Assembly (NCBI GenBank): GCA_036253495.1
Contig: GCA_036253495.1_4125.1
Length of the DNA: 64,000 bases
Direction: 5' to 3' (one strand)
DNA from: a phage
The position numbers and the translations under genes were made by a program. The notes under the pieces are model-generated. The model saw only the letters and a list, made by a program, of their open reading frames with translations. It was not told where the DNA came from and searched no databases. How positions within the stretch are numbered: the first letter of the stretch is position 1; the number at the start of each line of letters is the position of its first letter. This document shows positions 1-64,000 of this stretch, piece after piece.

Positions 1-23
1 AGTACTGGGCAAGAACCAATAAT

Positions 24-1073
24 ATGCCGTCACTTATACTCGACAATGAACCGAAAAAAGGTTTTGCTATTGTTCAAAAATTGATTCACAGTGGGCGTGA
101 TACCTATTTTGTTTGTCGTCACCCAGAAGGATTTGAGTTCAATATCACTGCAAACAATATGCTGGACTTAATCACACACAATGATATCGTTAATGGTGTA
201 TTCCAAGATGCTATGTTCTTTAATAATAATCTTGAACTCATCAATGGTAATACAAAAACATTTGCTAAGATGCAAGAGAAGCAAGAAAAAGCTGAAGAAC
301 GTAAAAGCGTTGTTGGTGAGTTGAAAGTTGGTGATGGATTCCTTTATAACAAAAAAGAGTACTACTATTGTGGTCGCGTTCATGCTCTTTGTTTGAAGAA
401 AACTAAAGAATTCTCTTTACCTAACAAAAGTTCTTTCTATCATATGGTGTATTGTATCGCTGATGGTACATATGGTGTATGTGCAAGCCTTGACCGATAC
501 GAATTAACACCCAGAGCACTCCATAACGTTAAAACAACAATGGAAGCTGAAATTGTTAAAGCAAATGCGTATTTCAATACGTACCGAATGCGAACTGAGA
601 ACGCATTAGGTGAATGCAATAGACCAGTACTGATCAGTACTAAATCATTTAAAAGTACTGATATGAAAGTAAAATACACTGAAATCACTAAAGATGTTCT
701 TGTTAATGGTCGTTTCAATGAAAACGTATTATTCATGACTGAACAGAATGGTCAAAAATATCGTGTATTCTTTGGTATTTCAGATAACAACAGCAGAAAT
801 TCCTATGGATATTATCGCCATGATTATTCTATAGCGTACAAGGGTGATTTTGAAAAATACTGCGGATACCCAGTGGAAGTTGATGCGAATGGTGTAATGT
901 CAATGGATGTTGATATCGATGAACATACATCTTTCAATACATGGCGTGGTTATAATTCACCTTTCTATCCACCAACCAAACGATACAGTAATAATACATC
1001 AGAATCTAATAAAAAACCTATGGTTCATATTAGCACTGACTGTCCTATTTTTTATGGAACCTATTATCTATAA
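24..1073 (+). CDS. hypothetical protein (349 aa)
   Basis: Long ORF with ATG start, ends 10 nt before ligase gene; no recognisable motif. Confidence 0.5.
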   Translation: MPSLILDNEPKKGFAIVQKLIHSGRDTYFVCRHPEGFEFNITANNMLDLITHNDIVNGVFQDAMFFNNNLELINGNTKTFAKMQEKQEKAEERKSVVGELKVGDGFLYNKKEYYYCGRVHALCLKKTKEFSLPNKSSFYHMVYCIADGTYGVCASLDRYELTPRALHNVKTTMEAEIVKANAYFNTYRMRTENALGECNRPVLISTKSFKSTDMKVKYTEITKDVLVNGRFNENVLFMTEQNGQKYRVFFGISDNNSRNSYGYYRHDYSIAYKGDFEKYCGYPVEVDANGVMSMDVDIDEHTSFNTWRGYNSPFYPPTKRYSNNTSESNKKPMVHISTDCPIFYGTYYL

Positions 1074-1082
1074 GGGAATATA

Positions 1083-2501
1083 ATGAGCATTTTAGCAATT
1101 CTGGAACAAATCAAAAAGACTTCAAGTACACTTGGTAAGAAAGCAATCCTTGAAGAAAACAAAAACAATGAAACACTCAAAAAAGTACTGAAATATACGC
1201 TAGACCCTACTATCGTAAGTGGCTATAAGAAGCTACCAGACGCTACTGACGTGTATCAACATATGACGTTAGATGAAGCTATTGATAAGCTAGAATGCAT
1301 CTATAAGCGTGGTGTGACGGGTAATACAGGGCGTGATTTCATTGCTTCAGTACTAGGTTCTGTTTCCGACGATGACCAGGAAGTTCTCCGTAAAATGCTC
1401 ACGAAGAACCTTGATTGTGGTATTCAGGAAAAGAACTGTAATGATGTATTCGGTAAAGGCTTCATTAAAGATGAACCTTATATGCGTTGTTCATTGATTG
1501 ACAAGAAAACTGCTAAGAACATCAACTTCAAAGATTATGGTTATGCAGTCGCTGAGCATAAATTAGATGGGATGTATATGAACCACGTTGTTATCAATGC
1601 ATCATTAACATCCACTTCCCGTAATGGTAAGATTTATGACTTCCTCGGTTGTCGTGATGCTGAAATGGCTGGCCTTGCTCATCATATCCAAAGTACAGAT
1701 GAACGTTTCAGTAGTGGTGTAGTCTTTATGGGTGAGGGTTTAGTACTGGATACTGATGGGGAAACTATTCTTCCACGTACAACTGGTAACGGCATCATTC
1801 AGAAAGCTGGTAAGGATACTATCACCCAAAACGAAGCAATGCGTACTGTATTTGTACTATGGGATGTAGTGCCATACGATGCATATTGTGATGGTATCTG
1901 GGATGTAAAACGTAAGGAACGTCGCGAGATTCTCGAAGGTGCAATCAATGCATTAGGTAGTGAATTCGTGCGTATGGTTGGATATCGTAAGGTGAAGGAT
2001 CTCAAAGAAGCCTTTGCTTACAACTCTGAACTCATGAGTTCAGGTGAAGAAGGTTCAGTACTGAAATGTGAAGATGGTATCTGGAAATCTCATACTTCTC
2101 CTAAGCAGTTGAAAATGAAATTGAAAATGCAACTGGACTTGCGTATTGTTGGTTTCAATGAAGGTGAAGGTAAGCGTAAAGGTATGCTTGGTTCTTTACA
2201 ACTCGAAAGTGCTTGTGGTACACTGAAAGTAAGTGTTGGAACAGGCATTAAAGAGAAAGACGCTGAATGGACATTTAAAACCATTTGGGAAAGAATGCAA
2301 GAACTCATTGGCAAAGTTGTTACAATAGAGTGCAATGACGTAGTATATGATAAGCGTACTGGTGAGCCATCACTATTTTTACCAGTGTTTATTGAATTTA
2401 GATTTGACAAAAACACGTGTGACGATTATACTCGTATTTTAGAAATTCGCGAGAGTGCAGTTGAAGTGTTCTCTAACAGTATTATTGAATCAATTTCGTA
2501 A
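1083..2501 (+). CDS. ATP-dependent DNA ligase (T4 gp30-like)
   Basis: 472 aa; adenylation motif KxDG (AEHKLDGMY); N-terminus resembles T4 DNA ligase as recalled from memory; SD AAGGGA upstream. Confidence 0.88.
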   Translation: MSILAILEQIKKTSSTLGKKAILEENKNNETLKKVLKYTLDPTIVSGYKKLPDATDVYQHMTLDEAIDKLECIYKRGVTGNTGRDFIASVLGSVSDDDQEVLRKMLTKNLDCGIQEKNCNDVFGKGFIKDEPYMRCSLIDKKTAKNINFKDYGYAVAEHKLDGMYMNHVVINASLTSTSRNGKIYDFLGCRDAEMAGLAHHIQSTDERFSSGVVFMGEGLVLDTDGETILPRTTGNGIIQKAGKDTITQNEAMRTVFVLWDVVPYDAYCDGIWDVKRKERREILEGAINALGSEFVRMVGYRKVKDLKEAFAYNSELMSSGEEGSVLKCEDGIWKSHTSPKQLKMKLKMQLDLRIVGFNEGEGKRKGMLGSLQLESACGTLKVSVGTGIKEKDAEWTFKTIWERMQELIGKVVTIECNDVVYDKRTGEPSLFLPVFIEFRFDKNTCDDYTRILEIRESAVEVFSNSIIESIS

Positions 2502-2515
2502 CGGATGATAATATC

Positions 2516-3592
2516 ATGATTGACAATGCTATTATACAAAGTGTGAATTTATTTTTATCAAGTGATGCATTGTCAATCTCTAATACTATTTGGAAAGAGA
2601 AATACAAATGGCTTCCAGAAAATTTTAGTTTTGATATGCTGGAAACTGATTCGTATAGTGAAAATAATAACAATATTCATGGTTTTGTCCGAACTGGTAA
2701 AAATGGATATACAAAAATGTATTTTCATAGTTGTGATGTTTGTAAACAAGATTCGTCATTGCACGGTCTTGGTATTTTCGCATCTGTACGAAGTAATTTG
2801 GAAAAAGGTATAGTTGCATGTGATTGTTCCATAACTTCAAAACTAACAAAATATCAATATATTGCTAAAATTTATAAAAAATGTTTGGAACTTGGATACG
2901 AATTTATTGGATTTAATGAGGATTGGGAATCAACACAGCCAAAAGGACTAATCCATCTAAAATTATCATGTAATATTCATGGATTATGGAATACAACAAC
3001 AATTGATAATTTACTGTTCCACTCTAAAGGTTGTAAGGAATGTGGGAGACGTAAAATCAGCCAAGCTAGAACAATTGGAGATGAATTCCATATAAATGAG
3101 TTTTTCAAAACAGGTAAATTTAGTAAAGGTAGTAAGTTTTGGCGTTCTGACCGTTTGAATACTTATGGTTACAAGAATTATTGGTTTTATGAATGTTCAG
3201 TATGTCATATGGTAGTTGAATCACAGATTGGTAACCTAAAGGATGGAAAAGTACCATGTTTATGTAATGGAAACATCCAACAACAATGCTATATAAATTT
3301 AGTACTTGACAATAATATTCCAATTGCATTAAAATATGGTATAGCAAACAACTTCACAACGAGAGAAAAATCTCAAAATAAGCATTCAATCTATGATATT
3401 GTAAACAGTGGTGTTTGGGAATTTGAAACAGTATCATTGTGTAAATCAGCAGAAGCGGAATGTAAGAGAATTTTCTCACCAGTACTTGAAGCTCGTGAAA
3501 TGAAAGATGGATATACGGAAACTACATCACCATTAGATATTGACAAAATCATTGAAATATATGAGAATTGGGGTGGTGTGCGAATAAAATAA
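2516..3592 (+). CDS. hypothetical Cys-rich protein with several CxxC/CxC motifs
   Basis: 358 aa ORF; repeated C-x2-C and HG-containing segments suggest zinc-ribbon modules; function unknown. Confidence 0.5.
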   Translation: MIDNAIIQSVNLFLSSDALSISNTIWKEKYKWLPENFSFDMLETDSYSENNNNIHGFVRTGKNGYTKMYFHSCDVCKQDSSLHGLGIFASVRSNLEKGIVACDCSITSKLTKYQYIAKIYKKCLELGYEFIGFNEDWESTQPKGLIHLKLSCNIHGLWNTTTIDNLLFHSKGCKECGRRKISQARTIGDEFHINEFFKTGKFSKGSKFWRSDRLNTYGYKNYWFYECSVCHMVVESQIGNLKDGKVPCLCNGNIQQQCYINLVLDNNIPIALKYGIANNFTTREKSQNKHSIYDIVNSGVWEFETVSLCKSAEAECKRIFSPVLEAREMKDGYTETTSPLDIDKIIEIYENWGGVRIK

Positions 3593-3604
3593 CTGGAGGT
3601 GATT

Positions 3605-4396
3605 ATGAAATTTGTTGTAACGTCAGACGTACACGGTGGCACTGATTACCTCCATAGTGGTGATTACAGTGATACAGTACTGATCATTGCAGGGGACTTT
3701 GATGAAGCTAAACGCAGTCGTTATCGTACTGGTATCGAATCCCTGTGCAAGCAGTTCAAGAATGTAGTACTGGTTCCTGGCAACCACGAGTACTACGGTT
3801 CAAACATTCACAAGACTAATAAAGTTCTGTCCGATATGCAAGATGAGATTCCAAATTTCATCTTTTTGCAAAACAAATTTGTATGGCTGGATGGTGTCCT
3901 GCTCGTTGGTAGTACTCTGTGGACAGACTTTGACAAAGGTAATTCCATGACGAAGTTTGATGCTCGTCAGAAGATGAACGATTACAAACATATTCGTCAT
4001 GGAACAACATCCGAGCCTTGGCGTAAGAAACTGACACCCGAAGATACTGAGTTCATGCATCACAAAGATAAACAATTTATCAAAAATTCAGTTGACACAG
4101 TACGCTTAATGCAGGATAATGATTTCAAGGTCATCGTGATTACCCATCACGCACCGAGTTTTCAAAGTGTTTCGCCAAAATATAAAAACGATTCACTGAA
4201 TGGTTGTTACTGTTCAGACATGGATCAGTACATTGAAGATTTGGGTGCTGATGTTTGGATTCATGGTCATGTTCATAGTAGCTTTGATTACCACATCGGT
4301 AAGACACGTATCATTTGTAATCCAAGAGGTTACGAATCTTATAGTGGAGCTTGTGAGAATTTCGATTACAATCCCAAATTGGTATTCGAAATCTAA
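3605..4396 (+). CDS. calcineurin-like metallophosphoesterase
   Basis: Motifs DVHGG, GDFDE, GNHEY, GHVH in canonical order; ATG at 3605 is 5 nt after GGAGG (track start 3599 is GTG). Confidence 0.75.
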   Translation: MKFVVTSDVHGGTDYLHSGDYSDTVLIIAGDFDEAKRSRYRTGIESLCKQFKNVVLVPGNHEYYGSNIHKTNKVLSDMQDEIPNFIFLQNKFVWLDGVLLVGSTLWTDFDKGNSMTKFDARQKMNDYKHIRHGTTSEPWRKKLTPEDTEFMHHKDKQFIKNSVDTVRLMQDNDFKVIVITHHAPSFQSVSPKYKNDSLNGCYCSDMDQYIEDLGADVWIHGHVHSSFDYHIGKTRIICNPRGYESYSGACENFDYNPKLVFEI

Positions 4397-4404
4397 GGAT
4401 TACT

Positions 4405-4800
4405 ATGATATATACATTGCATACAAAAGACAAAATGATCGTAATCAATGGAAGTACTCGTATGTTCCAAAGATATGGTATGCGTCTAGTGACTTATTGT
4501 GATAAAGTTCAATTCTATGATGATAAGAAAGGAATCAATTCAGTACTGAAAGATAGGTATCACTATAGTCGTGATATCCAGAGAGCAGATGATTTGGATT
4601 CTTTTAGTGGTAAAGTGTACGTTGTTGTTTGTGATGATAGTAAAGGTGATGTGTTACCTTTCAGTACTTTTGCATGTAATATGTTCTTTAGAAATGAACT
4701 CCCTGATTCATTCAGAATGATTGAGGTTGATTTTGATACCATACCGTGTGGAATTCGTTTAGAATTTCTTAACGCACTGGTATCAATTAGGGAGTACTGA
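4405..4800 (+). CDS. hypothetical protein
   Basis: 131 aa ORF, SD AAGGA upstream. Confidence 0.5.
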   Translation: MIYTLHTKDKMIVINGSTRMFQRYGMRLVTYCDKVQFYDDKKGINSVLKDRYHYSRDIQRADDLDSFSGKVYVVVCDDSKGDVLPFSTFACNMFFRNELPDSFRMIEVDFDTIPCGIRLEFLNALVSIREY

Positions 4801-5183
4801 TGAAACTTATTACTGTGTACACAATTGTATATAATAACGAAATCAAGTACGTGTTAAATGCAAACTTACACCACACTAGAGGTGAAACAAAGTTACAACA
4901 GAACAGTACAGAAATCTCTCACTACTGGCTGGATGATGATTCAGTTGAAGTGTATATTGATGGTCGTGCTGAATACTATGATGCAGTTTTCTTTGAAGAT
5001 TTAGATAAATCGAACGAATTCTTCATTTATGTCAGTACTGACCAATATTATACGCATTCTTTGTTTGACATTACCAACACTTCTGTGTATGATACAGGTA
5101 TGGTTAGGTTACTGAAGATAGACCCAACTCTGTACAACAAAGAAACAATTTACGGTTTACTAGATTTTACAAGAAAATTGTAG
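4800..5183 (+). CDS. hypothetical protein
   Basis: 127 aa ORF, start overlaps upstream stop (TGATG). Confidence 0.5.
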   Translation: MKLITVYTIVYNNEIKYVLNANLHHTRGETKLQQNSTEISHYWLDDDSVEVYIDGRAEYYDAVFFEDLDKSNEFFIYVSTDQYYTHSLFDITNTSVYDTGMVRLLKIDPTLYNKETIYGLLDFTRKL

Positions 5184-5243
5184 ACAAATACGAACACTGT
5201 GATATAATACTCACATCAATGAAACAATAGAGGAAAATATACA

Positions 5244-5939
5244 ATGACTCAACAATTTATGTTTGGTGGTTATGCGAATGGTGAAACAACTAACATTTCA
5301 ATTCCATATGTAGTTGAAAAAGTTAATGGCAACGAACGTACTTATGATCTAGCATCTCGTATGATGCAAGACCGTATCATTTTCCTTGATACTGATTTCA
5401 ACGACCAGATGGCACATATCATCAAGCAACAATTGGTGTGGTTGGATTCTCAAGGTTCTGAACCAATTACTCTTTATATTTCCTCGCCGGGTGGTAGTGT
5501 TCATGCAGGTTTGGGTATTTCTGATATTGCTAAATCTTGTGTATCACCAATCCGCACAGTAGTGATGGGTTATGCAGCATCAATGGGTTGCTACACACAA
5601 TCAGTAGTTGGTACTAAAGGTTATCGTCTTGGTGGTAAACGCTCGTACTTTATGTGTCACCAAGTAAGTTCTGGTACACAAGGTCTGATCACTGATCAGA
5701 AAATTGCACTAAAACACTCTGATGCATTGAACACATTGCTGACGAAAGAAATCGCTGAAGCTGTAGGTGTTTCTCATGAAAAACTACTAGAAGATGCGGA
5801 CCGCGATTTGTGGTTGAGTGCAGATGAAGCACTTGAGTATGGTGAACTTGGATTTATCGATGGTATTATCCTTGGTCCACGTAATGAAAAAGGTCAATAC
5901 CTAGTTAAACGTCGCGGTGGCGTGGAAGAGTGGGTATAA
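5244..5939 (+). CDS. clpP: ClpP-family serine protease
   Basis: ClpP signature ISSPGGSVHAGLGI, catalytic Ser in GYAASMG, His in FMCHQ, Asp in DADRD; extended -10 promoter-like TGaTATAAT upstream. Confidence 0.78.
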   Translation: MTQQFMFGGYANGETTNISIPYVVEKVNGNERTYDLASRMMQDRIIFLDTDFNDQMAHIIKQQLVWLDSQGSEPITLYISSPGGSVHAGLGISDIAKSCVSPIRTVVMGYAASMGCYTQSVVGTKGYRLGGKRSYFMCHQVSSGTQGLITDQKIALKHSDALNTLLTKEIAEAVGVSHEKLLEDADRDLWLSADEALEYGELGFIDGIILGPRNEKGQYLVKRRGGVEEWV

Positions 5940-5962
5940 TTCAGTACTAAAACTTAAAATAT

Positions 5963-5990
5963 ATTATGCCTCACTATGTGGGGCATTTTC
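5963..5990 (+). terminator. intrinsic terminator-like stem-loop (ATGCCTCAC-TAT-GTGGGGCAT then T-rich)
   Basis: Hairpin with G-U wobble followed by TTTTC; shares core CCTCACTATGTGGGG with 44562-44588. Confidence 0.45.
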
Positions 5991-6002
5991 TAAGGAGTTA
6001 AA

Positions 6003-6296
6003 ATGTCAAAGAAACTTGTACGAAACTCTAGCACTGAAGAAGTTGAAATTCTTGATGATTCGGAATTCATCAGTACTGCACTAGAGCAGATCAGTACTCA
6101 AGCGTTAGCACTAAAAGACATTAAAGAATCAGAAGACCTACTGGTTGGTATGGCTGAAATTCTTGAATTGATGCAAGAAGTTCTTATGAAGAACAATATT
6201 AAACCAATTGATGCGGTGCAATATGCTGCAAATTTGCGAGCCGAACACGGTTCATTCAACGAGAAAAAAGCTGTCAGCACAGAAGATAAGGAATAA
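6003..6296 (+). CDS. hypothetical acidic protein
   Basis: 97 aa ORF with SD AAGGAG upstream. Confidence 0.45.
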   Translation: MSKKLVRNSSTEEVEILDDSEFISTALEQISTQALALKDIKESEDLLVGMAEILELMQEVLMKNNIKPIDAVQYAANLRAEHGSFNEKKAVSTEDKE

Positions 6297-6300
6297 TACA

Positions 6301-6747
6301 ATGGCTAATGAACAACACAAAGAAGGTTATGACGCGTTTAAAAACAAAGTAGTTTTTAACAATGAACAGCTAAAATCACAGCACCCACTATTCCGTCAAG
6401 GCTATCGTGCTGCACAAGCTGACGCAATGAAGAAAAACAATGTAACCTTCCCAACTACATTGTTTGATATTCCTAAACGTCCTGAAGTGTTTAAGGCTGA
6501 TTGGACTGATATTATGGCAGCAACTAAACGACCACGTTTTGCAAAACTACATACCGACGAAGGTAAATGGCTGCTAATGGGTATCATGAAAGCTGTTGAA
6601 AAACGTGCACATACTATTGTCCGTTATCGTGATGTTGTTACTATGGTAGATGAAGCATTTGATATTGTACTTCAGTACGGCTACGATGAAGGTGTATTAA
6701 CTGTTGAAGATTGTCAACAATATAACTATACACCGACCGAAAAGTGA
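6301..6747 (+). CDS. hypothetical protein
   Basis: ATG at 6301 immediately after upstream stop; track ORF 6208 begins inside previous gene, so internal ATG preferred. Confidence 0.5.
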   Translation: MANEQHKEGYDAFKNKVVFNNEQLKSQHPLFRQGYRAAQADAMKKNNVTFPTTLFDIPKRPEVFKADWTDIMAATKRPRFAKLHTDEGKWLLMGIMKAVEKRAHTIVRYRDVVTMVDEAFDIVLQYGYDEGVLTVEDCQQYNYTPTEK

Positions 6748-6795
6748 TTAAATAAATGGGAGTCATTGTACTCCCTTTTCGCATAGGTAAATTAT

Positions 6796-7149
6796 ATGAG
6801 TAAAGTTTACATTTCTGTTGATATGGATTATTCATCTGATCCTATATGGACTTCTAAAACAGGAGACTATTGGATTAATGATGATCTTGATGGATACAAA
6901 AAACTTTTTAGTGCAGGTTTAATGCATAGCTTGTATGTTTACCAGCAAATTTGGGAGGCATCCAATTGGAGTTCATATCTGTCACCATCGGATATGATAA
7001 ATGTGGAAGCACCTGGGATGTTTATGATCCAACAAGCATCACATATATTAAGTCAAGCTTGTGCAGTACAAATAAAGAAGGAGTTTCCTGACTGGCACGT
7101 CTTTTATTGGTGCGACGCAAGTAACACTAGGAAGGAGGTAATACTTTAA
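6796..7149 (+). CDS. hypothetical protein
   Basis: 117 aa ORF. Confidence 0.45.
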   Translation: MSKVYISVDMDYSSDPIWTSKTGDYWINDDLDGYKKLFSAGLMHSLYVYQQIWEASNWSSYLSPSDMINVEAPGMFMIQQASHILSQACAVQIKKEFPDWHVFYWCDASNTRKEVIL

Positions 7150-7658
7150 TGATCTTTAAAATCACTAAAGAAAGCAGTATTGAGTTCTCAAAAAATATGT
7201 TTTTAATAAATGAGTACGCAAAAAATATCAGTACTGAAGCAATAGAAATAACCAAGAAATGGTACGATAATTATTTGAATACAAGAAAATGGTATCATAA
7301 AATTAATGATTACCAGTGGTTTCTTACTACTATAACTGAGGGAGATGGACTAGTATTAAGATATAATTGTATGAATTTTAATTACATTGGACTTGATTTC
7401 AATTCAACAATTGTTGGTATGGATATTAAAAAAATTAGAAAATTAACATCAATCAATACTAAGGAAATATATGAAGAATCGGGTAAAGTTTGGGAAGCTG
7501 TAACATTTATGATTAAGCACTCGTCATTTATGTATAGAAATTATGATATTAGTATGGATTTACAAGGTCGTAATATCCCATATACTTTAGATGAAAAACA
7601 ATATCATCACATGAAAATGTGTGAAGAGATGGTTGAATCTTTAAAATTAAAGGAGTGA
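7149..7658 (+). CDS. hypothetical protein
   Basis: 169 aa ORF, start overlaps upstream stop. Confidence 0.45.
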   Translation: MIFKITKESSIEFSKNMFLINEYAKNISTEAIEITKKWYDNYLNTRKWYHKINDYQWFLTTITEGDGLVLRYNCMNFNYIGLDFNSTIVGMDIKKIRKLTSINTKEIYEESGKVWEAVTFMIKHSSFMYRNYDISMDLQGRNIPYTLDEKQYHHMKMCEEMVESLKLKE

Positions 7659-7659
7659 T

Positions 7660-8181
7660 ATGAACTATAATCAATTATCACAAGAAGATACTGATATTTG
7701 GCTAAAGAACGTAAACAATACGTTGGAACTTGTGCGACAATGTATTTCGGAAGCTGACCGTGTATCAGACGAAGCTAAAGAAAAAACATACAAACACTTT
7801 CACCGTAATATCTTCATGAAAATTTATGCACTTACTATGTATAATATGTACAAACCATCTGATATTTTTATTGGGTTGTATAGTGGGGCGATGTTCACAT
7901 TAGGTGGGATTTTTTCAGATACTGGTCGTACATTAGAACAAAACGAAAAAGATGTTATCGTGGCAGTTGATAAGATTATGAATAAGGAAGTGGATTTCAT
8001 TCTGGAAATCGTTCGTTGCTGGAATGTTTATAGCTCAAAACCATTTGACATTACACAGAAAGATATAGTAGACTATATGCGTATTTTACGTACACATCAG
8101 ATCTGTAAAGAACTATTAACCAATTTAGGGACATATGATGAAACATACAACGTGGTTGAAGATAGCCAGTGTCGTTGCTGA
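7660..8181 (+). CDS. hypothetical protein
   Basis: 173 aa ORF, SD AAAGGAG upstream. Confidence 0.45.
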   Translation: MNYNQLSQEDTDIWLKNVNNTLELVRQCISEADRVSDEAKEKTYKHFHRNIFMKIYALTMYNMYKPSDIFIGLYSGAMFTLGGIFSDTGRTLEQNEKDVIVAVDKIMNKEVDFILEIVRCWNVYSSKPFDITQKDIVDYMRILRTHQICKELLTNLGTYDETYNVVEDSQCRC

Positions 8182-8617
8182 GGAAAGTAAGTGTCTTTCC
8201 CAGAAAGTAGGTTGTGTTATTGTAAAGAATAACCGAGTATTGAGTACTGGATATAACGGTACACCATCAAAGCAACCTAACTGTTGTGATGTTAATAAAC
8301 ATCTCGTAAACAATGGTCAATTTCAAAATTGGATTGATGAAGATGCAAAACACTTACATCACGAGTGGAGCAACATTCATGAGATCCATGCGGAAATGAA
8401 TGCATTACTATATAGTTCACCACAAGAACGTCAGGGTGCAACACTTTACACCACACTCCAACCGTGCTATACTTGTTCTAAGTTAATCGCTGGTAGTGGT
8501 ATTTCTCGTGTAATTTACGAAAAATCGTATCCTCGCACTCCACCAGAAGCTATTAAAGTACTGGAAGATGCTGGGATTATTGTAAATTGTATCTATGATA
8601 ATGGACTCAATAAATGA
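8138..8617 (+). CDS. cd: dCMP deaminase
   Basis: Zinc-binding deaminase motifs HAEMNAL and PCYTCSKLI; N-terminus MKHTTWLKIASVVAEESKC resembles T4 Cd as recalled. Confidence 0.8.
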   Translation: MKHTTWLKIASVVAEESKCLSQKVGCVIVKNNRVLSTGYNGTPSKQPNCCDVNKHLVNNGQFQNWIDEDAKHLHHEWSNIHEIHAEMNALLYSSPQERQGATLYTTLQPCYTCSKLIAGSGISRVIYEKSYPRTPPEAIKVLEDAGIIVNCIYDNGLNK

Positions 8618-8874
8618 CAATGGTATATTTGTTTCTAGGTTGTATTGTTATATTTGTATTGTTTGCTATCTATTGTTTAGTTGATACTGATTATTCAATG
8701 CGTGGTAATAAGAATTATCAAGTACGTTTTTCCCCGCATAATAACAAGTACTACATTGTGAATGTTAGCCACACTACTGGTCGTGAAATGAAAGTAACTG
8801 GTAGATTTGGCTTTACAATTTACTATGATAACCAAATTGATGTTGATTATGTTGTTGAAAAGTTAAATAAATGA
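8614..8874 (+). CDS. small membrane protein
   Basis: 86 aa, N-terminal hydrophobic helix. Confidence 0.4.
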   Translation: MTMVYLFLGCIVIFVLFAIYCLVDTDYSMRGNKNYQVRFSPHNNKYYIVNVSHTTGREMKVTGRFGFTIYYDNQIDVDYVVEKLNK

Positions 8875-8875
8875 G

Positions 8876-8900
8876 AAAAGGAGCCTATGGCTCCTTTTTT
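8876..8900. terminator. bidirectional intrinsic terminator (GGAGCC-TATG-GCTCC, flanked by A-run and T-run)
   Basis: Perfect hairpin between convergent genes 8614-8874 (+) and 8902-9276 (-). Confidence 0.6.
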
Positions 8901-8901
8901 A

Positions 8902-9276
8902 TTATGCTTTTTTACGTAGGATGTATTGTCCATTATGTAATTTAATTTTGTGAATCATGTACATAGTGCAAAACCCTTCAATACCTGCTTCTTCATCTTT
9001 CAATTTAATGAAGAAAGTATTATCTCTTAGGCTTTCTACAAGGCTTTCATCTGAATCTTCGAAATTCATGATATATGAATCTTTATTTCTATACACCATC
9101 TGAACATATTCATAAACCTTACCGCTTTCATCGATTAGATCATAAGTATGTGCTGAACGTTGTTTTAAAATATATAGTTTACCAAGAATAGCTGCTCCAT
9201 TAATTTTAGCACCAGTAATTTCGATACCATTAATAGAAAAAGGAAGTCTTCCGGTTAATGCAATTGGTTTACCCAT
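8902..9276 (-). CDS. paralog A of inverted cassette (shared N-terminal domain only)
   Basis: Shares LPF-x-I-GG-I, AKI-GxxL, LY-x-QRS-x-YDLI, IKL-NG motifs with the two neighbours; start set at MGKPIALTG by paralog alignment (track ORF extends to 9318). Confidence 0.5.
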   Translation of the reverse strand: MGKPIALTGRLPFSINGIEITGAKINGAAILGKLYILKQRSAHTYDLIDESGKVYEYVQMVYRNKDSYIMNFEDSDESLVESLRDNTFFIKLKDEEAGIEGFCTMYMIHKIKLHNGQYILRKKA

Positions 9277-9336
9277 TATTATTATACTTCTCCAAGTAAA
9301 GTGCATGATAATTTTCATGCACTATATTATTAAAAA

Positions 9337-11763
9337 TTAAGCACTGATTGTTACAGTTGCAGTATCAGTTTTATTGCCATTCGCAGTAGTCACTGTAATG
9401 ACTACAGTACCTTCTTCTAGAGCAGTTACTAATCCATCATCACTAATAGATACTTTAGTAGGTTCATCTGCACTATAAGTTACTGATTTGTTAGTTGCGT
9501 TAGCTGGAAGAACTTCTGGAACTAGTTGAACTGTTTTAGTACCTGATAGTGAAAGATCAGTGGCTTTAGGTGTTAAACCAACGCTGGATACTGGTACTGG
9601 AATATTAACAGTTACAGCACATTTTGCAGTTTTTGCACCATCAGTAGTTTTTACAGTGATATCAGCAGTACCGTTTGCAACAGCAGTGATTAAACCACTT
9701 GCACTAACAGTTGCGACCCCAGCAGCAGAAGTACTATAAGTTACTGCTTTGTTAGTTGCATTAGCTGGTAGTACAGTTGGTGTTAGTTGTTGAGTTGCAC
9801 CAACAGATGTTAAAGTTGCTGTTGTTGGAGAAACAGAAACACTAGCTACAGGAACTGGGATTGACACAGTAATGACACCTTGACCTGTTTTACCACTTCC
9901 ATCAGCGGCAGTTGCGATAATGTTTGCAGTACCGTTAGTTAACGCAGTTACAACACCAGTACTAGCATCAACTTTCGCTACAGCAGGTGCACTAGAAGAC
10001 CATGTTACAGCTTTATTAGTTGCGTTAGCTGGAAGAACTTCAGCAGCCATTGCTTGAGTTGCGTTAACAGCAGTCAATGTTTTAGTTGCTGGTGTAACAT
10101 TAATAGTTGTTACTGGAACTGGAATTGCTACAGTTACTGCACAAACCGCAGTTTTTGCACCATCAGCGGTTGTTACGGTGATGTTAGCAGTGCCATTTGC
10201 TACAGCAGTTATCAATCCTGAAGTGCTAACAGTTGCTACACCCGCATTAGAAGTACTATAAGTTACTGCTTTATTGGTTGCATTAGTTGGTGCAACCGAT
10301 GGTGTTAGTTGTTGTGTTGCACCAACAGATCTTAAAGTTGCTGTTGTTGGAGAAACAGAAACACCAGTTACTGGTACTGGAATATTAACAGTTACAGCAC
10401 AAACTTTACTAAAGCCACCATCAGCAGTAGTAGCCGTGATATTAGCAGTGCCATTCGCTACCGCAGTGATTAAACCACTTGTACTAACGGTTGCAACACC
10501 AGCAGCAGAAGTTGCGTATGTTACTGCTTTGTTACGAGCATTAGCTGGTAGAACAGTTGCAGTTAATTGCTGTGTTGCACCAACAGAAGTTAATGAAGCG
10601 GTTGCAGGTGTTAGGTTAATACCAGTTACTGGGATCGTCACATCAATAATTGATTGTGCGGTTTTTTCACCATCAATAGTTGTTACGGTAATAGTGGCAG
10701 TACCATTATTAACAGAAGTTACTAAACCGTCATCATCAACTTCTGCTACTGTAGGTGCAGAAGATTCATAACGAACTTCCTGATTTGATGCAGTTCTTGG
10801 TAGTACCGTTGCTGTTAATGGTTCATTTGCACCAATAGTAGTGAATGTATATGTTTCAGGTGTTAACGTAACACCAGTTACTGCTGTTTGAACTTTAATA
10901 GAAGAAGTATCAGTAAATGAACCATCTTCAGATGTTGCAGTAATAGTAACATCACCATTGGATACACCTGTTACCAACCCAGAATCTTTATCAACTGTTG
11001 CAACGGATGGAGCAGATGAAGTCCATATAACTTTCTTGTCTGTTGCTGAGGCCGGAGTAACTTCAGCTAACAATTGTTGAGTTGACCCAACGTTTACAGT
11101 TGCAGATTTAGGAGAAACGGTAACACCAGTAACACCAGTACTGACAACGATAGAACACACATCTGTGAAATCACCATCGTGAGTTGTTACGGTTACATCA
11201 GCATTGCCATTTGCAAGTGCAGTTGCTAGACCTGTTTGAGCATCAACTTCAACGATTGTAGGAGCAGATGAAGAGTAGGTTACTGCCTTGTCTTTTGCAT
11301 TAGATGGAACTACTTGGGCTGATAGTTGTTTTGTTGCACCAACTTTAAGAGATGCATCTTTGGGTGTAATTACAACACCAGTTACGGGGATATCAGCATT
11401 AACATAATCGCGTTTTACGATACGACCATTATTTAATTTAATAACACGACCCATATAAAGCATAGTATACCCCATGCTAATACCATCATCAACATAGATC
11501 ATGAATGAATTGTCTTGAACCATATTAATTGCGTCTGCTGGTTCAACAGAATTTGGAATGTCGATACCACGAGTATCATACCAACGCATGGAAACTTTGT
11601 AATAGATATCACCATTATCATTGATGAGATCATACACGTTACCGGAACGTTGACGGTTAATATATAAAGTTTCCGTTAACACCTTACCATCGATTTTAGC
11701 GACAGAAACTTTAATACCACCAATACCAAAAGGCAATTTACCTTCACTAGATATTGCTTTCAT
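9337..11763 (-). CDS. Ig-like (Big_2-type) repeat protein with paralog N-terminal domain
   Basis: 808 aa; N-terminal ~130 aa paralogous domain followed by at least 9 tandem ~88-aa repeats (VTGV..P....L.VG.T.QL...V.P.NAT.K.V.Y.SS...VATV...GL.TAV..G.A.IT..T.DG). Confidence 0.7.
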   Translation of the reverse strand: MKAISSEGKLPFGIGGIKVSVAKIDGKVLTETLYINRQRSGNVYDLINDNGDIYYKVSMRWYDTRGIDIPNSVEPADAINMVQDNSFMIYVDDGISMGYTMLYMGRVIKLNNGRIVKRDYVNADIPVTGVVITPKDASLKVGATKQLSAQVVPSNAKDKAVTYSSSAPTIVEVDAQTGLATALANGNADVTVTTHDGDFTDVCSIVVSTGVTGVTVSPKSATVNVGSTQQLLAEVTPASATDKKVIWTSSAPSVATVDKDSGLVTGVSNGDVTITATSEDGSFTDTSSIKVQTAVTGVTLTPETYTFTTIGANEPLTATVLPRTASNQEVRYESSAPTVAEVDDDGLVTSVNNGTATITVTTIDGEKTAQSIIDVTIPVTGINLTPATASLTSVGATQQLTATVLPANARNKAVTYATSAAGVATVSTSGLITAVANGTANITATTADGGFSKVCAVTVNIPVPVTGVSVSPTTATLRSVGATQQLTPSVAPTNATNKAVTYSTSNAGVATVSTSGLITAVANGTANITVTTADGAKTAVCAVTVAIPVPVTTINVTPATKTLTAVNATQAMAAEVLPANATNKAVTWSSSAPAVAKVDASTGVVTALTNGTANIIATAADGSGKTGQGVITVSIPVPVASVSVSPTTATLTSVGATQQLTPTVLPANATNKAVTYSTSAAGVATVSASGLITAVANGTADITVKTTDGAKTAKCAVTVNIPVPVSSVGLTPKATDLSLSGTKTVQLVPEVLPANATNKSVTYSADEPTKVSISDDGLVTALEEGTVVITVTTANGNKTDTATVTISA
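9400..10780 (-). repeat. tandem ~261-264 bp DNA repeats encoding Ig-like domains
   Basis: Near-identical segments such as GTTACTGCTTTGTTAGTTGCATTAGCTGGTAG recur at about 9478, 9738, 10003, 10261, 10520. Confidence 0.65.
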
Positions 11764-11829
11764 ATACTTTCCTTTATAAATTGTATTGTAGTGTTATATT
11801 ATTTATATTATACCAAAAGTATTTTAGGA

Positions 11830-11857
11830 TTAAAAAAAGGAGTCCGAAGACTCCTTA
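11830..11857 (-). terminator. intrinsic terminator (minus strand) downstream of 11868-12383
   Basis: Hairpin AAGGAGTC-CGAA-GACTCCTT followed on the minus strand by a U-run. Confidence 0.55.
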
Positions 11858-11867
11858 AAATATAAAG

Positions 11868-12383
11868 TTATTGGAAACGAGCATACGGTGGGAATCTGGT
11901 TTGGTCAGGCCAATCTTTCGGAGAGAAGTAAGCAGTGAATTGCATTTTATCATTTGAATAAAGAACAAAATCATCTGGCTTTATTATAACTTTAGACAAC
12001 GAATTTGGCTCCACGTTCGTTCTTCTGAAAATTATTTCACCATTATGTAATTTTATTTTATTACTTTGATATTGAATACCAAAACCATACTTATTATTAA
12101 TAGCATCAGCTTCTTTTATGCAAAATGTATTATTTGCTAAAGATTTAGCAATTTCAGCATCGTCATCATCATACAACAATGTTGATTTATCTTTATTTCT
12201 ACCTGTGATTTTTATATCTTTGTAAATCTTGAAATTTTCAGATATTAAATCATATGAATCGAATGTTCTTTGTTTTATAACATACAATTCTTTAACAAAT
12301 ACTTGCCCTTCTATCTTTGCAGCAGTAACCTGCAATCCACCTATAACAAATGGAAATTGATCTAAGCCAGCTATTGGTTTCAT
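11868..12383 (-). CDS. paralog C of inverted cassette
   Basis: 171 aa; shares N-terminal domain with 8902-9276 and 9337-11763; SD AAGGAGATG on minus strand. Confidence 0.55.
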   Translation of the reverse strand: MKPIAGLDQFPFVIGGLQVTAAKIEGQVFVKELYVIKQRTFDSYDLISENFKIYKDIKITGRNKDKSTLLYDDDDAEIAKSLANNTFCIKEADAINNKYGFGIQYQSNKIKLHNGEIIFRRTNVEPNSLSKVIIKPDDFVLYSNDKMQFTAYFSPKDWPDQTRFPPYARFQ

Positions 12384-12581
12384 AACATCTCCTTACCTTA
12401 AAAATGGGATTGTAAACTGCCTCCCAATATGATACCATAGTTCAAATGGTCAATTGGTAAATCAATGAACTTAACAAAAACACTTGATACTACAGTCATA
12501 ATTGTTCAGTTTTGCACTTGACATAATTGATCAATTATTGTACTATTATTTATGTTCCTTAACTCAAATCCGAGGTAATCA

Positions 12582-13187
12582 ATGAAACGAATCTTGAAAG
12601 AGATTGTACAAACCGTTGTTTTAATCGCTGCATTAAACTTTCCGGCAGCGGCAGAAGTTTCAAAAAAATCATCTGTTTTTCTATTAAATGAACATGTTGT
12701 GTCAATTGATGGTGAACTAAATGATGAAACTGTACAAGAAGTGAAGAAGTTGTGGAAAGAAACAAGATTTAAAATTTTAACAATTACATCACCTGGTGGA
12801 GATTTTGATGCAGGATTAGATTTGGGATTGTTTGTGGCTGCTAAAAAGTTAACTGTTTATGTCCCAAAGCAATGTAATTCGTCTTGTAGTCTGGTTTTTT
12901 TCTCTGCATCATCTGAACGTAGGGATATGAGTGATACCGCAGTGATGGGTTTACATAACATCTCACTAGTATCTACGAATGGTGCAGATCCAGATACGAC
13001 ATTCGTTTCAGTTAGACAGTTGATGGAGTTTACACATCAAGTCTCAACTAAAGTTGGGTATCTTTTTACACTGTACGCACATAACGGTATCCCCGCTGAA
13101 ACACTCATTGATATCAGTACTAAACATGGTGAGGATATCGTTGTCTTACGAAGATCAGATCTCGTTAAATGGGGAATCATTCAATAA
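12582..13187 (+). CDS. secreted ClpP/S49-like protein (putative protease, catalytic residues uncertain)
   Basis: N-terminal signal-peptide-like segment; ITSPGGDFDAGLDLGLF resembles the ClpP/SppA SPGG motif. Confidence 0.45.
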   Translation: MKRILKEIVQTVVLIAALNFPAAAEVSKKSSVFLLNEHVVSIDGELNDETVQEVKKLWKETRFKILTITSPGGDFDAGLDLGLFVAAKKLTVYVPKQCNSSCSLVFFSASSERRDMSDTAVMGLHNISLVSTNGADPDTTFVSVRQLMEFTHQVSTKVGYLFTLYAHNGIPAETLIDISTKHGEDIVVLRRSDLVKWGIIQ

Positions 13188-13314
13188 AAAGTTGTATTTT
13201 TTATGAAGCAATGATATAATCCTAATACTAATTCATGATTTTGGTTAAGGGTGGTGTACTGCCACCCGATTTTAAGATATAATGGTTGTACATTATCAAC
13301 CAAGGAAACAAAAA

Positions 13315-13578
13315 ATGACAGAATTATCACATCTTCAAGGCTGGACAGAGTTCATCTTCTATGCTACTATAGTTACATATGGAATCATTGTTCTTTTATC
13401 AGTGATTATGGCAAGTGATTTCAAGAGTGGTTTTCTTGAAGAAAATGGTGAGTTTTCTTCTAAAACTGAAAAGTACTTTTATTATTTCTTTAAAATTTCG
13501 TATACAATTTTACTCATAATTTTGGGTTTACTATTGTATTTCATGTACACAATCTTAGATGTAATGCATCTTTTATAA
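13315..13578 (+). CDS. small membrane protein
   Basis: Two hydrophobic helices; ATG at 13315 with SD AAGGAAA (track start 13282). Confidence 0.35.
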   Translation: MTELSHLQGWTEFIFYATIVTYGIIVLLSVIMASDFKSGFLEENGEFSSKTEKYFYYFFKISYTILLIILGLLLYFMYTILDVMHLL

Positions 13579-13589
13579 CGGAGATATCA

Positions 13590-14192
13590 ATGACTTGTAT
13601 TATTGCTTACACTGATGGTAACACATCTTTTATCGCGGGTGACAAACTGGGTAGTAATGGTTTCACTAAAGCAATTCAAACTGAACCAAAAGTGTTTGAA
13701 AAAGAATTCATCAAAATCGATGAAAGTGGATTGAATCGCACCAAAGAAGTTATGGCAATGGGATACACGTCGAGCTTCCGCATGGGACAATTGCTGACGT
13801 ATAAACTTGATTTACCTGAACAGCAATCAAACCAAACATTCTCACAGTACTTAGTACTTGAGGTAATCCCACGTATTCGCACACTCTTCAAAGAAGAATG
13901 GGGTGCTCGTGATACAACTCAAGACGTTGGTGGTGGACAGTTTATTATTCTCCACAATCATACAATTTATGAAGTTCAAGAGGATTTTTCAGTACTCCAA
14001 CCTAAGACACAAATTACATCTGTTGGTAGTGGTACATATCATGCAATTGCAGCTATGCAAGCATATATTGAAGTTCAAAAAGAAACAGGTGTTAAGATGG
14101 TTGATCGCACCGATTCTATCTTCAAAATTGTAAGTGATAATGTTACCAGCGTTAGTGCTGAGTATGATTTACTAAGCTATCCTAAGCTGTAA
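13590..14192 (+). CDS. HslV/proteasome-like Ntn-hydrolase family protein
   Basis: N-terminus MTCIIAYTDGNTSFIAGD resembles HslV TTIV...IAGDG; later ITSVGSGTYHAIAAMQA resembles HslV GSGG.YA.AAA. Confidence 0.5.
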   Translation: MTCIIAYTDGNTSFIAGDKLGSNGFTKAIQTEPKVFEKEFIKIDESGLNRTKEVMAMGYTSSFRMGQLLTYKLDLPEQQSNQTFSQYLVLEVIPRIRTLFKEEWGARDTTQDVGGGQFIILHNHTIYEVQEDFSVLQPKTQITSVGSGTYHAIAAMQAYIEVQKETGVKMVDRTDSIFKIVSDNVTSVSAEYDLLSYPKL

Positions 14193-14199
14193 TACAAAA

Positions 14200-14226
14200 A
14201 AGGGGATTCTTATAATCCCCTATATT
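14200..14226 (+). terminator. intrinsic terminator-like hairpin (GGGGATT-CTTAT-AATCCCC)
   Basis: Perfect 7-bp stem after stop of 13590-14192; weak U-tract. Confidence 0.45.
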
Positions 14227-14252
14227 AATTTAATAAGGAGAGTATTATAACT

Positions 14253-14465
14253 ATGATAACTATCAATTACTTTTCACTATGCTTTGTTTATTTTGTTGTT
14301 GTATTTCTAGCAGTTGTAGCGTACAATAATATTAAATGTATATATAAAATTATCAAAAACAAAGAGAAATTCAATGGATGGATGATATATCACATTGTCA
14401 TCTCGGTTGTGTGTATCTTATTTGTATACGATTTGAGTTCATTAGGTACAGTAGGTAAGCTATGA
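14253..14465 (+). CDS. small membrane protein
   Basis: 70 aa, hydrophobic; stop overlaps start of Sir2 gene. Confidence 0.35.
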   Translation: MITINYFSLCFVYFVVVFLAVVAYNNIKCIYKIIKNKEKFNGWMIYHIVISVVCILFVYDLSSLGTVGKL

Positions 14466-15214
14466 TTTCTGACTCTTTTATAAAAAATAAAGGTAATAAA
14501 CGTGTATTGGTTATTTCCGGTGCAGGTCTATCCGTTGAAAGTGGGATGGAACCGTTTCGCATGGACGATGGCCTATGGGATCAATTTCAAATAAATGATG
14601 TATGTAACATTGCACGTCTTAGTACTAAGTATCATTTAGTACACACTTTCTATAATACATTACGTGTTAAAATGAAAGATTGTGTTCCTAATGATATGCA
14701 TTATTATATCAAATCTATAGAAGATACATACGGTGATAACTTTTTACATATGACTTCGAATATGGATGATCTCTATACTCGTATTGGTGGCAATGAATTA
14801 AAGTTACATGGTAATTTAAAAGAAGTTATTGAGAATTTTACAATTGGTGGTGACGATTATAGTATTGTGGATTGTGGTTATGAACCGTACATTCCGAAAG
14901 AAGGTGTCTTTGCGAAACCAAACGTAGTGTTCATTGGTGAATATTATCGTTATGTTGATGGTGAAAAACTCCCAATATACGATGAGCGTAATTTAGTATT
15001 GCAATCCTTAACAGAAGATGATACAGTTGTAGTCATTGGTAGCAGTGACACAGTACTGAAATGGTCACATCTGGTTGCGTGTTTACCATGCTTTAGTGTT
15101 AATATCAACATCAGAAAAAATGATAACGATTTCATGTTCAATGAAAAAATTATAAAACCAGCTACAAAAGCGATTCCAGTACTGGAAACTATCATTAAGG
15201 ATAGAATGAAATGA
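14462..15214 (+). CDS. Sir2-family (sirtuin-like) NAD-dependent protein
   Basis: Motifs GAGLSVESGMEPFR, TSNMDDLY, LHG, PNVVFIGE, IGSSDTV in sirtuin order; no Zn-ribbon CxxC seen. Confidence 0.7.
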   Translation: MISDSFIKNKGNKRVLVISGAGLSVESGMEPFRMDDGLWDQFQINDVCNIARLSTKYHLVHTFYNTLRVKMKDCVPNDMHYYIKSIEDTYGDNFLHMTSNMDDLYTRIGGNELKLHGNLKEVIENFTIGGDDYSIVDCGYEPYIPKEGVFAKPNVVFIGEYYRYVDGEKLPIYDERNLVLQSLTEDDTVVVIGSSDTVLKWSHLVACLPCFSVNINIRKNDNDFMFNEKIIKPATKAIPVLETIIKDRMK

Positions 15215-15759
15215 TTCGAGAAGTACCTCTAGGTGAGTATGGTAAACGAGCAAACTTTGTATTCTGTTACTTCTTTGCTCGAAATTGTAACCCATATAAA
15301 GGTTATGATTTAAATGATATCCCTGTTGTGAATCTGGTATTACTCCAGCTTCGTTGGGATGGTTTACTGGGTGGTTGTGGTGGAACAGTTGAAGATACCG
15401 ATGCCACCTTAGAAGATGCACTATTCCGTGAAATTCAGGAAGAGATGGATTATAATATTTTCATCGAACAACTGAAACCATTGAAAACTTACGAACTATA
15501 TCCAGGAGCACATACTCATAGCTATAGTTATGAAGTTACTTACGAAGAATTGAAAGCGATTCGCGATGGATACTGTACTGCTAAACATGCAAGTGCAGAA
15601 GTGGCTGGTGTTAATTTATGTCACATTTCTCGTTATTCAAAGGGACAAAACCGAGAAGCAGGATATAATAATCTTATGACACAAAACTTCATAGGAACTG
15701 CTAAAATGGAATTAGAACATCTTGTTCAATCCGAGAATTTACTGATTAGTTACTTATAA
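15211..15759 (+). CDS. hypothetical protein with divergent Nudix-like box
   Basis: GGTVEDTDATLEDALFREIQEE approximates the Nudix box with one extra residue; ATG overlaps Sir2 stop (ATGA). Confidence 0.4.
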   Translation: MIREVPLGEYGKRANFVFCYFFARNCNPYKGYDLNDIPVVNLVLLQLRWDGLLGGCGGTVEDTDATLEDALFREIQEEMDYNIFIEQLKPLKTYELYPGAHTHSYSYEVTYEELKAIRDGYCTAKHASAEVAGVNLCHISRYSKGQNREAGYNNLMTQNFIGTAKMELEHLVQSENLLISYL

Positions 15760-15770
15760 GGTGAATTATA

Positions 15771-16103
15771 ATGTCTTACTCAATGTTTCTGGATGATATT
15801 CGTGATCCTGAAAAGTATTATCCAAATCAAAACATGGTTTTATGTCGTGATTATGAAAGTGCATGTGCTTATGTAAATGAACATGGTTTACCACAATTTA
15901 TTAGCTTCGATCATGACTTAGGTGATGTTGGGGAGGATGAAAAAACAGGGTATTCATTTGCAAAATTTCTAATTGATTATATGGTCGAAAACAATATCAG
16001 TACTGGATTCGATTATATTATTCATAGCAGTAATCCTGTAGGGAAGGTCAACATTGACACATACTTACAGAATGGTTTTAGATTTTTGAGAGGGGACAAT
16101 TGA
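15771..16103 (+). CDS. hypothetical protein
   Basis: 110 aa ORF, SD AAGGTG. Confidence 0.45.
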   Translation: MSYSMFLDDIRDPEKYYPNQNMVLCRDYESACAYVNEHGLPQFISFDHDLGDVGEDEKTGYSFAKFLIDYMVENNISTGFDYIIHSSNPVGKVNIDTYLQNGFRFLRGDN

Positions 16104-16399
16104 CAAAACATCATATACAAAGCTTTATAATCACAAGTGTTATATTTCTTGTTGTGTTTTGGTTCTTCTATCATCAAGATCAAACCAAGCACCGAAATAT
16201 ATACTACCGTACTGCTGTTGTTACTGACATAGGGCAGTGTGAAGAAAATACATGTTCATTTACTTATAAGACTGAAGATGGGTCTATTAAGTATGGAGCA
16301 TCAAGGAAACCAGTTTCAGTTGGGCAAATTGTTTACAATGAATGCTGGACAGAAAAGGCTCGCGGTCACCGCTGCTACGTTGACTATGAGCCACAATAA
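16100..16399 (+). CDS. hypothetical membrane protein (TTG start)
   Basis: 99 aa, N-terminal TM helix; TTG start overlapping upstream stop. Confidence 0.35.
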   Translation: MTKHHIQSFIITSVIFLVVFWFFYHQDQTKHRNIYYRTAVVTDIGQCEENTCSFTYKTEDGSIKYGASRKPVSVGQIVYNECWTEKARGHRCYVDYEPQ

Positions 16400-16463
16400 G
16401 AAGTGTCTGAGTCTATAATCTACCGTAGAGCACAAGGATGTGCTCATAACTCAAGGATGTTTT

Positions 16464-17903
16464 ATGAAAAAATACACAATTGACACAAACGTACTACTAT
16501 CCGATCCAAATGCAACCGTAGCATTTGATGGGGCAGCAGTGATTCTACCATTCACTGTTCTTGAAGAACTTGATTCAATCAAGAGCCGTAATGTTGACGT
16601 ATCACGTGATGCACGTTTCGCAATCCGTAACATCGATGCAATTCTGAAAGATGCTACTCATGAAGAAATCAGCAGTACTGGTGTTAATATTGCCAATATC
16701 CACAAAAATATGGATGCATCCAGTAAGCTATTCGTTATGACGAATGAAGAAGCTGAAGCACTTATTCGTATGGGCGGCAGTGAAGATAAAGTAGAAACTC
16801 TACTTAAAAGTACTGTACCAGATGACAAAATCATTCTAGTGGCTTTGGCATCACAATCAGTACTGGTAACTCGCGACATTAACATGCGTATCAAAGCAAT
16901 GAGCTACGGTGTTGAGGTACAAGATTACCGTCATGACGTTGCAATCGAAGATAGTGAGTTGATTCATATTGGTCAGCACCACCTTGATATTGATTTCTGG
17001 AAAACATTCAGTGAAGTTAATAATGCTGAAATTAAATCCCAACAAGAAGGTCGCCGTCTATATCACTATATTCCAACCGCATTGATTCAAGATGTTCTAC
17101 CAGATAATCTATGTATTGGTGATTATCTATATGATAATGCTGATGTACTATTCGTATACGAAGGTCAATCTGCTATCGAAGAAGAAGACGGTTCACTAAC
17201 ACCTGAAGATATTTTGGTATTCCAGGATATTGGTCAAAGTATCGCTCTTCGTGCTAAAGTTTGGGATATTAAAGCAAAGAATATTCAACAGGCACTAGCA
17301 ATTAACAGTATTCTTGACCCTGATGTACATTTGACAGTACTACTCGGTTCAGCAGGTACTGGTAAAACATTGATTACTGTTGCTACTTCACTCGAATTAG
17401 TGCTGGAAAAACGTAAATACGATCGTATAATCTTCTCCAAAACACAAGATTCTCAATTTGAAGAAATTGGTTTCTTGCCTGGTTCTGAAGCTGAAAAGGT
17501 CATCCCATTCTGTGGGGCTGCAATCGATGCTCTAGAGTATCTACACAAAGATGATGCTAACCCACAAGGTAGCATTGAAGAGATTCTCAAACGTAACGTA
17601 ATGCAGTTTAAAGCATTGAACTTTATTCGTGGTCGTTCTTTCACTAATACAATTCTAATTGTAGATGAATTCCAGAACATCACCCCTGCACAGGCAAAGA
17701 CTATTCTTACCCGTGCTGGACAAAACTGTAAGGTTATCATTATGGGTAACTTAGCACAGATTGATAGTAAGTTTATTAGTCCAGTGAACAGTGGTTTGAC
17801 ATATGTAACTGAAAAATTCAAAGATTGGGAAGGTTGCCGTATCATTGAATTGGAAGGTGTAGTACGTTCTGCACTCGCTGAGTTTGCAGAAGAAAATATG
17901 TAA
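16464..17903 (+). CDS. phoH: PIN-domain / PhoH-like ATPase fusion
   Basis: N-terminal PIN-like segment KKYTIDTNVLL; Walker A LLGSAGTGKTL; ATG at 16464 preferred over track start 16440. Confidence 0.78.
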   Translation: MKKYTIDTNVLLSDPNATVAFDGAAVILPFTVLEELDSIKSRNVDVSRDARFAIRNIDAILKDATHEEISSTGVNIANIHKNMDASSKLFVMTNEEAEALIRMGGSEDKVETLLKSTVPDDKIILVALASQSVLVTRDINMRIKAMSYGVEVQDYRHDVAIEDSELIHIGQHHLDIDFWKTFSEVNNAEIKSQQEGRRLYHYIPTALIQDVLPDNLCIGDYLYDNADVLFVYEGQSAIEEEDGSLTPEDILVFQDIGQSIALRAKVWDIKAKNIQQALAINSILDPDVHLTVLLGSAGTGKTLITVATSLELVLEKRKYDRIIFSKTQDSQFEEIGFLPGSEAEKVIPFCGAAIDALEYLHKDDANPQGSIEEILKRNVMQFKALNFIRGRSFTNTILIVDEFQNITPAQAKTILTRAGQNCKVIIMGNLAQIDSKFISPVNSGLTYVTEKFKDWEGCRIIELEGVVRSALAEFAEENM

Positions 17904-17910
17904 TCTATTA

Positions 17911-17939
17911 TTGACATTAAATGTGTTCATTGCTATAAT
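17911..17939 (+). promoter_or_regulatory. consensus sigma70-type promoter (TTGACA-17nt-TATAAT)
   Basis: TTGACA 17911-17916, 17-nt spacer, TATAAT 17934-17939; inverted repeat GTGTTCAT/ATGAACAC straddles the -10. Confidence 0.6.
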
Positions 17940-17971
17940 GAACACACCATTATCGAAGAAGGAAGTAAATC

Positions 17972-18160
17972 ATGGCTAAACAACCTAAGAAAAAAGAACC
18001 AGAAGTTAAAGTTAAAAAAGTGAAAGTTATTCAATCCAAAGAACAACGCACTTATGAGCTACGTAAAGCTGAAACTTTAAGTGGGCTTCAGTCTCTACGT
18101 AAGCAAGGTGTACTAACACGTGCACAATATCGTGAACTGGTTGCACAAAAAGGTTTTTGA
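17972..18160 (+). CDS. small basic protein
   Basis: 62 aa, Lys-rich N-terminus; SD AAGGAAG. Confidence 0.45.
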   Translation: MAKQPKKKEPEVKVKKVKVIQSKEQRTYELRKAETLSGLQSLRKQGVLTRAQYRELVAQKGF

Positions 18161-18304
18161 TTTAACGCGTTTTTTTGGAGTTCTTAATAAATACTTTCAT
18201 AAGAATAATAATACTTTTTATGAATTTAAAAAGAACTCCATGTGTTATTTCAGTAAGTTTTTCATCCCTGTCAATTGGCAGGGATTTTTTATTGGTGGTA
18301 AACT

Positions 18305-19051
18305 ATGGATCTTGAAAAACAAACCGAAGCAATCATCACCGAACTAATCAAAATTGGTTATAAATGCCCATTTATCTATGGTTCGTGGAATACTTTTTGT
18401 TTGTATAAGTATGATGACAAATTACCAAATGATATTGATGTTATTAATATAGTACCAGAAGAGTTTGAAGAAGGTGAGTTCTCTGTAAAATTAGATTGTA
18501 TTGATATACCTGTCAATATTGAATGTATGACTCTCAATCATCTTCGTGTCGAATTAATGCGTGGTGATGTTAAATACTATACCATCGGTTTTGGTACTAT
18601 TGTACCGAAATGTGCAAATCATCTTTTGATGTACCTTGGTCATATCGGTTCGGTTATGATGACACGCCGTAACAGTGAGATTCGTAAAATTTGCAGTACT
18701 GCATCAGATAAAGCCTTTAATAAAGGAAAAAAGAAGTTGACAGTACTGGAAGATTACGATAAGATGTTAGGACTAAAGAACATCTGGCATAGCATTCACT
18801 TCATCTATATCATTACGCATTATTACAATCTGTACAGATCCAACACTGAACATGAAATGAATATTGCGTCAATGAAACAAGAGTTTGATGTGCTTGAAAT
18901 GCTGAACATTCGCGACAACATATATAAGATATATGATGAAACATATGGTGATTATCATGTAAAAGCACAAGCTGTTATTGATTATGCGAAACCGATTCGT
19001 AACAAACTGATGACTGAATTTAGAAAATTATACCCCAAGGAGGATGTATGA
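18305..19051 (+). CDS. hypothetical protein with nucleotidyltransferase-like GS...DxD motif
   Basis: YGSWNTFCLYKYDDKLPNDIDVI fits a loose Pol-beta NTase pattern; weak. Confidence 0.4.
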   Translation: MDLEKQTEAIITELIKIGYKCPFIYGSWNTFCLYKYDDKLPNDIDVINIVPEEFEEGEFSVKLDCIDIPVNIECMTLNHLRVELMRGDVKYYTIGFGTIVPKCANHLLMYLGHIGSVMMTRRNSEIRKICSTASDKAFNKGKKKLTVLEDYDKMLGLKNIWHSIHFIYIITHYYNLYRSNTEHEMNIASMKQEFDVLEMLNIRDNIYKIYDETYGDYHVKAQAVIDYAKPIRNKLMTEFRKLYPKEDV

Positions 19052-19114
19052 AAGATACTTTCAGAGGTCGCATGACTTTCCATTAAGGAACTTTAACTTA
19101 ATGGAGAAAATAAT

Positions 19115-19672
19115 ATGTTCTTTGACCAAACATTTACGTTGTACCATGATTCTGGAAAAGTAGAGATTGTTGATAATCTTCTACAATATATTGCTGACCA
19201 CGAAGGGGTTGATCTATTTCACAGCAAAATGAAATTTGATTTATCCGAGTTCAACAAGAAGAATCGTGAATCATTCTGGAAAAATCGTTTCTATTACGAA
19301 ATGTATCCTGAAAAGTTTGTAGGTTATTATCTCTGTACTGAAAAAGGTTTATTAGTATCGCCTGATTTACTTATGGGTGAATACATGGTTCTCTATAATG
19401 AGTACTGGGAACATAAACGTAAGGCCCGTGACACCGAATGGCGACACAAACGCTCTTACATGTACAAGCATAACCATTCTCGCTACAAACGTCCTAAGAC
19501 CCAACAAGAGCGTCGTATGGCGTGTGCAGTACTGAAGGATGATGGTGAACCTGATATTCGTGGAAAACGCAAGATGCGTTCACTACCGACATATTGGGAC
19601 GATTTTAGAACAAGACACAGTACTGGCTGGAAATACAGTACTAAGCGTAAAAAACAATACAAAGGGAGCTAA
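19115..19672 (+). CDS. hypothetical protein with very basic C-terminus
   Basis: 185 aa; C-terminal Arg/Lys-rich segment. Confidence 0.45.
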   Translation: MFFDQTFTLYHDSGKVEIVDNLLQYIADHEGVDLFHSKMKFDLSEFNKKNRESFWKNRFYYEMYPEKFVGYYLCTEKGLLVSPDLLMGEYMVLYNEYWEHKRKARDTEWRHKRSYMYKHNHSRYKRPKTQQERRMACAVLKDDGEPDIRGKRKMRSLPTYWDDFRTRHSTGWKYSTKRKKQYKGS

Positions 19673-19690
19673 TGCTCCCTATTTTTATAG
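19662..19690 (+). terminator. intrinsic terminator (GGGAGC-TAAT-GCTCCC then TATTTTTA)
   Basis: Perfect hairpin overlapping stop codon of 19115-19672. Confidence 0.5.
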
Positions 19691-19700
19691 GTTAAACGTT

Positions 19701-20030
19701 ATGAGCAAAGTTGATGTTGATGTAGTTATTGGCTATATTGAAATTGAACAGTGTTGTATTGATACATTGATTGACACTCTTAATAAGTACCGTGCAGAGT
19801 ACAAGGGTAACATTAGTCTTTCACCGGACGGTGGTTACGGTGGATTCGATGGATACAATGTAATTTGGACACGAGAAGAAACGGATGAAGAATACAATAT
19901 CCGTTTGCAGTTAGAATCACAACGTCGCGAAGAAATTGAACGTCAAGAAATGAAACATTTAATGAACAAGAAATCATTAAGTGCTGAAGAGAAATCTAAA
20001 CTTCTAAAATATATCAAGGATTACATGTAA
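19701..20030 (+). CDS. hypothetical protein
   Basis: ATG at 19701 just after terminator; track ORF 19539 upstream part overlaps previous gene. Confidence 0.4.
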   Translation: MSKVDVDVVIGYIEIEQCCIDTLIDTLNKYRAEYKGNISLSPDGGYGGFDGYNVIWTREETDEEYNIRLQLESQRREEIERQEMKHLMNKKSLSAEEKSKLLKYIKDYM

Positions 20031-20677
20031 TGAAAAATGTAACTCAAGAAAAGATTCTGTATCACGCTAAACATAACGGTTCTTTCAATATTATTAGCCG
20101 AGAATACGTTGGTCATATGGCTAAGTTGATTGATAATTTACTGGAATTTGATTTCCTGAATTGGGAAACTAATGATCTTTGGTATGAATACGCGGGACAG
20201 CAATGGGAACGTGATTATGATAATGCAACACATTCATACACTATCACCAAAGCAGGTGAAGTTCGTTTAGCCATTATGCGTTGTGCATATGCTTACAAAA
20301 ATCACAAAGGTGAAGAAAAACATACTCGTAGAAATGAAGAGCTATTGCTTCTCATGGAATCAGCAAAAATTACAATGCATGATTTGTTCCACCACCCACG
20401 TTGGTATGAAAATCTAACCAAAGCAGAGTACAAAGCGTTGCGTTACATTGATGAACAGAACAAAACGCCAATTTTAGTAGATGAAAGTGACGGTGAACTA
20501 AGCCTCAAATGTGTATTTGACAATTCCAGTACTGAGAGCATTGCTGACATTTCAGTACAAATGGCACTTAAAGCTATGGAACTATTCAAGACGCAATACC
20601 AAGGTACAAATGCCGATGAAATTGAGCGTGAGTTCATTACACGCGTACAGATTGCATTAGCTAAGACCAAAACTTAA
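20030..20677 (+). CDS. hypothetical protein
   Basis: 215 aa, start overlaps upstream stop (TAATG). Confidence 0.45.
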   Translation: MKNVTQEKILYHAKHNGSFNIISREYVGHMAKLIDNLLEFDFLNWETNDLWYEYAGQQWERDYDNATHSYTITKAGEVRLAIMRCAYAYKNHKGEEKHTRRNEELLLLMESAKITMHDLFHHPRWYENLTKAEYKALRYIDEQNKTPILVDESDGELSLKCVFDNSSTESIADISVQMALKAMELFKTQYQGTNADEIEREFITRVQIALAKTKT

Positions 20678-20695
20678 AAACATTGGAAAATAATC

Positions 20696-20881
20696 ATGAA
20701 AAGACTTGCATATGTATTAGTATTAATGTTAATATCATCTTGTTCACTAATGGACTTTAAATACAGTACACAATACTATTCAGTGTTTGAAGAAGCACCA
20801 GATAACTGTTTACTAGAAAGTAATCAGATGTATGTCATTAATGGTGAAACAAAATTACAATACATTTGCAAAGAGGATTAA
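20696..20881 (+). CDS. small lipoprotein
   Basis: Signal peptide with lipobox-like LISSC. Confidence 0.4.
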   Translation: MKRLAYVLVLMLISSCSLMDFKYSTQYYSVFEEAPDNCLLESNQMYVINGETKLQYICKED

Positions 20882-20884
20882 TTC

Positions 20885-21118
20885 ATGAAAAAGATTATCA
20901 TTTCTTGTTTAGTTGCTGGGGCAACCTTACTCGTAGGCTGTGCACCTAAAGTTAACGAGATGGATGCAGAAATGATCCGTAAGGACTTAACTAAACTGAA
21001 TCATAATGGCACACTCTATGCCTGTCATGAGATGCGACACGGACAGGATCTAAATCTTATGTGTCGCAAAATTGTTAACCGCAAACGCTTAACAACAGTC
21101 CCAAAGGATGCTCAATGA
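20885..21118 (+). CDS. small lipoprotein
   Basis: Signal peptide with lipobox LVGC. Confidence 0.45.
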   Translation: MKKIIISCLVAGATLLVGCAPKVNEMDAEMIRKDLTKLNHNGTLYACHEMRHGQDLNLMCRKIVNRKRLTTVPKDAQ

Positions 21119-21140
21119 AAGACGTAATGGGATATAAACT

Positions 21141-21500
21141 ATGAGTGATTATGTTGCATTCCTACATCGTTTTGGTAAAGCTGAAGAAAAGCACATCATT
21201 CGTCTACCAGCTTATGGTGAGAAAGACTGGTACAAAAGTACTATCAGTGTAGGTGCATTCCGTGACCGTGAAGCTGAATTCTTTCTCGGTAAACAACATG
21301 AACGAGAGGTACTTTGCTCCCTTTGGCGTTTAGACGAATGGGATGAAGAGAATGCAAGAACTGCGGTATCAATGCTTAAAATTGTTGGCATTGAGAACTA
21401 TCAGCACCCATATGATCTCTTACCTACGTTTGAACATGCTTCGTTATTTGACTTTTACAAAGCAATAGGGTACGATTATAAAAAGAAACGTTACATTTGA
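21141..21500 (+). CDS. hypothetical protein
   Basis: 119 aa ORF. Confidence 0.45.
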   Translation: MSDYVAFLHRFGKAEEKHIIRLPAYGEKDWYKSTISVGAFRDREAEFFLGKQHEREVLCSLWRLDEWDEENARTAVSMLKIVGIENYQHPYDLLPTFEHASLFDFYKAIGYDYKKKRYI

Positions 21501-21507
21501 GGATATC

Positions 21508-22125
21508 ATGACAACATCACAAAAGTACTGGTGGATTTTGGGACACCCTGAATTTATCAATAAAGACTACGTTGATGCTCGCATTGATGTTGAGCCACAC
21601 GATGTATGTCCCATCACCAATCGTATTGAAGATTATCCGGTACTGAATACAAAAACACAGTACTGGATCGAAATGCTAACTCCGTTTTTCGATGAAGACG
21701 AAGGGAAGTTCGTTCGTGGACATGAGTACGAGTTGGATTGTGGTGGTGATACATATGAAGAAGCAATTGATAATTTATACACCAAGATCCTAGAAAAGTA
21801 TGGTGATTACACACAAGAAGAAGCGGAAGCTAAGTATGATGCTGTACATCAGCGTGTAGTGACGAAAAGTGCTTTTCCTTCATCAATGTTCCAACCAGAA
21901 GAACTTCGTAACACATGGGAGAACTCAAAATTATCTGAAATTGAACTTGATTATATTCCAGGTGATATTGAAAACATTAAAGGTACAATAAAAGCCTTGA
22001 AAGAATTCCTCAAAACTTGTACAATAGAAGAACAAGAAGAGGCAAACAAACATTTACAATCAGAGGAATGTAAACTATGGGTGCTTGAGGAATCACTTAG
22101 AAAAGGTATAGACTACAACATATGA
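21508..22125 (+). CDS. hypothetical protein
   Basis: 205 aa ORF. Confidence 0.45.
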   Translation: MTTSQKYWWILGHPEFINKDYVDARIDVEPHDVCPITNRIEDYPVLNTKTQYWIEMLTPFFDEDEGKFVRGHEYELDCGGDTYEEAIDNLYTKILEKYGDYTQEEAEAKYDAVHQRVVTKSAFPSSMFQPEELRNTWENSKLSEIELDYIPGDIENIKGTIKALKEFLKTCTIEEQEEANKHLQSEECKLWVLEESLRKGIDYNI

Positions 22126-22490
22126 ACCCGAAATTGCTTAAACTGGTAGAAGAACTCCGTGAGATGCCGCCGATTGAACAAGTCGGTAATTACAAACGGT
22201 ATAGAGTAATTGCTCGTGCACTGGATAAGAAAGGTCGAGTACTGGCTACTCGTACCAACTCTTACACACAGACTCACCCTAAGCAGAAAGGCTTTGCAAT
22301 TCGTGCGGGTCGCCCTCAAGGGGAATTTTTACACGCTGAAATTTCGTGTCTTCTTGCTGCTCGTGCTGAAGTACATACTCTTCTTATCGCTCGTGTAAGT
22401 AAAGATGGAATTCCAGTTCCAGCAAAACCTTGTGAGATTTGTACATTAGCAATTCAGGAGTACGGGGTAAAAGAGATTATCCATACATGA
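22122..22490 (+). CDS. small cytidine-deaminase-fold protein
   Basis: HAE...PCxxC zinc-binding pattern (FLHAEISCLLAA ... KPCEICTLAI) in 122 aa; start overlaps upstream stop. Confidence 0.5.
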   Translation: MNPKLLKLVEELREMPPIEQVGNYKRYRVIARALDKKGRVLATRTNSYTQTHPKQKGFAIRAGRPQGEFLHAEISCLLAARAEVHTLLIARVSKDGIPVPAKPCEICTLAIQEYGVKEIIHT

Positions 22491-22708
22491 AAATTGAACG
22501 ATATCAGCACCATACTGTACTGTTTGGTGAATCAATAATGTACTATTATATTTTTGAGCCAAAACATTCGTTACAAATAACTATATACGAAAATGGTAAA
22601 TTTAAAGATACCAATTTCCCATTACATGAATTGGCATTATATTCCAGTACTGATCACTTTAAGCATTTAGTATTTGTATATTGTATTCCAAATGAAAACG
22701 AGGAATAA
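22487..22708 (+). CDS. hypothetical protein
   Basis: ATG at 22487 overlapping upstream stop. Confidence 0.35.
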   Translation: MKIERYQHHTVLFGESIMYYYIFEPKHSLQITIYENGKFKDTNFPLHELALYSSTDHFKHLVFVYCIPNENEE

Positions 22709-22710
22709 CT

Positions 22711-23121
22711 ATGTTAGAAGATGAGTTTCTAAAATTAAGTAGAAAGATATTTGATATACTAGGTGATGAAACAGATTTCAATCTAAGCGATAAAGATATC
22801 CCATTGGAAGATGGTGGTTTCTTTTTCGCATTTGGATCTACGTATAATCTGGATATTTCAAAGCCTATCAGTGATGATAGTGATTATACTGCAACAACAT
22901 ATTTTGATTTCCAGCTTAATGGACACAAAGAGCGTTTACTAACGTACAGACGTAAAGGTAGTTTCAATAGAACCGAGATTACATTAATGGATTTTGAGAA
23001 ACGCATCGAACTCGCGAAGAAACATCCATTCATCAGTACTCATGCGTTTAATAGGCTAATCGATCTATTAGACAGTTATCCAGAGACAATACGAGGGTCA
23101 TTACGTTTAAATGCAGATTGA
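22711..23121 (+). CDS. hypothetical protein
   Basis: 136 aa ORF. Confidence 0.45.
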   Translation: MLEDEFLKLSRKIFDILGDETDFNLSDKDIPLEDGGFFFAFGSTYNLDISKPISDDSDYTATTYFDFQLNGHKERLLTYRRKGSFNRTEITLMDFEKRIELAKKHPFISTHAFNRLIDLLDSYPETIRGSLRLNAD

Positions 23122-23296
23122 AATTTTAAAAAAAGAATATGATGGTGAAAGTCTATATGATATCCAAAGAGATGTGCATGAAGCTTTTGATTCAAGATTT
23201 AACCCATTAGCTGAACAAATCCCACAAGATGAATATGGCTTCCAACAAGGTACATTTACTGTAACTATTACATGGAGTCCAGATAAGACTAATTAA
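23111..23296 (+). CDS. hypothetical small protein
   Basis: 61 aa ORF overlapping previous gene end. Confidence 0.35.
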   Translation: MQIEILKKEYDGESLYDIQRDVHEAFDSRFNPLAEQIPQDEYGFQQGTFTVTITWSPDKTN

Positions 23297-23398
23297 ACTA
23301 TTCATTGGTTGCAGTGCAATTGCAATTTATATGTTATGCCCAGCACCAATTAACACTGTTATGCTAATATGGTCAGTTGTTATTTTGTCTATTCTATA

Positions 23399-23425
23399 AA
23401 GCACCCAAGTGGTGCTTTTTGTGTT
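23399..23425 (+). terminator. intrinsic terminator (AGCACC-CAAGT-GGTGCT then TTTTGTG)
   Basis: Perfect stem-loop in intergenic region before nrdD. Confidence 0.55.
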
Positions 23426-23554
23426 TGTACAGTACTTAATCAATTGCACTTTTCCTTGATTTAGGTCAAGAGAAAAAGGCCAATATGAGGCTATAATGCT
23501 CTTTGTTGAAGTTAAATAAATTCACCCAAACGAATAACATACAAGGAATGTGAA

Positions 23555-24496
23555 ATGCAAATAGATAAATTATATACGGACGTAACTAACTTCCTCAACC
23601 AGAGTAACGCTGATTTAACAAATGAAAATGCAAATAAAGACGCTAAATGTGTTAATACACATCGTGATTTATTGGCAGGTATTCTTTCTAAACATTATTC
23701 CCAAGATGTGATTCCTGATGAATTGATGAAGTGGCATAATGAAGGTTACGGTCATATTCATGATTTAGACTATTACATTAGCCCATTAACAAACTGTTGT
23801 TTAGTTAATTATCCTGATATGCTTGCTAATGGCTTCATGATTGGTTGTGCCAAGATTGAAGAACCAAAAAGCTTTGGGGTAGCTTGTACAGTACTAACAC
23901 AGATTGTTCAGGCTGTGGCAAGTTCACAGTACGGTGGTCAGTCGTTGGCTCACATTGACACTGGCCTTGCACCATATGTACAAAAGTCATGGGATAAACT
24001 TCTAGAAAAACAAAAGAAATACAATCTTAGTACTGAATTCATCGAAGATGAGTTGCGTAAGGAAGTTTATGACGGTTGTCAAACAATTCTATATCAAACA
24101 AACTCAATGATCAGTACTAATGGTCAGGCTGCGTTCATTTCTTTGAGTTTAGGATTAGGTACATCTAAATTTGAAAAACTAATCACTGAACAATATTTGA
24201 AAGTACATGAAAATGGACTAGGTAAAGATAAGATTACTCCAGTATTTCCTAAAGTAATATTCTTTCTTCAGGATGGAATTAATATGAATACCAATGATAC
24301 TAACTATGATCTTAAACAGTTAGCTATGCGTTGTGCATCAAAAAGAATCTATCCAGACTTTGTTTCTGTACCATTGAACCATAAAGTAACTGGAAGTACC
24401 AGTACTGCTGTTACTCCTATGGGATGCAGAAGCTTCTTAGGTAAATGGGAAGATGAAAATGGCAACGAACAGTACAATGGCCGTTTCAATTTGGGT
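23555..24496 (+). CDS. nrdD: anaerobic ribonucleoside-triphosphate reductase NrdD, exon 1
   Basis: N-terminal NrdD-like region ending ...PMGCRSFLGKWEDENGNEQYNGRFNLG, matching the E. coli NrdD segment PMGCRSFLG...NLG recalled from memory; exon end placed at T24496. Confidence 0.72.
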
Positions 24497-25666
24497 AGAC
24501 ATACATGCCCCATTGCTGAGTGATCAGTAATTGCAAACACGTTAACATGCTGGAACCCCCTAAAGCCATAAACACTACAACGCAATCTTAATAGATAAAC
24601 GTGAATGTTACGAGAGTAGAAAAAAGTTTTATGGATATATAATAAGTTGTAAATCATATTATATGTACAATGGGAAATCAGCAGCCAAGCCATCATTAAT
24701 ATAATGGTGGAAGGTTCAACGAGTATAATACGTGACTCTAATATTAAAACTTCCATAAATAATATTTTATGGAGGATATATAATGAGAAAAGGAAGTATA
24801 TATAAAATAGAATGTATAGTAACTAATAAAGTTTATATTGGACAAACCGTTTTATATCCACCGATGAAAAGATGGGTGGAACACTGCCAAAACAATGATG
24901 AAAAATCATGTATTAGTAAAGCTATTAAAAAATTTGGTTTTGAAAATTTCACATTTCAAATTTTAAAAACTAATATTGATTTAAATAATCTTAATGATGA
25001 AGAAATAAAATATATTGAAATTTATGATAGTTATAAGAATGGTTACAACTCAACATTAGGTGGTCACCAAACCTTTAATGGAAGTAAAATAACTGAACTT
25101 GATGCTATAAAAATTATAGAATATATTAAATCATATAAAGATCTTTCATTCGTAGAAATAGCAAAAACTTTAAATGTTCCATACGGCTGTGTAAGTGATA
25201 TAAATTGTGGCGAAACTTGGTATCAAATAAATGAAACATACCCTATTAGAGATAACAAAAGAAATAAGATTGAAGATAATATAGATTCAATTTATGAGTT
25301 ATTGAGAAATGGTGTTTCTAGTATAGAAATTGCAAAAATATATAATGTTTCAAATGTCACCATTTGTAACGTTAATAATGGAACAATCTATCGAAACGAA
25401 TCAGTTGAATACCCAATTTTTAAACCACAAAATTCATCAAAACGACATTCTATTGAAATAGTTTCTAAGATTATTGATATGTTAATTAATACAGATAAAA
25501 ATTATTCTGAAATTGCAAAATGTTTAAATGTAGGAAGAAAAACTGTTGCAAATATCAATAACGGTTCTGGATATAAAGAACTATCAAATGAACTTGGTTA
25601 TATATCATTTCCTCTTCGTTAGAGTATGGTGTACTCTAATCCTTCATGAAAGTGAAGGTACAAATG
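24497..25666 (+). mobile_element. group I intron interrupting nrdD, carrying a GIY-YIG homing endonuclease ORF
   Basis: Exon ends in U; P-like ATGCTGGAA (24546), Q-like AATCAGCAGCC (24675), R-like GTTCAACGAG (24713); GACTCTAA (24735) pairs with TTAGAGT (25621) as P7; P9-like hairpin CCTTCA-TGAAAG-TGAAGG; terminal G at 25666; spliced product reads GRFNLG|VVSINLP in frame. Confidence 0.65.
24783..25622 (+). CDS. GIY-YIG homing endonuclease (intron-encoded)
   Basis: N-terminal IYKIECIVTNKVYIGQT (GIY-x10-YIG); SD GGAGG upstream; located inside nrdD intron. Confidence 0.8.
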   Translation: MRKGSIYKIECIVTNKVYIGQTVLYPPMKRWVEHCQNNDEKSCISKAIKKFGFENFTFQILKTNIDLNNLNDEEIKYIEIYDSYKNGYNSTLGGHQTFNGSKITELDAIKIIEYIKSYKDLSFVEIAKTLNVPYGCVSDINCGETWYQINETYPIRDNKRNKIEDNIDSIYELLRNGVSSIEIAKIYNVSNVTICNVNNGTIYRNESVEYPIFKPQNSSKRHSIEIVSKIIDMLINTDKNYSEIAKCLNVGRKTVANINNGSGYKELSNELGYISFPLR

Positions 25667-26530
25667 GTTGTCTCAATCAACCTACCGCTAATTGCTCTTG
25701 AAAGCACTACTGATGGTGATTTCTTTGATAAGATAGATGAGCATATGAACATTGCATACAGAGCACAGATGAACCGTGTAGAGCGTTTAAAAGGTACTAA
25801 GGCTAAACAGAACCCGATTCTGTTCATGGAAGGTGCTCTTGCACGTCTTGATGCAGAAGAAACTATTGACAAACTCTTCTACGATGGTTATGCTAGTATT
25901 AGTATTGGTTATGTAGGATTAGTTGAATGTTCAGAGATTTTGACTGGTTCAATCAGTAAAGAGTTCTGTATGTCAGTACTGAATTATATGAAAGTCAAAT
26001 GCGATGAGTTCAAAAAAGAGAGTAACATAGCTTTTAGTCTATATGGAACCCCAGCAGAGTCACTTTGCTACAAATTTGCACGTTGCATCGAATCTAAGTA
26101 CCCTTCAGTACTAAAACGTGATTACATCACAAATTCCTTCCATCAACCAGTATGGGTAGAAAGTTCACCATTTGATAAGTGGAGTTACGAAGAGGGCTTT
26201 GCTTACCTCAGCAATGGAGGAAACATCAGTTATGTGGAATCACCCAACCTAAGTAACAATATTCAAGCACTTGAGACTTTAGTCAATTACGCTTACACAA
26301 AGATTCCATATTTTGGCATCAACCAGCCAATTGACCAGTGTTTCGAGTGTGGGTATAAAGGTGAGTTCAGTGTAGATAAACACGGTTTTCATTGTCCAGT
26401 ATGTGATAATCGCAATGAGAAGACAATCTCAGTGATTCGTCGTGTTTCTGGATATTTGGGGAACCCATCGTCTCGTGGATTCAACAAAGGCAAACAACAA
26501 GAATGTTGTGAGCGTATACAACACAAATAA
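25667..26530 (+). CDS. nrdD: anaerobic ribonucleoside-triphosphate reductase NrdD, exon 2
   Basis: VVSINLPLIALE...; C-terminal Zn ribbon CFECG...CPVCDN and glycyl-radical motif RRVSGYLG. Confidence 0.75.
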   Translation, partial: VVSINLPLIALESTTDGDFFDKIDEHMNIAYRAQMNRVERLKGTKAKQNPILFMEGALARLDAEETIDKLFYDGYASISIGYVGLVECSEILTGSISKEFCMSVLNYMKVKCDEFKKESNIAFSLYGTPAESLCYKFARCIESKYPSVLKRDYITNSFHQPVWVESSPFDKWSYEEGFAYLSNGGNISYVESPNLSNNIQALETLVNYAYTKIPYFGINQPIDQCFECGYKGEFSVDKHGFHCPVCDNRNEKTISVIRRVSGYLGNPSSRGFNKGKQQECCERIQHK

Positions 26531-26538
26531 GGTACATT

Positions 26539-26871
26539 ATGGATTTAAAGCCAATTGTAGTTAACAAATATAAAGAACCATATGATGTGTATATTGGTCG
26601 TGGGTCTAAATGGGGAAATCCATTTACCCACATTAATGACAAACAAACAAAGGCAGAGTTTATAGTTCCGACACGAGAAGAGTCGATTGAGAAGTTCAGA
26701 GAGTATCTTATCCAAAGAATTGAAAATGGTGAGGTTACTATCGAAGAACTACTTGAATTGGCTGGGAAGCGTCTTGGGTGCTTTTGTAAGCCAAAATCAT
26801 GTCATGGTGATGTTCTTGTAGAAATAGTGAGTGCAATATTAGATGAATTACCAGACGATAATCAAGGATGA
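26539..26871 (+). CDS. hypothetical conserved protein (CxC...C.H motif)
   Basis: 110 aa; YIGRGSKWGNPF and LGCFCKPKSCHGD motifs; family not assigned. Confidence 0.45.
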   Translation: MDLKPIVVNKYKEPYDVYIGRGSKWGNPFTHINDKQTKAEFIVPTREESIEKFREYLIQRIENGEVTIEELLELAGKRLGCFCKPKSCHGDVLVEIVSAILDELPDDNQG

Positions 26872-27322
26872 TTTAGTCAATGGAGAGGGAGTTAGATGCT
26901 CCCTTTTTGTTTCAGGGTGTAGCCACGGATGTGAAGAATGCTTCAACGAAAAAGCATGGGATTATCGCAGTGGGGAAGTATTCAGTACTGAAACAGTTGA
27001 AATCATCCTGAATGAACTTAACAAGCCATATGTACAAGGATTATCCCTTTTAGGTGGTGATCCATTGATGCCAAAGAATATCAGTACTGTTATTGAGTTA
27101 TGTAAAGTAGTAAAAGAAAAATATCCAAATAAAGATATTTGGTGCTGGAGTGGTTATACTTTAGAGGAAATAATAAATAATCATGCCTCCGCAATACTAG
27201 AGTACATTGATGTATTAGTTGATGGTAAATTTATTCTTGAAGAAAAGAATTTAGAATTACCATTTAGAGGCTCTAATAATCAACGTATTCTTCGTAAAGG
27301 AGTAGATTATGCGTTATCTTGA
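26843..27322 (+). CDS. nrdG: anaerobic ribonucleotide reductase activating protein NrdG
   Basis: Radical-SAM activase N-terminus DDLVNGEGVRCSLFVSGCSHGCEECFN; overlaps upstream gene by 29 nt. Confidence 0.75.
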   Translation: MNYQTIIKDDLVNGEGVRCSLFVSGCSHGCEECFNEKAWDYRSGEVFSTETVEIILNELNKPYVQGLSLLGGDPLMPKNISTVIELCKVVKEKYPNKDIWCWSGYTLEEIINNHASAILEYIDVLVDGKFILEEKNLELPFRGSNNQRILRKGVDYALS

Positions 27323-27467
27323 TATTATTTCTGAAAAGATACAGAAACGTGGAAATGAGTGGGTTGTTACTGACCACACAGGGAAGAAAGTTCTCGGTCG
27401 TCACCCAACCAGAAAAGAAGCACTTAAACAATTAAGAGCAGTTGAATTTTCTAAACACGGCGGTTAA
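27309..27467 (+). CDS. small hypothetical protein (52 aa)
   Basis: ATG at 27309 after GGAG; not in ORF track (<60 aa); followed by terminator. Confidence 0.25.
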   Translation: MRYLDIISEKIQKRGNEWVVTDHTGKKVLGRHPTRKEALKQLRAVEFSKHGG

Positions 27468-27471
27468 TATG

Positions 27472-27500
27472 AAGAAGCACCCTTTGGGTGCTTTTTTTAT
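27472..27500 (+). terminator. intrinsic terminator (GAAGCACCC-TTT-GGGTGCTT then T7)
   Basis: Strong hairpin plus U-tract at end of early block. Confidence 0.65.
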
Positions 27501-27505
27501 ACTAT

Positions 27506-27513
27506 TATAAATA
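27506..27513 (+). promoter_or_regulatory. late-promoter-like TATAAATA box
   Basis: Exact TATAAATA about 30 nt upstream of tail-fibre gene start 27545. Confidence 0.5.
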
Positions 27514-27544
27514 CACTATGGATATCTAGATAAAAGGGATATAT

Positions 27545-30244
27545 ATGGCAAAGAAAATATATGGTGGCATTGATGTTACACATAATGTAACAGTCAAAGG
27601 TAAGAGAAGTGTTCAGAGCATCAATGATAACGTATTTGATGAAAATGGCAATCTCACAATAGATGCATATACACAAGATGATATGCTGGAAATGGTTGGT
27701 ATGTTACCCATTTCTCGTTATGGTACACAAAACTATCTACCTGCTGGTGTCAATGGTACAACAGTTGGTTCTTCAGAAAATGCTAGTTCCAGAAATACAA
27801 AATTATTTTTGGAAGATGATAACACTTTAGTAATGTTACGTCCGGGTACTAATGGAAGTTCACAGGGGATTTATTATAGTTATATGACCCAGGCGGTTGG
27901 TACAACAAATACAAGTCGTATGGTTAATACTACTCGTGCATATAAACCAAATTATTTTGGTGCTGGGTATGCAGTTTATTTGTATCCAAGCAGTGATGAT
28001 ATTACTTGTGGTTTGGTGAGAACTGAAAATTCTGATGGTACATATATTGATAGAGTTTTTGTTTCAGTCAATAATGGTACTATGAATGATACAATGCACA
28101 CTGGTATTATTCTATCAGACCATACAGCCGTACAACCTTTTGGTGCAATACAATTTGTTATTCGTGCTGAAGATGGTTCATTATACTTTTTCAGTTTAGA
28201 TACACCAAGCAATACTCTTAAAATATCCGTTACTAAAGTTACTTTTAGTCCAAGTAATAACCCAGGTGGTGGTACTTATAGTGTTACTAGAATTACTGGT
28301 TGGGCCACAAGAACTTTTTATAATGCAATGGTATATGATGACAATATTGTTCCAACTATGAAAATAAATTCAACAAATACCAATGATAATCCATACGTTT
28401 TAATTCCAAGTGGTATTATTGGGTTTGGTGTTTATATGACAGATCCAGATTTATATGTTGCACAGAAATCTGGTACATCCGAATTCAGATTTAGATTATG
28501 TGGTGATATGTGGATGACAAATGGACGATATGACACACGCCCACAACATGGTTTTAGTATGACTTTTGATGTTGTGACAAAACAATGTAAATTAGATAAT
28601 ATGTTAACGACTACACCAGTTGCTGTTAATGACACGGGTTCAAGTATGAATGTAACGGGTCAATGCATAACAAAAGATCCATTTTATCTTCACGCGGGTC
28701 TGCGTAATATTTTTAGTAATTATTGCTATGTACCATCAACTGGTGATGCATTTTGTTCATTCTCACCAAACCTCGCAGAAGCATTGAACTTATCATATGC
28801 GAAATATCCACCACAGTCATTGTTTAATTTAATGAATGTTAGAAGTGTATCAGCAACTAATTTTATTAATGGTGTAGTATCACCAAGATTTGGTTCAGCA
28901 GTTGGTTCATACCAAGTAGGTGTAGAGTTATTACCAAATAACAGTACTAAACAATATTCAAGACGTTCTGGTGATGGTCGTTTTTATCCATCCTATGCTG
29001 TACATAAAGCTACACCGAACTTCACATTTAAGTCTCTAGACTATGGTACTGTTCCTGGTTATGAACCAACACCAGACCGAGCGTTTATAACTACACCAGA
29101 ATCTAGAATTTTTATAAGTTCAATTTCTGGATCAACGGTAACGACTAATGGTGGTGTTTTGGTGGCTGATAATAGAACATCAACTCCTATTAGTTTTGAT
29201 TATAAAGGTAATGTACTGAATAATGGTACAATCAGTATGTCTCAAGATATAATGAATGCTATTCGAAATTCCGAATTTGCTAAAGTTGCTAGTTCATGGA
29301 ATATATCACCAGAATCAATAAAAACATTATCTGTATTTGTTCCACAACAAACTGATATTCCTGTTTTTGGTGTTCTTGCAGCATCTACTACAGCCCGTGG
29401 TCTATATATTCGAGTTGTTGAATTGAATGTCAATACAAGAACTGGTGATATTACAACGTGGTCGTTCAAACGTTTAGTACATGAAAGTGTTCAAGCTGGG
29501 GATTACAAAACAGATACCGCATATCATCTTGATAGTGGAAGTATTGGTATTACTATATATGATGCGGGTTCTTTCTACTTCATTGGTGGTGGTATTCCTG
29601 GTTTCTTTAATACAGTTGGTAATACAAACTCTCCATTTTTCCGTGCTACAGTGGATAAAGCGACAGCCCAATTTAATAATTTCCATATAGCTGGTGGACG
29701 TCCGATCTATGCATTAGATGGTCAACCATTCGCTTTACCTAACATTGGGTTTGGTATTCTTCAAAGTATAGATAATAATAACAAAACAATTTTTAGAACA
29801 TATGGTACAACATTAGCGGATTATAATGCATGGACTGATAAAGGAAATCCAGTTATATGTCTTGTTTCCCAAGATGTTGCTCAAGGTTTTATTATATACT
29901 TCACCGAAGAGACACCAGTACTGATATCCGGTAAACACTATACATTACCAATATCAAATATAGATTTAACAACTGTGAAAGCAAATCCTGCCAATACTAC
30001 ATTTTATGTGTATATTAAATTAGTACAGGGTATTGCAAACTATCATATATCAACAACTGAATTAGCTGAAACTCATTCAATATTCTGGATTGGTACAGTG
30101 AAAACTGATAATTTACAAATAACCGAAATTAATATAGAAAAACGTTCTCGTTTAGACCTGTTTGGTTCATCATTCAACGCTGCCGGAAGTTCCTTCCCAG
30201 TAAGTTCTGGGTTCCCTTCAAGTTCTGGTAATGTGAATTGGTAA
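27545..30244 (+). CDS. tail fibre-like protein (899 aa)
   Basis: Large late ORF; shares N-terminal motif (D.M...LP.SR.G.Q.YLP...NGT) with 30856-33597 and C-terminal ~130-aa module with both neighbours. Confidence 0.55.
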   Translation: MAKKIYGGIDVTHNVTVKGKRSVQSINDNVFDENGNLTIDAYTQDDMLEMVGMLPISRYGTQNYLPAGVNGTTVGSSENASSRNTKLFLEDDNTLVMLRPGTNGSSQGIYYSYMTQAVGTTNTSRMVNTTRAYKPNYFGAGYAVYLYPSSDDITCGLVRTENSDGTYIDRVFVSVNNGTMNDTMHTGIILSDHTAVQPFGAIQFVIRAEDGSLYFFSLDTPSNTLKISVTKVTFSPSNNPGGGTYSVTRITGWATRTFYNAMVYDDNIVPTMKINSTNTNDNPYVLIPSGIIGFGVYMTDPDLYVAQKSGTSEFRFRLCGDMWMTNGRYDTRPQHGFSMTFDVVTKQCKLDNMLTTTPVAVNDTGSSMNVTGQCITKDPFYLHAGLRNIFSNYCYVPSTGDAFCSFSPNLAEALNLSYAKYPPQSLFNLMNVRSVSATNFINGVVSPRFGSAVGSYQVGVELLPNNSTKQYSRRSGDGRFYPSYAVHKATPNFTFKSLDYGTVPGYEPTPDRAFITTPESRIFISSISGSTVTTNGGVLVADNRTSTPISFDYKGNVLNNGTISMSQDIMNAIRNSEFAKVASSWNISPESIKTLSVFVPQQTDIPVFGVLAASTTARGLYIRVVELNVNTRTGDITTWSFKRLVHESVQAGDYKTDTAYHLDSGSIGITIYDAGSFYFIGGGIPGFFNTVGNTNSPFFRATVDKATAQFNNFHIAGGRPIYALDGQPFALPNIGFGILQSIDNNNKTIFRTYGTTLADYNAWTDKGNPVICLVSQDVAQGFIIYFTEETPVLISGKHYTLPISNIDLTTVKANPANTTFYVYIKLVQGIANYHISTTELAETHSIFWIGTVKTDNLQITEINIEKRSRLDLFGSSFNAAGSSFPVSSGFPSSSGNVNW

Positions 30245-30254
30245 TGGAGATAAT

Positions 30255-30845
30255 ATGGCTTATAAATTTAGATCTGATGTGGAAGCGTATGCTTCCGTTA
30301 AATCACAAGGAAAAAATACTGGGACCACGATAACTGATCGTTCTGGTAATGTGTATCAAGCTGATGCTAATGGGAATGTTGATGTACCACTCATGAGTAC
30401 AGATGATGTGAATTACATTACCAGTTCCTTTCCGTTATCACAATTTGGTTCACTTTACAGTACTGAACCATTGGGTATTTCTGCTGCTGGTTTCAATTTA
30501 ACTTTCAGCAAAGAATTACCGTTATTCATGGCGGGAGCGGCGTATACCCTCCCAGCTAAAACAATAACGGACCCAGGAGTTACTGGAACTAATATTGAAA
30601 CACATTATGTATATGTTATATTAGATGTTGGGGTAGCTGACTACCTCATTTCTAAAACTCAACGCCCTGAAAGTAGTGTTAATATGTACATAGGACAACT
30701 GACAGTTTTCCCAGATGGCATTACAGGGGTCAGTATAAATAAAGTGTCAAGATTTGACGACTTCAGAGTAAGTGCTACAAAAATTGGTTCAGCTATCCCT
30801 ATCAGTTCTGGTACACCAGATGTGAATAGTGGGACAGAATGGTAA
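30255..30845 (+). CDS. tail fibre-associated protein sharing C-terminal module
   Basis: 196 aa; C-terminal KVSRF...IPISSGTPDVNSGTEW parallels termini of the flanking large proteins. Confidence 0.5.
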   Translation: MAYKFRSDVEAYASVKSQGKNTGTTITDRSGNVYQADANGNVDVPLMSTDDVNYITSSFPLSQFGSLYSTEPLGISAAGFNLTFSKELPLFMAGAAYTLPAKTITDPGVTGTNIETHYVYVILDVGVADYLISKTQRPESSVNMYIGQLTVFPDGITGVSINKVSRFDDFRVSATKIGSAIPISSGTPDVNSGTEW

Positions 30846-30855
30846 AGGAATATAT

Positions 30856-33597
30856 ATGGCTTCGAGACGAATTATAGGAAACGCAGAAATACTAGGGAAT
30901 TTGAAAATTAATGGAAAGTATGCATTACGTTCCTTTAATGGATTCCCTGCTGATTCTGCTGGTAATATCACTTACCAATATTATGACAAAGCGGAAGTGG
31001 ATCAAATGTTTGATATGCTTCCTGTTTCAAGGGTAGGTGATCAAGATTACCTACCGATGAGTATTAACGGTACATTTGAAGGTGCTTCTTCCTTTTCATT
31101 TGCAAAAATAATGCAACCTTGTATCATTGAAAATGATGGTACTGGTGTAATTTTACGTGCAGGTACAAATGGAAGTTCTTATGGTTTCTATTATGCTTAT
31201 ATAAAAAATATAAGAGATATAGAAACATTAACTCAAGATAATATAATTACAACCAACACGATGTATAGACCTTCTGTGCTACCAAGTACTGATTACATTT
31301 ATGAATTTTATGGGTCAAATGCATATGAATTACTATTTTGGGAATCGACTGATAGAGCATCATACTACCTTACATTAACAAATGAAACATTAAATGAATC
31401 TGCTCATAAACACTGTAGAATTCCAAAAACAGCAATAACAAATAAACCAATCTATGCACACATCGTAAATGATTCAGTTTATATATGGTGTATGGATTCA
31501 AGTGTATTGAGTAGTGTTCGCGGGTGTGCATTTATCATATACACAGTACCTTTAACTGCATTTAATACTGGTTCAGTTTCGACAGTAACACAGATTAGTG
31601 GTTATTCAGGAAGAACTATAAGAAATGTAACATACACTGCATCTAATAATATTCGTGTTTATGATAGTTATTCAGTGTTGGGTTCAGGTGGTGATGCACT
31701 AATAGCATATGATAATGGTGTTTCCAGAATAGATTATTGGGAAAATAACGCATTTAATACCCAAGCAGTTCTTAGCCCTGATGGTACAAAAATAAGAGTA
31801 GCGATATATCCAGGGTTTCGTGTCTTTACCGCAACAAAAACATCTAGTGTATATGCACTTGGTATCAGCTTTACATATGATATCAGTACTAAAACAATGA
31901 CACTTGACGGTTCTGAACGTGGTCCAATCAGAGTATCAGCTAATACATCAACTGGTAGTATAACAGTGAGTAACCCGTTTTCAATCAATATGGAAAACTT
32001 TACAGGGTTTTATGATGGTGCACTTGGTAACTATGGTTCAATCTGTCAAACTTCTGATGGTTTTGTTTTCACTACCAAAGCAAGATGGTCATCCATGCCG
32101 ACCTATGCAGTACAAACATACAAAGTTTCTGGTACACCTTATGATAGTTGGGTTGCTAAAACACGTACTGGTAGTAATTTAAAACGTGTAGAAGTAATGC
32201 CAGTTTATGGCTCCCCTGTCGGTGAAAACTTAATAGGTGTTCGTTTCGTAGATAAACGTAAGATACTTGTTGCATGTTCTGGTACTGCTGATGGAATTTC
32301 TTATGGTTATGATAGTACAGTTTTTACTGAAATAGGTGAGAATCCAACTTATAGTTATAAAAACTTGGAACAAAATACCACAATGAATGGTTTTGCACCA
32401 TCAGGTAATAGACACTATTTAAGTACTGATTACAAATATGCAGGTATGGTAACATTGGTTGATGCCAATGGAAATGTCAGCACTTATGGATCTTCTTTAA
32501 TAGAAGGTATCGATAAACCAGCTTATGGAAAATTCGACCCTGTTACAATGGACTTTAACAATGATAGATATGAAATTTCAGGAACTACATTATCAGGTAT
32601 AGGTTATAATGCCGTTGCTAAAGCTGGATTGACTGGAATAACTGAACATAAAACTGTTTTTTATTATGTACCTGATACTACATATTCTAAATCTATTGCA
32701 GTCACTTCTGCACTAAACGGTACTACCAACGTGTGTTATATTATTTTTTCCGAAATATCATGTAGTGCACTGGGTACAAGTGGTACTATAATTTTACGTG
32801 GTATTAGTGTTGATACAGCAAGATATACATCAATCACGAATACATTCCAAATTTCACCAAATGAAATGATCAAACGTTGGGCTGGTATGACTGTTGCTAA
32901 GTTTAGTGGTTTTAACTACTTAGGTGTGAACATTTTATATGGCATTGATACCCCAGGTTGGACTCGTTATCCTAACATGATTGCTAAAGTGAAAAATGGT
33001 ATTATTTCAAGTCAACGATATATGGAAACAACTTATATTTCAAACGCACAATTTGATATAGGTACAATTCCAGGGATTGGGTTTGGATATTACCAAATGA
33101 ACAAAAACGATTATCAAACTAAATCAGTTTTTGCTGTATGTGGTACTACTGAAGCAGATATGGATAAACTAATATCTGGTAATGAAACGATATCACAGTA
33201 CTTAGTTGTTGCTTCACAGGATGTGGCACAAGGGTTCAACGTGTACTTTTCACAAGAAGTACCAGTTTTCTTGGGTGGAAAGTTTGCAAAGATACCACCG
33301 ACTATGATAGACTTATCTACCATAAGTACTACACCAGATAATTCAACATTCTACATATATGCGGTTATGGATAGAGGTACATCTACAGCTTCGTATCAGA
33401 TATCACTATATCAATTATCAGAAACTATGACATCAACCTACATTGGTAAGATAGTAACTGATGCTAATGGTATTGCATCAATCGAGTCTGAAAAAGTGTC
33501 CAGATTCTTGCTATACCGCCCAAGTACCTACAATCGTGGTTCTGCTATCCCAGCTAGTTCTGGGTTACCATCACAATCTGGTACTCGTTGGAGTTAA
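30856..33597 (+). CDS. tail fibre-like protein (about 913 aa)
   Basis: ATG at 30856 after SD AAGGAA (track start 30829 lies inside previous gene); shared N- and C-terminal modules with 27545-30244. Confidence 0.55.
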   Translation: MASRRIIGNAEILGNLKINGKYALRSFNGFPADSAGNITYQYYDKAEVDQMFDMLPVSRVGDQDYLPMSINGTFEGASSFSFAKIMQPCIIENDGTGVILRAGTNGSSYGFYYAYIKNIRDIETLTQDNIITTNTMYRPSVLPSTDYIYEFYGSNAYELLFWESTDRASYYLTLTNETLNESAHKHCRIPKTAITNKPIYAHIVNDSVYIWCMDSSVLSSVRGCAFIIYTVPLTAFNTGSVSTVTQISGYSGRTIRNVTYTASNNIRVYDSYSVLGSGGDALIAYDNGVSRIDYWENNAFNTQAVLSPDGTKIRVAIYPGFRVFTATKTSSVYALGISFTYDISTKTMTLDGSERGPIRVSANTSTGSITVSNPFSINMENFTGFYDGALGNYGSICQTSDGFVFTTKARWSSMPTYAVQTYKVSGTPYDSWVAKTRTGSNLKRVEVMPVYGSPVGENLIGVRFVDKRKILVACSGTADGISYGYDSTVFTEIGENPTYSYKNLEQNTTMNGFAPSGNRHYLSTDYKYAGMVTLVDANGNVSTYGSSLIEGIDKPAYGKFDPVTMDFNNDRYEISGTTLSGIGYNAVAKAGLTGITEHKTVFYYVPDTTYSKSIAVTSALNGTTNVCYIIFSEISCSALGTSGTIILRGISVDTARYTSITNTFQISPNEMIKRWAGMTVAKFSGFNYLGVNILYGIDTPGWTRYPNMIAKVKNGIISSQRYMETTYISNAQFDIGTIPGIGFGYYQMNKNDYQTKSVFAVCGTTEADMDKLISGNETISQYLVVASQDVAQGFNVYFSQEVPVFLGGKFAKIPPTMIDLSTISTTPDNSTFYIYAVMDRGTSTASYQISLYQLSETMTSTYIGKIVTDANGIASIESEKVSRFLLYRPSTYNRGSAIPASSGLPSQSGTRWS

Positions 33598-33602
33598 AAA
33601 AA

Positions 33603-33634
33603 TTAAGCCTGTCTATTGACAGGCTTTTCTTTTA
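33603..33634 (+). terminator. intrinsic terminator (GCCTGTC-TATT-GACAGGC then TTTTCTTTT)
   Basis: Perfect hairpin after tail-fibre block. Confidence 0.6.
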
Positions 33635-33666
33635 TCCGTATAATGCTAAAAAACTAGGAGGAAACT

Positions 33667-34227
33667 ATGGTACAATCACGTTTTAGACCACCGCTGTCAC
33701 CAGCACAGTTACAACGTTTAAAAGAAAAAGAGCAGCACTTTCAGAATACCCTAGTAGTTCGTTTGCTATGCAAAAGTGTAACTCTTAAAGATTTTGTGAA
33801 AACCGATAATGAACGTAAATCACTTATCGAACTTAAGTACAAGTTAAGTAAGCATAAACTATATGGATTACTAGCAGAATACACCCAAAATCCATTCAGT
33901 GATCGTTGGTCTATGGTTCAAAAAAAACTGTGGGGTGGTGATGAAGAATTCACACTACGTGATTTAAAAAATGCAATCATGTTTAAGGTCGATTATACAC
34001 CAGCAGGGATTGAACACAGAACCGAAGAAACTATCATTCAATCAAGAGATTTATCATGTGTTGTTTCTTCAAACTTCGGTGTTCATTATGATATGCTTGA
34101 TGACGATGAGTTAATGATCCTGTTCCATGTGATTATTGGTGCTGAAGATATTAAAGAAAAGTTATCACAAATTGAAGAAGAACAGCGTAAATTCAAAATC
34201 CAAAAGAGAATAACTGATTTATATTAA
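33667..34227 (+). CDS. hypothetical protein, paralog family member 1 of 3
   Basis: 186 aa; shares TD-(N/E)-(E/D)-R motif region and coiled-coil-like C-terminus with next two genes. Confidence 0.45.
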   Translation: MVQSRFRPPLSPAQLQRLKEKEQHFQNTLVVRLLCKSVTLKDFVKTDNERKSLIELKYKLSKHKLYGLLAEYTQNPFSDRWSMVQKKLWGGDEEFTLRDLKNAIMFKVDYTPAGIEHRTEETIIQSRDLSCVVSSNFGVHYDMLDDDELMILFHVIIGAEDIKEKLSQIEEEQRKFKIQKRITDLY

Positions 34228-34236
34228 GAGGTTACT

Positions 34237-34737
34237 ATGTTTTTCAAAAAGAAAAATAATGATCACAAAAGAGAAAATGTAGAGTGGTGTACATTAATTC
34301 TTCCAGTACTGATGAAAAGCTATTCTTTAAAAGAAATTATCCGTACTGATGAAGATCGTAGAACTATACTTAAAATTAAAGAAATGTTAAGTTCTCATTC
34401 TCTAATGAAACTAATCACAGACCTAGTTAAAGAACCATACGGTGAACGTTGGTTATATGAACCAGTATTCATATATGGTAATCATATCAACCGTGTAAAA
34501 TTGTTTGATACCGAAACTAAGGTTGATTTTAATGCAGTAACATATTCATCTAAAGATTATGATGAAAAACATACATTTGTTTATATTAACGGAGATGCGA
34601 ATATTCTACCTAAACATGAACAAATGTTTTTGTTTCATTTACTCGTTGCACTTCGTGAGCTTGAAACAAAGTACAAGAAGTTAGAATACGAGCAGCATAA
34701 ACTTAATGAATTTAATAAATTAAAAGGATTATACTAA
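34237..34737 (+). CDS. hypothetical protein, paralog family member 2 of 3
   Basis: 166 aa; paralogous to 33667-34227. Confidence 0.45.
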   Translation: MFFKKKNNDHKRENVEWCTLILPVLMKSYSLKEIIRTDEDRRTILKIKEMLSSHSLMKLITDLVKEPYGERWLYEPVFIYGNHINRVKLFDTETKVDFNAVTYSSKDYDEKHTFVYINGDANILPKHEQMFLFHLLVALRELETKYKKLEYEQHKLNEFNKLKGLY

Positions 34738-35243
34738 TGTTCTTCGGTAAACATAAAGTAAAAGATGATGGTATTCTTCAGTACTTAGTTGCGTTGATTT
34801 TAAACAAAAGTACTTTATTAGTACCTAATATTAAATCAGACAAAGATCGCAGAGAAATTATTCAAAACAAATATCTTCTTTCAAAATGTGATCCTGTTAT
34901 CTATGCATTTTGTAAGTACTGTTCAAAAAACTTGTTCAGTATTCATGTAGATTTTGAAAGACAAGAAAGCAGCACACGAAATTCTTGTTTTAAAGTGTAT
35001 ATGATTAATGATTTAAATCGTGGGAATCGAGGGTTCATGTTCTGGATGGACGGACGTGATATACGTGTGCGTATTAAAATGTCAGTTGGGTGGAAGGATT
35101 TTTCAACTTCTGTATCTGATTTTCTTGTACTTCACGCACTATATAACAGTATTACTAACGTGAAAGATATCGACAAGAAAATTCAGGAACAAAAAGAATT
35201 GGATGATGCAAAGAACGAATACTTACAACATTACAGGAGTTAA
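34737..35243 (+). CDS. hypothetical protein, paralog family member 3 of 3 (divergent)
   Basis: 168 aa; same size and N-terminal MFF-K start as member 2. Confidence 0.4.
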   Translation: MFFGKHKVKDDGILQYLVALILNKSTLLVPNIKSDKDRREIIQNKYLLSKCDPVIYAFCKYCSKNLFSIHVDFERQESSTRNSCFKVYMINDLNRGNRGFMFWMDGRDIRVRIKMSVGWKDFSTSVSDFLVLHALYNSITNVKDIDKKIQEQKELDDAKNEYLQHYRS

Positions 35244-35246
35244 TAT

Positions 35247-35648
35247 ATGGATCTTGATGATGTGTATAGCACCATAAGACAGATGGATTCGTATAAAAAA
35301 GTATATAGTGGTTACAAGAGTGATAAACAATTTTATGGAATCGGGGAGTATGATGTAATATCATTCGAATACGATGATACTGGTGAAAGTTCCATTAATA
35401 TTGTTTGTCCTCGTGACCGTGAAAATAACTTCATGTACGTTGAAATCAATAATGATGGTTTACACTTTACTAAAATATTAAATGGTGGCAAACAATCTAT
35501 TTCTCTGGATTTATCCGAAGAAGAAAAGTTCTTTCAAGAAGATACTATAATCAATCTAGGTTTTAGTTTATCAGAATACAAAGTTCTTCATAAAGATTTC
35601 ATGAAGTACTATAATGGGTTTCTTAAGGAGCTAACATTACATCTATGA
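35247..35648 (+). CDS. hypothetical protein
   Basis: 133 aa ORF. Confidence 0.45.
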   Translation: MDLDDVYSTIRQMDSYKKVYSGYKSDKQFYGIGEYDVISFEYDDTGESSINIVCPRDRENNFMYVEINNDGLHFTKILNGGKQSISLDLSEEEKFFQEDTIINLGFSLSEYKVLHKDFMKYYNGFLKELTLHL

Positions 35649-36886
35649 ATAATAACAAATTTCTTGAACAAACAATTGTGAAGCACTTAGCAGGTTCACA
35701 AGCGTATGGAACCAGTACACCTGAAAGTGATACGGATTATCGTGGTATTTTTCTTGCTAACAAAGAGTTCATTCTGACACCTTTTTATAATGTAAAAGAA
35801 GTTTCTGATTCAAGAGAAGAAGATACTAAATTCTATGAACTAAACCAGTACTTAAGACTATACACAGAGGCTAACCCAAATATCCTTGAATCACTATGGG
35901 TTGATCCTGAACACATCGTAGAAAGTACTGAAATCTATGATTATCTACGTACATTCAATCAACAATTACTTAGTTCTAAGATCGCATTCTCTTATACCGG
36001 TTATGCATATAATCAGGTTAAACGTATGTCCAATCACCACGGGTGGATGGATAAAGAGCGTATTGCTGAAAAACGTCTAAATGAAATCTTAGAAGATTTT
36101 CCTGTAGATGAAACTTTAGCATGGATGTATGAAAACTTCCCACACTATTTGGTAGAACGTTTAGATACTTCTAAACTACATCCATTTAATGCTAAGAAAA
36201 TAGATTTTGAAAAATACATGCGTGATACTTCATTGCAGTTAGTTTCGACTCATCCGTTGAAACAGTATCATTTTGTACGTTTAGTACATAATTACAGTAC
36301 TGATAAAGTACTAGACCGTGATTTCAACTTATTGGATTATAACAATGGGTACGAATTAATTCATTACGGTGAAAATATCTTTGGTGTTATTATCAATCCT
36401 AATGAAAGTACAATTAACGCTGATGGTTCTTTACGTTATTTCAACAAAGAACGCAGTACTGAAGAATTGAAAGTGCGACCTGAACTCATTGTTAAATTCA
36501 ATGAAAAAGAATACAGTGAGAACAGTGAGAACCGTAAAAGTTATCACAAATGGAAAGAGAATCGTAATGCTAAACGTGCAATTCTTGAATCCAAACACGG
36601 CTACGATTGCAAACATGCTATGCATACGATCAGACTTTTGAATACAGCCGAAGAAGCATTACAAAGCGGTATTATCCTTGTTAAACGTCCTGATGCTGAT
36701 ATGCTAATGGATATCCGCAACGGTAAATGGAAGTATGAAGAAGTCATGGATTATTTCAATGAAAAGGTTGACTATATCCGCAATGTGGTGTATCCTAAGT
36801 CAGTTCTACCAAAGAAACCAAACATTCAACTAGCTGCAAAAGTTCTAATCGATATTCGAGAAATGCAGTGGTATGGTAAAAAATAA
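35645..36886 (+). CDS. nucleotidyltransferase-fold protein (Pol-beta superfamily)
   Basis: Classic motif HLAGSQAYGTSTPESDTDYRGIF (GS-x10-DxD); 413 aa with large C-terminal extension. Confidence 0.55.
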   Translation: MNNNKFLEQTIVKHLAGSQAYGTSTPESDTDYRGIFLANKEFILTPFYNVKEVSDSREEDTKFYELNQYLRLYTEANPNILESLWVDPEHIVESTEIYDYLRTFNQQLLSSKIAFSYTGYAYNQVKRMSNHHGWMDKERIAEKRLNEILEDFPVDETLAWMYENFPHYLVERLDTSKLHPFNAKKIDFEKYMRDTSLQLVSTHPLKQYHFVRLVHNYSTDKVLDRDFNLLDYNNGYELIHYGENIFGVIINPNESTINADGSLRYFNKERSTEELKVRPELIVKFNEKEYSENSENRKSYHKWKENRNAKRAILESKHGYDCKHAMHTIRLLNTAEEALQSGIILVKRPDADMLMDIRNGKWKYEEVMDYFNEKVDYIRNVVYPKSVLPKKPNIQLAAKVLIDIREMQWYGKK

Positions 36887-36895
36887 GAGGATTAT

Positions 36896-37321
36896 ATGCT
36901 GAATTCAACAATTATTGATGCACTACGTGTACTGAATCGCGAAGTTAGCCGTATCCATAAAAGTACTGATCGTTATAAAGTAATGCATGAAATTAAACTA
37001 GAATTAGAAGCTATCAATAAGGGTGAATGGTTCCTTGAACCAGAATACCGTACACGTGGACCAACTGACGTTGAGAAAGCAATTGCAAAATTCATTTCTG
37101 GACGTTATGGTGATGTATCAGAGGCAGATGTACTGATGAATTTACATTTAACCTCCTTAGAAATTGAAGAAAAATTCAAATTTGATTCACTGGACTGGGT
37201 AGAAATGATCATGGAACTTGAAGATGAATTTAAGGTTGAGATCGAAGATAAGTATGAATCTGGAGATACCAGAATCGTGCATCTCGTTGAACATGTACAA
37301 ACAATGATCGATAAACGCTAA
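36896..37321 (+). CDS. hypothetical protein
   Basis: 141 aa ORF. Confidence 0.45.
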   Translation: MLNSTIIDALRVLNREVSRIHKSTDRYKVMHEIKLELEAINKGEWFLEPEYRTRGPTDVEKAIAKFISGRYGDVSEADVLMNLHLTSLEIEEKFKFDSLDWVEMIMELEDEFKVEIEDKYESGDTRIVHLVEHVQTMIDKR

Positions 37322-37366
37322 TTTTAAGCACTCTAAATAATATCATCATCTATAGGAGATATTATT

Positions 37367-37741
37367 ATGAGTGTACTAGATATTATTGTTTCAAAAGTAC
37401 TGATACCGTTCTGGAAACCAATTGCGTTTGTTCTCCTGATGGCATCATGTACTTTTGGTGGCTGGAAGGCTAATACTTTTTATACTGGGTATAAAGAAAG
37501 TATTGAATTAAAAATAGAGAAGAAAGTAGATGCGGCTTTAAGTAAAATTGAAAGCCAAAATACCAAAAACTATGTAGAAACTAAACAGATAATGCAAAAT
37601 AATGCAAAGGTAATAGAAACTAAAGTACCAGTTATTATTGAGCGTGAAGTGTATAGAAATGTATGTTTAGATGAAGAAGGGGTAAAACTTTTGAATGATC
37701 TAAAACAAAATTCACTTGCAGCTAGAGAGAAATTTAAATGA
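37367..37741 (+). CDS. i-spanin-like membrane protein
   Basis: N-terminal TM helix then charged, coiled-coil-like region; immediately upstream of a lipoprotein gene. Confidence 0.4.
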   Translation: MSVLDIIVSKVLIPFWKPIAFVLLMASCTFGGWKANTFYTGYKESIELKIEKKVDAALSKIESQNTKNYVETKQIMQNNAKVIETKVPVIIEREVYRNVCLDEEGVKLLNDLKQNSLAAREKFK

Positions 37742-38052
37742 AATACATATTAACATTCTTGATTACTTTTATGTTTATCACTGGGTGTTCTAATAAGGTT
37801 CCAGTTCAAGCGTCACCAATAATCACCCAGGAAATCTTATTAGAACGATGCGAAGAAGATACACCAATTCCTAAAAAAATTGTTGTTGACTCACATGGTA
37901 ATAGAGGATATGCTGGTGATGAAATTCTTAACGTTCTGACGCGTTGGGATTCCATGTACAATGAATGTGCACTGAGATATGATGCACTAATTGATACAAT
38001 TCGCAAACTCCAAGACCAAAATATTCGTGTTAACATAAAAGTTAAGGAATAG
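37738..38052 (+). CDS. o-spanin-like lipoprotein
   Basis: Signal peptide with lipobox ITGCS; start overlaps upstream stop. Confidence 0.45.
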   Translation: MKYILTFLITFMFITGCSNKVPVQASPIITQEILLERCEEDTPIPKKIVVDSHGNRGYAGDEILNVLTRWDSMYNECALRYDALIDTIRKLQDQNIRVNIKVKE

Positions 38053-38053
38053 T

Positions 38054-38665
38054 ATGTCTAAATATCATGTTTATTATGTAACCAAATTGAGTTTACTAGA
38101 TGAACTCAATCATACTAGTACCAAAATGAAACGTTATACTTATAATGGTATTACTTTCAGATACTTTCCACAAAAAGTACTAACATTCGTTAAGAATTGT
38201 AAGTGCGTTGCTTGTGGCATCGAGGCTACAGAAGTTCGAATCGAACGTTCTAACTGTAGTGATCCGGTATATGGTAAACCGCATTTAAATGTGTATGCAG
38301 TATGTGGTCTTTATGAAGTTATGATGACTGTAGATCATAATCATCTTGCATCTAAAGGTGGTGCTGATTTGGAGTCAAACTTCAATACTATGTGTGCGAG
38401 ATGTAATCAGTTGCGTTCAAATAAAACTGAAACAGTTGATGAATTCCTTGAGAAAGTCAAAAGCCGAAATCTACTTGAAGAACATATGAATCGTTATTTC
38501 AATAAGATTGAGAAGGAAAGTAAACGTCCTACACCAGAAATGCTCGAAGAACGTAGATTGCGTCAAGAGCTATGGGATAACGATCATCTGTGGCATGTTC
38601 GTGAGTACGGGCGACACATGAAAGCATTAAAAAAGGCACAAAAGCTGTTGGATAAACATGAGTAA
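38054..38665 (+). CDS. HNH endonuclease
   Basis: CKCVACG ... DHNH ... CARCNQ arrangement typical of HNH nucleases. Confidence 0.55.
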   Translation: MSKYHVYYVTKLSLLDELNHTSTKMKRYTYNGITFRYFPQKVLTFVKNCKCVACGIEATEVRIERSNCSDPVYGKPHLNVYAVCGLYEVMMTVDHNHLASKGGADLESNFNTMCARCNQLRSNKTETVDEFLEKVKSRNLLEEHMNRYFNKIEKESKRPTPEMLEERRLRQELWDNDHLWHVREYGRHMKALKKAQKLLDKHE

Positions 38666-38677
38666 TATGTTATAATA

Positions 38678-38706
38678 GGGACTTGAGAAATCAAGTCCTT
38701 TTTTAA
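38678..38706 (+). terminator. intrinsic terminator (GGACTTGA-GAAA-TCAAGTCC then T6)
   Basis: Perfect 8-bp stem plus U-tract. Confidence 0.65.
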
Positions 38707-38718
38707 TGGAGAAAATAA

Positions 38719-39075
38719 ATGAAATCAAAAATCTTTTTACCACAGTTAATGTGGCATCTTGCAGAGTTAGATGAAGATGATGTGTATACTGACTATGGTA
38801 CATGGGATGACAGTACTGAAACCTTTGGTCCAGATGTGCAGTACAAAATCATTTACAATGAAAGTAAAGGGCATAGACGATTTACTGAAGAATTTGATCT
38901 TGTTTTTCTTGACATGAACGAGAACAAGTATTATCATTGTACGTATGAACGAGGTTTAACAGAATATCGACCACAACGACCATTCGAGTATGAAACGGAT
39001 GGTGTTAAGTGCAATGAAGTTTCTGTTACCAGAGAAGAAATTATCACTTATAGAACTTTGTGGAAATATGTGTAA
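38719..39075 (+). CDS. hypothetical protein
   Basis: 118 aa ORF. Confidence 0.45.
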   Translation: MKSKIFLPQLMWHLAELDEDDVYTDYGTWDDSTETFGPDVQYKIIYNESKGHRRFTEEFDLVFLDMNENKYYHCTYERGLTEYRPQRPFEYETDGVKCNEVSVTREEIITYRTLWKYV

Positions 39076-39317
39076 TGCTTAAAGATTTAGATTTTTCAAA
39101 CTTAGAAATTGTTAGTGCTGTGAAAAATATCTCTGACATGGGAGACGAAAAGACAGTACTGTTAACTATTACATTTGTCAAAGAAGAAGATAGTTATTTA
39201 CATCTTACAGGTATTGAAGAACTAATTCATAAAACTAATCTACAAGATAATGGGAAGTTTATTAAGCTTCAGGCTTCCTATACGAAAAAAAACGTCAAAT
39301 TTTGTAGACCTAAATAG
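39075..39317 (+). CDS. hypothetical protein (possibly continues to 39474 via shift at A8 run)
   Basis: ATG overlapping upstream stop; A8 homopolymer at 39285-39292 joins this frame to ORF 39250-39474. Confidence 0.4.
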   Translation: MLKDLDFSNLEIVSAVKNISDMGDEKTVLLTITFVKEEDSYLHLTGIEELIHKTNLQDNGKFIKLQASYTKKNVKFCRPK

Positions 39318-39479
39318 TGTAGTCAAGGTGGTATTCAATCACCCTGAACAAAAGTACAGAAATGTGTCACGCAATGAGACAGATGCCAGTACTCTACAGC
39401 TTCTTCAGGATATTGAGTTCATTGAAACAGTATTTGAACGAAGCAGCAAAGAATTGAAAAAAGTTTATATGTAATTGGG

Positions 39480-40194
39480 ACAATACTTTATATTGTGCTA
39501 TAATTATATTGTAATGGAAAATGTCAGTGGACGTTTTAACAACGGACAAGAAGAACCTACTTCTCTTGAAAATGTAAAGGATAGATGAGCCTTCCCACTG
39601 AGGCGATGAGCAAAAGAAACCCGTTAGTACCATCCAAGTGCATTCATACAAACGCGAAATAAGACACGGATCACACGGCGACACGGCTCAATAAAGAACT
39701 CCGATAAGCATACAGAGAGTTCCTCGATAGATGTATAAGGATCGCACCTTACCAGATTTGCTAAGGGAGTTTTACTTAAAACAAGCGGTCAATTTTTCTA
39801 CGGGAAAGTTGCACCCAAAATTTGAGTAAAACGAGTACTGAATTGATCGAATAGTTCCAGTACTTTAGTGCAGGGGATGAAAATACCTGCGACCGTTGCA
39901 TATGACTGCGATAGAGAGAAACAGAGCAACCCGCTTTCGTTCTCCAAAAATTGGACACCCTTGATCCGTCCAAAATATGGAGAAATTCGCAATTCGATAA
40001 ATTCCGATGCCATCAGCGTCAAAATCAAGAACCTTAATTGGTTCTTTTTTAATATCATTCCCCTGCGGGGGGATGAAAATGTCCTCAACAAATCCCGTCA
40101 ATCTTTAAAAGTACAATACAATATTAATTAATATGAATGAGTGAGTTATCGTAGATAACGAAACGAATTCTTGAGTTACGAGAGAACGAAGTGA
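39480..40194. other. ORF-poor region with internal repeats and hairpins (candidate ncRNA or regulatory region)
   Basis: No convincing ORF; only mutually overlapping short ORFs on both strands; GGGGATGAAAAT twice, ACACGG three times, GATGAGC twice; terminator-like hairpin at 40023-40050. Confidence 0.3.
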
Positions 40195-40611
40195 ATGAGT
40201 AACGCAACGAATATTAAAAATTCATCTGATTTAACCAAAGAATTGTTTAAAAAGTTTTTTGAGTATCAAATCAATGAAGAGCACGGAATTAAACAGAATT
40301 ACATAAGTACAATAAAAACTAATAATATCCGTACTGAAATCTATGATAGTGTAATTGAATTTATTAATGCATTGAGTACTGAAAGACCTATAGTAGTTTT
40401 GTTTTTTAAACGAGATTATCCAGTACAAGTCAACAGGAATGTTCATTTCATTACAGAAAATGATTTAAGTACTTACACAACGAGTTCTATTAGGAATTGT
40501 ATACTGATAGTATGTGATGACTCCGAGTATTTTAGTAAAGTTGTATGGGATAGAAGACGTAATTCAGTAATAAGAGATATGAATCCCGAATTTACATTTC
40601 TGATCAAATAA
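40195..40611 (+). CDS. hypothetical protein
   Basis: 138 aa ORF. Confidence 0.4.
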   Translation: MSNATNIKNSSDLTKELFKKFFEYQINEEHGIKQNYISTIKTNNIRTEIYDSVIEFINALSTERPIVVLFFKRDYPVQVNRNVHFITENDLSTYTTSSIRNCILIVCDDSEYFSKVVWDRRRNSVIRDMNPEFTFLIK

Positions 40612-40622
40612 ATAGACATAGA

Positions 40623-41084
40623 ATGACTCCCTGGAGAGATTTTATGGAAAATATTAACGACTTGCGACATGTTATGGACTTCATTGGCTGTACTGAAGAA
40701 GACAGTGCTTATGATGAAGTACTATTGACATTTATTGAAAACAGCATTATACTACCAGCAATTGCACATAGCTGGCATTTACAAAGTAAACACTACACAA
40801 AACATCTACAATTAGATGAGTTGTATAAAGAGTTACCAGAATATGTCGATGCGTTCATTGAAGGCATTATGAACACTCGTGGTGCTTTACAAATTGGTAC
40901 TGGACACAGTTATAAGTTCACACCAATTGAACAGTGTATTCCGATTCTTGAAGAATACTGTGAACAATGTAAGTACGTTCATGCTATGCTTGAAGAAGCT
41001 GAAGACTATGGCAGTACTAATACCCTTGAAGATATAATGAGTTTCATTGAGGGTACTTTATATAAACTTAAGTATCTTGAATAA
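40623..41084 (+). CDS. hypothetical protein
   Basis: 153 aa ORF. Confidence 0.45.
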   Translation: MTPWRDFMENINDLRHVMDFIGCTEEDSAYDEVLLTFIENSIILPAIAHSWHLQSKHYTKHLQLDELYKELPEYVDAFIEGIMNTRGALQIGTGHSYKFTPIEQCIPILEEYCEQCKYVHAMLEEAEDYGSTNTLEDIMSFIEGTLYKLKYLE

Positions 41085-41093
41085 TATAAACAT

Positions 41094-41125
41094 GGAGAGT
41101 CATTTTGACTCTCCTTTTCTTTTAC
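41094..41125 (+). terminator. intrinsic terminator (GGAGAGTC-ATTTT-GACTCTCC then TTTTCTTTT)
   Basis: Perfect 8-bp stem plus U-tract. Confidence 0.65.
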
Positions 41126-41139
41126 TATAAAAAAAGAGG

Positions 41140-41499
41140 TTGACTATGAGTGATTATCGCATAACAGCAGGTCTTATTGCACGTTTAGTAGATCCAGTAC
41201 CACGAGAAGATTGGGAATCTATCACTGACCGTCTGTTTCAAGCAGATGTAAACCTTCATATTTCTTATGATGGTATGCTAGTATATAGTACTGATAAAGA
41301 TGTTACAATGTACGAGTTTGATATTCTCATTGGAGAACCAAGTGACAGTACAGAATTCAGTACTAAATGTGAACGAGAAGGTCTTTGCATTGATACTTCT
41401 TCTATTAAGCCTTATGTATCTTTATGGTATGATGGTGCTGATAGTCCAATGTCAACTACTGAAATCGGTGATTTCCTGAATGCAAATCAAAAAAATTAA
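41140..41499 (+). CDS. hypothetical protein
   Basis: 119 aa ORF with SD AAGAGG. Confidence 0.45.
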   Translation: MTMSDYRITAGLIARLVDPVPREDWESITDRLFQADVNLHISYDGMLVYSTDKDVTMYEFDILIGEPSDSTEFSTKCEREGLCIDTSSIKPYVSLWYDGADSPMSTTEIGDFLNANQKN

Positions 41500-41872
41500 A
41501 TTCCATCAGCATTGCTCAATTCATGAATGTGATGACTGTGGTATGTGTATGAGTGATATTTTTACAGTTTCCTGTAAAGGATTCAAATTCACACATGGTG
41601 AACCTGCGTATTGTTATGGTACTGAAGAAGGTGATATTGAAGTAGTACTGAAAGAGTTGTTCCAGTACTTGCAAAGTGCAGGGCATGATGTTACAATGCC
41701 CACATATTATGAAGATGAATATGACACTCATGTGGAAGAAAACATTTACTATAATCAATTCGTTTATGGTAATGGTTTTATCACATACCTTCACGAGAAT
41801 GGTATTGAGGTAAAAACTAAGTACACAAGTGACGATTATGATGATGATAATTCTATGGAGATTGAAGATTGA
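41480..41872 (+). CDS. hypothetical Cys-containing protein
   Basis: 130 aa ORF overlapping upstream gene end; start uncertain. Confidence 0.4.
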   Translation: MQIKKIKFHQHCSIHECDDCGMCMSDIFTVSCKGFKFTHGEPAYCYGTEEGDIEVVLKELFQYLQSAGHDVTMPTYYEDEYDTHVEENIYYNQFVYGNGFITYLHENGIEVKTKYTSDDYDDDNSMEIED

Positions 41873-42438
41873 AAGCAAAAGACTTAGCAGCACTGTTGAT
41901 GCAGAATCCTGAAATGGAAGTGTATCATGAGCACATGCACATTGATGATATGTGTGAGGTTTACTATTCTGCTGAAAATGTCACTGGTATTGAAATTACT
42001 CCAAGTGGTGTATTCATCAGTACTGAACGTGTTGATTTCAATTCCCAGCAAGAAATCAAAACTCCACATAATAAACCTCGCATTGGTGCTATTGACCTAG
42101 TATTTCATCAGGACCGTTTGGTAGAATATGATGAAGACGATGGTACTACCAGAACTGATGTTGAGAATGTTGTTTTTCGTTTTTATAATGCATACGAAGA
42201 CCCAACTACTGGGGAAGACTTCTTCCGTGAGCTATTCGAGGATGGTCAAGTTTATGGTCAGGATGGAACAGTTTTTGTTCTGGACCCTAACTATGAGCCA
42301 GATCACAATACATGGCAATTCTATACACCACAAGATGTAATGGAAGTTAAAGTACTGACTTCTGTTGACGATGCGTGGAATCCAGTATATACTTCAATGA
42401 CCTTTGAAGAAGCACGTAATTTCTTTGTAAACAAATAA
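41869..42438 (+). CDS. hypothetical protein (non-ATG start likely)
   Basis: 189 aa ORF; TTG at 41869 overlaps upstream stop. Confidence 0.4.
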   Translation: MKAKDLAALLMQNPEMEVYHEHMHIDDMCEVYYSAENVTGIEITPSGVFISTERVDFNSQQEIKTPHNKPRIGAIDLVFHQDRLVEYDEDDGTTRTDVENVVFRFYNAYEDPTTGEDFFRELFEDGQVYGQDGTVFVLDPNYEPDHNTWQFYTPQDVMEVKVLTSVDDAWNPVYTSMTFEEARNFFVNK

Positions 42439-42453
42439 TAAGGATTCAAATAT

Positions 42454-42735
42454 ATGAAAATTGTTGGCGTAGCATGGATGTTGATGAATGATGGTACTAA
42501 AGGCTTTGAAGAATATGCAATCCTTGAAAATGTAAATGATTTAAAGCATTTCAAGAAAACCACTGACGATGATACATTCGATATCGTCTATACGTACCAG
42601 CTTATCCCTAATGACACAGACTACGAAGCATTTGAGTATGATTCTGATTTGTTTAACTCTGTAATTATGGATTCAGCAGAGTCCCTTGATGAAAATGCAG
42701 TACTTCTAATGTTGAGTACAGTACCAGCAATGTAG
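42454..42735 (+). CDS. hypothetical protein
   Basis: 93 aa ORF with SD AAGGA. Confidence 0.45.
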   Translation: MKIVGVAWMLMNDGTKGFEEYAILENVNDLKHFKKTTDDDTFDIVYTYQLIPNDTDYEAFEYDSDLFNSVIMDSAESLDENAVLLMLSTVPAM

Positions 42736-42742
42736 AGGTTTT

Positions 42743-43240
42743 ATGTATACAATTATATTATTGCGTAGTTCATATGGTGAATCTGATTGTGCAACTGATG
42801 GTATAATGAGTTTTGATTACGCACATAGTACATCAGATGCGATTGATACCATTAAAGAGATTGTACGAACTGAACATTACCGTGTACGTTCTGAACCATC
42901 GAATGCATTTGCCGATATTGCAATCACTGCCTTGTATAATGGTAAAGTTTTTAGTACGTACCCACAATATTCTGAAGATATCTATATAGTTGCTGAAGCA
43001 CCAGAATTCAGTACTGAAGAAGAAAAGTACATTTTCAATGTTGGTGATATAATGTTTTCAGAAAGTAAGAAAATCACAAAAAATCATGCTTTCTGTGAAC
43101 GAATTAAAAACGAAGAAAATGTATTAGGTATAAAGTTAAAAACACTATATTCTAATAGCTTACTTGAAGAACAAGAACGTAAACGTCTTACTGAACTAAT
43201 GGAAAAGTATCCTGATATGGTGAAAAATTATGGCACTTAG
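42743..43240 (+). CDS. hypothetical protein
   Basis: 165 aa ORF. Confidence 0.45.
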   Translation: MYTIILLRSSYGESDCATDGIMSFDYAHSTSDAIDTIKEIVRTEHYRVRSEPSNAFADIAITALYNGKVFSTYPQYSEDIYIVAEAPEFSTEEEKYIFNVGDIMFSESKKITKNHAFCERIKNEENVLGIKLKTLYSNSLLEEQERKRLTELMEKYPDMVKNYGT

Positions 43241-43565
43241 AGGTAGTAAGAAATATAATGCTTTTGAAACATACGTTTCGAAAGATGGAAAACTACACCG
43301 AGATTTAAAGCCTGAGTGTAAGGTATTACTTGATACAGTGCGTGATGCACCTTATGGTGGTAAACGCCGCAAATTGATTTATGAAATTCTGAAAAGCGGT
43401 GCAGAATTACAGGTTAATGGTAAACATTGTGTCCAAACGAAGAATGATCCTGATATTTTACGTCTTCTTAAAGAAGGTAAGATTGAAATGTTCAATGAAG
43501 GTGTTTCTTATTACGGACAAAGAGTAAAATGTAAACATACTTTTTTGAGAATTAAAAATGGATGA
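43230..43565 (+). CDS. hypothetical protein
   Basis: 111 aa ORF. Confidence 0.45.
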   Translation: MALRGSKKYNAFETYVSKDGKLHRDLKPECKVLLDTVRDAPYGGKRRKLIYEILKSGAELQVNGKHCVQTKNDPDILRLLKEGKIEMFNEGVSYYGQRVKCKHTFLRIKNG

Positions 43566-43742
43566 AACAGATATAGAATTACTAATTCAAAATAATCTTA
43601 GTGTAGAAATAGAATCAGAAGATGTAGAACTGTGGAATAGTGATGGTAGTACTTCACCACATAAACGCATTACTGTAAAATTACTATACGGAGGTAGTGT
43701 AATTAGTACAACAGAAACAAGTTTATAAACTAAGGATTGGTT

Positions 43743-44327
43743 ATGGGTAAACTTATTTTCTTTAGTGGGAGTATGTCATCAGGAAAGAGTACACATCTTT
43801 TACAGAACGCATATAACCACAAGAAGAACGGGATGAAAGTCATCTACTTAACGAGTGCATTAGATGATCGTTATGGTACTGGTAAAATAACATCGAGAAT
43901 CGGTATAGAATCTGAAGCTCAAGTTATTCCAAAAGATGACCTAAGCGTTATTCATGACGTAATAAAACTATTACAGGTTGACAATGATTATAATAGTATC
44001 TACGTTGATGAATGTCAGTTTTTAAATCGAAAACAAATTGATTTATTAGCCGATATTGCTGATGAGCATATGGTTGATGTATATTGTTATGGTATTAAAA
44101 CCGATTTTGAATCAAATACATTTGAAGGTTCTCAAAGGTTATTTGAAATAGCAGATGAGATCCATGAATTAAAGAACGTATGTGAAAATCAAAAGTGCGG
44201 AAGAAATGCTATAATGAATGCTCGCATCGTAGATAGTACTGATAAAGTGTTTATTGGTGGTGATGAATCATATAAGAGCCTGTGTAGAAAATGTTATAAA
44301 AACTATATGAGGAATAAAAATGGTTGA
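43743..44327 (+). CDS. tk: thymidine kinase
   Basis: P-loop FFSGSMSSGKST near N-terminus and C-terminal Cys pairs (CENQKCG ... CRKCY); ATG at 43743 after AAGGA. Confidence 0.85.
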   Translation: MGKLIFFSGSMSSGKSTHLLQNAYNHKKNGMKVIYLTSALDDRYGTGKITSRIGIESEAQVIPKDDLSVIHDVIKLLQVDNDYNSIYVDECQFLNRKQIDLLADIADEHMVDVYCYGIKTDFESNTFEGSQRLFEIADEIHELKNVCENQKCGRNAIMNARIVDSTDKVFIGGDESYKSLCRKCYKNYMRNKNG

Positions 44328-44553
44328 TAAACTACTTAAAAATATTGCAGTACGCTTGTTGGATGGTTTTGTTGATACAGTGAAACTACTATTCAGTACT
44401 GCAATGAGCATTTTAGTAATATTGATGTTCGCATTAGTATTACATTTCGTACCAGTATGGATTGTAATTACTGCAATTGTCGTTCTACTTATCATCATCT
44501 CGTATTTCACATATCGTGAAGAATTGCAAGAGTTGCTTGATAAAGATGACTAA
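44320..44553 (+). CDS. small membrane protein
   Basis: 77 aa with two hydrophobic helices. Confidence 0.4.
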   Translation: MVDKLLKNIAVRLLDGFVDTVKLLFSTAMSILVILMFALVLHFVPVWIVITAIVVLLIIISYFTYREELQELLDKDD

Positions 44554-44561
44554 AACTTTAT

Positions 44562-44588
44562 ATTCCTCACTATGTGGGGAATATTTTT
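44562..44588 (+). terminator. intrinsic terminator-like stem-loop (TTCCTCAC-TAT-GTGGGGAA then TATTTTT)
   Basis: Same 15-nt core CCTCACTATGTGGGG as at 5963-5990. Confidence 0.45.
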
Positions 44589-44599
44589 AAGGTAATATT

Positions 44600-45061
44600 A
44601 TGATTAATCGTGAAATATTGCAATGCTTGTATCGTTTGGTTGATGTTTGTAAAGATACTAATCTATTGAAAATGGATTTTTATGAACACAAAGCTAATAT
44701 ATTAGCTGAAATTCTTGGATATACAAATCCTCAATTCCGATACTATGACGGTGCGATGTTTAGTGCATTTGATGGTAATTATTCAGTCCAATGCGTAGCA
44801 CAAGAGTTATTTTATGTGTGGGATGACACAACGAATTGTCAGGTTATGATCGAAGTTAGATATCCAGATGGGAGTAATACACCAATGGGTGAATATAATA
44901 GATTAGATACATTTTATGCATTACAACCATCCACACCTACACCTGTTCCATATCCTAATATTGAATCTGAAATTATCCATTATGAGATGATTCAGAAATG
45001 TAAATCACTCTCAACTTATGATGAGATATATTTTCCATTAGTTTTTATAGGATCTAAATGA
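44600..45061 (+). CDS. hypothetical protein
   Basis: 153 aa ORF. Confidence 0.45.
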   Translation: MINREILQCLYRLVDVCKDTNLLKMDFYEHKANILAEILGYTNPQFRYYDGAMFSAFDGNYSVQCVAQELFYVWDDTTNCQVMIEVRYPDGSNTPMGEYNRLDTFYALQPSTPTPVPYPNIESEIIHYEMIQKCKSLSTYDEIYFPLVFIGSK

Positions 45062-45444
45062 TGAGATGGAAAAAGAGACATACTAAACGATTTACTGAGA
45101 TCGTCAAAAAGTATTATAATTCTAAAGATAGTTTTGCATCTATGTTGTATGAAAGTATTACACCTAGACGTTATCCACAATGCTATGTTAATGTAAGAAA
45201 CAAAAGTAAGAACCGATATACAGTAGAGTTATATGGGGAAGGTACTACATTTCTTGGGACTCGTATTTCAGTACCTTCTTACCTGTACTCAAGAGTTAAA
45301 CGCAGTCGTGTTCAGGGTGTACTAGTCGGATATCAAATGTTGTCCATTGATGAAGTTAATGATAAGCTCACACGAAACTTTTCTTACACAGATTTCGAAA
45401 TTCATGATATAATCTTAGATATCTTATCAGATTTGGGGAATTGA
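45058..45444 (+). CDS. hypothetical protein
   Basis: 128 aa ORF overlapping upstream stop. Confidence 0.45.
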   Translation: MMRWKKRHTKRFTEIVKKYYNSKDSFASMLYESITPRRYPQCYVNVRNKSKNRYTVELYGEGTTFLGTRISVPSYLYSRVKRSRVQGVLVGYQMLSIDEVNDKLTRNFSYTDFEIHDIILDILSDLGN

Positions 45445-45493
45445 CCGTGGTATACGTAGAAGTCTTTATGTTTGATGTTAAAAAAGGAAAAAA

Positions 45494-45628
45494 ATGATGA
45501 AAGGATTAAAGAAATTTGGATCGGATTTTGTTAAGTGTATTCGCTACACTTATGATGCAAATCCAGAAATGACCGCCATTGTCGGTGTGTTTATTACATT
45601 AGTTGTGTTAAGCTTTGTAGTGGTGTAA
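45494..45628 (+). CDS. small tail-anchored membrane protein (44 aa)
   Basis: Short ORF not in track; SD AAAGGA; C-terminal hydrophobic helix. Confidence 0.3.
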   Translation: MMKGLKKFGSDFVKCIRYTYDANPEMTAIVGVFITLVVLSFVVV

Positions 45629-45631
45629 AAT

Positions 45632-46042
45632 ATGATTGAAATGGAAGGAACTCTGGTGTATGATCCAGACCGTGGCACTATGAAAAAGAAGAAGGACTTC
45701 TGGTTAGTACTGCAACTTCCATTACAGTTGGTTAGATACTACCAGTACTTCATCAGAACTGATCTCCACATTGATGTTAAAGACCCACAATGGGGAGCAC
45801 ACGTCAGTATTGTTCGTGGTGAAGTGCCACCAAATCCAGAGTACTGGAAAAAGTACGATGGTCAAAAAATTAAAATAAAATTCAATCCTGATATTGTTCA
45901 AGTGAAAGATAAAAAGAAACCAGGCTCGTTCTTTATCATAGAGTTCGATGATGAATTCATTGGACACATTCGCAATGAACTAGGATTACAATCAAAGTAC
46001 TTACGTTATCACCTCACAGTAGGGAGAACGTACTACGACTAA
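45632..46042 (+). CDS. hypothetical protein
   Basis: 136 aa ORF. Confidence 0.45.
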   Translation: MIEMEGTLVYDPDRGTMKKKKDFWLVLQLPLQLVRYYQYFIRTDLHIDVKDPQWGAHVSIVRGEVPPNPEYWKKYDGQKIKIKFNPDIVQVKDKKKPGSFFIIEFDDEFIGHIRNELGLQSKYLRYHLTVGRTYYD

Positions 46043-46127
46043 CCTATAGGTTTGTCATACAATTGGCTAAATAAAATGGGTATTAATATACCCATAATTA
46101 TAACCAAAAGAAATATCAAGATTTTAC

Positions 46128-46155
46128 TTGATATGAAATTGAAAGATGCTATACT
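46128..46155 (+). promoter_or_regulatory. sigma70-like promoter (TTGATA-16nt-TATACT)
   Basis: Near-consensus -35 and -10 hexamers in a 250-bp intergenic region upstream of 46290. Confidence 0.4.
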
Positions 46156-46289
46156 ACTTACATGTACAGAATGAAAGTTACCTTTTCAGTACTGAAAGTA
46201 TTGTAGAAAGTCCGATGAGGCTTTTGCAAATGGCCTCATAAGCCCTCTTTGTAATTGCTCATCATAACACGCAAACAAAGGAGGCGTTT

Positions 46290-47216
46290 TTGACAATAGC
46301 GATACAAACACCTAAAACTAAGACAGCTATAGGCTTATTAGTTTCACTTGTTATCATCGCTGCGTTTGGATTTTATGGTTTTTCTCAACATGATCGTGCA
46401 TCATCATCGGGCGAAAGTCAGGTGCACAATTTAAAACCGCAAGTTACACAAATTCAAAAGCAGGAATTACCTAAAGGGTATACACCTAAAGTAGTTCCAG
46501 GCAGCGAGAAACATTATACTGTTGAATACGGTGATAGTTATCATTCGATAGCTAAGAAGTTTAAACCGCATAATGTGTTGTTTGAAGATTACGTTACAGT
46601 ATTGAAGAATATCAATCTTAATGCTAAACTTCATACATCGCAGGGTATCTTTATCCCAACAAAAGAGGATTTGAAAGACGTACTGTTACCTGATGTGGTA
46701 GTACTTTTCGATTATAATGATCCTGAAATAGTAGCACACATCAAAGAAGCTGAAGGTTCAATTGAATTTCAGTCCAAGAACAAAAGACGTTTACTTGGGG
46801 GAAAAGTTGGAGTTCCTTTCTACAATTCAAAATTTCATCCTTATAAGGATATGAAAGGTAACTACACAATCGCATATGGTCACTACCTCGGTCCACGTGA
46901 ATCAGATGCTATAAAATATAGGAATGGTATCACAGTTACTGAAGCCCATAACTTGTTACTCACTGATATGAAAAGAATCAATGATGAATTGATTCTATTA
47001 TTGAAGAAGAAAAATGCAACATATCTCACAGTTGAACAACAAATAATACTATTTGATATGGCATTTACTTTAGGTATTAATAAGCTCAATACTTTTAATA
47101 AGTTATGGAAAAGTGTTGAAAAAAGGAATGCAAAAAAGTTTAAAAAAGAAATTAAGAATTCACTATGGTATAGACAAGTTGGGAAACGTGGGGAATTATT
47201 AGTTAATAATTTGTAA
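46290..47216 (+). CDS. lysozyme-like (T4 lysozyme fold) protein with N-terminal TM anchor, TTG start
   Basis: N-terminal hydrophobic helix; C-terminal region (GNYTIAYGHYLG ... LWYRQVGKRGELLVNNL) resembles T4 lysozyme as recalled; strong SD AAGGAGG before TTG. Confidence 0.5.
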   Translation: MTIAIQTPKTKTAIGLLVSLVIIAAFGFYGFSQHDRASSSGESQVHNLKPQVTQIQKQELPKGYTPKVVPGSEKHYTVEYGDSYHSIAKKFKPHNVLFEDYVTVLKNINLNAKLHTSQGIFIPTKEDLKDVLLPDVVVLFDYNDPEIVAHIKEAEGSIEFQSKNKRRLLGGKVGVPFYNSKFHPYKDMKGNYTIAYGHYLGPRESDAIKYRNGITVTEAHNLLLTDMKRINDELILLLKKKNATYLTVEQQIILFDMAFTLGINKLNTFNKLWKSVEKRNAKKFKKEIKNSLWYRQVGKRGELLVNNL

Positions 47217-47220
47217 TTAT

Positions 47221-47245
47221 AGGGATGTTTAACATCCCTTTTTAA
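47221..47245 (+). terminator. intrinsic terminator (GGGATGTT-T-AACATCCC then TTTTT)
   Basis: Perfect stem plus U-tract. Confidence 0.6.
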
Positions 47246-47260
47246 TCGGAGTTTTAGATT

Positions 47261-47893
47261 ATGCTATATAATATTGGTATTATGGACGTACCTGGTGATG
47301 GTAACATAAAATCTCCTGATAATAAAATATATAAAACATGGTGTTCAATCTTTGTTAGATGCTATTCGCCAATATCACTAAAAAAACGCCCAACGTATGA
47401 ATTAACCGAAGTATGTGATGAATGGAAACTATATTCAAACTTCAAAAAATGGTATATAAGTAATTATATAGAAGGTTACTTTCTTGATAAAGATATTATT
47501 GATGGTACTTCTAATATTTACTCACCATATACTTGCTCGTTTGTTCCAAACATTATAAATTGTTGTATTTTGGATGGGAATTCAAAAAACTCTAATCTAC
47601 CAATTGGTGTTCATTATAGACCGAAAGGGAAAGATATGGTCAACGAATTTTCGAATCCATATCAAGCAAGACTCTGGAAATATAAAAAACGTGTATCACT
47701 CGGATGTTATCCTACACCATATGATGCACATAAAGCGTGGCAATTTGGTAAGAAAGAATACTTATTAGAATTGATTAACGACTATAGTGATAAAGTTACC
47801 CCTGAAGTTGTTGTCGGTTTACAACGTAGAATTGATATACTAACCGATGATATAAAAAAATGTAGAATTACAAATTCAATCAGTAAAATATAG
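47261..47893 (+). CDS. putative HNH-type homing endonuclease-like protein
   Basis: N-terminal W-x2-I-x2-RC and VCDEW..F..F..W pattern typical of phage HNH endonuclease N-terminal modules. Confidence 0.4.
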   Translation: MLYNIGIMDVPGDGNIKSPDNKIYKTWCSIFVRCYSPISLKKRPTYELTEVCDEWKLYSNFKKWYISNYIEGYFLDKDIIDGTSNIYSPYTCSFVPNIINCCILDGNSKNSNLPIGVHYRPKGKDMVNEFSNPYQARLWKYKKRVSLGCYPTPYDAHKAWQFGKKEYLLELINDYSDKVTPEVVVGLQRRIDILTDDIKKCRITNSISKI

Positions 47894-47898
47894 AGAGG

Positions 47899-48237
47899 TT
47901 GTATATGCTAAATCTAGTTATTCAAGGTAATGTTGATATTACTCCAGCAATCCATGACGCAATTCATCAAGAAGCAAACACTCTAAATAAATTTAGTGAT
48001 TCTTCAGTACTGAATATTGGTGTTCATGTGAAAAAAGAGCATAAGACACAGTACGCAGTAACTTTAACATCAGGTGGTAAGTCTGTTACTGCCGATGATG
48101 CAGATTTATACAAGGCGATTGTCGATTCATTCGAAAAAATGGAAACTGTATTCAGTAAAGACAAAAGCATTAAATTGCACCGCCGAAACCATCCAGACCG
48201 TCCAGTTGTAGTTGATGTAACTGACGAAGAAGAGTAA
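47899..48237 (+). CDS. ribosome hibernation promoting factor (HPF/RaiA-family) homolog
   Basis: 112 aa; MLNLVIQGNVDITPAIHDAIHQ... and ...ADDADLYKAIVDSFEKME match HPF/YfiA architecture and length. Confidence 0.6.
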   Translation: MYMLNLVIQGNVDITPAIHDAIHQEANTLNKFSDSSVLNIGVHVKKEHKTQYAVTLTSGGKSVTADDADLYKAIVDSFEKMETVFSKDKSIKLHRRNHPDRPVVVDVTDEEE

Positions 48238-48244
48238 TATAACA

Positions 48245-48275
48245 AAGGGACAGATTAATTCTGTCCCTTTTCTTA
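48245..48275 (+). terminator. intrinsic terminator (GGGACAG-ATTAATT-CTGTCCC then TTTTCTT)
   Basis: Perfect 7-bp stem plus U-tract. Confidence 0.6.
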
Positions 48276-48288
48276 TGGAGTTTTAATT

Positions 48289-48699
48289 ATGAATTATGCT
48301 TGGATGGAAATTGTAAAATCTCTCGTATCAACACATGATGTTGATTTACCAGATAGTCTAGTATTTAATAGATGGTACTATCCATATCCAGAGGACCGTA
48401 GGGTTGGAATTGGATTTTTTATTAATGATAAATCTAATTTGATTGGATTAATTGAAGATCTGAAATCCAACGTAGTGTCGTTCTCAATTGAGTTTAATGA
48501 CGATCACATAAAATACTACACCAGTAAAATGGACGAAGACGATGTTATAATCCCTATGGATATAGATGAAGCTTCATTTTTTCAGTTATCATTGATTTAT
48601 GATCTATCTAACATTACTTATGATAATGTGAAAGACCTTTTTATATTGTACAATAAAATGTATAATTACTTTTTAAGACCTTTTTATATTGTACAATAA
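48289..48699 (+). CDS. hypothetical protein
   Basis: 136 aa ORF. Confidence 0.45.
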   Translation: MNYAWMEIVKSLVSTHDVDLPDSLVFNRWYYPYPEDRRVGIGFFINDKSNLIGLIEDLKSNVVSFSIEFNDDHIKYYTSKMDEDDVIIPMDIDEASFFQLSLIYDLSNITYDNVKDLFILYNKMYNYFLRPFYIVQ

Positions 48700-48734
48700 A
48701 ATGTATAATTACTTTTTATAACAGAGGTATAGTG

Positions 48735-48920
48735 ATGGAATATACAATAGGTGCAATAGTATGTATCGCAGCATTATTAGGTGGCATTGGTGTGATGATT
48801 TACTTTGATGCAGAACCCAGTACTGAAATGGGTACAACCCTGGAACTCAAACCTGGCATTAAGGTGAACGACTCTTACTGTTACGATCCACATAGTAATA
48901 AGTATGTGATTTGTTTATGA
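48735..48920 (+). CDS. small membrane protein
   Basis: ATG at 48735 five nt after GAGGT; N-terminal TM helix. Confidence 0.4.
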   Translation: MEYTIGAIVCIAALLGGIGVMIYFDAEPSTEMGTTLELKPGIKVNDSYCYDPHSNKYVICL

Positions 48921-49327
48921 AAAAGTTTAATATTAAACCGATATTTGATGCTATCGAAATTAAATTGAAAGACCAACGAAAACCCGATGGTACTGGTTTA
49001 TTCTTTAGTTTAGATAGAACCTACGTTGAAACACATGTATCAAGTTTTGATAGAACTGGTAATCTTTTCATCCGTTCATATAACATGTTTTATAGTGAAG
49101 ATGTTTTTATGATAGATATCACTTTAGATGAAAGTATAGGTTTGATGTACATTGAAGATGTTCAATCAAACGATCAACGAAACGGCACACTTCCTATTGG
49201 TGCTACCGAGGAAGAGTTTATGCAATATCAGTTCATTGATGATACCTTTGGTATTGACTTTGTGACATATCAGAGTATAATGCGTGTATACGAACAGTAT
49301 GAGGATTACGTAATTGGACGTTACTAA
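48917..49327 (+). CDS. hypothetical protein, tandem paralog 1
   Basis: C-terminal QYQFIDDTFGIDFVTYQSIMRVYEQYE nearly identical in pattern to next gene. Confidence 0.45.
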   Translation: MKKFNIKPIFDAIEIKLKDQRKPDGTGLFFSLDRTYVETHVSSFDRTGNLFIRSYNMFYSEDVFMIDITLDESIGLMYIEDVQSNDQRNGTLPIGATEEEFMQYQFIDDTFGIDFVTYQSIMRVYEQYEDYVIGRY

Positions 49328-49736
49328 AATACCCAAATTCAACGAAACGTTAAAGTACTTTTCTGAACAAGAGTTCAGTACTGAAAGACGTGGTTTAGTC
49401 ACATACAACCAATATCGCGTAATGTATACTAACCAGTTACAAGGAACAGTACGTATTAAAATCCGTAATGCATATGATGATGGTGATGAATTATTAATTA
49501 TACTAAGAAAAAGTAAGATAGAACTACAATACCATAGATTTGATACTTCCGATGAGTTTGCATGGAATGTGTTAGAAAAAAAAGCAGGTTCATTGCCTGT
49601 AGTTGATGATGGACCTGAAGTACTGGCCCAGTATATGTTCATTGATGACACATTTGGTATTGACTATTCTTCATTTCAGTATATACTATCTATACATAAA
49701 CAATATGAATCCCGCTTGCGTGACAGATTAATTTAA
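49314..49736 (+). CDS. hypothetical protein, tandem paralog 2 (TTG start)
   Basis: C-terminal QYMFIDDTFGIDYSSFQYILSIHKQYE; N-terminus aligns with paralog 1. Confidence 0.4.
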   Translation: MDVTKIPKFNETLKYFSEQEFSTERRGLVTYNQYRVMYTNQLQGTVRIKIRNAYDDGDELLIILRKSKIELQYHRFDTSDEFAWNVLEKKAGSLPVVDDGPEVLAQYMFIDDTFGIDYSSFQYILSIHKQYESRLRDRLI

Positions 49737-49872
49737 TTGGAGGCTTTATGATTGCAATGTTAGAAGAAGATTGGGGTGTTTCTGAACAAGGAACCGACGA
49801 ATATCAAGTTCCAGAATACAAGCCAAAAGGCTTCTGGGAAAGTCTGCGTGATTGGTTGATGGGAGAATAAGA

Positions 49873-50985
49873 ATGAAAAAATACCTTGTTGGTGGATACT
49901 GCCGCGACCGTCTAATGGGCATTCGTGCAAAGGACAAAGATTATGTCATTGTTGGTGCAACTGAATCTGATATAAAATACTTAGAAAGTATTGGATATAA
50001 ACAGGTTGGTAAAGATTTTCCAGTTTATCTAAGCCCAGAAGGTAACGAACACGCATTAGCCCGTACTGAACGAAAAACTGGTACTGGATACGGTGGCTTC
50101 GAAGTGGATACAAAAGGTGTAACACTGGAACAAGATTTGTATCGTCGTGATCTTACAATTAATGCAATCGCGTATGATCCAGTACTGCAAATTCACATCG
50201 ACCCATACGGTGGTAAAGCTGATATCAAGAATAAAGTACTACGCCATGTATCCGAGCACTTCAAAGAAGATCCATTGCGTGTATTACGTCTAGCTCGCTT
50301 TGCTACGCGTTATTCTGATTTCTCTATACACGAGACTACTGAAGCACTTGCAATCGATATGGTAGCGTCTGGTGAGCTAAATCACCTTGTTCCAGACCGT
50401 GTTTATGTTGAATTTGAAAAGGCATTGTCAGAAGAGAAGCCAGCTAAGTTCCTTAAAACACTAAGTAAGTTGGGTTACTATGAAAAAGCATTTAATGCTA
50501 CATTAACCAAAAAGTCATTGGAACTCATTGATCATATCTCTGATAATTGTACTGAAGCATATAAGCCATATTTCTTATGGTCTGTGCTTCTTGAGAAAGA
50601 AGAAGTTGGCGAGGATTCAGTACTGAATGGTGCTATTAAAATGCCCGTTAAGTACGTTAAATTCAGTAATTACATCAAACGTTTCCGTGATGATATCAAG
50701 GCATTCCGTAAAAAGACCCCAAATGAAATGGGACAATTATTACTGGATATGAATATCAAGAATAACGGCGGTGAAGAATTCCTTTACAAAGTACTGGAAT
50801 ATTTTATTCTACGTAAAGAGATTGATTTAGACCTTGAAGATTTAATCATTAAGGTATATGATCGTTACACTGATGTAGTACTTCCAGATATTCAACAACT
50901 GGTAAAAGACGGTGAGTTAGAAGCATCTGAAATCCGTGATTTTGTTTCAGATTTACGTTGTGAAGCAATTCAACAAATGTTTTAA
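49873..50985 (+). CDS. tRNA nucleotidyltransferase (CCA-adding enzyme) family protein
   Basis: Head-domain motif YLVGGYCRDRLMGIRAKDKDYV (GG.xRD..LG....D.D); ATG at 49873 after GGAG. Confidence 0.7.
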   Translation: MKKYLVGGYCRDRLMGIRAKDKDYVIVGATESDIKYLESIGYKQVGKDFPVYLSPEGNEHALARTERKTGTGYGGFEVDTKGVTLEQDLYRRDLTINAIAYDPVLQIHIDPYGGKADIKNKVLRHVSEHFKEDPLRVLRLARFATRYSDFSIHETTEALAIDMVASGELNHLVPDRVYVEFEKALSEEKPAKFLKTLSKLGYYEKAFNATLTKKSLELIDHISDNCTEAYKPYFLWSVLLEKEEVGEDSVLNGAIKMPVKYVKFSNYIKRFRDDIKAFRKKTPNEMGQLLLDMNIKNNGGEEFLYKVLEYFILRKEIDLDLEDLIIKVYDRYTDVVLPDIQQLVKDGELEASEIRDFVSDLRCEAIQQMF

Positions 50986-51058
50986 AACTCTGGGACAATA
51001 GAACGACTTCTGATATAATAATTGTATCTGGGCATCATTGCTATTAAGAGATAAGATT

Positions 51059-51488
51059 ATGCGTTATAGTTGTGGCATTATATTTTATCGTGATGGTCAG
51101 ATACTTGTTGGACACACAACACGGACAGAAGCATTGGGATTTACCAAAAGGTAAAACCGAGGGCAATGAAACATTTGCTGAAGCTGCTGTTCGTGAGTGC
51201 TATGAAGAAACAGGATTTGAGATTGATGAAAAGGATCTTCTCTTATTAGGTGATGTATCATACAGGAAAGGGAAAAGATTAGTTTTATTTTTCTATACAG
51301 CTAAATACAAACCCGAACCGGATGAACTGAAGTGTAACAGTACTTATACCAATCGATATGGTAAAAGCCATCCAGAATTGGATAAATTCATGTACATTGA
51401 TGTTCAAGATTGTCAAAAGTATTTGACCGAACGAATGTGTAACAGTATAATTAAAGCTGTTAAATTGTTTCAAAAAAATAAAGGATAG
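51059..51488 (+). CDS. Nudix hydrolase, apparently interrupted by a +1 frameshift near 51113-51125
   Basis: Frame A (51059-51154) encodes MRYSCGIIFYRDGQILVGHTTR; frame B (track ORF 51072-51488) carries an exact Nudix box GKTEGNETFAEAAVRECYEETG. Confidence 0.5.
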
Positions 51489-51492
51489 TTAT

Positions 51493-51741
51493 ATGAAAGT
51501 GAAAATTTATGGTCGCACGACTGGTTGTAATTTCTGTGATACAGCAAAAGCAATTTGTGAGAACAATTCATTTGAAATGGATTTTATCGATGTGGTTTCT
51601 GAAGGTATTGATGGTGCTAAACTATCAGAAATTTGCGGTGAGCCAGTTCGTCAAGTTCCACAAATTTTCGTAAATGATGAGTATGTTCCTGGTGGATGTA
51701 CTGGTTTTGTTAACGGGCTAAAAGAAGGTCGCTGGAACTAA
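51493..51741 (+). CDS. glutaredoxin/NrdC-like thioredoxin-fold protein
   Basis: 82 aa; CxxC active site (TGCNFC) near N-terminus and C-terminal VPQIFVNDEYVPGGCTGF. Confidence 0.6.
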   Translation: MKVKIYGRTTGCNFCDTAKAICENNSFEMDFIDVVSEGIDGAKLSEICGEPVRQVPQIFVNDEYVPGGCTGFVNGLKEGRWN

Positions 51742-51980
51742 TGAATATCGATAAGGTATCATCACGAGCACGTGCATTGGCTGACAGTTTGGGAGTTAAA
51801 TTTGAAACTCCAGATATCAACCAATCAAAACAAAAAGCTCAAAAGAAAATTCATGAAATGAAAGAATACACATCAAGACGTGAAGAATACGATGCTGCTA
51901 TTTCTCACATTATTGAAGTGTTTAGTAAAGATGATATTTTAGCATTTATTGCTTCACATGAGGTTGTAAAAAACCCCTAA
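51741..51980 (+). CDS. hypothetical protein
   Basis: 79 aa ORF, start overlaps upstream stop. Confidence 0.4.
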   Translation: MNIDKVSSRARALADSLGVKFETPDINQSKQKAQKKIHEMKEYTSRREEYDAAISHIIEVFSKDDILAFIASHEVVKNP

Positions 51981-52030
51981 ATAATATTGAAGAACAACAA
52001 GTTCTTCTTAACAATTTGGGAGATACTATT

Positions 52031-52273
52031 ATGCTCAGTTTTCGTGAACAATTAGCAAAAGGTCAATTTCAGACTAAAGCTCAAACAAATATTCCTAAAA
52101 AATCTGCATTCTTAGGAACAATTACGGAAGATGGTTATTGTGACTTCAATCCACCAGAAGATAGCTGGTATATTGAAAAAGACACAAAACGTAGTAATAG
52201 ACTTCACAAAAGTACAATAGCAAGAAAGCATCGAAAAGAATTGAAGAAAATTCGTTTCGGTGAAGAAGAATAA
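52031..52273 (+). CDS. hypothetical basic protein
   Basis: ATG at 52031 (track start 52016 is TTG). Confidence 0.4.
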   Translation: MLSFREQLAKGQFQTKAQTNIPKKSAFLGTITEDGYCDFNPPEDSWYIEKDTKRSNRLHKSTIARKHRKELKKIRFGEEE

Positions 52274-52285
52274 CCTAATAATATA

Positions 52286-52316
52286 AAGGACTTGAGATTA
52301 TCGAGTCCTTTTCTTT
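52286..52316 (+). terminator. intrinsic terminator-like hairpin then TTTTCTTTT
   Basis: Imperfect stem GGACTTGAG/ATCGAGTCC followed by U-tract. Confidence 0.5.
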
Positions 52317-52328
52317 TCGGAGCACTAA

Positions 52329-52808
52329 ATGATACATGAACATAGCGGCAATCTGTTTGATTTATTCAGTACTGTTACTGATGATCAAACCGCGTTGCAT
52401 ATAATCGCTCATGGTTGTAATGCACAGGGTAAGATGGGTTCGGGTTTTGCAAAAGAATTAAGAAAGCGTCACCAATTGGCATATGATGTGTATCATACAC
52501 GTTATACCAATCAGAATGGTTTGAAATTGGGTGAAGTTGTCTATGCAGCACCAAATAATAACTTAATTATTGCAAACTGCATTACACAAGAGTATTATGG
52601 TAATGATGGTAAGAAGTATGTAAGTTATGATGCGATTGACCTTGCATTTAACTCGATGAATGAATTCATTAAAAATGAACCACAAGAGATCCATGTACAC
52701 TTCCCGAAAATTGGAGCCGATTTAGGCGGTGGTAACTGGAACGTTATCAAAGAAATCATTGACCACAGGCTGGTTAATGCTGAAAAACATTTATATATTC
52801 TCAAATAA
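52329..52808 (+). CDS. macro-domain-like protein (tentative)
   Basis: TALHIIAHGCNAQGKMGSGFAKEL loosely resembles the macro-domain ADP-ribose-binding segment. Confidence 0.4.
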   Translation: MIHEHSGNLFDLFSTVTDDQTALHIIAHGCNAQGKMGSGFAKELRKRHQLAYDVYHTRYTNQNGLKLGEVVYAAPNNNLIIANCITQEYYGNDGKKYVSYDAIDLAFNSMNEFIKNEPQEIHVHFPKIGADLGGGNWNVIKEIIDHRLVNAEKHLYILK

Positions 52809-52828
52809 ACAAAAAGGACTTGACAAAA

Positions 52829-53137
52829 ATGACTATTACCGTTAAACTACTAAACATCAACAACGTTGGCCCAGTACTAGCAGTTCTACAAACCGATGCT
52901 CCAGAAGCAGTAGTAGTTAACTACCCAGCACAGCTAGGTACTGACGAAAAAGGTGAAATCATTCTACGTGATTATCTAGAATTTATTAGTTCAGAAAAAG
53001 GTGTTATTTTCTTCAAATCTAACATCATCAGTATCAGTGATGCAAACCCTGCACTGGTTGATGCTTATGTTGAAGCAATTAAGACTCTAGAAGATAAGCC
53101 AGCGTTGATTGTCCCTGACAACAAAATCATCCTATAA
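52829..53137 (+). CDS. hypothetical protein
   Basis: ATG at 52829 (track start 52820 is TTG). Confidence 0.4.
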   Translation: MTITVKLLNINNVGPVLAVLQTDAPEAVVVNYPAQLGTDEKGEIILRDYLEFISSEKGVIFFKSNIISISDANPALVDAYVEAIKTLEDKPALIVPDNKIIL

Positions 53138-53149
53138 TAGAGGTATAAA

Positions 53150-53527
53150 ATGGCTGCTAATGAAGTGAAAGCAAAAACTATTCAAGCTATCGTAGTACTG
53201 AAAGGTAAAACCCCATCACCAAAAGAATTGGTTATGGCTGGCATGACTATGCTACATCAGTACAACCCAGCATCCCCTAACTATGTTCAAGAATATGAAG
53301 CCAAACAGTTTAAAGCTCATTGGGATTCATGGATTAAAGACAATGAACTGGAACAAGTTGTCTATGAAGCAGATGACATGGATGAAATGATGCAGATTGA
53401 ATATCTTGCGAATCAGCAGTCAGTACCACTAAGTATGTTTGGTAATGGGGAAGAGGTTCTAGTACTCGGCCCCTTCACTAAAAAAGATATTGAACACATT
53501 GTCACTAACTGTACAAAGATAAGTTAA
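53150..53527 (+). CDS. hypothetical protein
   Basis: 125 aa ORF with SD AGAGGT. Confidence 0.45.
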   Translation: MAANEVKAKTIQAIVVLKGKTPSPKELVMAGMTMLHQYNPASPNYVQEYEAKQFKAHWDSWIKDNELEQVVYEADDMDEMMQIEYLANQQSVPLSMFGNGEEVLVLGPFTKKDIEHIVTNCTKIS

Positions 53528-53739
53528 TGAGCGATCATCTTTTAACAGGTGTTTATAATCATAAATTAATAGTCGGAAATACTCATTACTGGATTGAGCC
53601 AAATCAAGACTATATAATATACTATCATGATGGGAAACATATATATTCAGTTAGTATATTTGGTTTCCTTGATATGATAGATACTGAACACTTTGTTAAC
53701 TTAGTTTATTTGCGTTGTTGGTACGATAGACTAAGCTAA
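53527..53739 (+). CDS. hypothetical protein
   Basis: 70 aa ORF overlapping upstream stop. Confidence 0.4.
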   Translation: MSDHLLTGVYNHKLIVGNTHYWIEPNQDYIIYYHDGKHIYSVSIFGFLDMIDTEHFVNLVYLRCWYDRLS

Positions 53740-53790
53740 ATCAATAGCACCTCTAAATAATGTATATAAACATTAAAGAGGTGCTTTTTT

Positions 53791-54582
53791 ATGTCATATG
53801 ACTATATGGGTGGAAATCCAGATGCCCCAAATTACGATCACCGTGAAAAATTAAAAGATGTGATTACACAAATGTTGGGTGCTGGTGCTGTTGAAGTTGA
53901 AATTACTGATGGACAATTAGAAATCGCAATCGATAATGCGGTATCAAACTACAGAGCATGGAGTTCTGCATCAAAAGAAGAAGCTTTTTTAAGCATGAAA
54001 TTCTATGATTCTCAATCAGTTTACATGCTACCAACTGAAGTGGAAATTGTTAAGAAAATTTATCGTTATGGTAATGGTTATTTGAGTTCTGGTAGTGGTA
54101 ACTCAGTTGATCCATTTTCAATTGCATTTACAAACACATATCTACTAACGTCTGCTCGCAACGCTGGTGGTTATGATTTAACAACCTATGACTTCAGCTT
54201 CCAGTTTCAGGAATTAGTAGGTCGTATGTTTGGACGTGAGATTATTTTCCAGTTTAACCCTATGACTAAGAAACTGGTTATTGACCGTGATATTCGCGGC
54301 ACAGAAGAAGTACTGGTTCATGTGTATCATAACATCCCAGAACCACTACTATTCCAACGTCAAATGAGTTATCCGTGGCTTCGTGATTGGGCTTTATCGG
54401 AAGCGATGATTATGTTAGGTCGCAACCGTGCTAAGTTTGCTTCTTTGCCTGGACCACAAGGAACATTTTCAATGGATGGTGATACACTTCGTAATGAAGG
54501 TATGCAACTCCAGGAACAACTTAAAGAACAGTTGAAGAGATACAAAGATGGTGGTGAACCACTTGGTATGATTATTGGTTAA
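53791..54582 (+). CDS. hypothetical protein (possibly virion-associated)
   Basis: 263 aa ORF with SD AAAGAGGTG; precedes dNMP kinase and tail genes. Confidence 0.45.
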   Translation: MSYDYMGGNPDAPNYDHREKLKDVITQMLGAGAVEVEITDGQLEIAIDNAVSNYRAWSSASKEEAFLSMKFYDSQSVYMLPTEVEIVKKIYRYGNGYLSSGSGNSVDPFSIAFTNTYLLTSARNAGGYDLTTYDFSFQFQELVGRMFGREIIFQFNPMTKKLVIDRDIRGTEEVLVHVYHNIPEPLLFQRQMSYPWLRDWALSEAMIMLGRNRAKFASLPGPQGTFSMDGDTLRNEGMQLQEQLKEQLKRYKDGGEPLGMIIG

Positions 54583-54631
54583 AATAAAAAAAGACTCCAT
54601 GTTGGGGTCTTTTTTCATATACGGTGATATA

Positions 54632-54889
54632 ATGACAATTGAATATGCAAAATTCAGATGTGGAAAATTAAGCGACAATTATTTCGAATCAGAACAGTAC
54701 TGGCGATTTATCAAAAATGCATTAGTAGATGTATTCACCAGGGATGTAATTAACGCATGGGCAAGTATATGCAGGGATGATAATGGAAAAACATTTTATG
54801 TTGTATATGTGTCAGTATACAACGGTAATGAAACTATTATTGATATAGTTAGAAGCTTAGTTGGTGATGAATATATGAAGGAAGTGTAA
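54632..54889 (+). CDS. hypothetical protein
   Basis: ATG at 54632 downstream of a terminator-like hairpin (track start 54575 spans the hairpin). Confidence 0.4.
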   Translation: MTIEYAKFRCGKLSDNYFESEQYWRFIKNALVDVFTRDVINAWASICRDDNGKTFYVVYVSVYNGNETIIDIVRSLVGDEYMKEV

Positions 54890-54891
54890 CT

Positions 54892-55518
54892 ATGGAAAGA
54901 AAAATCGTAGCCATCAATGGCTCAATAGGAAGTGGTAAAGATACATACGCTAAAACATTCATCGATAATGGATATACCCGTATGTCGTTTGCAAAGAACC
55001 TGAAAGATTCAGTTGCAGCTATTTTTGGCTGGGACAGGGAAATGCTTGAAGGAACTACTAAAGAAGGTCGTGCTATTCGTGAACAACCGGATCAGTACTG
55101 GTGTAATAAATTAGGACGTGATGATGTTTCACCACGTTGGGTACTGCAAAATTACGGTACTAATGTAGTTCGTCGTTATTTGCATAATGACATTTGGGTA
55201 TTCAGTTTAGAACGTTCTATGATGGAAATAGAAGGTAACATTATCATTACTGATTGTCGTTTTCCAAATGAATTGAAAATGATTCGTGAAAATAACGGTA
55301 TCATCATTGAAGTTCAACGTAATTTACCATTCTGGTATGGTCTAGCAGCATCATACAATAAAGGTGATATCCAAATGAAACCAGTTGAACTGGAATCAGT
55401 ACATGAATCTGAATGGGCATGGATTGGTATTAACAACCCACATTATATTATCAAGAATAATGGAACTATAAAAGACCTAGAAAACAAAGCACTGGATATT
55501 ATTTATACGAAAAACTGA
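54892..55518 (+). CDS. deoxynucleoside monophosphate kinase (T4 gp1-like)
   Basis: P-loop IVAINGSIGSGKDT and following YTRMSFAKNLKDSVAAIFGW resemble T4 gp1 as recalled. Confidence 0.6.
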   Translation: MERKIVAINGSIGSGKDTYAKTFIDNGYTRMSFAKNLKDSVAAIFGWDREMLEGTTKEGRAIREQPDQYWCNKLGRDDVSPRWVLQNYGTNVVRRYLHNDIWVFSLERSMMEIEGNIIITDCRFPNELKMIRENNGIIIEVQRNLPFWYGLAASYNKGDIQMKPVELESVHESEWAWIGINNPHYIIKNNGTIKDLENKALDIIYTKN

Positions 55519-55612
55519 TAAAAAATCAATTAGCTCAAGTCAATTAAATCCACCAATAAATAAGACTATACGAAATATATTCGAATAACCAATTATTTTT
55601 GGAGGATTTAAT

Positions 55613-58276
55613 ATGGCAGGAGAACTCCTATCGCCTGGCGTTTCCATTTCAGTTACTGATGAAAGTATGAGCACTGCTTCCGCACCTGGAACAGTACCAC
55701 TATTCATCATTGCTACCGCAGAAGATAAATTAGTACCAGGTAGCAACACAATCGCTGCTGGAACCACAAAAGCAAATGCTGGTAAGTTGCAACTTCTAAC
55801 TTCTCAGAAAAGTTCACTAGACACTTACGGCACACCGATTTTTCAATCAAGTAATGGTTCAGTTGTTCAAGGTGACGAACTAAACGAATACGGCCTACAT
55901 GCTGCTTATTCTTACCTTGGTATTACTAACCGTGCTTATGTTGTACGTGCAGATATCGACTTAGCACAACTATCACCTTCTGCTACTGCTCCAACTGGTC
56001 CAGTACCAAACGGTACATTGTGGCTAGATGTTGCTCAATCACAAGTTGAAGCATATGTTTCTAAAGTGGATTCACCAACCAGTTTCTATGACTGGCAACT
56101 AAAACCAGTAACTATTGTTAGTGCTGAAGAAGTTAGTGATGTTAGCCTAGTTGGTATTAACGTTGACGATCTAGTACTACGTTATAAGCCAAGCAATGGT
56201 CAAATGCTAATGTACAAACGTGCAGCATCTGGTCTAGTTCAAGTTGAAACTTACCTTTCACCAATCAACAAAGTACCAGTAGGTAATACAGTTGAGAAAG
56301 GTAATATCTGGATTCGTGATGGTTACACTCAAAATGGTGCTAATTACTTCGGTACTCGTTTTGTTATTAAACGTTATGCATCCCTAACTCAAGTTTGGAA
56401 TCAAGTACAAGCATTCACTGGTAACAGTTTCCAAGAAATTGAATCCAAAAGTGGTGTTCTAAATAACAGCTTCATCGCTACTCGTTTTGACTGGGATAGT
56501 AAGAGTTTCTCTTTCTATATTCAAAGTGCAAAACTACCAGCACTAAGTGCTCCAGCGATTCCAGTTGGTGAAACTGTAGTTGTTCAAGCAGACCAAGATT
56601 CTTACTTGACTTTCTCTTATTTGACCAAAACTGTTAAAGTACTAGCAGTTGCACTAGGTGGTGTTATTAACACTCAAACTATTCTTGACAATCTAAATGC
56701 TTCATCTGAACTAATCAATGATGGCTTTAAATTTAAAAGAGAAAGTAATGGTGGCCTAGTAATTAATAGTTCTAAAGGTTATAGTTTCAAAACTGCACAA
56801 AGTGGTAGTGTACTATTTGATGAAGATGAATTTGCAAAACTAACTGTTGATAGTAATAACTATGCTTTGATTAACGTTAACAATTTCCGTGTTGATAGTA
56901 ACGTTCCACGTAGTATCGCTAAAGAAGGTACTCTATGGTATGATTTCAGTAATTCTGATAATCTAAATGTTACCATGTATCTAGCTGATGTTGCTAATGA
57001 CAAATGGGTTGAAGTTGACGAAGCTAACAAATATGTGCAAGTTGACGAACCTGCTGCTGACCGTACAATCTGGGTTTCTCCTAAATCACAAGGTATTGAT
57101 GGCTACGATTTCTATCGTAATGTTAATGGTGAGTGGGTTAAACTTGACAGTACTGATCAAAGTACACTAAACGGTATGATCTTCAAGGACTTTAACTTCC
57201 CTGAACAAGTTCCAGCGGCTGCTCTATACCAAAACGGTATGCTCGCAATCGACCTTGGAAATACTGAAGGTGTGGTTAAGAAAATGATCGATGGATTTTG
57301 GCATGTTGTCAGTGGTGTTGGTCTTGATGGGAATGGCTTGTTTGGTCGTGCTGCTCAACGCCAATTGGTTGTAGAAGCACTAAATGCAGTTATCGTTGGA
57401 AACGATGATATCCGTTCTGAATTCATTGACTTTAACCTAATTTCTGTTCCTGGTTATGTTGAATGTTTAGATGAGTGTGTGACCCTAAACACCGACCGTA
57501 AAGAAACTGCTTTCATCGTAACTGATGTTCCAGCACGTTTGAACCCAACTGGTAACGGTAATGCTGTTCAACAATGGGCAACTAACGCAAATAACGCACC
57601 AAGTAATGGTGATGTTGGTCGTACTACTGCATATGATTATGCTGCTCAATATATGGGCTGGTGCTTAAGTACTAACGTTGATGGTGAAGAAGTTGCAGTT
57701 CCTGGCAGTACTATTGCAATGCGTACCTATGCATACAGCGACAGCGTAAGTTATGTATGGTATCCACCTGCTGGTACTACTCGTGGTGTTGTAACAAACG
57801 CTGCATCTGTAGGCTTCATCAATGATGAAGGTGAATATCAGCCAGTAGTTTATAACCAAGGTCAACGTGATGTAATGTACACCAACAACATTAACCCAAT
57901 TGCAATGCGTCCAAATCGTGGTTTGCTAGTATATGGTGATAAAACACTATCTCCTAACCAAACTTCCGCATTAAGCCGTGTTAACGTTGCACGTTTAGTA
58001 GTGTATATTCGTCGTCAACTAGAAATTATTTCTGAACCATTCCTATTCCGTTTGAATACTCCAAGTACTCGTCAGGAATTCAGTGGTGTAGTTAATAGCT
58101 TCCTAGCTGAAATCGTTCAACAACAAGGTCTATATAACTTCGCAGTTGTTTGTGATGAAAGTAACAACACCTCCGAGCGTATTGACCGTAACGAACTTTG
58201 GATGGATATCGCAATCCAACCTACTAAGTCTATCAACTTCATTTACGTACCGATTCGTATTGAAAAGACTCAATAA
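55613..58276 (+). CDS. contractile tail sheath protein
   Basis: N-terminus MAGELLSPGVSISVT and C-terminal region (VNVARLVVYIRRQLE ... YNFAVVCDESNNTSERIDRNELWMDIAIQPTKSINFIYV) parallel T4 gp18 termini as recalled. Confidence 0.7.
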   Translation: MAGELLSPGVSISVTDESMSTASAPGTVPLFIIATAEDKLVPGSNTIAAGTTKANAGKLQLLTSQKSSLDTYGTPIFQSSNGSVVQGDELNEYGLHAAYSYLGITNRAYVVRADIDLAQLSPSATAPTGPVPNGTLWLDVAQSQVEAYVSKVDSPTSFYDWQLKPVTIVSAEEVSDVSLVGINVDDLVLRYKPSNGQMLMYKRAASGLVQVETYLSPINKVPVGNTVEKGNIWIRDGYTQNGANYFGTRFVIKRYASLTQVWNQVQAFTGNSFQEIESKSGVLNNSFIATRFDWDSKSFSFYIQSAKLPALSAPAIPVGETVVVQADQDSYLTFSYLTKTVKVLAVALGGVINTQTILDNLNASSELINDGFKFKRESNGGLVINSSKGYSFKTAQSGSVLFDEDEFAKLTVDSNNYALINVNNFRVDSNVPRSIAKEGTLWYDFSNSDNLNVTMYLADVANDKWVEVDEANKYVQVDEPAADRTIWVSPKSQGIDGYDFYRNVNGEWVKLDSTDQSTLNGMIFKDFNFPEQVPAAALYQNGMLAIDLGNTEGVVKKMIDGFWHVVSGVGLDGNGLFGRAAQRQLVVEALNAVIVGNDDIRSEFIDFNLISVPGYVECLDECVTLNTDRKETAFIVTDVPARLNPTGNGNAVQQWATNANNAPSNGDVGRTTAYDYAAQYMGWCLSTNVDGEEVAVPGSTIAMRTYAYSDSVSYVWYPPAGTTRGVVTNAASVGFINDEGEYQPVVYNQGQRDVMYTNNINPIAMRPNRGLLVYGDKTLSPNQTSALSRVNVARLVVYIRRQLEIISEPFLFRLNTPSTRQEFSGVVNSFLAEIVQQQGLYNFAVVCDESNNTSERIDRNELWMDIAIQPTKSINFIYVPIRIEKTQ

Positions 58277-58282
58277 CACACT

Positions 58283-58310
58283 AAGGGAACCATATGGTTC
58301 CCTTTTTTAT
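58283..58310 (+). terminator. intrinsic terminator (GGGAACC-ATAT-GGTTCCC then T6)
   Basis: Perfect palindromic hairpin plus U-tract after sheath gene. Confidence 0.65.
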
Positions 58311-58354
58311 TGTTTAAATTAAATACCATATATTCAGTAAGGTGAGAGGGATAT

Positions 58355-58525
58355 ATGGACGAAATAATTAAAAGTATCCTGCAAGAATTGGCCTTTAATT
58401 CAGAATCACAAGAAGAAGCCCAAAATCTTATAGAAGCCTTAATGGAAGTATTAAAAGATGTGGGTATTGTGAGTGATTTTTCTGCTTATACAAATGGCAG
58501 ATGGTCAGTTCGGTGTAAGGTTTAA
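58355..58525 (+). CDS. small acidic hypothetical protein (56 aa)
   Basis: Short ORF not in track; SD GAGAGG upstream. Confidence 0.25.
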   Translation: MDEIIKSILQELAFNSESQEEAQNLIEALMEVLKDVGIVSDFSAYTNGRWSVRCKV

Positions 58526-58626
58526 GCTATATACTGGTGAATTCCAGTACACATATTGTATTAATATGGATTGGTTCCCTATAGATAAAACATATCATTA
58601 AGTACTACATAAAGTATGTTAATTTT

Positions 58627-58634
58627 TATAAATA
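58627..58634 (+). promoter_or_regulatory. late-promoter-like TATAAATA box
   Basis: Exact TATAAATA about 38 nt upstream of tube-like gene start 58672. Confidence 0.5.
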
Positions 58635-58671
58635 ATATAAAGATCTCATTTCCTAATAGGAGAATTAATTA

Positions 58672-59355
58672 ATGGCTACTATGCTAGATCGATATGGCGT
58701 TCCGCTTGCTGGTGGTGGTCGTATTTCAATGAAACAACCAAAAGCAAAATATAAATTCCGTGTAATTTTCTTTGGTTTTGGTGCCAATGATGATGGCAAC
58801 ATGATTACACTAGATACAAACACTGTTGGTGCAGTATCTGTATCGCATGAAAACGTAACTGTTCATAGTTATAACAGTTCCGCACACTATAAAGGCAAAT
58901 ATACTTGGGATGCGATTGAAGTTGCTTTCCGTGATTCAGTTGGTAATGCTTCAGCAAAAGCACTTTACAACCAAATGCGTAAAGAATTCAACTACTATAG
59001 TCAAGAATCTCGTATGACTGATTCCCAGTTTAAATTTGAAATGTGGATTCAAGAACTAGATGGTTCTAACAGCGAAAATGCAACAAACCTTTTTGAAGGT
59101 ACTCTAAGTACTTGGGTTTGTCAGGGTTGCTTTATTGAATCCAGCAACTTTGGTGATTGGGATTATTCTTCAAGCGAAGCACAAGTTATTACAATGAGTG
59201 TTCAACCAGATGGTTGTGCTAAGTTGGGTCCAAACGGTGAAGCATTCGGTGATGAAGTTACTGGTTTCGGTAATCCAAGTACTGCATCTTCTATTAGTGG
59301 TGCACAAACCAACATTAGTAGTACTACACTACCTGATACAAACTTCTTTGATTAA
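58672..59355 (+). CDS. tail tube-like protein (paralog 1)
   Basis: Follows sheath gene; N-terminus YGVPLAGGGRISMKQPKAKYKFRVIFFGFG paralogous to next gene; tube assignment by position. Confidence 0.45.
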   Translation: MATMLDRYGVPLAGGGRISMKQPKAKYKFRVIFFGFGANDDGNMITLDTNTVGAVSVSHENVTVHSYNSSAHYKGKYTWDAIEVAFRDSVGNASAKALYNQMRKEFNYYSQESRMTDSQFKFEMWIQELDGSNSENATNLFEGTLSTWVCQGCFIESSNFGDWDYSSSEAQVITMSVQPDGCAKLGPNGEAFGDEVTGFGNPSTASSISGAQTNISSTTLPDTNFFD

Positions 59356-59369
59356 TTAAAGATACTTCT

Positions 59370-59401
59370 AAAGCCTCGAAACTATTTCGGGGCTTTTTTT
59401 A
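59370..59401 (+). terminator. intrinsic terminator (AGCCTCGAAA-CTA-TTTCGGGGCT then T7)
   Basis: Hairpin with one bulge plus strong U-tract. Confidence 0.6.
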
Positions 59402-59442
59402 TGCTAAATAAAGTATAATACCTTAAATTAAAAGAGGTTGCT

Positions 59443-60219
59443 ATGGCAAAAAACATGATTAGTAAATATGGCGTTCCATTACCATCAGGAAGAAATAAAA
59501 CAATGCTACAACCTAAAGCGAAGTATAAATTTAGAGTTATTGTTTATAATTTCGGTACTGATATTGATGAGCGTGATCACATCGCATTAGATGTTGATAA
59601 AGTTGATAGACCAACAGTAACATTCAGTACTCATAAATTGAACCATTTTACTACCAATACTACATATATTGGTAATCATAACTGGGAACCCATCACACTA
59701 ACAATTCGTGATTCAATTGGCAATGAAAGTGCTAAAGCATTGTCTAGACAGTTACAAAAACAATTAGATTTTCAAAGACGTATTACCTCCAGAAGTGAAC
59801 AAGACTATGGTTCGTATAAATTTGGTATGGTTATTCAAATGCTAAATGGACGTAACACAGATGATAGTATTGAAGATTTGGCAAGAAATACTGCTGTTTC
59901 TGCTGCTACCGCTGTGACAAATAATGGTGGGTTAGTTAATGCAGTAGATCAGTTCATTGGTGGCTCAAACTATAACAGTGCTGGTGTAATGGAATACTTT
60001 GTTCTTACAGGGTGTATCATCACCAATATTAGTTACGATACATTGGAATATAGCTCTAGTGCACCAGTAACTATGGATATTACAATTAAGCCTGATAATT
60101 GTATTCAATTTGATAATATTGAAGAAATGTATAGTACACGCATTAATTCATTACTACCAGAAAAAGTTAATCAAGGACTAGATATCATTGACCGTGTATT
60201 CGGTAATATAGGATTTTAA
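59443..60219 (+). CDS. tail tube-like protein (paralog 2)
   Basis: N-terminus YGVPLPSGRNKTMLQPKAKYKFRVIVYNFG paralogous to 58672-59355. Confidence 0.45.
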   Translation: MAKNMISKYGVPLPSGRNKTMLQPKAKYKFRVIVYNFGTDIDERDHIALDVDKVDRPTVTFSTHKLNHFTTNTTYIGNHNWEPITLTIRDSIGNESAKALSRQLQKQLDFQRRITSRSEQDYGSYKFGMVIQMLNGRNTDDSIEDLARNTAVSAATAVTNNGGLVNAVDQFIGGSNYNSAGVMEYFVLTGCIITNISYDTLEYSSSAPVTMDITIKPDNCIQFDNIEEMYSTRINSLLPEKVNQGLDIIDRVFGNIGF

Positions 60220-60229
60220 GGAGAGTACT

Positions 60230-62343
<2,114 letters not shown>

Positions 62344-62371
62344 CTTAAACGACCATTAATGGAGTTATTAA

Positions 62372-62902
62372 ATGAACAAACTACAACAAATTCTAACAGA
62401 AAATAAACCTGTATATGAATATCGTGTCAAATTTGCATTTGAACCTAGTACTGAACAATTGAGTAAAGTTACCCAACGTCTAGTAGATCGCTATGATGCT
62501 TTCGAAGTTGGTGCTCTGAAGAAAACTATTTTCATGGAAAAACCACTAGACTTTTATGAACTAGATTGTGGTGAAATCTGGATGTTTGATTTCAAATGCA
62601 ATCGTGGCGTACAGTCTAATGTACTAATGTATGAAATTGGAAACCTTCTATCTGTTACTGAAGCACTTATTCGTGTTCGCAGTAAAGATGAACCACGTCA
62701 GATTGAAATGTCCATCAGTGAAGATGACGTTGATTTTGACGAAATTCGTGTTATCGGGAAAGATTTCGGTGATGCAGTAGATAGTACTGGTATTTCTGGT
62801 CAAGAACGTGCTGATAAAGCAGTTGAAGACGCAAAAGAAGAGATTAAACGTGATAATAAATACTCTCAATATATGAGTGCTGGTTTTGGTAAAAAGGAAT
62901 AA
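62372..62902 (+). CDS. hypothetical protein
   Basis: 176 aa ORF with SD AATGGAG. Confidence 0.45.
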   Translation: MNKLQQILTENKPVYEYRVKFAFEPSTEQLSKVTQRLVDRYDAFEVGALKKTIFMEKPLDFYELDCGEIWMFDFKCNRGVQSNVLMYEIGNLLSVTEALIRVRSKDEPRQIEMSISEDDVDFDEIRVIGKDFGDAVDSTGISGQERADKAVEDAKEEIKRDNKYSQYMSAGFGKKE

Positions 62903-62905
62903 ACG

Positions 62906-63457
62906 ATGAGTATACTTAATGAAATGTTTGAGTATGAGGACAATGAACTGAATGAAGCTCGTCCTTATAGTCGTTCTCAAAGTGCTATTGATAGTGCTAA
63001 AGGGAAAGTAAAAGGTATGTTCGGTAGTGGGCAGATTGAGCAAGGTGCACAGGAAGTTGGTGCAGAAGCTAACCGCCTATGGGCTGAATTTAAACGATAT
63101 ATTGGTAAAAAATATGGTAAAGCACAAAGCTCTGTTCCATATGCTGATGTTGCACAATTCTTCAAAGGTAATCAATTGGATGTGAAATTCCTCGGTAATA
63201 ATCAACGCCGTTCTTTTACACCAAAAGATGTTGGTAACGCTCTATTACAGGCTGCTCGTGAATACATGAACACATATCGTGATCAAGAAGAGCCAGCACC
63301 AGCTAAACCACAAAGTGAACCAGCAGCAGCACCACAAGCTTCAAATGAACCACCACAACCAGCGGCGAATCCATCTACCCAATCACAAGGTATTGCTGGT
63401 ATTCTACAAGGTCTAAGTCCTGCTGAACGTGAGCAACTACTTCGAATGATTTCGTAA
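62906..63457 (+). CDS. hypothetical protein with Pro/Ala/Gln-rich C-terminal linker
   Basis: 183 aa ORF; low-complexity segment EPAPAKPQSEPAAAPQASNEPPQPAANP. Confidence 0.45.
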   Translation: MSILNEMFEYEDNELNEARPYSRSQSAIDSAKGKVKGMFGSGQIEQGAQEVGAEANRLWAEFKRYIGKKYGKAQSSVPYADVAQFFKGNQLDVKFLGNNQRRSFTPKDVGNALLQAAREYMNTYRDQEEPAPAKPQSEPAAAPQASNEPPQPAANPSTQSQGIAGILQGLSPAEREQLLRMIS

Positions 63458-63469
63458 GGGGATAATACA

Positions 63470-64000
63470 ATGCTTAAATTATTCAGTACTGAAAGTACGG
63501 TAGTTCCTAATGGGTATATCTATACTTCCCATACTGGAGCAAAATATGTCTTCTTAGAAGGTATGTGGTTCAATGATAGTAATATGATGATGGTTGATCC
63601 ACAAAAATATCCAAATATGTATGCTTGTGCTCGACAACAAATTGTTGAGCACAACAATAAATCAAACACTGCATTTAAAATTGGCGAAAACTATCTTCAC
63701 AATGGAAAAGAGTGTACGTTCATCGGTGAAAGCCGCTTCCATAGTGATGACGGTACTATTCTTTCTGAAAGTGAAGTTATTACAGAACTAATGGGTGATG
63801 AACAACGTGTATATCAAGTTTCCAAAGAAACTCTACAAAAAGAGTGGAGTACTTTGAAATTTTATATTCTACCCCCACATGCACAAGATATTTCTATCCC
63901 AGCAGGTATGGTAGTTCAAGGATATAAGTTTATTCCTAACAGTCATCGCTTTGTTGAACTAAAAAGCGGTCGCCCTGTAAGCCCAGAAATGACACGTAAG
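63470..64000 (+). CDS. hypothetical protein, 3' end beyond window
   Basis: ATG at 63470 after SD AAGGGG; open frame without stop to the window end. Confidence 0.45.
   Translation, partial: MLKLFSTESTVVPNGYIYTSHTGAKYVFLEGMWFNDSNMMMVDPQKYPNMYACARQQIVEHNNKSNTAFKIGENYLHNGKECTFIGESRFHSDDGTILSESEVITELMGDEQRVYQVSKETLQKEWSTLKFYILPPHAQDISIPAGMVVQGYKFIPNSHRFVELKSGRPVSPEMTRK

What the first reader, a model, noticed from the sequence alone, without database searches (positions are those of the whole stretch)
23555..26530. nrdD split by a roughly 1170-nt group I intron carrying a GIY-YIG homing endonuclease
Two ORFs encode the N- and C-terminal parts of anaerobic RNR NrdD (glycyl-radical motif RRVSGYLG and Zn ribbon in the second). 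Joining after T24496 and before G25667 gives GRFNLG|VVSINLP in frame, matching the E. coli NrdD segment as I recall it. The intervening sequence has group I hallmarks: exon ending in U, P-like ATGCTGGAA, Q-like AATCAGCAGCC, R-like GTTCAACGAG, a P7 pairing GACTCTAA/TTAGAGT split around the endonuclease ORF, a P9-like hairpin and a terminal G. This parallels the known intron-plus-GIY-YIG arrangement in T4 nrdD, but here the surrounding gene order is not T4-like.
Basis: partly seen in the sequence, partly recalled or inferred. Interest (0 to 1): 0.55.

Follow-up and report, generated by a model that had tools for sequence, protein, structure and literature searches.

The report
Self-splicing intron with endonuclease in nrdD

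Summary
Alignment to intronless nrdD genes of related Asteriusvirus phages (121Q, A4, Ecwhy_1) places a 1170-nt insertion at window 24497-25666. Joining the exons gives an 1806-nt, 601-codon nrdD of the same length as the intact genes. The insert has a complete group I ribozyme core (P1-P9, U.G at the 5' splice site, terminal G) and a 279-aa GIY-YIG plus triple-HTH endonuclease.

One detail is wrong. P7 is GAGUAUA/UGUACUC.

The same intron and a homologous endonuclease occupy the same codon position (GRFNxG|VV) in five other sequences, four of them from very different phage contigs. Pairing there is kept through compensatory changes (P3 30/30, P8 41/42). The intron is 96% identical to that of phage TH47, while the exons are about 82% identical. 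This indicates horizontal spread.

It is not the T4 nrdD intron. The site differs (T4 G313/V314 versus about residue 180), P7.1/P7.2 are absent, the ORF is in another loop, and the endonuclease shows no detectable similarity to I-TevII.

Verdict: a real, unannotated new member of a known kind. Interest is modest.

The parts
23555..24496 (+). nrdD exon 1 (codons 1-314). The reading frame runs 9 codons into the intron and stops at TGA 24521-24523.
   Evidence: Pfam NRDD 1-283/562, E = 1.5e-74. The end is fixed by alignment to intronless 121Q nrdD.
24497..25666 (+). Group I intron, 1170 nt
   Evidence: It is the single gap in the alignment with intronless nrdD. Rfam RF00028 gives a 3'-truncated match of 26.9 bits, E = 3.7e-5. 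Covariation supports the core.
24493..24510 (+). P1: exon GGGU plus A24497 pairs with the internal guide UGCCC (24506-24510). U24496.G24507 is the wobble pair at the 5' splice site.
   Evidence: RNAalifold on three introns. All six intron-bearing alleles end exon 1 in GGGT, whereas intronless alleles have AGGT, TGGC or AGGC.
24513..24530 (+). P2 hairpin UUGCUGA-GUGA-UCAGUAA (GNRA loop)
   Evidence: TH47 has a compensatory A-U to C-G change. L006 has a wholly different 7-bp stem with a GUAA loop.
24538..24542 (+). P3 5' strand CACGU (pairs with 24730-24734)
   Evidence: Rfam alignment. Paired 30/30 in six introns with four different helix sequences.
24548..24553 (+).
24558..24674 (+). P5 (CCC/GGG) with a multi-helix extension of about 110 nt that contains an A-rich stretch (GAAAAAAG)
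   Evidence: The same extension motifs (CUACAACG...ACGUGAAUG...GAAAAAA) occur in related introns such as L011 and L028.
24678..24683 (+).
24684..24715 (+). P6 (GCC/GGU) and P6a (CCAUCAUUA/UAAUGGUGG)
24716..24727 (+).
24730..24734 (+). P3 3' strand ACGUG
24735..24741 (+).
   Evidence: The Rfam model places P8 here. Paired 41/42 in six introns.
24750..24775 (+). 10-bp hairpin CUUCCAUAAA/UUUAUGGAGG that buries the endonuclease Shine-Dalgarno sequence (GGAGG 24771-24775)
   Evidence: Fold energy -12.6 kcal/mol, z = -2.9. T4 intron endonucleases are described as regulated in this way (PMC2988022). The function here is inferred.
24783..25622 (+). Homing endonuclease gene, 279 aa: N-terminal GIY-YIG domain plus three tandem HTH modules. 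The stop codon TAG 25620-25622 lies in the P8 3' strand.
   Evidence: Pfam GIY-YIG scores 26.8 bits against a cut-off of 22.6, with several HTH families. PHROG 7168 'homing endonuclease', E = 9e-28. The I-TevI catalytic domain is the only PDB hit. Y7, Y18-I-G, R30, H34, E74 and N89 are invariant in 8 homologs.
25619..25625 (+). P8 3' strand UUAGAGU
25630..25636 (+). P7 3' strand UGUACUC (the 'S' element)
   Evidence: The same GGUGUACUCUAAUC motif occurs in ORF-less relatives that pass Rfam's gathering score.
25641..25658 (+). P9 hairpin CCUUCAU-GAAA-GUGAAGG
   Evidence: A GAAA loop is also present in L006, L033 and L034.
25666..25666 (+). Terminal (omega) G, the last intron nucleotide
   Evidence: All six homologous introns end in G.
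25667..26530 (+). nrdD exon 2 (codons 315-601, with the glycyl-radical motif and Zn ribbon)
   Evidence: Pfam NRDD 280-562/562, E = 7.9e-85, and Gly_radical. The start is fixed by alignment.

Best explanation
Window 24497-25666 is a mobile group I intron inserted in the nrdD gene of an Asteriusvirus-type E. coli jumbo phage.

Splicing (inferred). After transcription through nrdD, the RNA folds into the P1-P9 ribozyme. An external guanosine attacks after U24496, which is held by the U.G pair of P1. The freed exon 1 then attacks after the terminal G25666. The two exons are joined into one mRNA that encodes a 601-aa NrdD.

The endonuclease (cleavage, homing and regulation are all inferred). Loop L8 holds an independently translated 279-aa endonuclease with a GIY-YIG domain and three HTH modules. 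By analogy with I-TevI-type enzymes, it cuts intronless nrdD alleles in co-infecting phages near the GRFNLG|VV codons. Repair from the intron-bearing copy then inserts the intron together with a few flanking exon bases (homing). Its ribosome-binding site is buried in a hairpin, which probably limits translation from unspliced precursor.

Shown here: the exact insertion, the ribozyme core with covariation, the endonuclease domain and its catalytic residues, the patchy distribution, and the horizontal-transfer signature.
Inferred: self-splicing, cleavage, homing and regulation.
For: 1. Exact empty site. Phages 121Q, A4 and Ecwhy_1 have an uninterrupted 1806-nt nrdD. The window has one 1170-nt insertion, and the joined exons are also 1806 nt and in frame.
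2. Ribozyme match. When the search is cut at the ORF, Rfam Intron_gpI aligns model positions 1-169 to window 24487-24745 (26.9 bits, E = 3.7e-5). This assigns P1-P6, the J6/7-P7 sequence, P3' and the start of P8.
3. ORF-less relatives. Introns that share the Q...R core motif pass the Rfam gathering score at full length, at 55-61 bits.
4. Independent fold. RNAalifold on ORF-deleted window, TH47 and L006 recovers P1, P2, P4, P5, P6, P7, P8 and P9, with 18 compensatory pairs.
5. Covariation. In six introns at the same nrdD site, P3 pairs 30/30, P8 41/42 and P7 42/42. Registers slid by 1-3 nt give much less.
6. Same site in distant genes. The same intron with a homologous endonuclease in L8 lies at the same codon position in NrdD genes that are only 32-41% identical for L006/L007. 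L033-L036 carry it at the same GRFNxG site.
7. Endonuclease. It passes the Pfam GIY-YIG cut-off, matches a PHROG homing-endonuclease family, and keeps invariant Y, Y-I-G, R, H, E and N residues.
8. Mobility signature. Only 1 of 37 related phage records (TH47) has the intron. The intron is 96.0% identical between the window and TH47, while exons are 81-82.5% identical. Every intron-bearing allele ends exon 1 in GGGT, as P1 requires, whereas intronless alleles do not.
Against: - There is no RNA or biochemical evidence, so splicing and cleavage are inferred.
- The whole-window Rfam search at gathering threshold found nothing, and an E-value search over the whole intron also missed it. The match appears only when the 877-nt L8 insert is cut away, and at 26.9 bits it is below the family's 50-bit gathering score.
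- P10 is weak or absent.
- An alternative hairpin, UUAGAGUAUG/UACUCUAA (25619-25641), could compete with P7 and P8.
- An in-frame ATG at 25646 could in principle start a separate C-terminal polypeptide.
Confidence: 0.93

Rival explanations
1. nrdD is truly split into two genes by a free-standing GIY-YIG endonuclease cassette. This would resemble the mobE split of nrdA in phage Aeh1. The two NrdD fragments would be translated separately and assemble without splicing.
For: An in-frame ATG at 25646 precedes exon 2 by 7 codons. Public annotation lists the exon-1 ORF as a separate 322-aa NrdD protein. Split RNR genes with free-standing endonucleases are documented in phages (PMC3653736).
Against: - The 286 nt upstream and 44 nt downstream of the ORF form a complete group I core. 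The core is conserved with compensatory changes in six homologs.
- There is no Shine-Dalgarno sequence before ATG 25646, and that ATG lies inside the P9 stem.
- The insertion boundaries are precise to the base, with a U.G pair and a terminal G.
Confidence: 0.04
2. It is a decayed group I intron that no longer splices, or whose endonuclease is inactive, leaving nrdD as a pseudogene.
For: Nothing direct. T4 I-TevIII is a precedent for an inactive intron endonuclease (PMC2988022). The alternative 3' hairpin could trap the RNA in a misfolded state.
Against: - All core helices are fully paired.
- The exons are intact and in frame.
- The endonuclease ORF is full length and keeps every invariant catalytic residue.
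- nrdG immediately downstream is intact.
- Near-identical copies occur in other phage contigs of about 350 kb.
Confidence: 0.03

Closest known systems
Phage T4 nrdD (sunY) group I intron with I-TevII
   Same: It interrupts the same host gene (the class III RNR large subunit). [quoted passage not shown]
   Different: - Insertion site: T4 after about codon 180 (AFQAYE|YEVNTLF); here at T4-equivalent G313|V314.
- T4 has a P7.1/P7.2 insert and lacks the long P5 extension. Here J7/3 is only UAAU.
- The T4 ORF lies 3' of P9; here it is in L8.
- There is no detectable similarity between the endonuclease and I-TevII.
T4 td intron with I-TevI
   Same: The endonuclease is built the same way, with an N-terminal GIY-YIG catalytic domain followed by small DNA-binding modules. 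The I-TevI catalytic domain is the only hit among solved structures.
   Different: The host gene is different. The sequence similarity is weak (E = 0.11). The DNA-binding part here is three tandem HTH repeats. The ORF location also differs: to my recollection the td ORF lies in a P6 loop.
Metagenomic nrdD-site introns (L006/L007/L008, L033, L034, L035/L036) and phage TH47
   Same: They share the insertion codon, the ribozyme architecture (P2 with a GNRA loop, P5 extension, GAGUAUAAU-P3', ORF in L8, P9 with a GAAA loop) and a homologous endonuclease of about 280-300 aa, 37-96% identical.
   Different: The host NrdD proteins are only 32-41% identical where this was measured (L006/L007), and some carry an ATP-cone, an intein or group II intron RT genes. 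P2, P3, P8 and P9 have different sequences. As far as I could find, none of these has been described in the literature.
Group I introns that split nrdD in Jug (jumbo gut) phages
   Same: These are jumbo phages whose nrdD is fragmented by group I introns and endonucleases. Splicing there is supported by metatranscriptome reads (PMC12880540).
   Different: Those phages are predicted to infect Bacteroides or Phocaeicola. Their introns are reported to average about 206 nt. I did not test whether any lies at this site.

Membership tests
Group I intron (Rfam RF00028) | P1 formed by the end of the 5' exon and an internal guide sequence, with a U.G wobble pair at the splice site | tested here: met
   GGGU|A (24493-24497) pairs with UGCCC (24506-24510). 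The pairing is conserved in three aligned introns, and GGGT ends exon 1 in all six.
Group I intron (Rfam RF00028) | Conserved core P3-P8 with the P3/P7 pseudoknot and the P/Q/R/S sequence elements | tested here: met
   Rfam alignment covers P1 to the P8 5' strand. RNAalifold recovers P4-P9. Pairing is P3 30/30, P7 42/42 and P8 41/42 in six introns, with slid-register controls much lower.
Group I intron (Rfam RF00028) | Terminal guanosine (omega G) at the 3' end of the intron | tested here: met
   G25666. All six homologs end in G.
Group I intron (Rfam RF00028) | Covariance-model score at or above the gathering threshold (50 bits) | tested here: not met
   There were no hits at the gathering score in the window. 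The 3'-truncated match scores 26.9 bits. The 877-nt ORF insert in L8 splits the model. ORF-less relatives with the same core score 55-61 bits, and T4 nrdD, used as a positive control, scores 105 bits.
Group I intron (Rfam RF00028) | Guanosine-dependent self-splicing | not testable with these tools
   This needs an in vitro splicing assay or RNA-seq.
T4-type subgroup IA2 phage introns | P7.1/P7.2 hairpins between P7 and P3' | tested here: not met
   T4 nrdD shows an insert of about 40 nt there. The window has only UAAU (24726-24729). That P7.1/P7.2 defines IA2 is from my own knowledge.
T4 nrdD intron / I-TevII lineage | Same insertion site in nrdD and a homologous endonuclease | tested here: not met
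   The sites are about 134 codons apart. BLASTP against I-TevII gives E = 0.6.
GIY-YIG homing endonucleases (Pfam PF01541) | GIY-YIG domain above the curated cut-off, with conserved Tyr (GIY), Tyr-Ile-Gly, Arg, Glu and Asn | tested here: met
   26.8 bits against a cut-off of 22.6. It aligns to I-TevI residues 2-90. I6, Y7, Y18, I19, G20, R30, H34, E74 and N89 are invariant in 8 homologs.
GIY-YIG homing endonucleases (Pfam PF01541) | Site-specific double-strand cleavage of the intronless allele | not testable with these tools
   This needs a cleavage assay on A4 or 121Q nrdD DNA.

The most novel reading that the evidence does not exclude
This may be the E. coli jumbo-phage representative of an undescribed, widely distributed intron-endonuclease lineage specific to nrdD. 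It has kept the same ribozyme, the same L8-resident GIY-YIG enzyme and the same target codons across phages whose NrdD proteins are less than 45% identical. The target codons, GRFNxG|VV, lie two codons after the residue equivalent to T4 Asn311. This would be long-term co-evolution of ribozyme and endonuclease rather than repeated independent invasion. In Asteriusvirus phages the intron may also act as a competition weapon by cutting the nrdD of intronless co-infecting relatives such as A4. An intron endonuclease of the jumbo phage PhiPA3 was shown to act in this way (PMC11620839).
Probability: 0.3. Interest if true: 0.5.

Novelty: new member of a known kind. Interest (0 to 1): 0.3.

Why it matters
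- Annotation. The public record lists a truncated 322-aa NrdD and a generic 'GIY-YIG nuclease family protein', and TH47 is unannotated. The correct reading is one 601-aa NrdD plus an intron and a homing endonuclease.
- A second nrdD insertion site. This site lies next to conserved catalytic-region codons. It is shared by a metagenomic family of introns, so it provides a natural set for studying how a GIY-YIG enzyme and a ribozyme co-evolve with one target.
- An experimental system. The window phage (intron-plus) and phage A4 (intronless) are about 98% identical over the 20 kb compared. They form a ready pair for measuring homing and marker exclusion in jumbo phages.
- It does not change any general concept. 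Phage RNR genes are known intron hot-spots (PMC3653736, PMC2988022).

Tried and rejected
- Rfam, whole window at gathering threshold: no hit.
- Rfam, E-value search over 24300-25900 with the ORF included: no group I hit, only chance matches. The match appeared only after the search region was cut at the ORF.
- Identity with the T4 nrdD intron: rejected on site, structure and endonuclease.
- Group II intron or intein: rejected. No Rfam group II hit was significant (14 bits, E = 2.8). The ORF is in its own frame with its own start and stop codons, and it has no reverse-transcriptase or intein domain.
- Operator-like similarity between the homing site and the sequence upstream of the endonuclease ORF, as described for I-TevI: the best match was 9 of 15, not meaningful.
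- Endonuclease paralogs elsewhere in the window: none.
- Literature check that T4 Asn311 and Cys290 are catalytic: the search returned nothing. That remark rests on my own recollection. Only the numbering (C290, N311, G313|V314) was computed here.
- Papers on introns in Asteriusvirus: none relevant.
- The group I intron database paper does not mention nrdD or phages.
- Subgroup assignment (IA1, IA3 and so on): not possible with the tools. I established only that P7.1/P7.2 are absent and that a long P5 extension is present.
- MAFFT misaligned P2 of L006 by one base. Helices were therefore counted from fixed sequence anchors in a script rather than with the count of structure pairs.
Full report
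**What is in the sequence.** Three ORFs on the + strand fill 23555-26530.

- ORF 23555-24523 matches the first half of Pfam NRDD (profile positions 1-283 of 562).
- ORF 25646-26530 matches the second half (280-562) plus the glycine-radical domain.
- ORF 24783-25622 has a GIY-YIG domain and several helix-turn-helix matches.
- Downstream lie a DUF4326 gene and the activase nrdG.

**Exact boundaries.** The region matches Asteriusvirus-type E. coli and Salmonella jumbo phages. Most of them, including 121Q, PBECO4, A4 and Ecwhy_1, have a single uninterrupted 1806-nt nrdD.

- A three-way alignment gives one gap in 121Q, at window 24497-25666, which is 1170 nt.
- Joining 23555-24496 to 25667-26530 gives 1806 nt and 601 codons with one terminal stop. 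It reads GRFNLG|VVSINLP across the junction.
The boundary cannot be shifted, because the bases on either side differ.

**Is it a group I intron?**

- Rfam found nothing in the whole window at gathering threshold, and nothing in an E-value search across the whole insert.
- As a positive control, the T4 nrdD intron scored 105 bits. In T4 the ORF lies outside the core.
- When I cut the search at the ORF (24470-24745), RF00028 aligned model positions 1-169 as a 3'-truncated match (26.9 bits, E = 3.7e-5). The alignment assigns P1, P2, P3, P4, P5, P6, the J6/7-P7 sequence, P3' and the start of P8.
- The 877-nt ORF-bearing insert therefore sits in loop L8. This explains why the full model failed.

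**Helix assignments in window coordinates.**

| Element | Coordinates | Sequence |
|---|---|---|
| P1 | 24493-24497 / 24506-24510 | GGGU\|A / UGCCC |
| P2 | 24513-24530 | GUGA loop |
| P3 | 24538-24542 / 24730-24734 | CACGU / ACGUG |
| P4 | 24548-24553 / 24678-24683 | UGCUGG / UCAGCA |
| P5 | 24558-24560 / 24672-24674 | CCC / GGG, with an extension of about 110 nt |
| P6, P6a | 24684-24715 | |
| P7 | 24721-24727 / 25630-25636 | GAGUAUA / UGUACUC |
| P8 | 24735-24741 / 25619-25625 | ACUCUAA / UUAGAGU |
| P9 | 25641-25658 | GAAA loop |
| omega G | 25666 | |

Its 'P7' is really P8.

**Relatives and covariation.**

- A core pattern (AATCAGCAGCCAAG...GGTTCAACGAGTA) found 2 viral contigs, 24 metagenome contigs and 1 genome contig.
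- Several of these are ORF-less introns that pass Rfam's gathering score at full length, at 55-61 bits. They carry the same J8/7-P7' motif, GGUGUACUCUAAUC.
- L006, L007 and L008 carry the intron and a homologous endonuclease at the same place in a very different nrdD, which is 32-41% identical and reads GRFNQG|VV.
- A protein search with the endonuclease found about 35 homologs of roughly 287 aa at 39-52% identity. The three I looked up all lie in a split nrdD at the same site: L033, L034 and L035/L036.
- RNAalifold on ORF-deleted window, TH47 and L006 sequences recovered P1, P2, P4-P9 independently, with 18 compensatory pairs.
- I defined helices by fixed sequence anchors rather than by complementarity. 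On that basis the six introns pair 30/30 in P3 (four different helix sequences), 41/42 in P8 and 42/42 in P7. With the 3' strand slid by 1-3 nt the counts are 8-19/30, 11-18/42 and 6-30/42.
- This is strong evidence for a functional ribozyme with the endonuclease gene in L8.

**The endonuclease.**

- The 279-aa product passes the Pfam GIY-YIG cut-off (26.8 bits against 22.6).
- It matches PHROG 7168 'homing endonuclease' (E = 9e-28).
- Its only hit among solved structures is the I-TevI catalytic domain.
- In an alignment of eight family members, I6, Y7, Y18-I19-G20, R30, H34, E74 and N89 are invariant. These line up with the I-TevI catalytic residues, whose numbering I recall from memory.
- The C-terminal 180 residues are three tandem HTH modules.
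- A GGAGG Shine-Dalgarno sequence lies 7 nt before the ATG and is buried in a 10-bp hairpin (24750-24775; -12.6 kcal/mol; z = -2.9). The same arrangement is described for the T4 intron endonucleases (PMC2988022). Its role here is inferred.

**Evidence of mobility.**

- Only TH47, among 37 matching phage records, carries the intron.
- The closest genome, phage A4 (98.3% identical over 20 kb), lacks it.
- Window and TH47 introns are 96.0% identical, while their exons are 81-82.5% identical.
- All six intron-bearing alleles end exon 1 in GGGT, as P1 requires. Intronless alleles have AGGT, TGGC or AGGC. This is consistent with co-conversion or with selection for P1 pairing.
- The window's nrdD exons are a mosaic. 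The first 690 nt are A4-like, the last 600 nt are Ecwhy_1-like, and the roughly 500 nt around the junction are unlike either.

**Comparison with the known.**

- Phage RNR genes are classic intron targets, and nrdD is reported as the most often split (PMC3653736). Jumbo gut phages have nrdD genes split by group I introns, with splicing supported by RNA reads (PMC12880540).
- The T4 nrdD intron is only an analogue:
  - It lies after about codon 180, whereas this site corresponds to T4 G313|V314, two codons after N311 and 23 after C290.
  - It has a P7.1/P7.2 insert and its ORF lies 3' of P9.
  - I-TevII shows no detectable similarity to this endonuclease.
- I found no paper on introns in Asteriusvirus phages.
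- Public annotation treats the pieces as separate proteins.

**Verdict.** The finding is real and correctly interpreted, apart from the P7/P8 label and the closeness of the T4 parallel. It is a new, unannotated member of a well-known kind: a mobile group I intron with a GIY-YIG homing endonuclease in a phage RNR gene. It belongs to a wider nrdD-site family that appears undescribed. Splicing, cleavage and homing remain inferred.

Noticed in passing
window 25619-25641: The P8 3' strand (UUAGAGU) can pair either with P8 5' (ACUCUAA) or with the P7 3' strand plus J7/9 (UACUCUAA). The second option gives a stable local 10-bp hairpin that would compete with both P7 and P8. The feature is identical in TH47. 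By eye I saw no comparable hairpin in L006, and the other relatives were not folded. It could be a folding trap or a switch linked to endonuclease translation.
   Followed up: partly
window 26530-26539; L004 5316-5678 (phage A4): Phage A4 has an extra 120-aa gene annotated 'pyruvate formate-lyase' between nrdD and the DUF4326 gene. It is probably a small autonomous glycyl-radical protein. The window has only 8 nt there. TH47 also has about 550 extra nt at that place.
   Followed up: no
window 23555-26530: The nrdD exons are a recombination mosaic. Bases 1-690 are 96-100% identical to A4 in 60-nt windows. The last 600 or so are 93-100% identical to Ecwhy_1. The middle 500 or so, around the intron site, are about 80% identical to every phage compared.
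   Followed up: partly
L033 591-2450 and 5166-6858; L035 4-2634; L036 766-2634: Other nrdD genes that carry this intron are invaded again. L033 has two reverse-transcriptase (RVT_1) genes flanking the nrdD fragments, which look like group II introns. L035 and L036 have an intein with a LAGLIDADG domain in exon 1.
   Followed up: no
L011 7410-8373: A related ribozyme in a different, unidentified host gene carries a homolog of this endonuclease (30% identity). There the gene lies downstream of P9 instead of in L8, and a P7.1-like hairpin is present. This suggests the endonuclease gene has moved between positions or introns.
   Followed up: partly
L012 1596-1832, L025 1392-1718, L015 401-687: These metagenomic contigs hold a second full-length group I intron (Rfam 54-75 bits) in addition to the one found by the core pattern.
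   Followed up: no
L034 about 2930-2945; L035 about 2965-2975: In the distant family members, TGnTATAAT (extended -10-like) motifs lie in L8 just upstream of the endonuclease gene. The window has no such motif. It has CATAAATA, which resembles a T4 late promoter, inside the hairpin that buries the Shine-Dalgarno sequence. Whether the endonucleases have their own promoters is untested.
   Followed up: no
window 21504-21508; L004 625-1478: Phage A4 has an 854-nt segment (hypothetical gene A4_484) that is absent from the window at this point.
   Followed up: no

What the first reader, a model, noticed from the sequence alone, without database searches (positions are those of the whole stretch)
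27545..33597. Three tail-fibre-like genes share a C-terminal module of about 130 aa ending SSG-x-P-x3-SG-x2-W
All three end with a similar module: KVSRF or KRSRL, then P-x-SSG-x-P-x3-SG-x-x-W as the last residues (FPVSSGFPSSSGNVNW, IPISSGTPDVNSGTEW, IPASSGLPSQSGTRWS), preceded by a conserved Y-x-YV...IS segment. The two large proteins also share an N-terminal motif (LP-x-SR-x-G-x-Q-x-YLP). The 196-aa protein is essentially the module alone. This looks like a shared tip, trimerisation or chaperone domain combined with different shafts, suggesting several receptor specificities or modular exchange.
Basis: seen in the sequence. Interest (0 to 1): 0.45.

Follow-up and report, generated by a model that had tools for sequence, protein, structure and literature searches.

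The report
Three-paralog receptor-binding set of jumbo phages
Three neighbouring genes of this giant E. coli phage are ancient copies of one virion protein that all keep the same short head end and about 120-residue tail-end docking domain, and one copy has lost everything else, which suggests the three chains assemble together into the phage's host-recognition device.

Summary
The window is an Asteriusvirus-type jumbo coliphage, 97% identical to phage A4.

- **Shared parts.** A (899 aa), B (196 aa) and C (913 aa) share a C-terminal module of about 120 aa (36-40% identity, E 3e-18 and 2e-21). They also share an N-terminal segment of about 65 aa.
- **A and C.** They are homologous over their full length (E 6e-56), so there are no "different shafts".
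- **B.** It is the N-segment plus the module, with about 700 central residues missing.
- **Triad.** Jumbo phages carry such genes as a tandem triad. Modules cluster by gene position rather than by phage, and each position can be full-length or headless: L-L-L, L-S-L, S-L-L, S-S-L.
- **Virion and expression.** Orthologues of A and C were detected, at low peptide counts, in virion preparations. A T4-type late promoter motif precedes A.
- **Variability.** The cassette is a hypervariable island.

Best reading: a constant anchoring and trimerisation part carrying one to three variable heads, possibly as an A:B:C heterotrimer. That assembly is inferred, not shown. The family is uncharacterised.

The parts
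27475..27493 (+). Terminator-like hairpin (AAGCACCC-TTT-GGGTGCTT followed by a T run) that closes the upstream nrdG unit
   Evidence: The scan listed the minus-strand reading. The T run on the + strand is seen directly in the sequence.
27506..27513 (+). TATAAATA, a T4-type late-promoter motif 32 nt upstream of the ATG of A
   Evidence: only 5 copies in 64 kb (11 expected); the three intergenic copies all precede virion-protein genes at 32-38 nt. PMC5259590 describes ATAAATA as the predicted late motif of Rak2-like phages.
27545..30244 (+). Gene A, position-1 paralogue, 899 aa, full-length
   Evidence: phrog_3573, E 5e-196. Orthologues were detected in virion preparations: phAPEC6 gp323c and JP4_233.
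27545..27742 (+). N-terminal segment of A (aa 1-66), including LPISRYGTQNYLP at 27701-27739
29879..30241 (+). C-terminal module of A (aa 779-899), with the position-1 signature KRSRLD..GSSFPVSSGFPSSSGNVNW
30255..30845 (+). Gene B, position-2 paralogue, 196 aa, headless: N-segment (30255-30452) joined directly to the module (30483-30842)
   Evidence: (phrog_26864, E 2e-43). It is orthologous to the full-length middle genes of GAP32 and BF. dN/dS is 0.36.
30734..30741 (+). Second TATAAATA, inside B and 115 nt upstream of C. It could be an internal late promoter; this was not tested.
30856..33597 (+). Gene C, position-3 paralogue, 913 aa, full-length (the ORF is open from GTG 30829)
   Evidence: (phrog_3573, E 6e-207). 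The orthologue JP4_235 was detected in the virion preparation.
31018..31056 (+). N-terminal motif of C, LPVSRVGDQDYLP (aa 55-67)
   Evidence: P56, S58, R59, G61, D64, Y65, L66 and P67 are invariant or nearly invariant.
31120..32160 (+). Predicted beta-propeller of C (about aa 89-435)
32170..33180 (+). Two further all-beta regions of C (about aa 439-775). They are missing from a 568-aa position-3 relative.
33226..33594 (+). C-terminal module of C (aa 791-913), with the position-3 signature KVSRF..YRPS..RGSAIPASSGLPSQSGTRWS
33605..33626 (+). Terminator-like hairpin 8 nt after the stop of C, closing the A-B-C unit

Best explanation
A, B and C are the three members of an ancient, conserved triad of virion host-recognition proteins of jumbo myophages.

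**Constant part.** Every member keeps an N-terminal segment of about 65 aa (LPxS[RQH]xG motif). It also keeps a C-terminal module of about 120 aa. The module is a beta-sandwich with the fold of the "shoulder" domain of lactococcal phage receptor-binding proteins and TssK, followed by a conserved Gly/Ser/Pro-rich tail of about 30 aa ending in W.

**Inferred role of the constant part.** It oligomerises, probably as a trimer, and docks the protein onto the tail or baseplate.

**Variable part.** About 700 residues lie between the two constant pieces. They form a lectin- or sialidase-like beta-propeller plus beta-sandwich domains. This is the host-binding head, and it is dispensable in some members.

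**B.** It is the position-2 member that has lost its head.

**Favoured assembly.** All three positions are always retained, each with its own conserved signature. I therefore favour co-assembly through the constant part into one complex, most simply an A:B:C heterotrimer carrying two heads in this phage.

**Expression and evolution.** The cassette is transcribed late as one unit. It evolves fast and is exchanged between related phages, as expected of a host-range determinant.

**Shown:** homology, triad conservation, position-wise orthology, predicted folds, detection in virion preparations.
**Inferred:** trimerisation, docking site, heterotrimer, ligand.
For: **Homology**
- The family core runs from the LPxSRxG motif to the terminal W. 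It matches 566 clusters (50% identity) in the exhaustive search. Among the 150 listed, 148 of 850-1200 aa were aligned, and most end exactly at the module.
- Across those 148 representatives, conservation peaks at profile positions 61-120 and 781-910. The centre is most variable.

**Predicted folds**
- The docking role of that domain is described in PMC7291167 and PMC6300606.
- The C model (pLDDT 81.6) contains a beta-propeller.

**Triad**
- Seven of nine phage-record lineages examined, and two metagenomic contigs, carry three adjacent module genes. The architectures are L-L-L, L-S-L, S-L-L, S-L-M, S-S-L and M'-L-L.
- Modules cluster by gene position. Bootstrap support is 88 for position 1, 57 for position 2 and 99 for position 3.
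- N-segments carry position-specific features.

**Selection**
- B is under purifying selection (dN/dS 0.36).

**Virion**
- phAPEC6 gp323c gave 4 peptides.
- JP4_233 and JP4_235 gave 2 peptides each, at similar abundance.

**Expression**
- A TATAAATA motif and flanking terminator-like hairpins bracket the unit.

**Synteny**
- In EL, RAY and Proteus phage 10 the genes sit next to baseplate genes.

**Hypervariability**
- Against phAPEC6, A, B and C are 52, 41 and 50% identical. The flanking nrdD, nrdG and the nucleotidyltransferase are 95, 81 and 87%.
- dS of the cassette is 0.13-0.35, against 1.05 for nrdG.
Against: - No experiment or solved structure exists for any family member. Profile searches of PDB sequences find nothing.
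- The B model is only moderately confident (mean pLDDT 63.8). Only residues 72-165 are well predicted, and the fold assignment rests on that core.
- In known shoulder domains the domain is N-terminal and precedes the head. Here it follows the head.
- No Pfam family reaches threshold.
- The mass-spectrometry evidence is weak: 2-4 peptides per protein. The phAPEC6 list also contains clearly non-structural enzymes.
- The B orthologue was not detected in JP4.
- Position-2 monophyly has weak bootstrap support.
- PhiEaH1 shows only two module genes, and EL only two detectable ones.
- The heterotrimer could not be tested, because no multimer prediction was available. Three separate homotrimers would explain most of the data.
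Confidence: 0.55

Rival explanations
1. There are three independent homotrimeric receptor-binding proteins, each docked at its own site on the baseplate through its own version of the module. B forms a headless homotrimer that only fills or caps its site, or serves as an adaptor for another fibre.
For: - All solved shoulder-domain proteins (p2 and 1358 receptor-binding proteins, TssK) are homotrimers.
- Position-specific signatures would equally fit three distinct docking sites.
- Phage 812 carries several different receptor-binding proteins on one baseplate (PMC13433997 abstract).
Against: - A headless stub at a private site would be expected to be lost sometimes. Yet three genes persist in most lineages, even where two of them are headless, as in XaC1.
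- The orthologues of A and C have similar abundance in JP4. This is weak evidence.
Confidence: 0.25
2. The proteins decorate another part of the virion, namely the capsid, collar or sheath rings, where phAPEC6 shows unassigned "hairy" fibres and elongated decoration proteins. On this reading the module anchors them there rather than on the baseplate.
For: - phAPEC6 has unassigned fibre-anchoring and decoration densities on capsid hexamers, collar and sheath (PMC7247149).
- In Asteriusviruses the genes lie away from the baseplate genes, between nrdG and a nucleotidyltransferase.
Against: - Very low peptide counts argue against a protein present on hundreds of capsid hexamers.
- The proteins are compact beta domains, not hair-like filaments.
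- Structural neighbours of the module are baseplate-docked proteins.
- In chimalliviruses the genes adjoin baseplate genes.
Confidence: 0.1
3. The module is the distal end of the protein. It would be either a conserved receptor-binding tip or a C-terminal intramolecular chaperone that is needed for folding and then removed. This corresponds to the first reader's "tip or chaperone".
For: - Conserved C-terminal domains shared by otherwise different phage fibres are classically intramolecular chaperones (established knowledge of endosialidase and T5 fibre chaperone domains).
- The conserved Gly/Ser/Pro tail is unstructured in the monomer models.
Against: - No Pfam family reaches threshold.
- The module is a beta-sandwich whose neighbours are shoulder domains, not chaperone domains.
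- A free-standing 196-aa protein made of N-segment plus module has no fibre to fold.
- Some relatives carry 150-590 further residues after the module. That is inconsistent with a terminal tip or a cleaved end.
Confidence: 0.06
4. The proteins are not virion components. They would be, for example, late-expressed cell-surface or polysaccharide-modifying enzymes, and their detection by mass spectrometry would be carry-over.
For: - Peptide counts are low, and non-structural enzymes appear in the same lists.
- The genes lie among nucleotide-metabolism genes.
- The CBB virion list shows no obvious orthologue, but the gene numbers were not mapped.
Against: - Two independent studies detected the orthologues.
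- A late-promoter motif is shared with structural genes.
- The folds resemble receptor-binding proteins.
- The genes are syntenic with baseplate genes in chimalliviruses.
Confidence: 0.04

Closest known systems
Shoulder domain of lactococcal siphophage receptor-binding proteins (p2 ORF18, phage 1358), SPP1 gp22 and the N-terminal domain of T6SS TssK
   Same: - It belongs to a host-adhesion or baseplate protein.
- It is the conserved part, joined to a variable binding head.
- It is expected to work the same way: a trimeric socket that receives a loop of a baseplate protein.
   Different: - There is no detectable sequence similarity.
- The domain lies at the C-terminal end, after the head, rather than at the N-terminus.
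- It is followed by a conserved tail of about 30 aa ending in W.
- It occurs in three position-specific paralogous versions per genome.
- It is found in jumbo myophages.
phiKZ gp131-gp135 fibre paralogues
   Same: - They belong to a jumbo phage and form a tandem array of paralogues sharing one terminal region.
- The array includes a very short member (gp132, 110 aa).
- They carry a beta-propeller head.
- Several paralogues co-assemble into one hetero-oligomeric baseplate fibre (PMC13250141).
   Different: - No sequence relationship was found. Family and module profiles find nothing in phiKZ 120-210 kb.
- In phiKZ the shared part is N-terminal and the propeller is C-terminal and seven-bladed.
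- The phiKZ complex is described as a hetero-hexamer.
Staphylococcal phage phi11 Gp45 and 80alpha receptor-binding proteins
   Same: They are baseplate receptor-binding proteins with a beta-propeller platform. They are among the few phage hits of the full-length C model (Foldseek E 2.4e-4 to 4e-3).
   Different: - Global superposition is poor (TM below 0.2).
- They anchor through an N-terminal stem.
- They are homotrimers of a single gene.
Six-bladed fucose-binding lectins (AAL, AofleA, SapL1) and bacterial or phage sialidases
   Different: Sequence identity is 6-12%. No active-site or sugar-site residues were checked, so function cannot be transferred.

Membership tests
Jumbo-phage family phrog_3573 / phrog_26864 / phrog_7449 (function unknown) | Significant match to the family profile over its full length | tested here: met
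   A 5.4e-196 and C 6e-207 to phrog_3573; B 2.3e-43 to phrog_26864; 566 related cluster representatives.
Receptor-binding-protein shoulder / TssK N-terminal domain | Beta-sandwich fold superposable on the p2 ORF18 shoulder, SPP1 gp22 and TssK | tested here: met
   [not shown]
Receptor-binding-protein shoulder / TssK N-terminal domain | Sequence-profile membership (Pfam or PDB sequences) | tested here: not met
   no Pfam family reaches threshold; no PDB sequence match.
Receptor-binding-protein shoulder / TssK N-terminal domain | N-terminal position, followed by neck and head | tested here: not met
   The module is C-terminal in A, B and C and follows the head.
Receptor-binding-protein shoulder / TssK N-terminal domain | Forms a trimer whose central cavity receives a loop of a baseplate protein | not testable with these tools
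   No multimer prediction and no coordinates were available.
phiKZ gp131 paralogue fibre family | Sequence similarity to gp131-gp135 | tested here: not met
   no hit with E below 0.1 in phiKZ 120-210 kb, which contains gp131-135.
phiKZ gp131 paralogue fibre family | Tandem paralogues sharing one terminal region, including a mini-paralogue, with a beta-propeller head | tested here: met
   This is an analogy of organisation only.
C-terminal intramolecular chaperone domains of phage fibres and spikes | Match to a chaperone domain profile | tested here: not met
   no Pfam family of any kind reaches threshold for the three proteins or for 22 module sequences.
Virion structural protein | Detected in purified particles | tested here: inconclusive
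   Orthologues were detected: phAPEC6 gp323c with 4 peptides, and JP4_233 and JP4_235 with 2 peptides each. Counts are low, the lists include non-structural proteins, and the B orthologue was not detected.
T4-type late gene of Rak2-like phages | (T)ATAAATA motif 30-40 nt upstream of the start codon | tested here: met
   the motif is described in PMC5259590. Transcription itself was not measured.

The most novel reading that the evidence does not exclude
The triad forms an obligate heterotrimeric adhesion complex. Its trimerising and docking part is built from one copy each of three ancient paralogues: the N-segment plus a shoulder-like module, which may be one discontinuous domain into which the head is inserted. 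The number of receptor-binding heads per complex has been tuned in evolution between three and one by clean deletion of the head from individual chains. That would be a previously undescribed design principle for phage receptor-binding proteins. It would also identify the host-range determinants of several jumbo-phage groups: Asteriusvirus, Mimasvirus, Eneladusvirus, Agricanvirus and EL-like phages.
Probability: 0.3. Interest if true: 0.7.

Novelty: new variant of a known kind. Interest (0 to 1): 0.5.

Why it matters
Jumbo coliphages of this group are being developed for therapy, yet their receptor-binding proteins are largely unassigned. In the records examined these three genes are annotated mostly as hypothetical, occasionally as minor tail, structural or membrane protein. 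In phAPEC6 two of them are not annotated at all.

- **Candidate host-range cassette.** The work gives a concrete candidate that can be swapped as a unit. The cassette is already exchanged between related phages in nature.
- **Structural hypothesis.** The most conserved part now has a testable fold assignment.
- **Testable prediction.** A, B and C should co-assemble, and B should be required for incorporation of A and C.
- **Link between lineages.** Rak2-like jumbo phages and nucleus-forming chimalliviruses share this structural gene triad.
- **If the heterotrimer is real.** It would be an unusual case of a phage adhesin built from three paralogous chains with a variable number of heads.

Tried and rejected
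1. **Sequence links to known families.** Pfam gave nothing at threshold. There was only a sub-threshold DUF5484 match at A residues 12-38 (E 0.014), plus scattered single-member noise for the module. PDB sequence searches with single proteins and with two profiles found nothing.
2. **Relationship to phiKZ gp131-135.** No sequence match. It is kept only as an analogy.
3. **Downstream paralogues as cognate chaperones.** I considered whether the three small paralogues at 33667-35243 are assembly factors for A, B and C. I rejected this. In ph0011 the A-B-C cassette is 90-94% identical to the window, but the small trio is only 34-38% identical. They do not co-vary, and they have their own consensus sigma-70 promoter.
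4. **Other copies in the window.** There are none. The best extra tblastn hit has E 0.17, and the hit at 16981-17076 (E 0.61) lies inside a PhoH-like gene.
5. **Group I intron between the two nrdD halves.** No Rfam match.
6. **Domain boundaries and contacts.** I could not inspect the contact between N-segment and module, because model coordinates are not exposed. Boundaries come from the secondary-structure strings only.
7. **CBB virion proteome.** I read the list, but the CBB orthologues could not be mapped to gene numbers, so it was not used.
Full report
**Identity of the window.** Region 27000-34500 is 97% identical to Escherichia phage A4 and 92% to phage ph0011. Both are Asteriusvirus jumbo myophages of about 350 kb. 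The three genes follow the anaerobic ribonucleotide reductase genes nrdD and nrdG. They precede three small paralogues and a nucleotidyltransferase.

**Check of the observation.** The ORFs are:
- A: 27545-30244, 899 aa.
- B: 30255-30845, 196 aa.
- C: 913 aa from ATG 30856 to 33597. The mechanical ORF opens at GTG 30829.

All three have a Shine-Dalgarno-like motif 6-8 nt upstream.

The last 120 residues of B align to the ends of A (36% identity, E 3e-18) and C (40%, E 2e-21). All quoted motifs are present. tblastn finds the module nowhere else in the 64 kb.

Two points go beyond the finding:
- A and C are homologous from end to end (26% identity, E 6e-56).
- The first 66 residues of B match the N-termini of A and C (E 6e-5). 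A family profile confirms this for every B-like protein.

So B is the N-segment fused directly to the module, and lacks about 700 central residues.

**The family.**
- PHROGs place A and C in phrog_3573 and B in phrog_26864. Both are of unknown function.
- Pfam gives nothing at threshold.
- An exhaustive profile search finds 566 related clusters (50% identity), 240 of them with E below 1e-30.
- The conserved core runs from the LPxSRxG motif to the terminal W. Most listed proteins end exactly there. A few carry N- or C-terminal extensions.
- Across 148 aligned representatives, conservation peaks at profile positions 61-120 and 781-910. It is lowest in the centre.
- tblastn finds the module in 107 phage records, all read so far being jumbo phages. 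They include Asteriusvirus, GAP32, Serratia BF, Yersinia fHe-Yen9-04, Xanthomonas XaC1, Erwinia Agricanvirus, PhiEaH1, Pseudomonas EL, Proteus phage 10 and a Vibrio phage.

**Predicted structures.**
- *Protein C.* With 22 aligned sequences, the AlphaFold2 model has mean pLDDT 81.6 and pTM 0.77. It is almost entirely beta. Only residues 1-38 and 884-913 have pLDDT below 50.
  - Haloferax virus fibre gp42
  - a phi812 baseplate protein
  - Mtd
- *What the hits share.* p2, 1358, gp22 and TssK have the "shoulder" domain in common. This is a trimeric beta-sandwich that receives a loop of a baseplate protein (the Dit arm, or the TssG loops) and so docks the receptor-binding protein (PMC7291167, PMC6300606).
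- *Limits.* No sequence-level link to these proteins exists. In the present family the domain follows the head instead of preceding it.

**The triad.** Profile searches of neighbouring ORFs show that module genes come in threes. L means about 900 aa. S means about 190 aa, made of N-segment plus module.

| Phage or contig | Architecture |
|---|---|
| GAP32, BF | L-L-L |
| The window and other Asteriusviruses | L-S-L |
| Metagenomic contig L018 | S-L-L |
| 355-kb metagenomic phage (L017) | S-L-M; M is 568 aa and keeps the propeller only |
| XaC1 | S-S-L |
| RAY, Proteus phage 10 | M'-L-L; M' is about 420 aa with an unrelated N-terminal part |
| Vibrio phage pVp-JHP1101 | Three adjacent genes with internal modules |
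| PhiEaH1 | Only two (S-L) |
| EL | Two detectable (gp114, gp115), next to an undetected gp116 |

A neighbour-joining tree of the modules groups them by gene position, not by phage. With the 15 sequences of the Rak2-like group, bootstrap support is 88 for position 1, 57 for position 2 and 99 for position 3.

Each position has its own signature:
- Position 1: KRSRLDVFG..GSSFPVS.
- Position 2: KVSRF..YRPS.TQIGSAFPVS, plus a 5-6-residue insertion and (F/L)PLSQ(Y/F)G in the N-segment.
- Position 3: KVTRFLTYRPS...RGSAIP.S...T-RW plus one residue.

B is therefore the orthologue of the full-length middle genes of GAP32 and BF. Head loss has happened independently at positions 1 and 2, and partly at position 3. 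In the set examined, position 3 always keeps at least the propeller.

B is intact in every Asteriusvirus examined. Its dN/dS is 0.36 against ph0011, compared with 0.17 for A and C.

**Virion association and expression.**
- In phAPEC6, gp323c is the orthologue of A. It was detected in the virion preparation with 4 peptides (PMC7247149).
- The B and C orthologues are intact ORFs that the phAPEC6 record does not annotate. They could probably not have been found.
- In JP4, the orthologues of A (JP4_233) and C (JP4_235) were each detected with 2 peptides at similar abundance. The B orthologue was not among the 49 proteins.
- These counts are low, and both lists contain non-structural proteins. The evidence is supportive, not conclusive.
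- In RAY and Deimos-Minion, gp18 and gp19 were detected, but in crude lysates.
- TATAAATA occurs only five times in the window, against 11 expected. Its three intergenic copies lie 32-38 nt upstream of A, of an Ig-repeat structural gene, and of a putative tail gene.
- The same motif is the predicted late promoter of Rak2-like phages (PMC5259590).
- Terminator-like hairpins bracket the A-B-C unit.
- In EL, RAY and Proteus phage 10 the family genes adjoin baseplate genes.

**Evolutionary behaviour.**
- Against phAPEC6 or JP4, the flanking nrdD, nrdG and nucleotidyltransferase are 95, 81 and 87% identical. A, B and C are 52, 41 and 50%.
- Between the window and A4, differences in A concentrate in residues 150-200 and 300-400, inside the predicted propeller.
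- Against ph0011, the cassette (dS 0.13-0.35) is much closer than nrdG (dS 1.05) or the downstream trio (34-38% identity). The cassette has therefore moved as a unit.

**Interpretation.** The N-segment plus module is the constant part. I infer that it oligomerises and anchors the protein. The central propeller and sandwich domains are the variable host-binding head.

Three position-specific versions persist, even when one or two of them are headless. This points to a requirement for all three chains. I favour co-assembly, most simply as a heterotrimer, but it is not shown. Three homotrimers at three distinct sites are the main alternative.

The closest known organisation is the phiKZ gp131-135 set. 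There, paralogues that include a 110-aa member build a hetero-oligomeric baseplate fibre (PMC13250141). No sequence relationship to it was found.

**Verdict.** This is a real, significant feature. It is an uncharacterised but widespread jumbo-phage family that works like a receptor-binding-protein set with a shoulder-type docking domain. It is not a sequence member of any described family. I rate it a new variant of a known kind, of moderate interest.

Noticed in passing
window 23555-26530: The anaerobic ribonucleotide reductase gene nrdD is split into two ORFs (23555-24523 and 25646-26530) by a 279-aa ORF, read by eye as GIY-YIG-type (24783-25622). In A4, EJP2 and phAPEC6 the two halves are contiguous. 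No group I intron model matched the gap, so this is either an unrecognised intron or a true split gene.
   Followed up: partly
window 33616-35243: Three tandem paralogues of about 170 aa (33667-34227, 34237-34737, 34737-35243; phrog_18641 and phrog_7868, function unknown) lie downstream of C. A perfect sigma-70 consensus promoter (TTGACA-17-TATAAT, 33616-33644) precedes them and overlaps the terminator of C. They are only 33-38% identical to their counterparts in phAPEC6, JP4 and even ph0011. They form a second hypervariable block that varies independently of A-B-C.
   Followed up: partly
window 36886 onward; L001 15953-19367: Synteny with phage A4 ends right after the nucleotidyltransferase gene. 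A4 has a 'putative tail fiber' (209 aa) and a 'tail protein I' (927 aa) there, and phAPEC6 has a tail fibre protein of 105 kDa (gp314c) nearby, downstream of the same gene, detected in the virion preparation. Neither A4 protein has any match in this 64-kb window.
   Followed up: partly
window 9337-11807 (- strand): An 808-aa protein made of about eight Ig-like repeats (phrog_215 and many 'major tail protein' Ig families). It is preceded by TATAAATA 37 nt upstream of its start. It is a candidate surface decoration protein.
   Followed up: no
L003 5001-8334 (phAPEC6, MK817115.1): The orthologues of B (195 aa) and C (ORF of up to 939 aa) are intact in phAPEC6 but are not annotated in the GenBank record, which instead lists a 37-aa ORF inside C. 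The published virion proteome therefore probably could not report them.
   Followed up: yes
window 58627-59355: A TATAAATA motif lies 38 nt upstream of a 227-aa ORF just after the tail sheath gene (55613-58276). The similar JP4 protein JP4_286 was detected in virions. It is probably a tail tube-type protein.
   Followed up: no

What the first reader, a model, noticed from the sequence alone, without database searches (positions are those of the whole stretch)
33667..35243. Three tandem paralogs of a roughly 170-aa family directly after the tail-fibre block
The three consecutive genes are of similar length. The first two share (K/R)TD-(N/E)-(E/D)-R-(K/R)..(I/L)..(L/I)K.(K/M)LS.H and a Lys/Glu-rich C-terminal helix; the third is more divergent but keeps the MFF-K start, size and charged tail. 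Tandem diversified paralogs beside receptor-binding genes could be fibre assembly factors or a diversified effector family.
Basis: seen in the sequence. Interest (0 to 1): 0.4.

Follow-up and report, generated by a model that had tools for sequence, protein, structure and literature searches.

The report
Early-promoter paralogue trio in jumbo phage
Three neighbouring genes in an E. coli jumbo phage are true ancient copies of one small protein family of unknown function; they sit beside the tail-fibre genes but are switched on separately, so they are probably early host-directed factors and not fibre-assembly helpers.

Summary
ORFs 33667-34227, 34237-34737 and 34737-35243 are full-length paralogues: P1/P2 BLASTP E=4e-15, and type I (P1, P2) versus type II (P3) profiles give hhalign 98.8%, E=4.5e-17. 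The window is an Asteriusvirus (98.5% identical to phage A4). The family is confined to RaK2-like jumbo phages (44 clusters among 1.84 billion proteins; PHROGs 18641 and 7868, function unknown), with 2-4 copies per genome. The proteins are soluble, basic and about 20 kDa. A confident AlphaFold model (pLDDT 86.5) has no solved structural relative. The fibre-assembly reading is not supported. A terminator and a perfect sigma-70 promoter separate the trio from the fibre genes, clade-wide, whereas every fibre unit carries a T4-late-type (T)ATAAATA motif. Phage ph0011 combines window-type fibres (90-94% identity) with a trio only 33-37% identical to the window's. RaK2 keeps the family behind unrelated tailspikes. 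The orthologues are absent from the phAPEC6 virion proteome. The trio heads a tight operon with an RlaP RNA-repair nucleotidyltransferase. dN/dS of 0.15-0.22 indicates purifying selection. Most likely these are early, non-structural host-directed or counter-defence factors; the biochemical function remains unknown. Interest is modest.

The parts
27506..27513 (+). TATAAATA, a T4-late-type promoter motif 31 nt upstream of the first fibre-like gene. Context: it marks the fibre block as a predicted late unit.
   Evidence: Only 3 copies on the + strand in 64 kb (5 on both strands, against 11 expected). Two of them precede the large fibre genes. The same placement occurs in A4, 121Q, ph0011 and Munch. 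The late-promoter class was proposed for this clade in PMC5259590.
27545..33597 (+). Fibre-like block: a 899-aa protein (27545-30244), a 196-aa stand-alone fibre C-terminal domain (30255-30845) and a ~913/922-aa protein (30829 or 30856-33597), with a second TATAAATA at 30734.
   Evidence: ORFs. The 196-aa protein matches positions 879-998 of the ~1000-residue PHROG 3573. The phAPEC6 orthologue gp323c was detected in virions (PMC7247149).
33605..33626 (+). Intrinsic terminator hairpin (9-bp stem, 4-nt loop, T-rich tail) that closes the fibre unit.
   Evidence: Conserved in A4, 121Q, JNE01 and SD-1_S14 with a compensatory stem change. Equivalent terminators occur in Muenster, RaK2, Munch and GAP32.
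33616..33644 (+). Perfect sigma-70 consensus promoter TTGACA-17-TATAAT, with the -35 box embedded in the terminator hairpin.
   Evidence: A 12/12 match. There are only 2 perfect sites in 64 kb against 0.05 expected. Conserved as TTGACR-17-TATAMT in Asteriusvirus and as TTGACA-17-TAAAAT or TATTAT in Muenster, RaK2 and Munch; GAP32 has tandem copies.
33657..33662 (+). AGGAGG ribosome-binding site, 4 nt upstream of the P1 ATG.
   Evidence: Read directly from the sequence.
33667..34227 (+). P1, 186 aa, type I family member (phrog_18641).
   Evidence: dN/dS 0.153 against the L009 allele.
34237..34737 (+). P2, 166 aa, type I family member. This is the protein that was modelled.
   Evidence: AlphaFold2 model pLDDT 86.5, pTM 0.74: helices 13-25, 30-34, 38-52 and 57-65; strands 72-80, 84-91, 96-102 and 113-117; helix 126-165. 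dN/dS 0.160.
34737..35243 (+). P3, 168 aa, type II family member (phrog_7868). Its start codon overlaps the P2 stop codon by 1 nt.
   Evidence: dN/dS 0.224.
35247..35648 (+). 133-aa ORF (phrog_22376, function unknown). Always follows the family, but is not a member.
   Evidence: Synteny.
35645..36886 (+). RlaP-family (PF10127) Pol-beta nucleotidyltransferase, an RNA 3'-end repair enzyme. Its start overlaps the end of the 133-aa ORF by 4 nt.
   Evidence: Pfam E=1.8e-16 and phrog_388 at 2e-75. Function of the family from PMC12776372 and PMC7824862.
36896..38665 (+). Rest of the putative operon: ACP-like 141-aa protein (36896-37321), i-spanin (37367-37741), o-spanin (37738-38052) and HNH endonuclease (38054-38665).
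   Evidence: Annotations of the orthologues in A4, 121Q, RaK2 and Muenster.
38677..38700 (+). Next strong intrinsic terminator (10-bp stem plus T-run). Likely end of the transcription unit that starts at 33616.

Best explanation
The three genes are ancient paralogues of a protein family specific to RaK2-like jumbo phages. There are two deep types: type I (P1 and P2) and type II (P3). The proteins are soluble, basic and about 20 kDa, and they are not part of the virion. Each has a disordered Lys-rich N-terminal tail, a small helical subdomain that carries the invariant KS..L...D.DR..I..KY.LSK motif, a four-strand beta-meander of variable sequence, and a 40-residue C-terminal helix ending in a conserved Tyr. 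They are the promoter-proximal genes of a tightly packed operon driven by a consensus sigma-70 promoter. That operon starts just after the terminator of the late fibre unit and also encodes an RlaP RNA-repair nucleotidyltransferase. The inferred mechanism is that host RNA polymerase transcribes them early in infection and they act in the cytoplasm on host components, in host takeover or in countering host defence. On this reading the variable middle region supplies target specificity, and both types are retained because they do different jobs or work together. Shown: paralogy, clade restriction, the promoter/terminator architecture and its conservation, uncoupling from the fibres, absence from one virion proteome, and purifying selection. 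Inferred: early timing (by analogy with T4 and the promoter classes proposed for phage CBB), host-directed action, and any link to RNA repair.
For: Paralogy and the two types. Clade restriction: 44 representative clusters among 1.84 billion proteins, all 160-200 aa, found in Asteriusvirus, Alcyoneusvirus, Munch-like phages, GAP32, Yersinia fHe-Yen9, Serratia BF, Erwinia, Pectobacterium and Xanthomonas XbC2. Own promoter after a terminator; conserved across four genera. Fibre units instead carry (T)ATAAATA, including the optional fibre pair in A4, 121Q and JNE01 as an internal control. Promoter classes and a gp55-like sigma factor have been proposed for this clade (PMC5259590). Tight junctions, with a 9-nt gap, a 1-nt overlap, a 3-nt gap and a 4-nt overlap, run into the RlaP gene. 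Non-virion: phAPEC6 MS detected gp314c, gp315c and gp323c but not gp319c-321c. Independent assortment from the fibres: ph0011. The family is kept behind unrelated RaK2/Muenster tailspikes. The trio ranks among the most divergent genes in the window, at 33-36% identity to 121Q (3rd, 5th and 6th of 58), against about 50% for the fibres and 87% for RlaP. dN/dS of 0.15-0.22 is the same as for neighbouring genes. The proteins are soluble and basic with no transmembrane segment. The operon partner RlaP is an RNA-repair, counter-defence enzyme (PMC12776372, PMC7824862), and GAP32 has a Thg1-like tRNA-repair gene inserted between family members.
Against: There are no expression data for any phage of this clade, so 'early' rests on promoter sequence alone. 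The same unit contains spanins, which are not typical early genes, so internal promoters or mixed timing are likely. No similarity to any characterised host-takeover or anti-defence protein was found by sequence or by fold. The link to RlaP may be nothing more than gene order inherited within a single clade. Several other window genes are equally divergent, so the divergence is not a unique signature. Absence from one virion proteome is negative evidence.
Confidence: 0.45

Rival explanations
1. The proteins are tail-fibre or whisker assembly chaperones. They would be non-structural proteins that help the adjacent ~900-aa trimeric fibre-like proteins fold or attach, like T4 gp38/gp57A or the Tfa proteins encoded downstream of fibre genes.
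For: The position immediately downstream of the receptor-binding or fibre block is conserved in every genus examined. The size is typical of chaperones, and the proteins are absent from the virion, as chaperones are. RaK2 gp534, the last fibre gene before the family, has repeats of the kind that need chaperones in T4 and Mu (PMC10253068). From my own knowledge of T4 biology, the general fibre chaperone gp57A is not restricted to late expression.
Against: A conserved terminator and a sigma-70 promoter separate the family from the fibres, while all fibre units have late-type motifs. ph0011 pairs the same fibres (90-94% identity) with a trio only 33-37% identical. The family is retained although the RaK2/Muenster tailspikes are unrelated to the Asteriusvirus and GAP32 fibres. 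Copy number does not track fibre number. The optional extra fibre pair comes and goes without any change in the trio. No hit to Caudo_TAP, gp38 or any other chaperone family, and no fold match.
Confidence: 0.17
2. The proteins bind nucleic acid and regulate the phage's own programme (transcription, replication or RNA handling). They would act as dimers or heteromers through the long C-terminal helix, and would not target the host.
For: Basic pI (family median 8.95), a Lys-rich N-terminal tail, a small N-terminal helical subdomain with invariant Arg/Lys/Tyr/Ser residues, and a 40-residue amphipathic C-terminal helix suited to oligomerisation. A predicted early promoter. Every genome keeps both deep types in fixed order, as expected for a heteromer. 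The weak best PDB sequence hit is an XRE-type regulator (E=0.087).
Against: No HTH or other DNA/RNA-binding Pfam domain is matched, even at E<=1. The PDB hit is not significant and the fold search finds no regulator. Divergence of 33-36% between otherwise close phages is high for a regulator that recognises conserved phage sites.
Confidence: 0.2
3. The proteins are dedicated accessory subunits or specificity factors of the RlaP RNA-repair nucleotidyltransferase encoded in the same operon. They might, for example, present damaged tRNAs or neutralise a host anticodon nuclease.
For: The order family, then 133-aa ORF, then RlaP is fixed across genera and the genes are translationally coupled. GAP32 has a Thg1-like tRNA-repair gene inserted among the family copies. 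RlaP is established as an RNA 3'-end repair enzyme. RnlA/RNase LS recurs as the top fold hit in two libraries, though not significantly.
Against: All carriers belong to one clade with conserved gene order, so the linkage may simply be inherited. Bacterial RlaP enzymes work alone in vitro (PMC12776372 abstract). The RaK2 record notes similarity of its nucleotidyltransferase to a phage PVP-SE1 protein, and no PVP-SE1 record appeared among the family's tblastn hits. The fold hits have TM of about 0.25 and are not significant.
Confidence: 0.1

Closest known systems
PHROG families phrog_18641 and phrog_7868 (function unknown)
   Same: All three proteins match these families over their full length (E from 1e-32 to 1e-5). 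They are the same family as 121Q gp502-504, phAPEC6 gp319c-321c, RaK2 ORF001/002, Munch gp172-174 and GAP32 gp146/148/150/151.
   Different: PHROGs splits the family in two and gives no function. This work shows that the two PHROGs are one superfamily, that each genome keeps both types, and that they head a sigma-70-driven operon.
Tail-fibre assembly chaperones encoded downstream of fibre genes (T4 gp38/gp57A; Mu/P2/lambda Tfa, Pfam Caudo_TAP)
   Same: Small non-structural proteins located next to fibre genes. The size is similar to gp38 (about 180 aa, from my own knowledge).
   Different: No sequence or fold similarity. Not in the fibre transcription unit. Alleles are uncoupled from fibre alleles. 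Conserved behind unrelated receptor-binding proteins.
Early ORFan or host-takeover genes of T4-like phages, transcribed from sigma-70 consensus early promoters (established T4 biology; proposed for this clade in PMC5259590)
   Same: Consensus RpoD-type promoter, small non-virion proteins, clade-restricted, fast-diverging and frequently recombined.
   Different: No homology to any characterised T4 early protein. These are larger (about 20 kDa) and are kept as 2-4 ancient paralogues under purifying selection. Timing has not been measured.
RlaP-centred RNA-repair modules of jumbo phages (PMC7824862; PMC12776372)
   Same: Same operon, translationally coupled to an RlaP nucleotidyltransferase. A Thg1-like gene is interleaved in GAP32.
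   Different: The family itself has no recognisable RNA-repair domain and is not reported as part of such modules. The association is by position only.

Membership tests
phrog_18641 / phrog_7868 superfamily (RaK2-like jumbo-phage ~170-aa family) | Full-length profile match to the family HMMs | tested here: met
   P1 1e-32, P2 9e-24 and P3 1e-26 to their best PHROG, each also hitting the other PHROG. Own HMM: E<=1e-40 for all three.
phrog_18641 / phrog_7868 superfamily (RaK2-like jumbo-phage ~170-aa family) | Signature KS..L...D.DR..I..KY.LSK motif plus a C-terminal long helix ending in Tyr | tested here: met
   Nearly invariant S28, L31, K48, Y49, S52 and Y166 across 42 sequences. Helix 126-165 in the model.
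phrog_18641 / phrog_7868 superfamily (RaK2-like jumbo-phage ~170-aa family) | Syntenic position: after the fibre block and a terminator, before the 133-aa ORF and RlaP | tested here: met
Tail-fibre assembly chaperones (Caudo_TAP/Tfa, T4 gp38, gp57A) | Sequence or profile similarity to a known chaperone family | tested here: not met
   No Pfam, NCBIfam or annotated-PHROG hit at E<=1 or 0.1. No PDB sequence hit.
Tail-fibre assembly chaperones (Caudo_TAP/Tfa, T4 gp38, gp57A) | Co-transcription with the client fibre gene | tested here: not met
   Terminator plus an independent sigma-70 promoter in the gap. The fibres have late-type motifs. This is sequence-based; no RNA data exist.
Tail-fibre assembly chaperones (Caudo_TAP/Tfa, T4 gp38, gp57A) | Co-inheritance or co-variation with the client fibre | tested here: not met
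   ph0011 has fibres 90-94% identical to the window but a trio only 33-37% identical. RaK2/Muenster have unrelated spikes but keep the family.
Tail-fibre assembly chaperones (Caudo_TAP/Tfa, T4 gp38, gp57A) | Required for fibre folding or trimerisation | not testable with these tools
   Needs co-expression or knockout experiments.
T4-type early (sigma-70-dependent) genes | Consensus -35/-10 promoter with a 17-nt spacer directly upstream | tested here: met
   12/12 match at 33616-33644, 23 nt before the ATG. There are 2 such sites in 64 kb against 0.05 expected.
T4-type early (sigma-70-dependent) genes | Transcript present within the first minutes of infection | not testable with these tools
   No transcriptome of any RaK2-like phage was found.
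Helix-turn-helix (XRE-type) transcription regulators | Match to an HTH domain profile or fold | tested here: not met
   No Pfam hit. The only hint is a non-significant PDB sequence hit at E=0.087. No regulator appears among the fold hits.
Known defence-system proteins (PADLOC) | Profile match | tested here: not met
   No hit at E<=1.

The most novel reading that the evidence does not exclude
The two deep types form a heteromeric early factor with a previously unseen fold. It would work with the co-translated 133-aa protein and the RlaP nucleotidyltransferase as a jumbo-phage counter-defence module against host tRNA or RNA-cleaving immunity. The variable beta-meander would recognise different host nucleases or damaged RNAs, which would explain both the retention of the paralogues and their rapid allele turnover.
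Probability: 0.1. Interest if true: 0.65.

Novelty: new member of a known kind. Interest (0 to 1): 0.33.

Why it matters
About 80% of RaK2-like jumbo-phage genes have no known function. This work turns three 'hypothetical proteins' into a defined superfamily: two PHROGs merged, two ancient types, 2-4 copies per genome, and a confident model with no solved structural relative. It also makes a testable prediction about timing (a conserved sigma-70 promoter embedded in the fibre terminator) and about role. For people engineering host range in these therapeutic-candidate phages, it shows that the trio is not part of the receptor-binding cassette. Natural recombinants swap the fibres and the trio independently, at a breakpoint in the 70-nt gap. 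If the family proves to be a counter-defence or host-takeover factor linked to RNA repair, it would add a new protein fold to that repertoire. If not, it remains an ordinary clade-specific accessory family.

Tried and rejected
1. Word-indexed homologue searches with P1, with P3 and with a 12-sequence profile returned only 7 proteins. They served only as permitted input for structure prediction.
2. The first AlphaFold model, from 9 sequences, was weak (pLDDT 65.7), and its PDB fold search gave nothing. It was superseded by the 42-sequence model.
3. Foldseek against the PDB with the good model gave a best hit of E=0.058, TM 0.25 (RnlA), which I rejected as not significant. BFVD returned only uncharacterised family members, plus a few low-TM phage ORFans.
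5. The search for related loci with the 42-sequence alignment failed because no stretch was conserved enough.
6. The PDB profile search gave hits at E>=0.087: an XRE regulator and a 27-residue motif match in a phage tailspike lyase. I rejected both as chance.
7. Pfam, NCBIfam and PADLOC gave no hits for the trio.
8. Candidate fourth members were tested and rejected: the 133-aa ORF and the ORF at 42743-43240.
9. The tandem ~170-aa ORFs at 7149-8181 were tested as a second paralogue pair and rejected.
10. Positive selection as the cause of the divergence was rejected, since dN/dS is 0.15-0.22, the same as for neighbours.
11. A frameshift as the cause of the P3 difference from A4 was rejected. 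It is an in-frame micro-patch.
12. Membrane or secreted proteins were rejected: no hydrophobic segment.
13. No transcriptome of this clade exists in the searchable literature.
Full report
**What the window is.** The region 33000-36000 is 98.5% identical to Escherichia phage A4 (Asteriusvirus, 355 kb). It matches other PBECO4/121Q-type jumbo phages only in the flanks. The A4 annotation calls all three genes 'hypothetical protein'.

**Checking the observation.** Three + strand ORFs lie exactly where stated: P1 33667-34227 (186 aa), P2 34237-34737 (166 aa) and P3 34737-35243 (168 aa).
- P1 and P2 align over their full length (BLASTP E=4e-15, 24% identity).
- P3 is only weakly similar in pairwise comparison (E=1e-5 to P1 over the N-terminal 62 residues; E=0.008 to P2).
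- All three hit the same two PHROG families with reciprocal strength.
- A 12-sequence alignment with orthologues from 121Q, JNE01 and RaK2 is collinear from end to end.
- A profile of 17 type I sequences against a profile of 11 type II sequences gives hhalign probability 98.8%, E=4.5e-17 over 150 columns.

A family HMM over all six frames of the window finds exactly three members. The neighbouring 133-aa ORF and a weakly scoring ORF at 42743 are not members.

**The family.**
- An exhaustive HMM search of 1.84 billion representative proteins finds only 44 clusters (E<=1e-3). All are 160-200 aa with end-to-end matches, apart from one repetitive false positive.
- tblastn places the family in every branch of the RaK2-like jumbo phages: Asteriusvirus, Alcyoneusvirus (RaK2, K64-1, Muenster), Salmonella Munch/7t3, Cronobacter GAP32, Yersinia fHe-Yen9, Serratia BF, Erwinia pEa_SNUABM, Pectobacterium and Xanthomonas XbC2.
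- Copy number is 2 in RaK2, 3 in Asteriusvirus and Munch, and 4 in GAP32.
- The pairwise E-value matrix and a neighbour-joining tree show two deep types. Every genome examined keeps at least one of each, with type I first.
- The conserved core is KS..L...(T)D.DR..I(I)..KY.LSK, a variable middle region, and a C-terminal helix ending in a nearly invariant Tyr.
- The proteins are soluble with no hydrophobic segment, are basic (family median pI 8.95), and have a Lys-rich N-terminal tail.

**Transcription architecture.** This is the most informative result.
- The 70-nt gap between the last fibre gene and P1 holds a 9-bp-stem terminator (33605-33626).
- It overlaps a perfect TTGACA-17-TATAAT promoter (33616-33644), followed by an AGGAGG ribosome-binding site.
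- Perfect sites occur twice in 64 kb, against 0.05 expected.
- The unit is conserved in A4, 121Q, JNE01 and SD-1_S14, with a compensatory change in the stem. Terminator-plus-promoter equivalents precede the first family member in Muenster, RaK2, Munch and GAP32.
- By contrast, the T4-late motif TATAAATA occurs only three times on the coding strand. Two of these copies lie 31 nt before the 899-aa fibre gene and just before the 913/922-aa fibre gene, and the placement is the same in A4, 121Q, ph0011 and Munch.
- As an internal control, the optional fibre pair that A4, 121Q and JNE01 carry further down the same region brings its own hairpin plus AATAAATA.
- For the related phage CBB, RpoD-like promoters have been proposed as early, ATAAATA motifs as late and structural, and a gp55-like sigma factor was noted (PMC5259590).
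- Downstream, the junctions P1-P2-P3-133aa-RlaP are a 9-nt gap, a 1-nt overlap, a 3-nt gap and a 4-nt overlap. The next strong terminator is at 38677-38700.

I infer one operon starting at 33616. Its early timing is an inference from sequence, because no transcriptome exists for this clade.

**Relation to the fibres.**
- Phage ph0011 carries window-type fibre genes (90%, 91% and 94% amino-acid identity), but its trio is 86-95% identical to 121Q and only 33-37% identical to the window. The breakpoint falls in the terminator/promoter gap.
- RaK2 and Muenster have podovirus-like tailspikes with no similarity to the window's fibre proteins, yet keep the family in the same place. The RaK2 paper also notes that GAP32 lacks nearly all of the RaK2 spike homologues.
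- Copy number does not follow fibre number.
- The optional fibre pair is present or absent without any change in the trio.
- In the phAPEC6 virion proteome the flanking fibre proteins were detected, but the three orthologues (gp319c-321c) were not.

Together these results argue against a dedicated fibre chaperone. They do not exclude a general one.

**Evolution.**
- Against 121Q the trio is 33-36% identical, ranking 3rd, 5th and 6th lowest of 58 window genes with an orthologue. The fibres are at about 50% and RlaP at 87%. A few other ORFs are equally divergent, so the trio is not unique in this respect.
- Against the metagenomic contig L009, which has the same gene order, dN/dS is 0.15-0.22, indistinguishable from the neighbours.
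- dS drops from 1.4 (P1) and 0.97 (P2) to 0.08 (P3). This shows recombination inside the trio and purifying selection on real proteins.

**Functional context.** The operon partner at 35645-36886 is an RlaP-family nucleotidyltransferase (PF10127, E=1.8e-16). This family adds one or two nucleotides to damaged RNA 3' ends and is viewed as part of jumbo-phage RNA-repair counter-defence (PMC12776372, PMC7824862). In GAP32 a Thg1-like tRNA-repair gene is interleaved with family members. This is association by position within one clade and nothing stronger.

**Verdict.**
- The 'fibre assembly factor' reading is not supported.
- The 'diversified effector family' reading is compatible with the evidence but unproven.
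- My best explanation (confidence about 0.45) is a clade-specific family of early, cytoplasmic, non-structural proteins acting on host components.
- The rivals are phage-internal nucleic-acid-binding regulators (0.2), fibre chaperones (0.17) and RlaP accessory factors (0.1).
- The family is already catalogued as two PHROGs of unknown function. What is new here is their unification, the two-type structure, the conserved terminator-embedded promoter, and the uncoupling from the fibres. Interest is modest (0.33).

Noticed in passing
window 36886-36896 (compare L001 15968-19382, L002 12418-15730): The window lacks the small plus ~930-aa tail-fibre gene pair that A4, 121Q, JNE01 and SD-1_S14 carry between the RlaP gene and the ACP-like gene. 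ph0011 and the metagenomic contig L009 lack it too. Where present, the pair brings its own hairpin and an AATAAATA late-type promoter. This is a presence/absence polymorphism of a whole receptor-binding cassette between phages that are otherwise 98% identical.
   Followed up: partly
window 33605-33644: The -35 box of the trio promoter is built into the loop and 3' arm of the fibre terminator hairpin. The same compact design recurs in 121Q, JNE01, Munch and GAP32, so formation of the terminator hairpin in RNA and promoter use in DNA share the same bases.
   Followed up: partly
window 30255-30845: The 196-aa ORF between the two ~900-aa fibre-like genes matches only the last ~120 residues of ~1000-aa fibre-like proteins (phrog_3573 positions 879-998). 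It shares the C-terminal ...SSG.P..SG..W ending with both large neighbours, so it is a stand-alone copy of the fibre C-terminal domain.
   Followed up: no
window 17911-17939: The only other perfect TTGACA-17-TATAAT promoter in the window lies 33 nt upstream of a 62-aa ORF (17972-18160), just after the PhoH-like gene.
   Followed up: no
window 58627-58634: The third + strand TATAAATA motif lies 37 nt upstream of a 227-aa ORF (58672-59355), following an 887-aa ORF (55613-58276). This is probably another late structural unit.
   Followed up: no
window 34964-34994 (P3 residues ~76-87): A4 differs from the window and from L009 by about 10 substitutions plus an in-frame 3-nt deletion packed into 30 nt of the variable middle of P3, while the rest of the gene is nearly identical. 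This is a micro-patch that suggests a short gene-conversion tract.
   Followed up: partly
L009 3967-5537 versus window 33667-35243: Synonymous divergence drops from 1.4 (P1) and 0.97 (P2) to 0.08 (P3) and 0.17 (133-aa ORF), so a recombination breakpoint lies between P2 and P3. The trio is not inherited as one cassette.
   Followed up: yes
L010 (GAP32) 9520-11076: In GAP32 a Thg1-like tRNA-His guanylyltransferase and an NrdA.1-like ORF are inserted between family members, and an N4-cytosine methyltransferase lies before the RlaP gene. The region behaves as an insertion hotspot for accessory genes.
   Followed up: no
window 36896-37321: The 141-aa protein has a weak phosphopantetheine-attachment (acyl carrier protein) signature in its C-terminal half (Pfam E=0.0012, below the curated cut-off; PHROG acyl-carrier hits at 5e-11). 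It is annotated as ACP or carrier-domain protein in phAPEC6, ph0011 and GAP32, which is odd company for spanins and an HNH endonuclease.
   Followed up: no
model m68a14ce9e584 (P2): RnlA/RNase LS-like proteins are the top non-family hit in the PDB search (E=0.058, TM 0.25) and appear among the weak hits in the BFVD search (E=0.06). Neither is significant, but the recurrence is curious given the RNA-repair neighbour.
   Followed up: no
L007 (Salmonella phage SD-1_S14) 6001-7444: The three family genes appear fragmented or truncated in this record (ORFs of 163, 115, 36 and 143 aa). This is either sequencing or assembly frameshifts, or real decay of the trio in that phage.
   Followed up: no

Follow-up and report, generated by a model that had tools for sequence, protein, structure and literature searches.

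The Locus and Its Gene Context

The window, the whole stretch of 64,000 nucleotides of phage DNA that was analyzed, contains an uninterrupted open reading frame (ORF) for a 413-residue protein with a nucleotidyltransferase (NTase) motif (Table 1). Its start codon is joined to the upstream 133-residue ORF in an ATGA overlap, the sequence AAGGAG lies 14 nt upstream, and 9 nt separate its stop codon from the start of the next ORF. Sequence comparison places the source phage among the Asteriusvirus jumbo phages of E. coli, in the 121Q/PBECO4 group, with phage A4 as its nearest relative; position 1 of the window corresponds to approximately position 83,995 of A4.

The gene is the orthologue of A4_502 and of 121Q gp506. 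Identity to the A4 orthologue is 95% at the nucleotide and 97% at the amino acid level, with 44 codons that differ only synonymously, 11 that change the amino acid, and 10, 2, and 50 differences at codon positions 1, 2, and 3, respectively. The comparison with 121Q gives 137 synonymous versus 52 amino-acid-changing codons, again with differences mostly at third positions, and DNA identity is 80-90% in 33 Asteriusvirus jumbo phages besides A4, among them 121Q and PBECO4. On this comparative evidence, the gene is real and intact, and purifying selection acts on it. The Asteriusvirus orthologues are already labeled "nucleotidyltransferase" or "hypothetical protein," and a public protein of 99% identity carries the label "nucleotidyltransferase domain-containing protein."

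Four small ORFs precede the NTase gene in the same unit, three of them weakly paralogous to one another, and a Pfam scan of all four returned zero matches. Transcription of the unit to which the NTase gene belongs probably begins at 33605-33644, where a terminator-like hairpin overlaps a promoter sequence. The promoter sequence suggests early transcription by the host polymerase, although it stays a consensus match rather than proof because the region holds no more promoter-like sites in total than expected from shuffling. The 133-residue ORF was considered as a conserved partner of the NTase and was rejected, being Pfam-negative and not detectable beside the NTase orthologue in an Erwinia jumbo phage; therefore, outside the genus the NTase has no conserved partner.

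At a greater distance, 13 kb downstream of the NTase gene, lies the gene for a homologue of CCA-adding tRNA nucleotidyltransferases (the counterpart of A4_536; 46% identity to KaOmega gp231), which is likely to be a functional companion of the NTase in tRNA end repair. Phage A4 has genes for an Rnl1-type RNA ligase (PF09511 and PF20819) and a T4-type Pnkp (PF25109 and a P-loop kinase) as well. These two genes have no operon link to the NTase gene; in A4 they are 41-43 kb upstream of it and would fall 6-9 kb ahead of the first position of the window. Given Rnl1 and Pnkp in A4 and the CCA-adding enzyme in the window, the phage has a full, if scattered, tRNA repair set. The window itself contains no second RlaP paralogue, Rnl1, or Pnkp and no Rfam family, and no tRNA genes were found in the window, in 80 viral loci of relatives, or in the A4 segments examined. 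The NTase gene also lies among genes of nucleotide metabolism, with nrdD/nrdG upstream, several kb away and separated by unrelated genes, and tk downstream; T4 nrdC.11 and Bacillus phage Hobo gp137 are likewise loosely near nrd genes. A role in nucleotide metabolism, considered on the basis of this proximity in the three phages, was judged to be too weakly founded.

Table 1. Features of the NTase gene, its product, and its surroundings, in window coordinates.
Feature	Position	Strand	Basis or remark
Terminator-like hairpin	33605-33626	+	Overlaps promoter
Sigma-70 consensus promoter, TTGACA-17-TATAAT	33616-33644	+	Consensus match, score 12/12
Three small ORFs	33667-34227, 34237-34737, 34737-35243	+	Weakly paralogous (BLASTP); same unit, upstream of NTase
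Fourth small ORF, 133 aa	35247-35648	+	Stop overlaps NTase start
NTase gene, 413 aa	35645-36886	+	Long-form RlaP family, phrog_388; ATG at 35645, TAA at 36884-36886
Motif noted first, HLAGSQAYGTSTPESDTDYRGIF, residues 14-36	35684-35752	+	Translation and alignment
Catalytic carboxylates D29 and D31	35729-35737	+	Alignment
Third carboxylate D60	35822-35824	+	Alignment
Pol-beta NTase core, residues 1-112	35645-35980	+	beta1, G17-S18 and helix, beta2 with D29-x-D31, beta3 with D60
Helical insert of ~65 aa, residues ~137-201	36053-36247	+	Alignment gap pattern; model helices 155-200
Beta-rich middle domain, residues ~207-285	36263-36499	+	Model strands 211-216, 236-240, 245-250, 281-285; alignments
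C-terminal helical domain, residues 287-410, HEPN/KNTase-C-like; terminal helix 394-410	36503-36874	+	
Subfamily motif W303-K-x-N-R-N308 ... Y320-D-C-K-H-A-M-H327-x-x-R330	36551-36634	+	Within C-terminal domain
CCA-adding-type tRNA nucleotidyltransferase homologue, 377 aa	49852-50985	+	PF01743 PolyA_pol head (E=6.7e-18), PF12627 RNA-binding domain

Family Assignment and Catalytic Residues

The protein matches Pfam family PF10127 (RlaP, "RNA repair pathway DNA polymerase beta family") with E=1.8e-16 and a score of 61 bits where the gathering score is 23, and it matches phrog_388, "nucleotidyltransferase," with E=2e-75 over residues 3-412. The Pfam match spans residues 15-132, or profile positions 25-144 of 249, and so covers the N-terminal half of the protein only; T4 NrdC.11 and the long forms found in bacteria likewise match in part, and short forms match over the full length. 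By these matches, the protein is a member of the named RlaP family, which has previously been described in jumbo phages, and the assignment by the first-pass annotation to the Pol-beta superfamily is borne out. The family name is reportedly due to Burroughs and Aravind in 2016.

The family is large and widespread as judged from homology searches. Relatives of the NTase were found in 1,590 phage records by tblastn, T4 nrdC.11 among them, and at least 555 were found in bacterial genomes; a profile built from 35 homologues retrieved 10,314 cluster representatives (1.84 billion searched) at E<=1e-3, of which 1,671 reached E<=1e-30. Scans of the protein against NCBIfam and against the PADLOC defense library gave zero matches. 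Searches of PDB sequences with the single protein, a long-form profile, and a short-RlaP profile retrieved nothing useful, and the two profiles found neither HalB nor any CD-NTase.

The GS...DxD motif HLAGSQAYGTSTPESDTDYRGIF that had first drawn attention to the ORF proved to be part of a conserved Pol-beta motif. In an alignment of 35 homologues with identity down to 43%, residues G17, S18, D29, D31, and D60 are invariant in 35 of 35, as is an N77-P-N79...E82 motif, and in a mixed alignment the catalytic residues recur in T4 NrdC.11 and in both the long and the short forms from bacteria. The C-terminal domain contributes a further invariant set (W303, K304, N306, R307, N308, D321, K323, H327, and R330). 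A GS...DxD motif by itself carries little information; the Pfam and PHROG matches are far beyond chance.

Protein Architecture and Structural Neighbors

The first-pass annotation had left a region of roughly 350 residues behind the motif unassigned and had named a structure search among its checks. An AlphaFold2 model built on the 35-homologue alignment (mean pLDDT 92.5, pTM 0.83) contains the expected NTase fold and resolves the unassigned region into a long helix, an insert, a middle domain rich in beta structure, and a C-terminal domain with a HEPN-like fold. In the model, the NTase core (residues 1-112) is followed by a 39-residue helix (113-151) and by helices at 155-200, then by the middle domain (207-285) and an all-helical part (287-410) that ends in the terminal helix. 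The insert is found in forms of ~410 residues (Asteriusvirus and Eneladusvirus phages and metagenomic relatives) and is missing from forms of ~350 residues, from bacterial homologues, and from T4 NrdC.11. The middle domain is common to the 350-residue phage forms, and the short canonical RlaPs lack it.

Inteins occur in about 10 of the top 150 family representatives. In P0122, the intein carries a LAGLIDADG domain and interrupts the conserved C-terminal motif precisely between D321 and C322 (YD/CKHAMH); inteins tend to occupy positions like this one in active centers.

Foldseek searches of the PDB with the model gave weak matches only (E>=0.02), all of them to Pol-beta NTases or HEPN-like helical domains, including KNTase/ANT(4'), LinB, MNT, GlnE, and DrrA. 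The closest solved fold is HalB, which uses dATP to make DNA oligomers. A reading of the C-terminal domain as a HEPN RNase was dropped because no R-x(4-6)-H motif is conserved in the 35-homologue alignment; the window protein has R311...H318, of which H318 varies. The suggestion of a toxin-antitoxin component failed on the same ground, and neither an MNT-HEPN module (an NTase with a HEPN RNase bearing Rx4-6H) nor a HEPN partner gene was found among the adjacent genes.

Gene Neighborhoods of Relatives

In 80 bacterial loci, 36 of 145 immediate neighbors are themselves PF10127 proteins. A local HMM search placed a long form (300-390 residues) beside a short canonical RlaP (~250-290 residues, matching Pfam from end to end) in at least 34 of the 80, whereas the phage has the long form alone. 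The two forms have different C-terminal motifs, YD[T/C]KHAMHxxRL in long forms and KxLLYxYRV in short forms, and both keep the catalytic residues. Other neighbors in these bacterial loci include the CCA-adding enzyme (4), Hen1 (2), RtcB (1), and the RNA cyclase RtcA (1).

Among 41 loci of non-jumbo phages with enough upstream flank to be informative, which are not independent because several come from related Vequintavirinae, a gene for a CCA-adding enzyme is present in 14, in 13 of them at 0.1-2.7 kb upstream and in one at 3.8 kb downstream. Ligases are rare beside long forms, with Rnl1 in one of 80 viral loci and RtcB in one of 80 bacterial loci, and Pnkp is adjacent in one viral locus of 80. 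A DEDD 3'-5' exonuclease domain (PF00929) is fused to the family domain in all six of the extended relatives tested; no DEDD exonuclease resembling the fused ones was found in the window or in any relative locus examined. Together, the CCA-adding enzyme, Hen1, RtcB, RtcA, and the DEDD fusions point to action of the subfamily on nucleic-acid 3' ends, most simply those of tRNA.

Comparison with Known Systems

Biochemical information on the family comes from two Pseudomonas proteins, PfRlaP and PaRlaP, the only members for which addition to RNA ends is known. They label RNA and neither DNA nor protein, extend an RNA 3'-OH by one or two NMPs (or dNMPs) with a preference for Mn2+, favor the broken 3' end in a nicked tRNA mimic, and increase aminoacylation of repaired tRNA from which one anticodon-loop nucleotide had been lost (Carruthers, Fatma and Huang; bioRxiv 10.64898/2025.12.29.696909). 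PfRlaP takes dATP as a donor and leaves DNA primers and genomic DNA unextended; the same authors proposed RlaP as an antidote to nucleotide-excising ribotoxins such as RloC, with the caveat that most products of untemplated addition are incorrect and that a role in vivo is yet to be proven (bioRxiv 10.64898/2025.12.29.696909). In jumbo phages, RlaP is the most prevalent NTase, its distribution mirrors that of RNA ligases, and it was predicted to restore lost nucleotides ahead of ligation (Iyer et al. 2021, PMC7824862).

The window protein resembles canonical RlaP in its above-threshold Pfam match, in its catalytic residues, and in the presence of RNA repair enzymes in the genome. Set beside the published description of the PfRlaP crystal structure, in which an NTase domain is followed by a C-terminal helical domain whose last helix packs back on the NTase domain (bioRxiv 10.64898/2025.12.29.696909), the AlphaFold2 model agrees in the order of its parts, from the NTase domain through the helical domain at the C-terminus to a terminal helix. 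In contrast to canonical RlaP, the window protein is ~160 residues longer, owing to the middle domain and the jumbo-phage insert, it has WKxNRN ... YD[C/T]KHAMHxxRL in place of KxLLYxYRV, its Pfam alignment covers the N-terminal half only, and its gene has no adjoining ligase gene. Because the Pseudomonas RlaPs belong to a different similarity cluster and are apparently of the short canonical type, their activity is one that we infer for the phage protein.

The T4 protein NrdC.11 (336 residues) was assigned to cluster 5 of the RlaP family (bioRxiv 10.64898/2025.12.29.696909). BLASTP aligns it with the window protein in the NTase core (28% over 157 residues, E=1e-12) and in the C-terminal helical region (26% over 70 residues), whereas the middle region is unalignable and neither the WKxNRN motif nor the jumbo insert is present in the T4 protein. 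Both are phage-encoded, non-structural proteins from genomes that also have Pnkp and RNA ligase. A further difference is that T4 stays viable after deletion of the block containing nrdC.11, for which no phenotype is known (PMC9825161); this deletability would fit an accessory, host-dependent function.

Closer relatives are the phrog_388 members of ~350 residues from Vequintavirinae-like and environmental phages, such as gp225 of Klebsiella phage KaOmega, which are 32-40% identical over 97-99% of the length and share the middle and C-terminal domains but lack the 65-residue insert. Their genes usually lie 0.1-2.7 kb downstream of the gene for the CCA-adding enzyme, whereas 13 kb separate the pair in the window. 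HalB of the Hailong anti-phage system (PDB 9dbh/9dbj), an NTase that makes oligodeoxyadenylate, is 14% identical to the window protein and has no sequence-profile relation to it. The window NTase also differs from HalB in lacking a HalA partner and in its family context, and primer-independent synthesis finds no support.

Proposed Function and Alternatives

The favored reading, with a probability of roughly 0.6, is that the protein is an active, template-independent RNA 3'-end nucleotidyltransferase of the long-form RlaP subfamily, which fills tRNA ends trimmed by host defense ribonucleases. The Pol-beta core (G17-S18, D29, D31, and D60) would bind two divalent metals, probably Mn2+, together with an NTP, and would add one or two NMPs to the RNA 3' end in replacement of tRNA-end nucleotides that host defense ribonucleases had cut away. 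The T4-type Pnkp and the Rnl1-type RNA ligase would then complete anticodon-loop breaks, and/or the CCA-adding enzyme would complete acceptor ends. Because it belongs to the RlaP family, the protein is most likely an ordinary component of tRNA repair, not a signaling enzyme. Three kinds of function had been offered at first pass, of which RNA modification agrees with the RlaP family; signaling and toxin-antitoxin function do not. The same annotation would have given up its proposal on finding homology to a housekeeping enzyme of known function; homology to RlaP, a family of known function, essentially amounts to this, and the NTase call itself stands.

Several observations were counted against tRNA end repair, namely the partial Pfam match, a ligase 41-43 kb away, the rarity of ligases as neighbors, the synthesis of DNA oligomers by HalB, the T4 homologue with no known phenotype, and the caveat of the RlaP authors themselves. 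The long forms may work together with the CCA-adding enzyme on acceptor ends no less than with a ligase on breaks in the anticodon loop. A further version, in which the long-form subfamily is specialized for tRNA 3' acceptor ends and acts with the CCA-adding enzyme and not with RNA ligase, is put forward tentatively and is rather doubtful.

Other acceptors were also weighed. Modification of something other than RNA, either a protein, as by MNT antitoxins, GlnE, and DrrA, or a small molecule, as by KNTase/ANT and LinB, could for example inactivate a host factor. All of these enzymes are among the structural neighbors of the model, and the C-terminal domain is HEPN/KNTase-C-like, but such a role runs counter to the biochemistry of the characterized members and to the gene neighborhoods of the family, and it is considered improbable.

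A slightly poorer prospect is a terminal transferase for DNA 3' ends of the phage or host, serving replication, recombination, or genome-end processing. It would accommodate the acceptance of dATP as a donor by PfRlaP, the breadth of PF00929, which covers DNA proofreading exonucleases besides RNase T, and the position of the gene among nrdD/nrdG and tk, as with T4 nrdC.11 and Hobo gp137. However, PfRlaP extends neither DNA primers nor genomic DNA, the conserved neighbors of the subfamily are the CCA-adding enzyme, Hen1, RtcB, and RtcA, and the nrd genes are only loosely near, several kb away with unrelated genes between.

Signaling of the cGAS/DncV type, as the first-pass annotation had suggested, or of the HalB type would have the NTase make a free (cyclic) oligonucleotide or a short oligo-dA that triggers, mimics, or blunts a nucleotide-gated immune effector. 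The resemblance to HalB lies at the level of the fold, at 14% identity, and the RlaP profiles retrieve neither HalB nor a CD-NTase from PDB sequences. The protein matched neither CD-NTase sequence models nor a fold with the characteristic C-terminal lobe, and CD-NTase structures (CdnE, CdnC) appear in Foldseek only at E>1 with a TM of ~0.1; PADLOC, as noted, was negative. There is likewise no sequence relation to HalB and no HalA neighbor of the kind that marks a HalB-type system, and no channel-like Pfam family is present among the eight immediate neighbors (33667-38665). The family keeps company with RNA-end enzymes rather than effectors, and the characterized RlaPs extend RNA primers and halt after 1-2 nt. 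Signaling is, therefore, very unlikely here, and hardly any credence is given to the variant in which a long-form RlaP polymerizes a short oligo(deoxy)nucleotide decoy that keeps an effector such as Hailong HalA off, which would be counter-defense and not repair.

Concluding Remarks

The NTase is, on the present analysis, an ordinary member of an already-known family, with an activity that is predicted for the long-form subfamily. The occurrence of RlaP in jumbo phages and the predicted restoration of RNA ends were published in 2016 and 2021, and the first biochemistry followed in 2025. As a discovery the finding is of limited value, since the family is in Pfam and existing annotation already calls near-identical proteins nucleotidyltransferases. 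The protein is of value as an experimental candidate. The pairing of long and short RlaPs, the linkage to CCA-adding enzymes, the DEDD fusions, and the inteins at YD/CKHAMH provide testable hints on the substrate and the active site. If true, phage repair of tRNA ends after attack by nucleotide-excising host nucleases would be a concrete mechanism of counter-defense.

Inteins and exonuclease fusions among NTase homologues

Several homologues of the NTase recovered by profile search of protein cluster representatives (P0121, P0122, P0123, P0126, P0135, P0136, P0143, P0188, P0201 and P0216) reach ~700 aa and carry an insert of ~330 aa at a single site, between residues corresponding to D321 and C322 in the motif YD|CKHAMH. 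Because the insert of P0122 begins with Cys, ends with Asn followed by Cys, and encloses a LAGLIDADG domain, it is an intein. The NTase of the window is free of an intein and has a Cys at the +1 position of this site. Other homologues, of 528-674 aa (P0148, P0162, P0164, P0185, P0192 and P0217), are long-form RlaP proteins fused to a C-terminal DEDD 3'-5' exonuclease (PF00929, RNase_T).

Gene content of the window

In both Escherichia phage A4 and the related Asteriusvirus 121Q, the NTase gene is followed by two tail-fibre genes (A4_503/504, ~3.4 kb), whereas in the window this pair is absent and the NTase gene directly abuts the A4_505 homologue (36886-36917). The latter, which encodes 141 aa, matched the phosphopantetheine attachment site family PF00550 below threshold (E=0.0012, 19.5 bits, cut-off 20.8), and its product may have a carrier-protein-like fold. 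Upstream of the NTase gene (33605-35243), a perfect TTGACA-17-TATAAT promoter match overlaps a terminator-like hairpin and precedes three ORFs (166-186 aa) that are weakly paralogous to one another and matched no family; for one of them, an Erwinia jumbo phage has weak relatives, likewise upstream of its NTase gene.

A further difference from A4 is a 1.1-kb segment, missing in that phage and inserted directly after the DNA ligase gene (1083-2501), that contains an ORF with CapR homology domains. No tRNA genes were found in the window or in the examined A4 segments, despite the presence of a CCA-adding-type gene. Separately, nrdD (anaerobic ribonucleotide reductase; span 23555-26530) consists of two ORFs in the window and of a single 601-aa ORF in A4; an Rfam search of the window revealed no intron.

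Coordinates of features in the window and of example bacterial gene pairs
Feature	Position	Description
358-aa ORF	2516-3592	carries three copies of the CapR homology domain (PF21817, E=1.9e-18)
nrdD ORF 1	23555-24523	matches A4 NrdD residues 1-314
GIY-YIG homing-endonuclease gene	24783-25622	free-standing, between both nrdD ORFs
nrdD ORF 2	25646-26530	matches A4 NrdD residues 315-600
141-aa ORF	36896-37321	A4_505 homologue, just 3' of NTase gene
CCA-adding-type tRNA nucleotidyltransferase homologue	49852-50985	PolyA_pol head and RNA-binding domain
Long/short RlaP pair, locus L025	7129-9128
Long/short RlaP pair, locus L056	7077-9079

Bacterial loci

Within the bacterial set, the 330-kb contig CAZFPB010000002.1 (locus L008), binned as Pseudobdellovibrionaceae, looks like a large phage genome, since RecA/UvsX-like and gp32-like genes flank its NTase homologue. 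In at least 34 of the 80 bacterial loci (within L012-L087), a long-form RlaP gene lies adjacent to a short canonical RlaP gene on the same strand. This arrangement, in which the two ORFs often overlap or abut, suggests that the bacterial proteins form a two-subunit or two-step module, in contrast to the phage, where the long form occurs alone.
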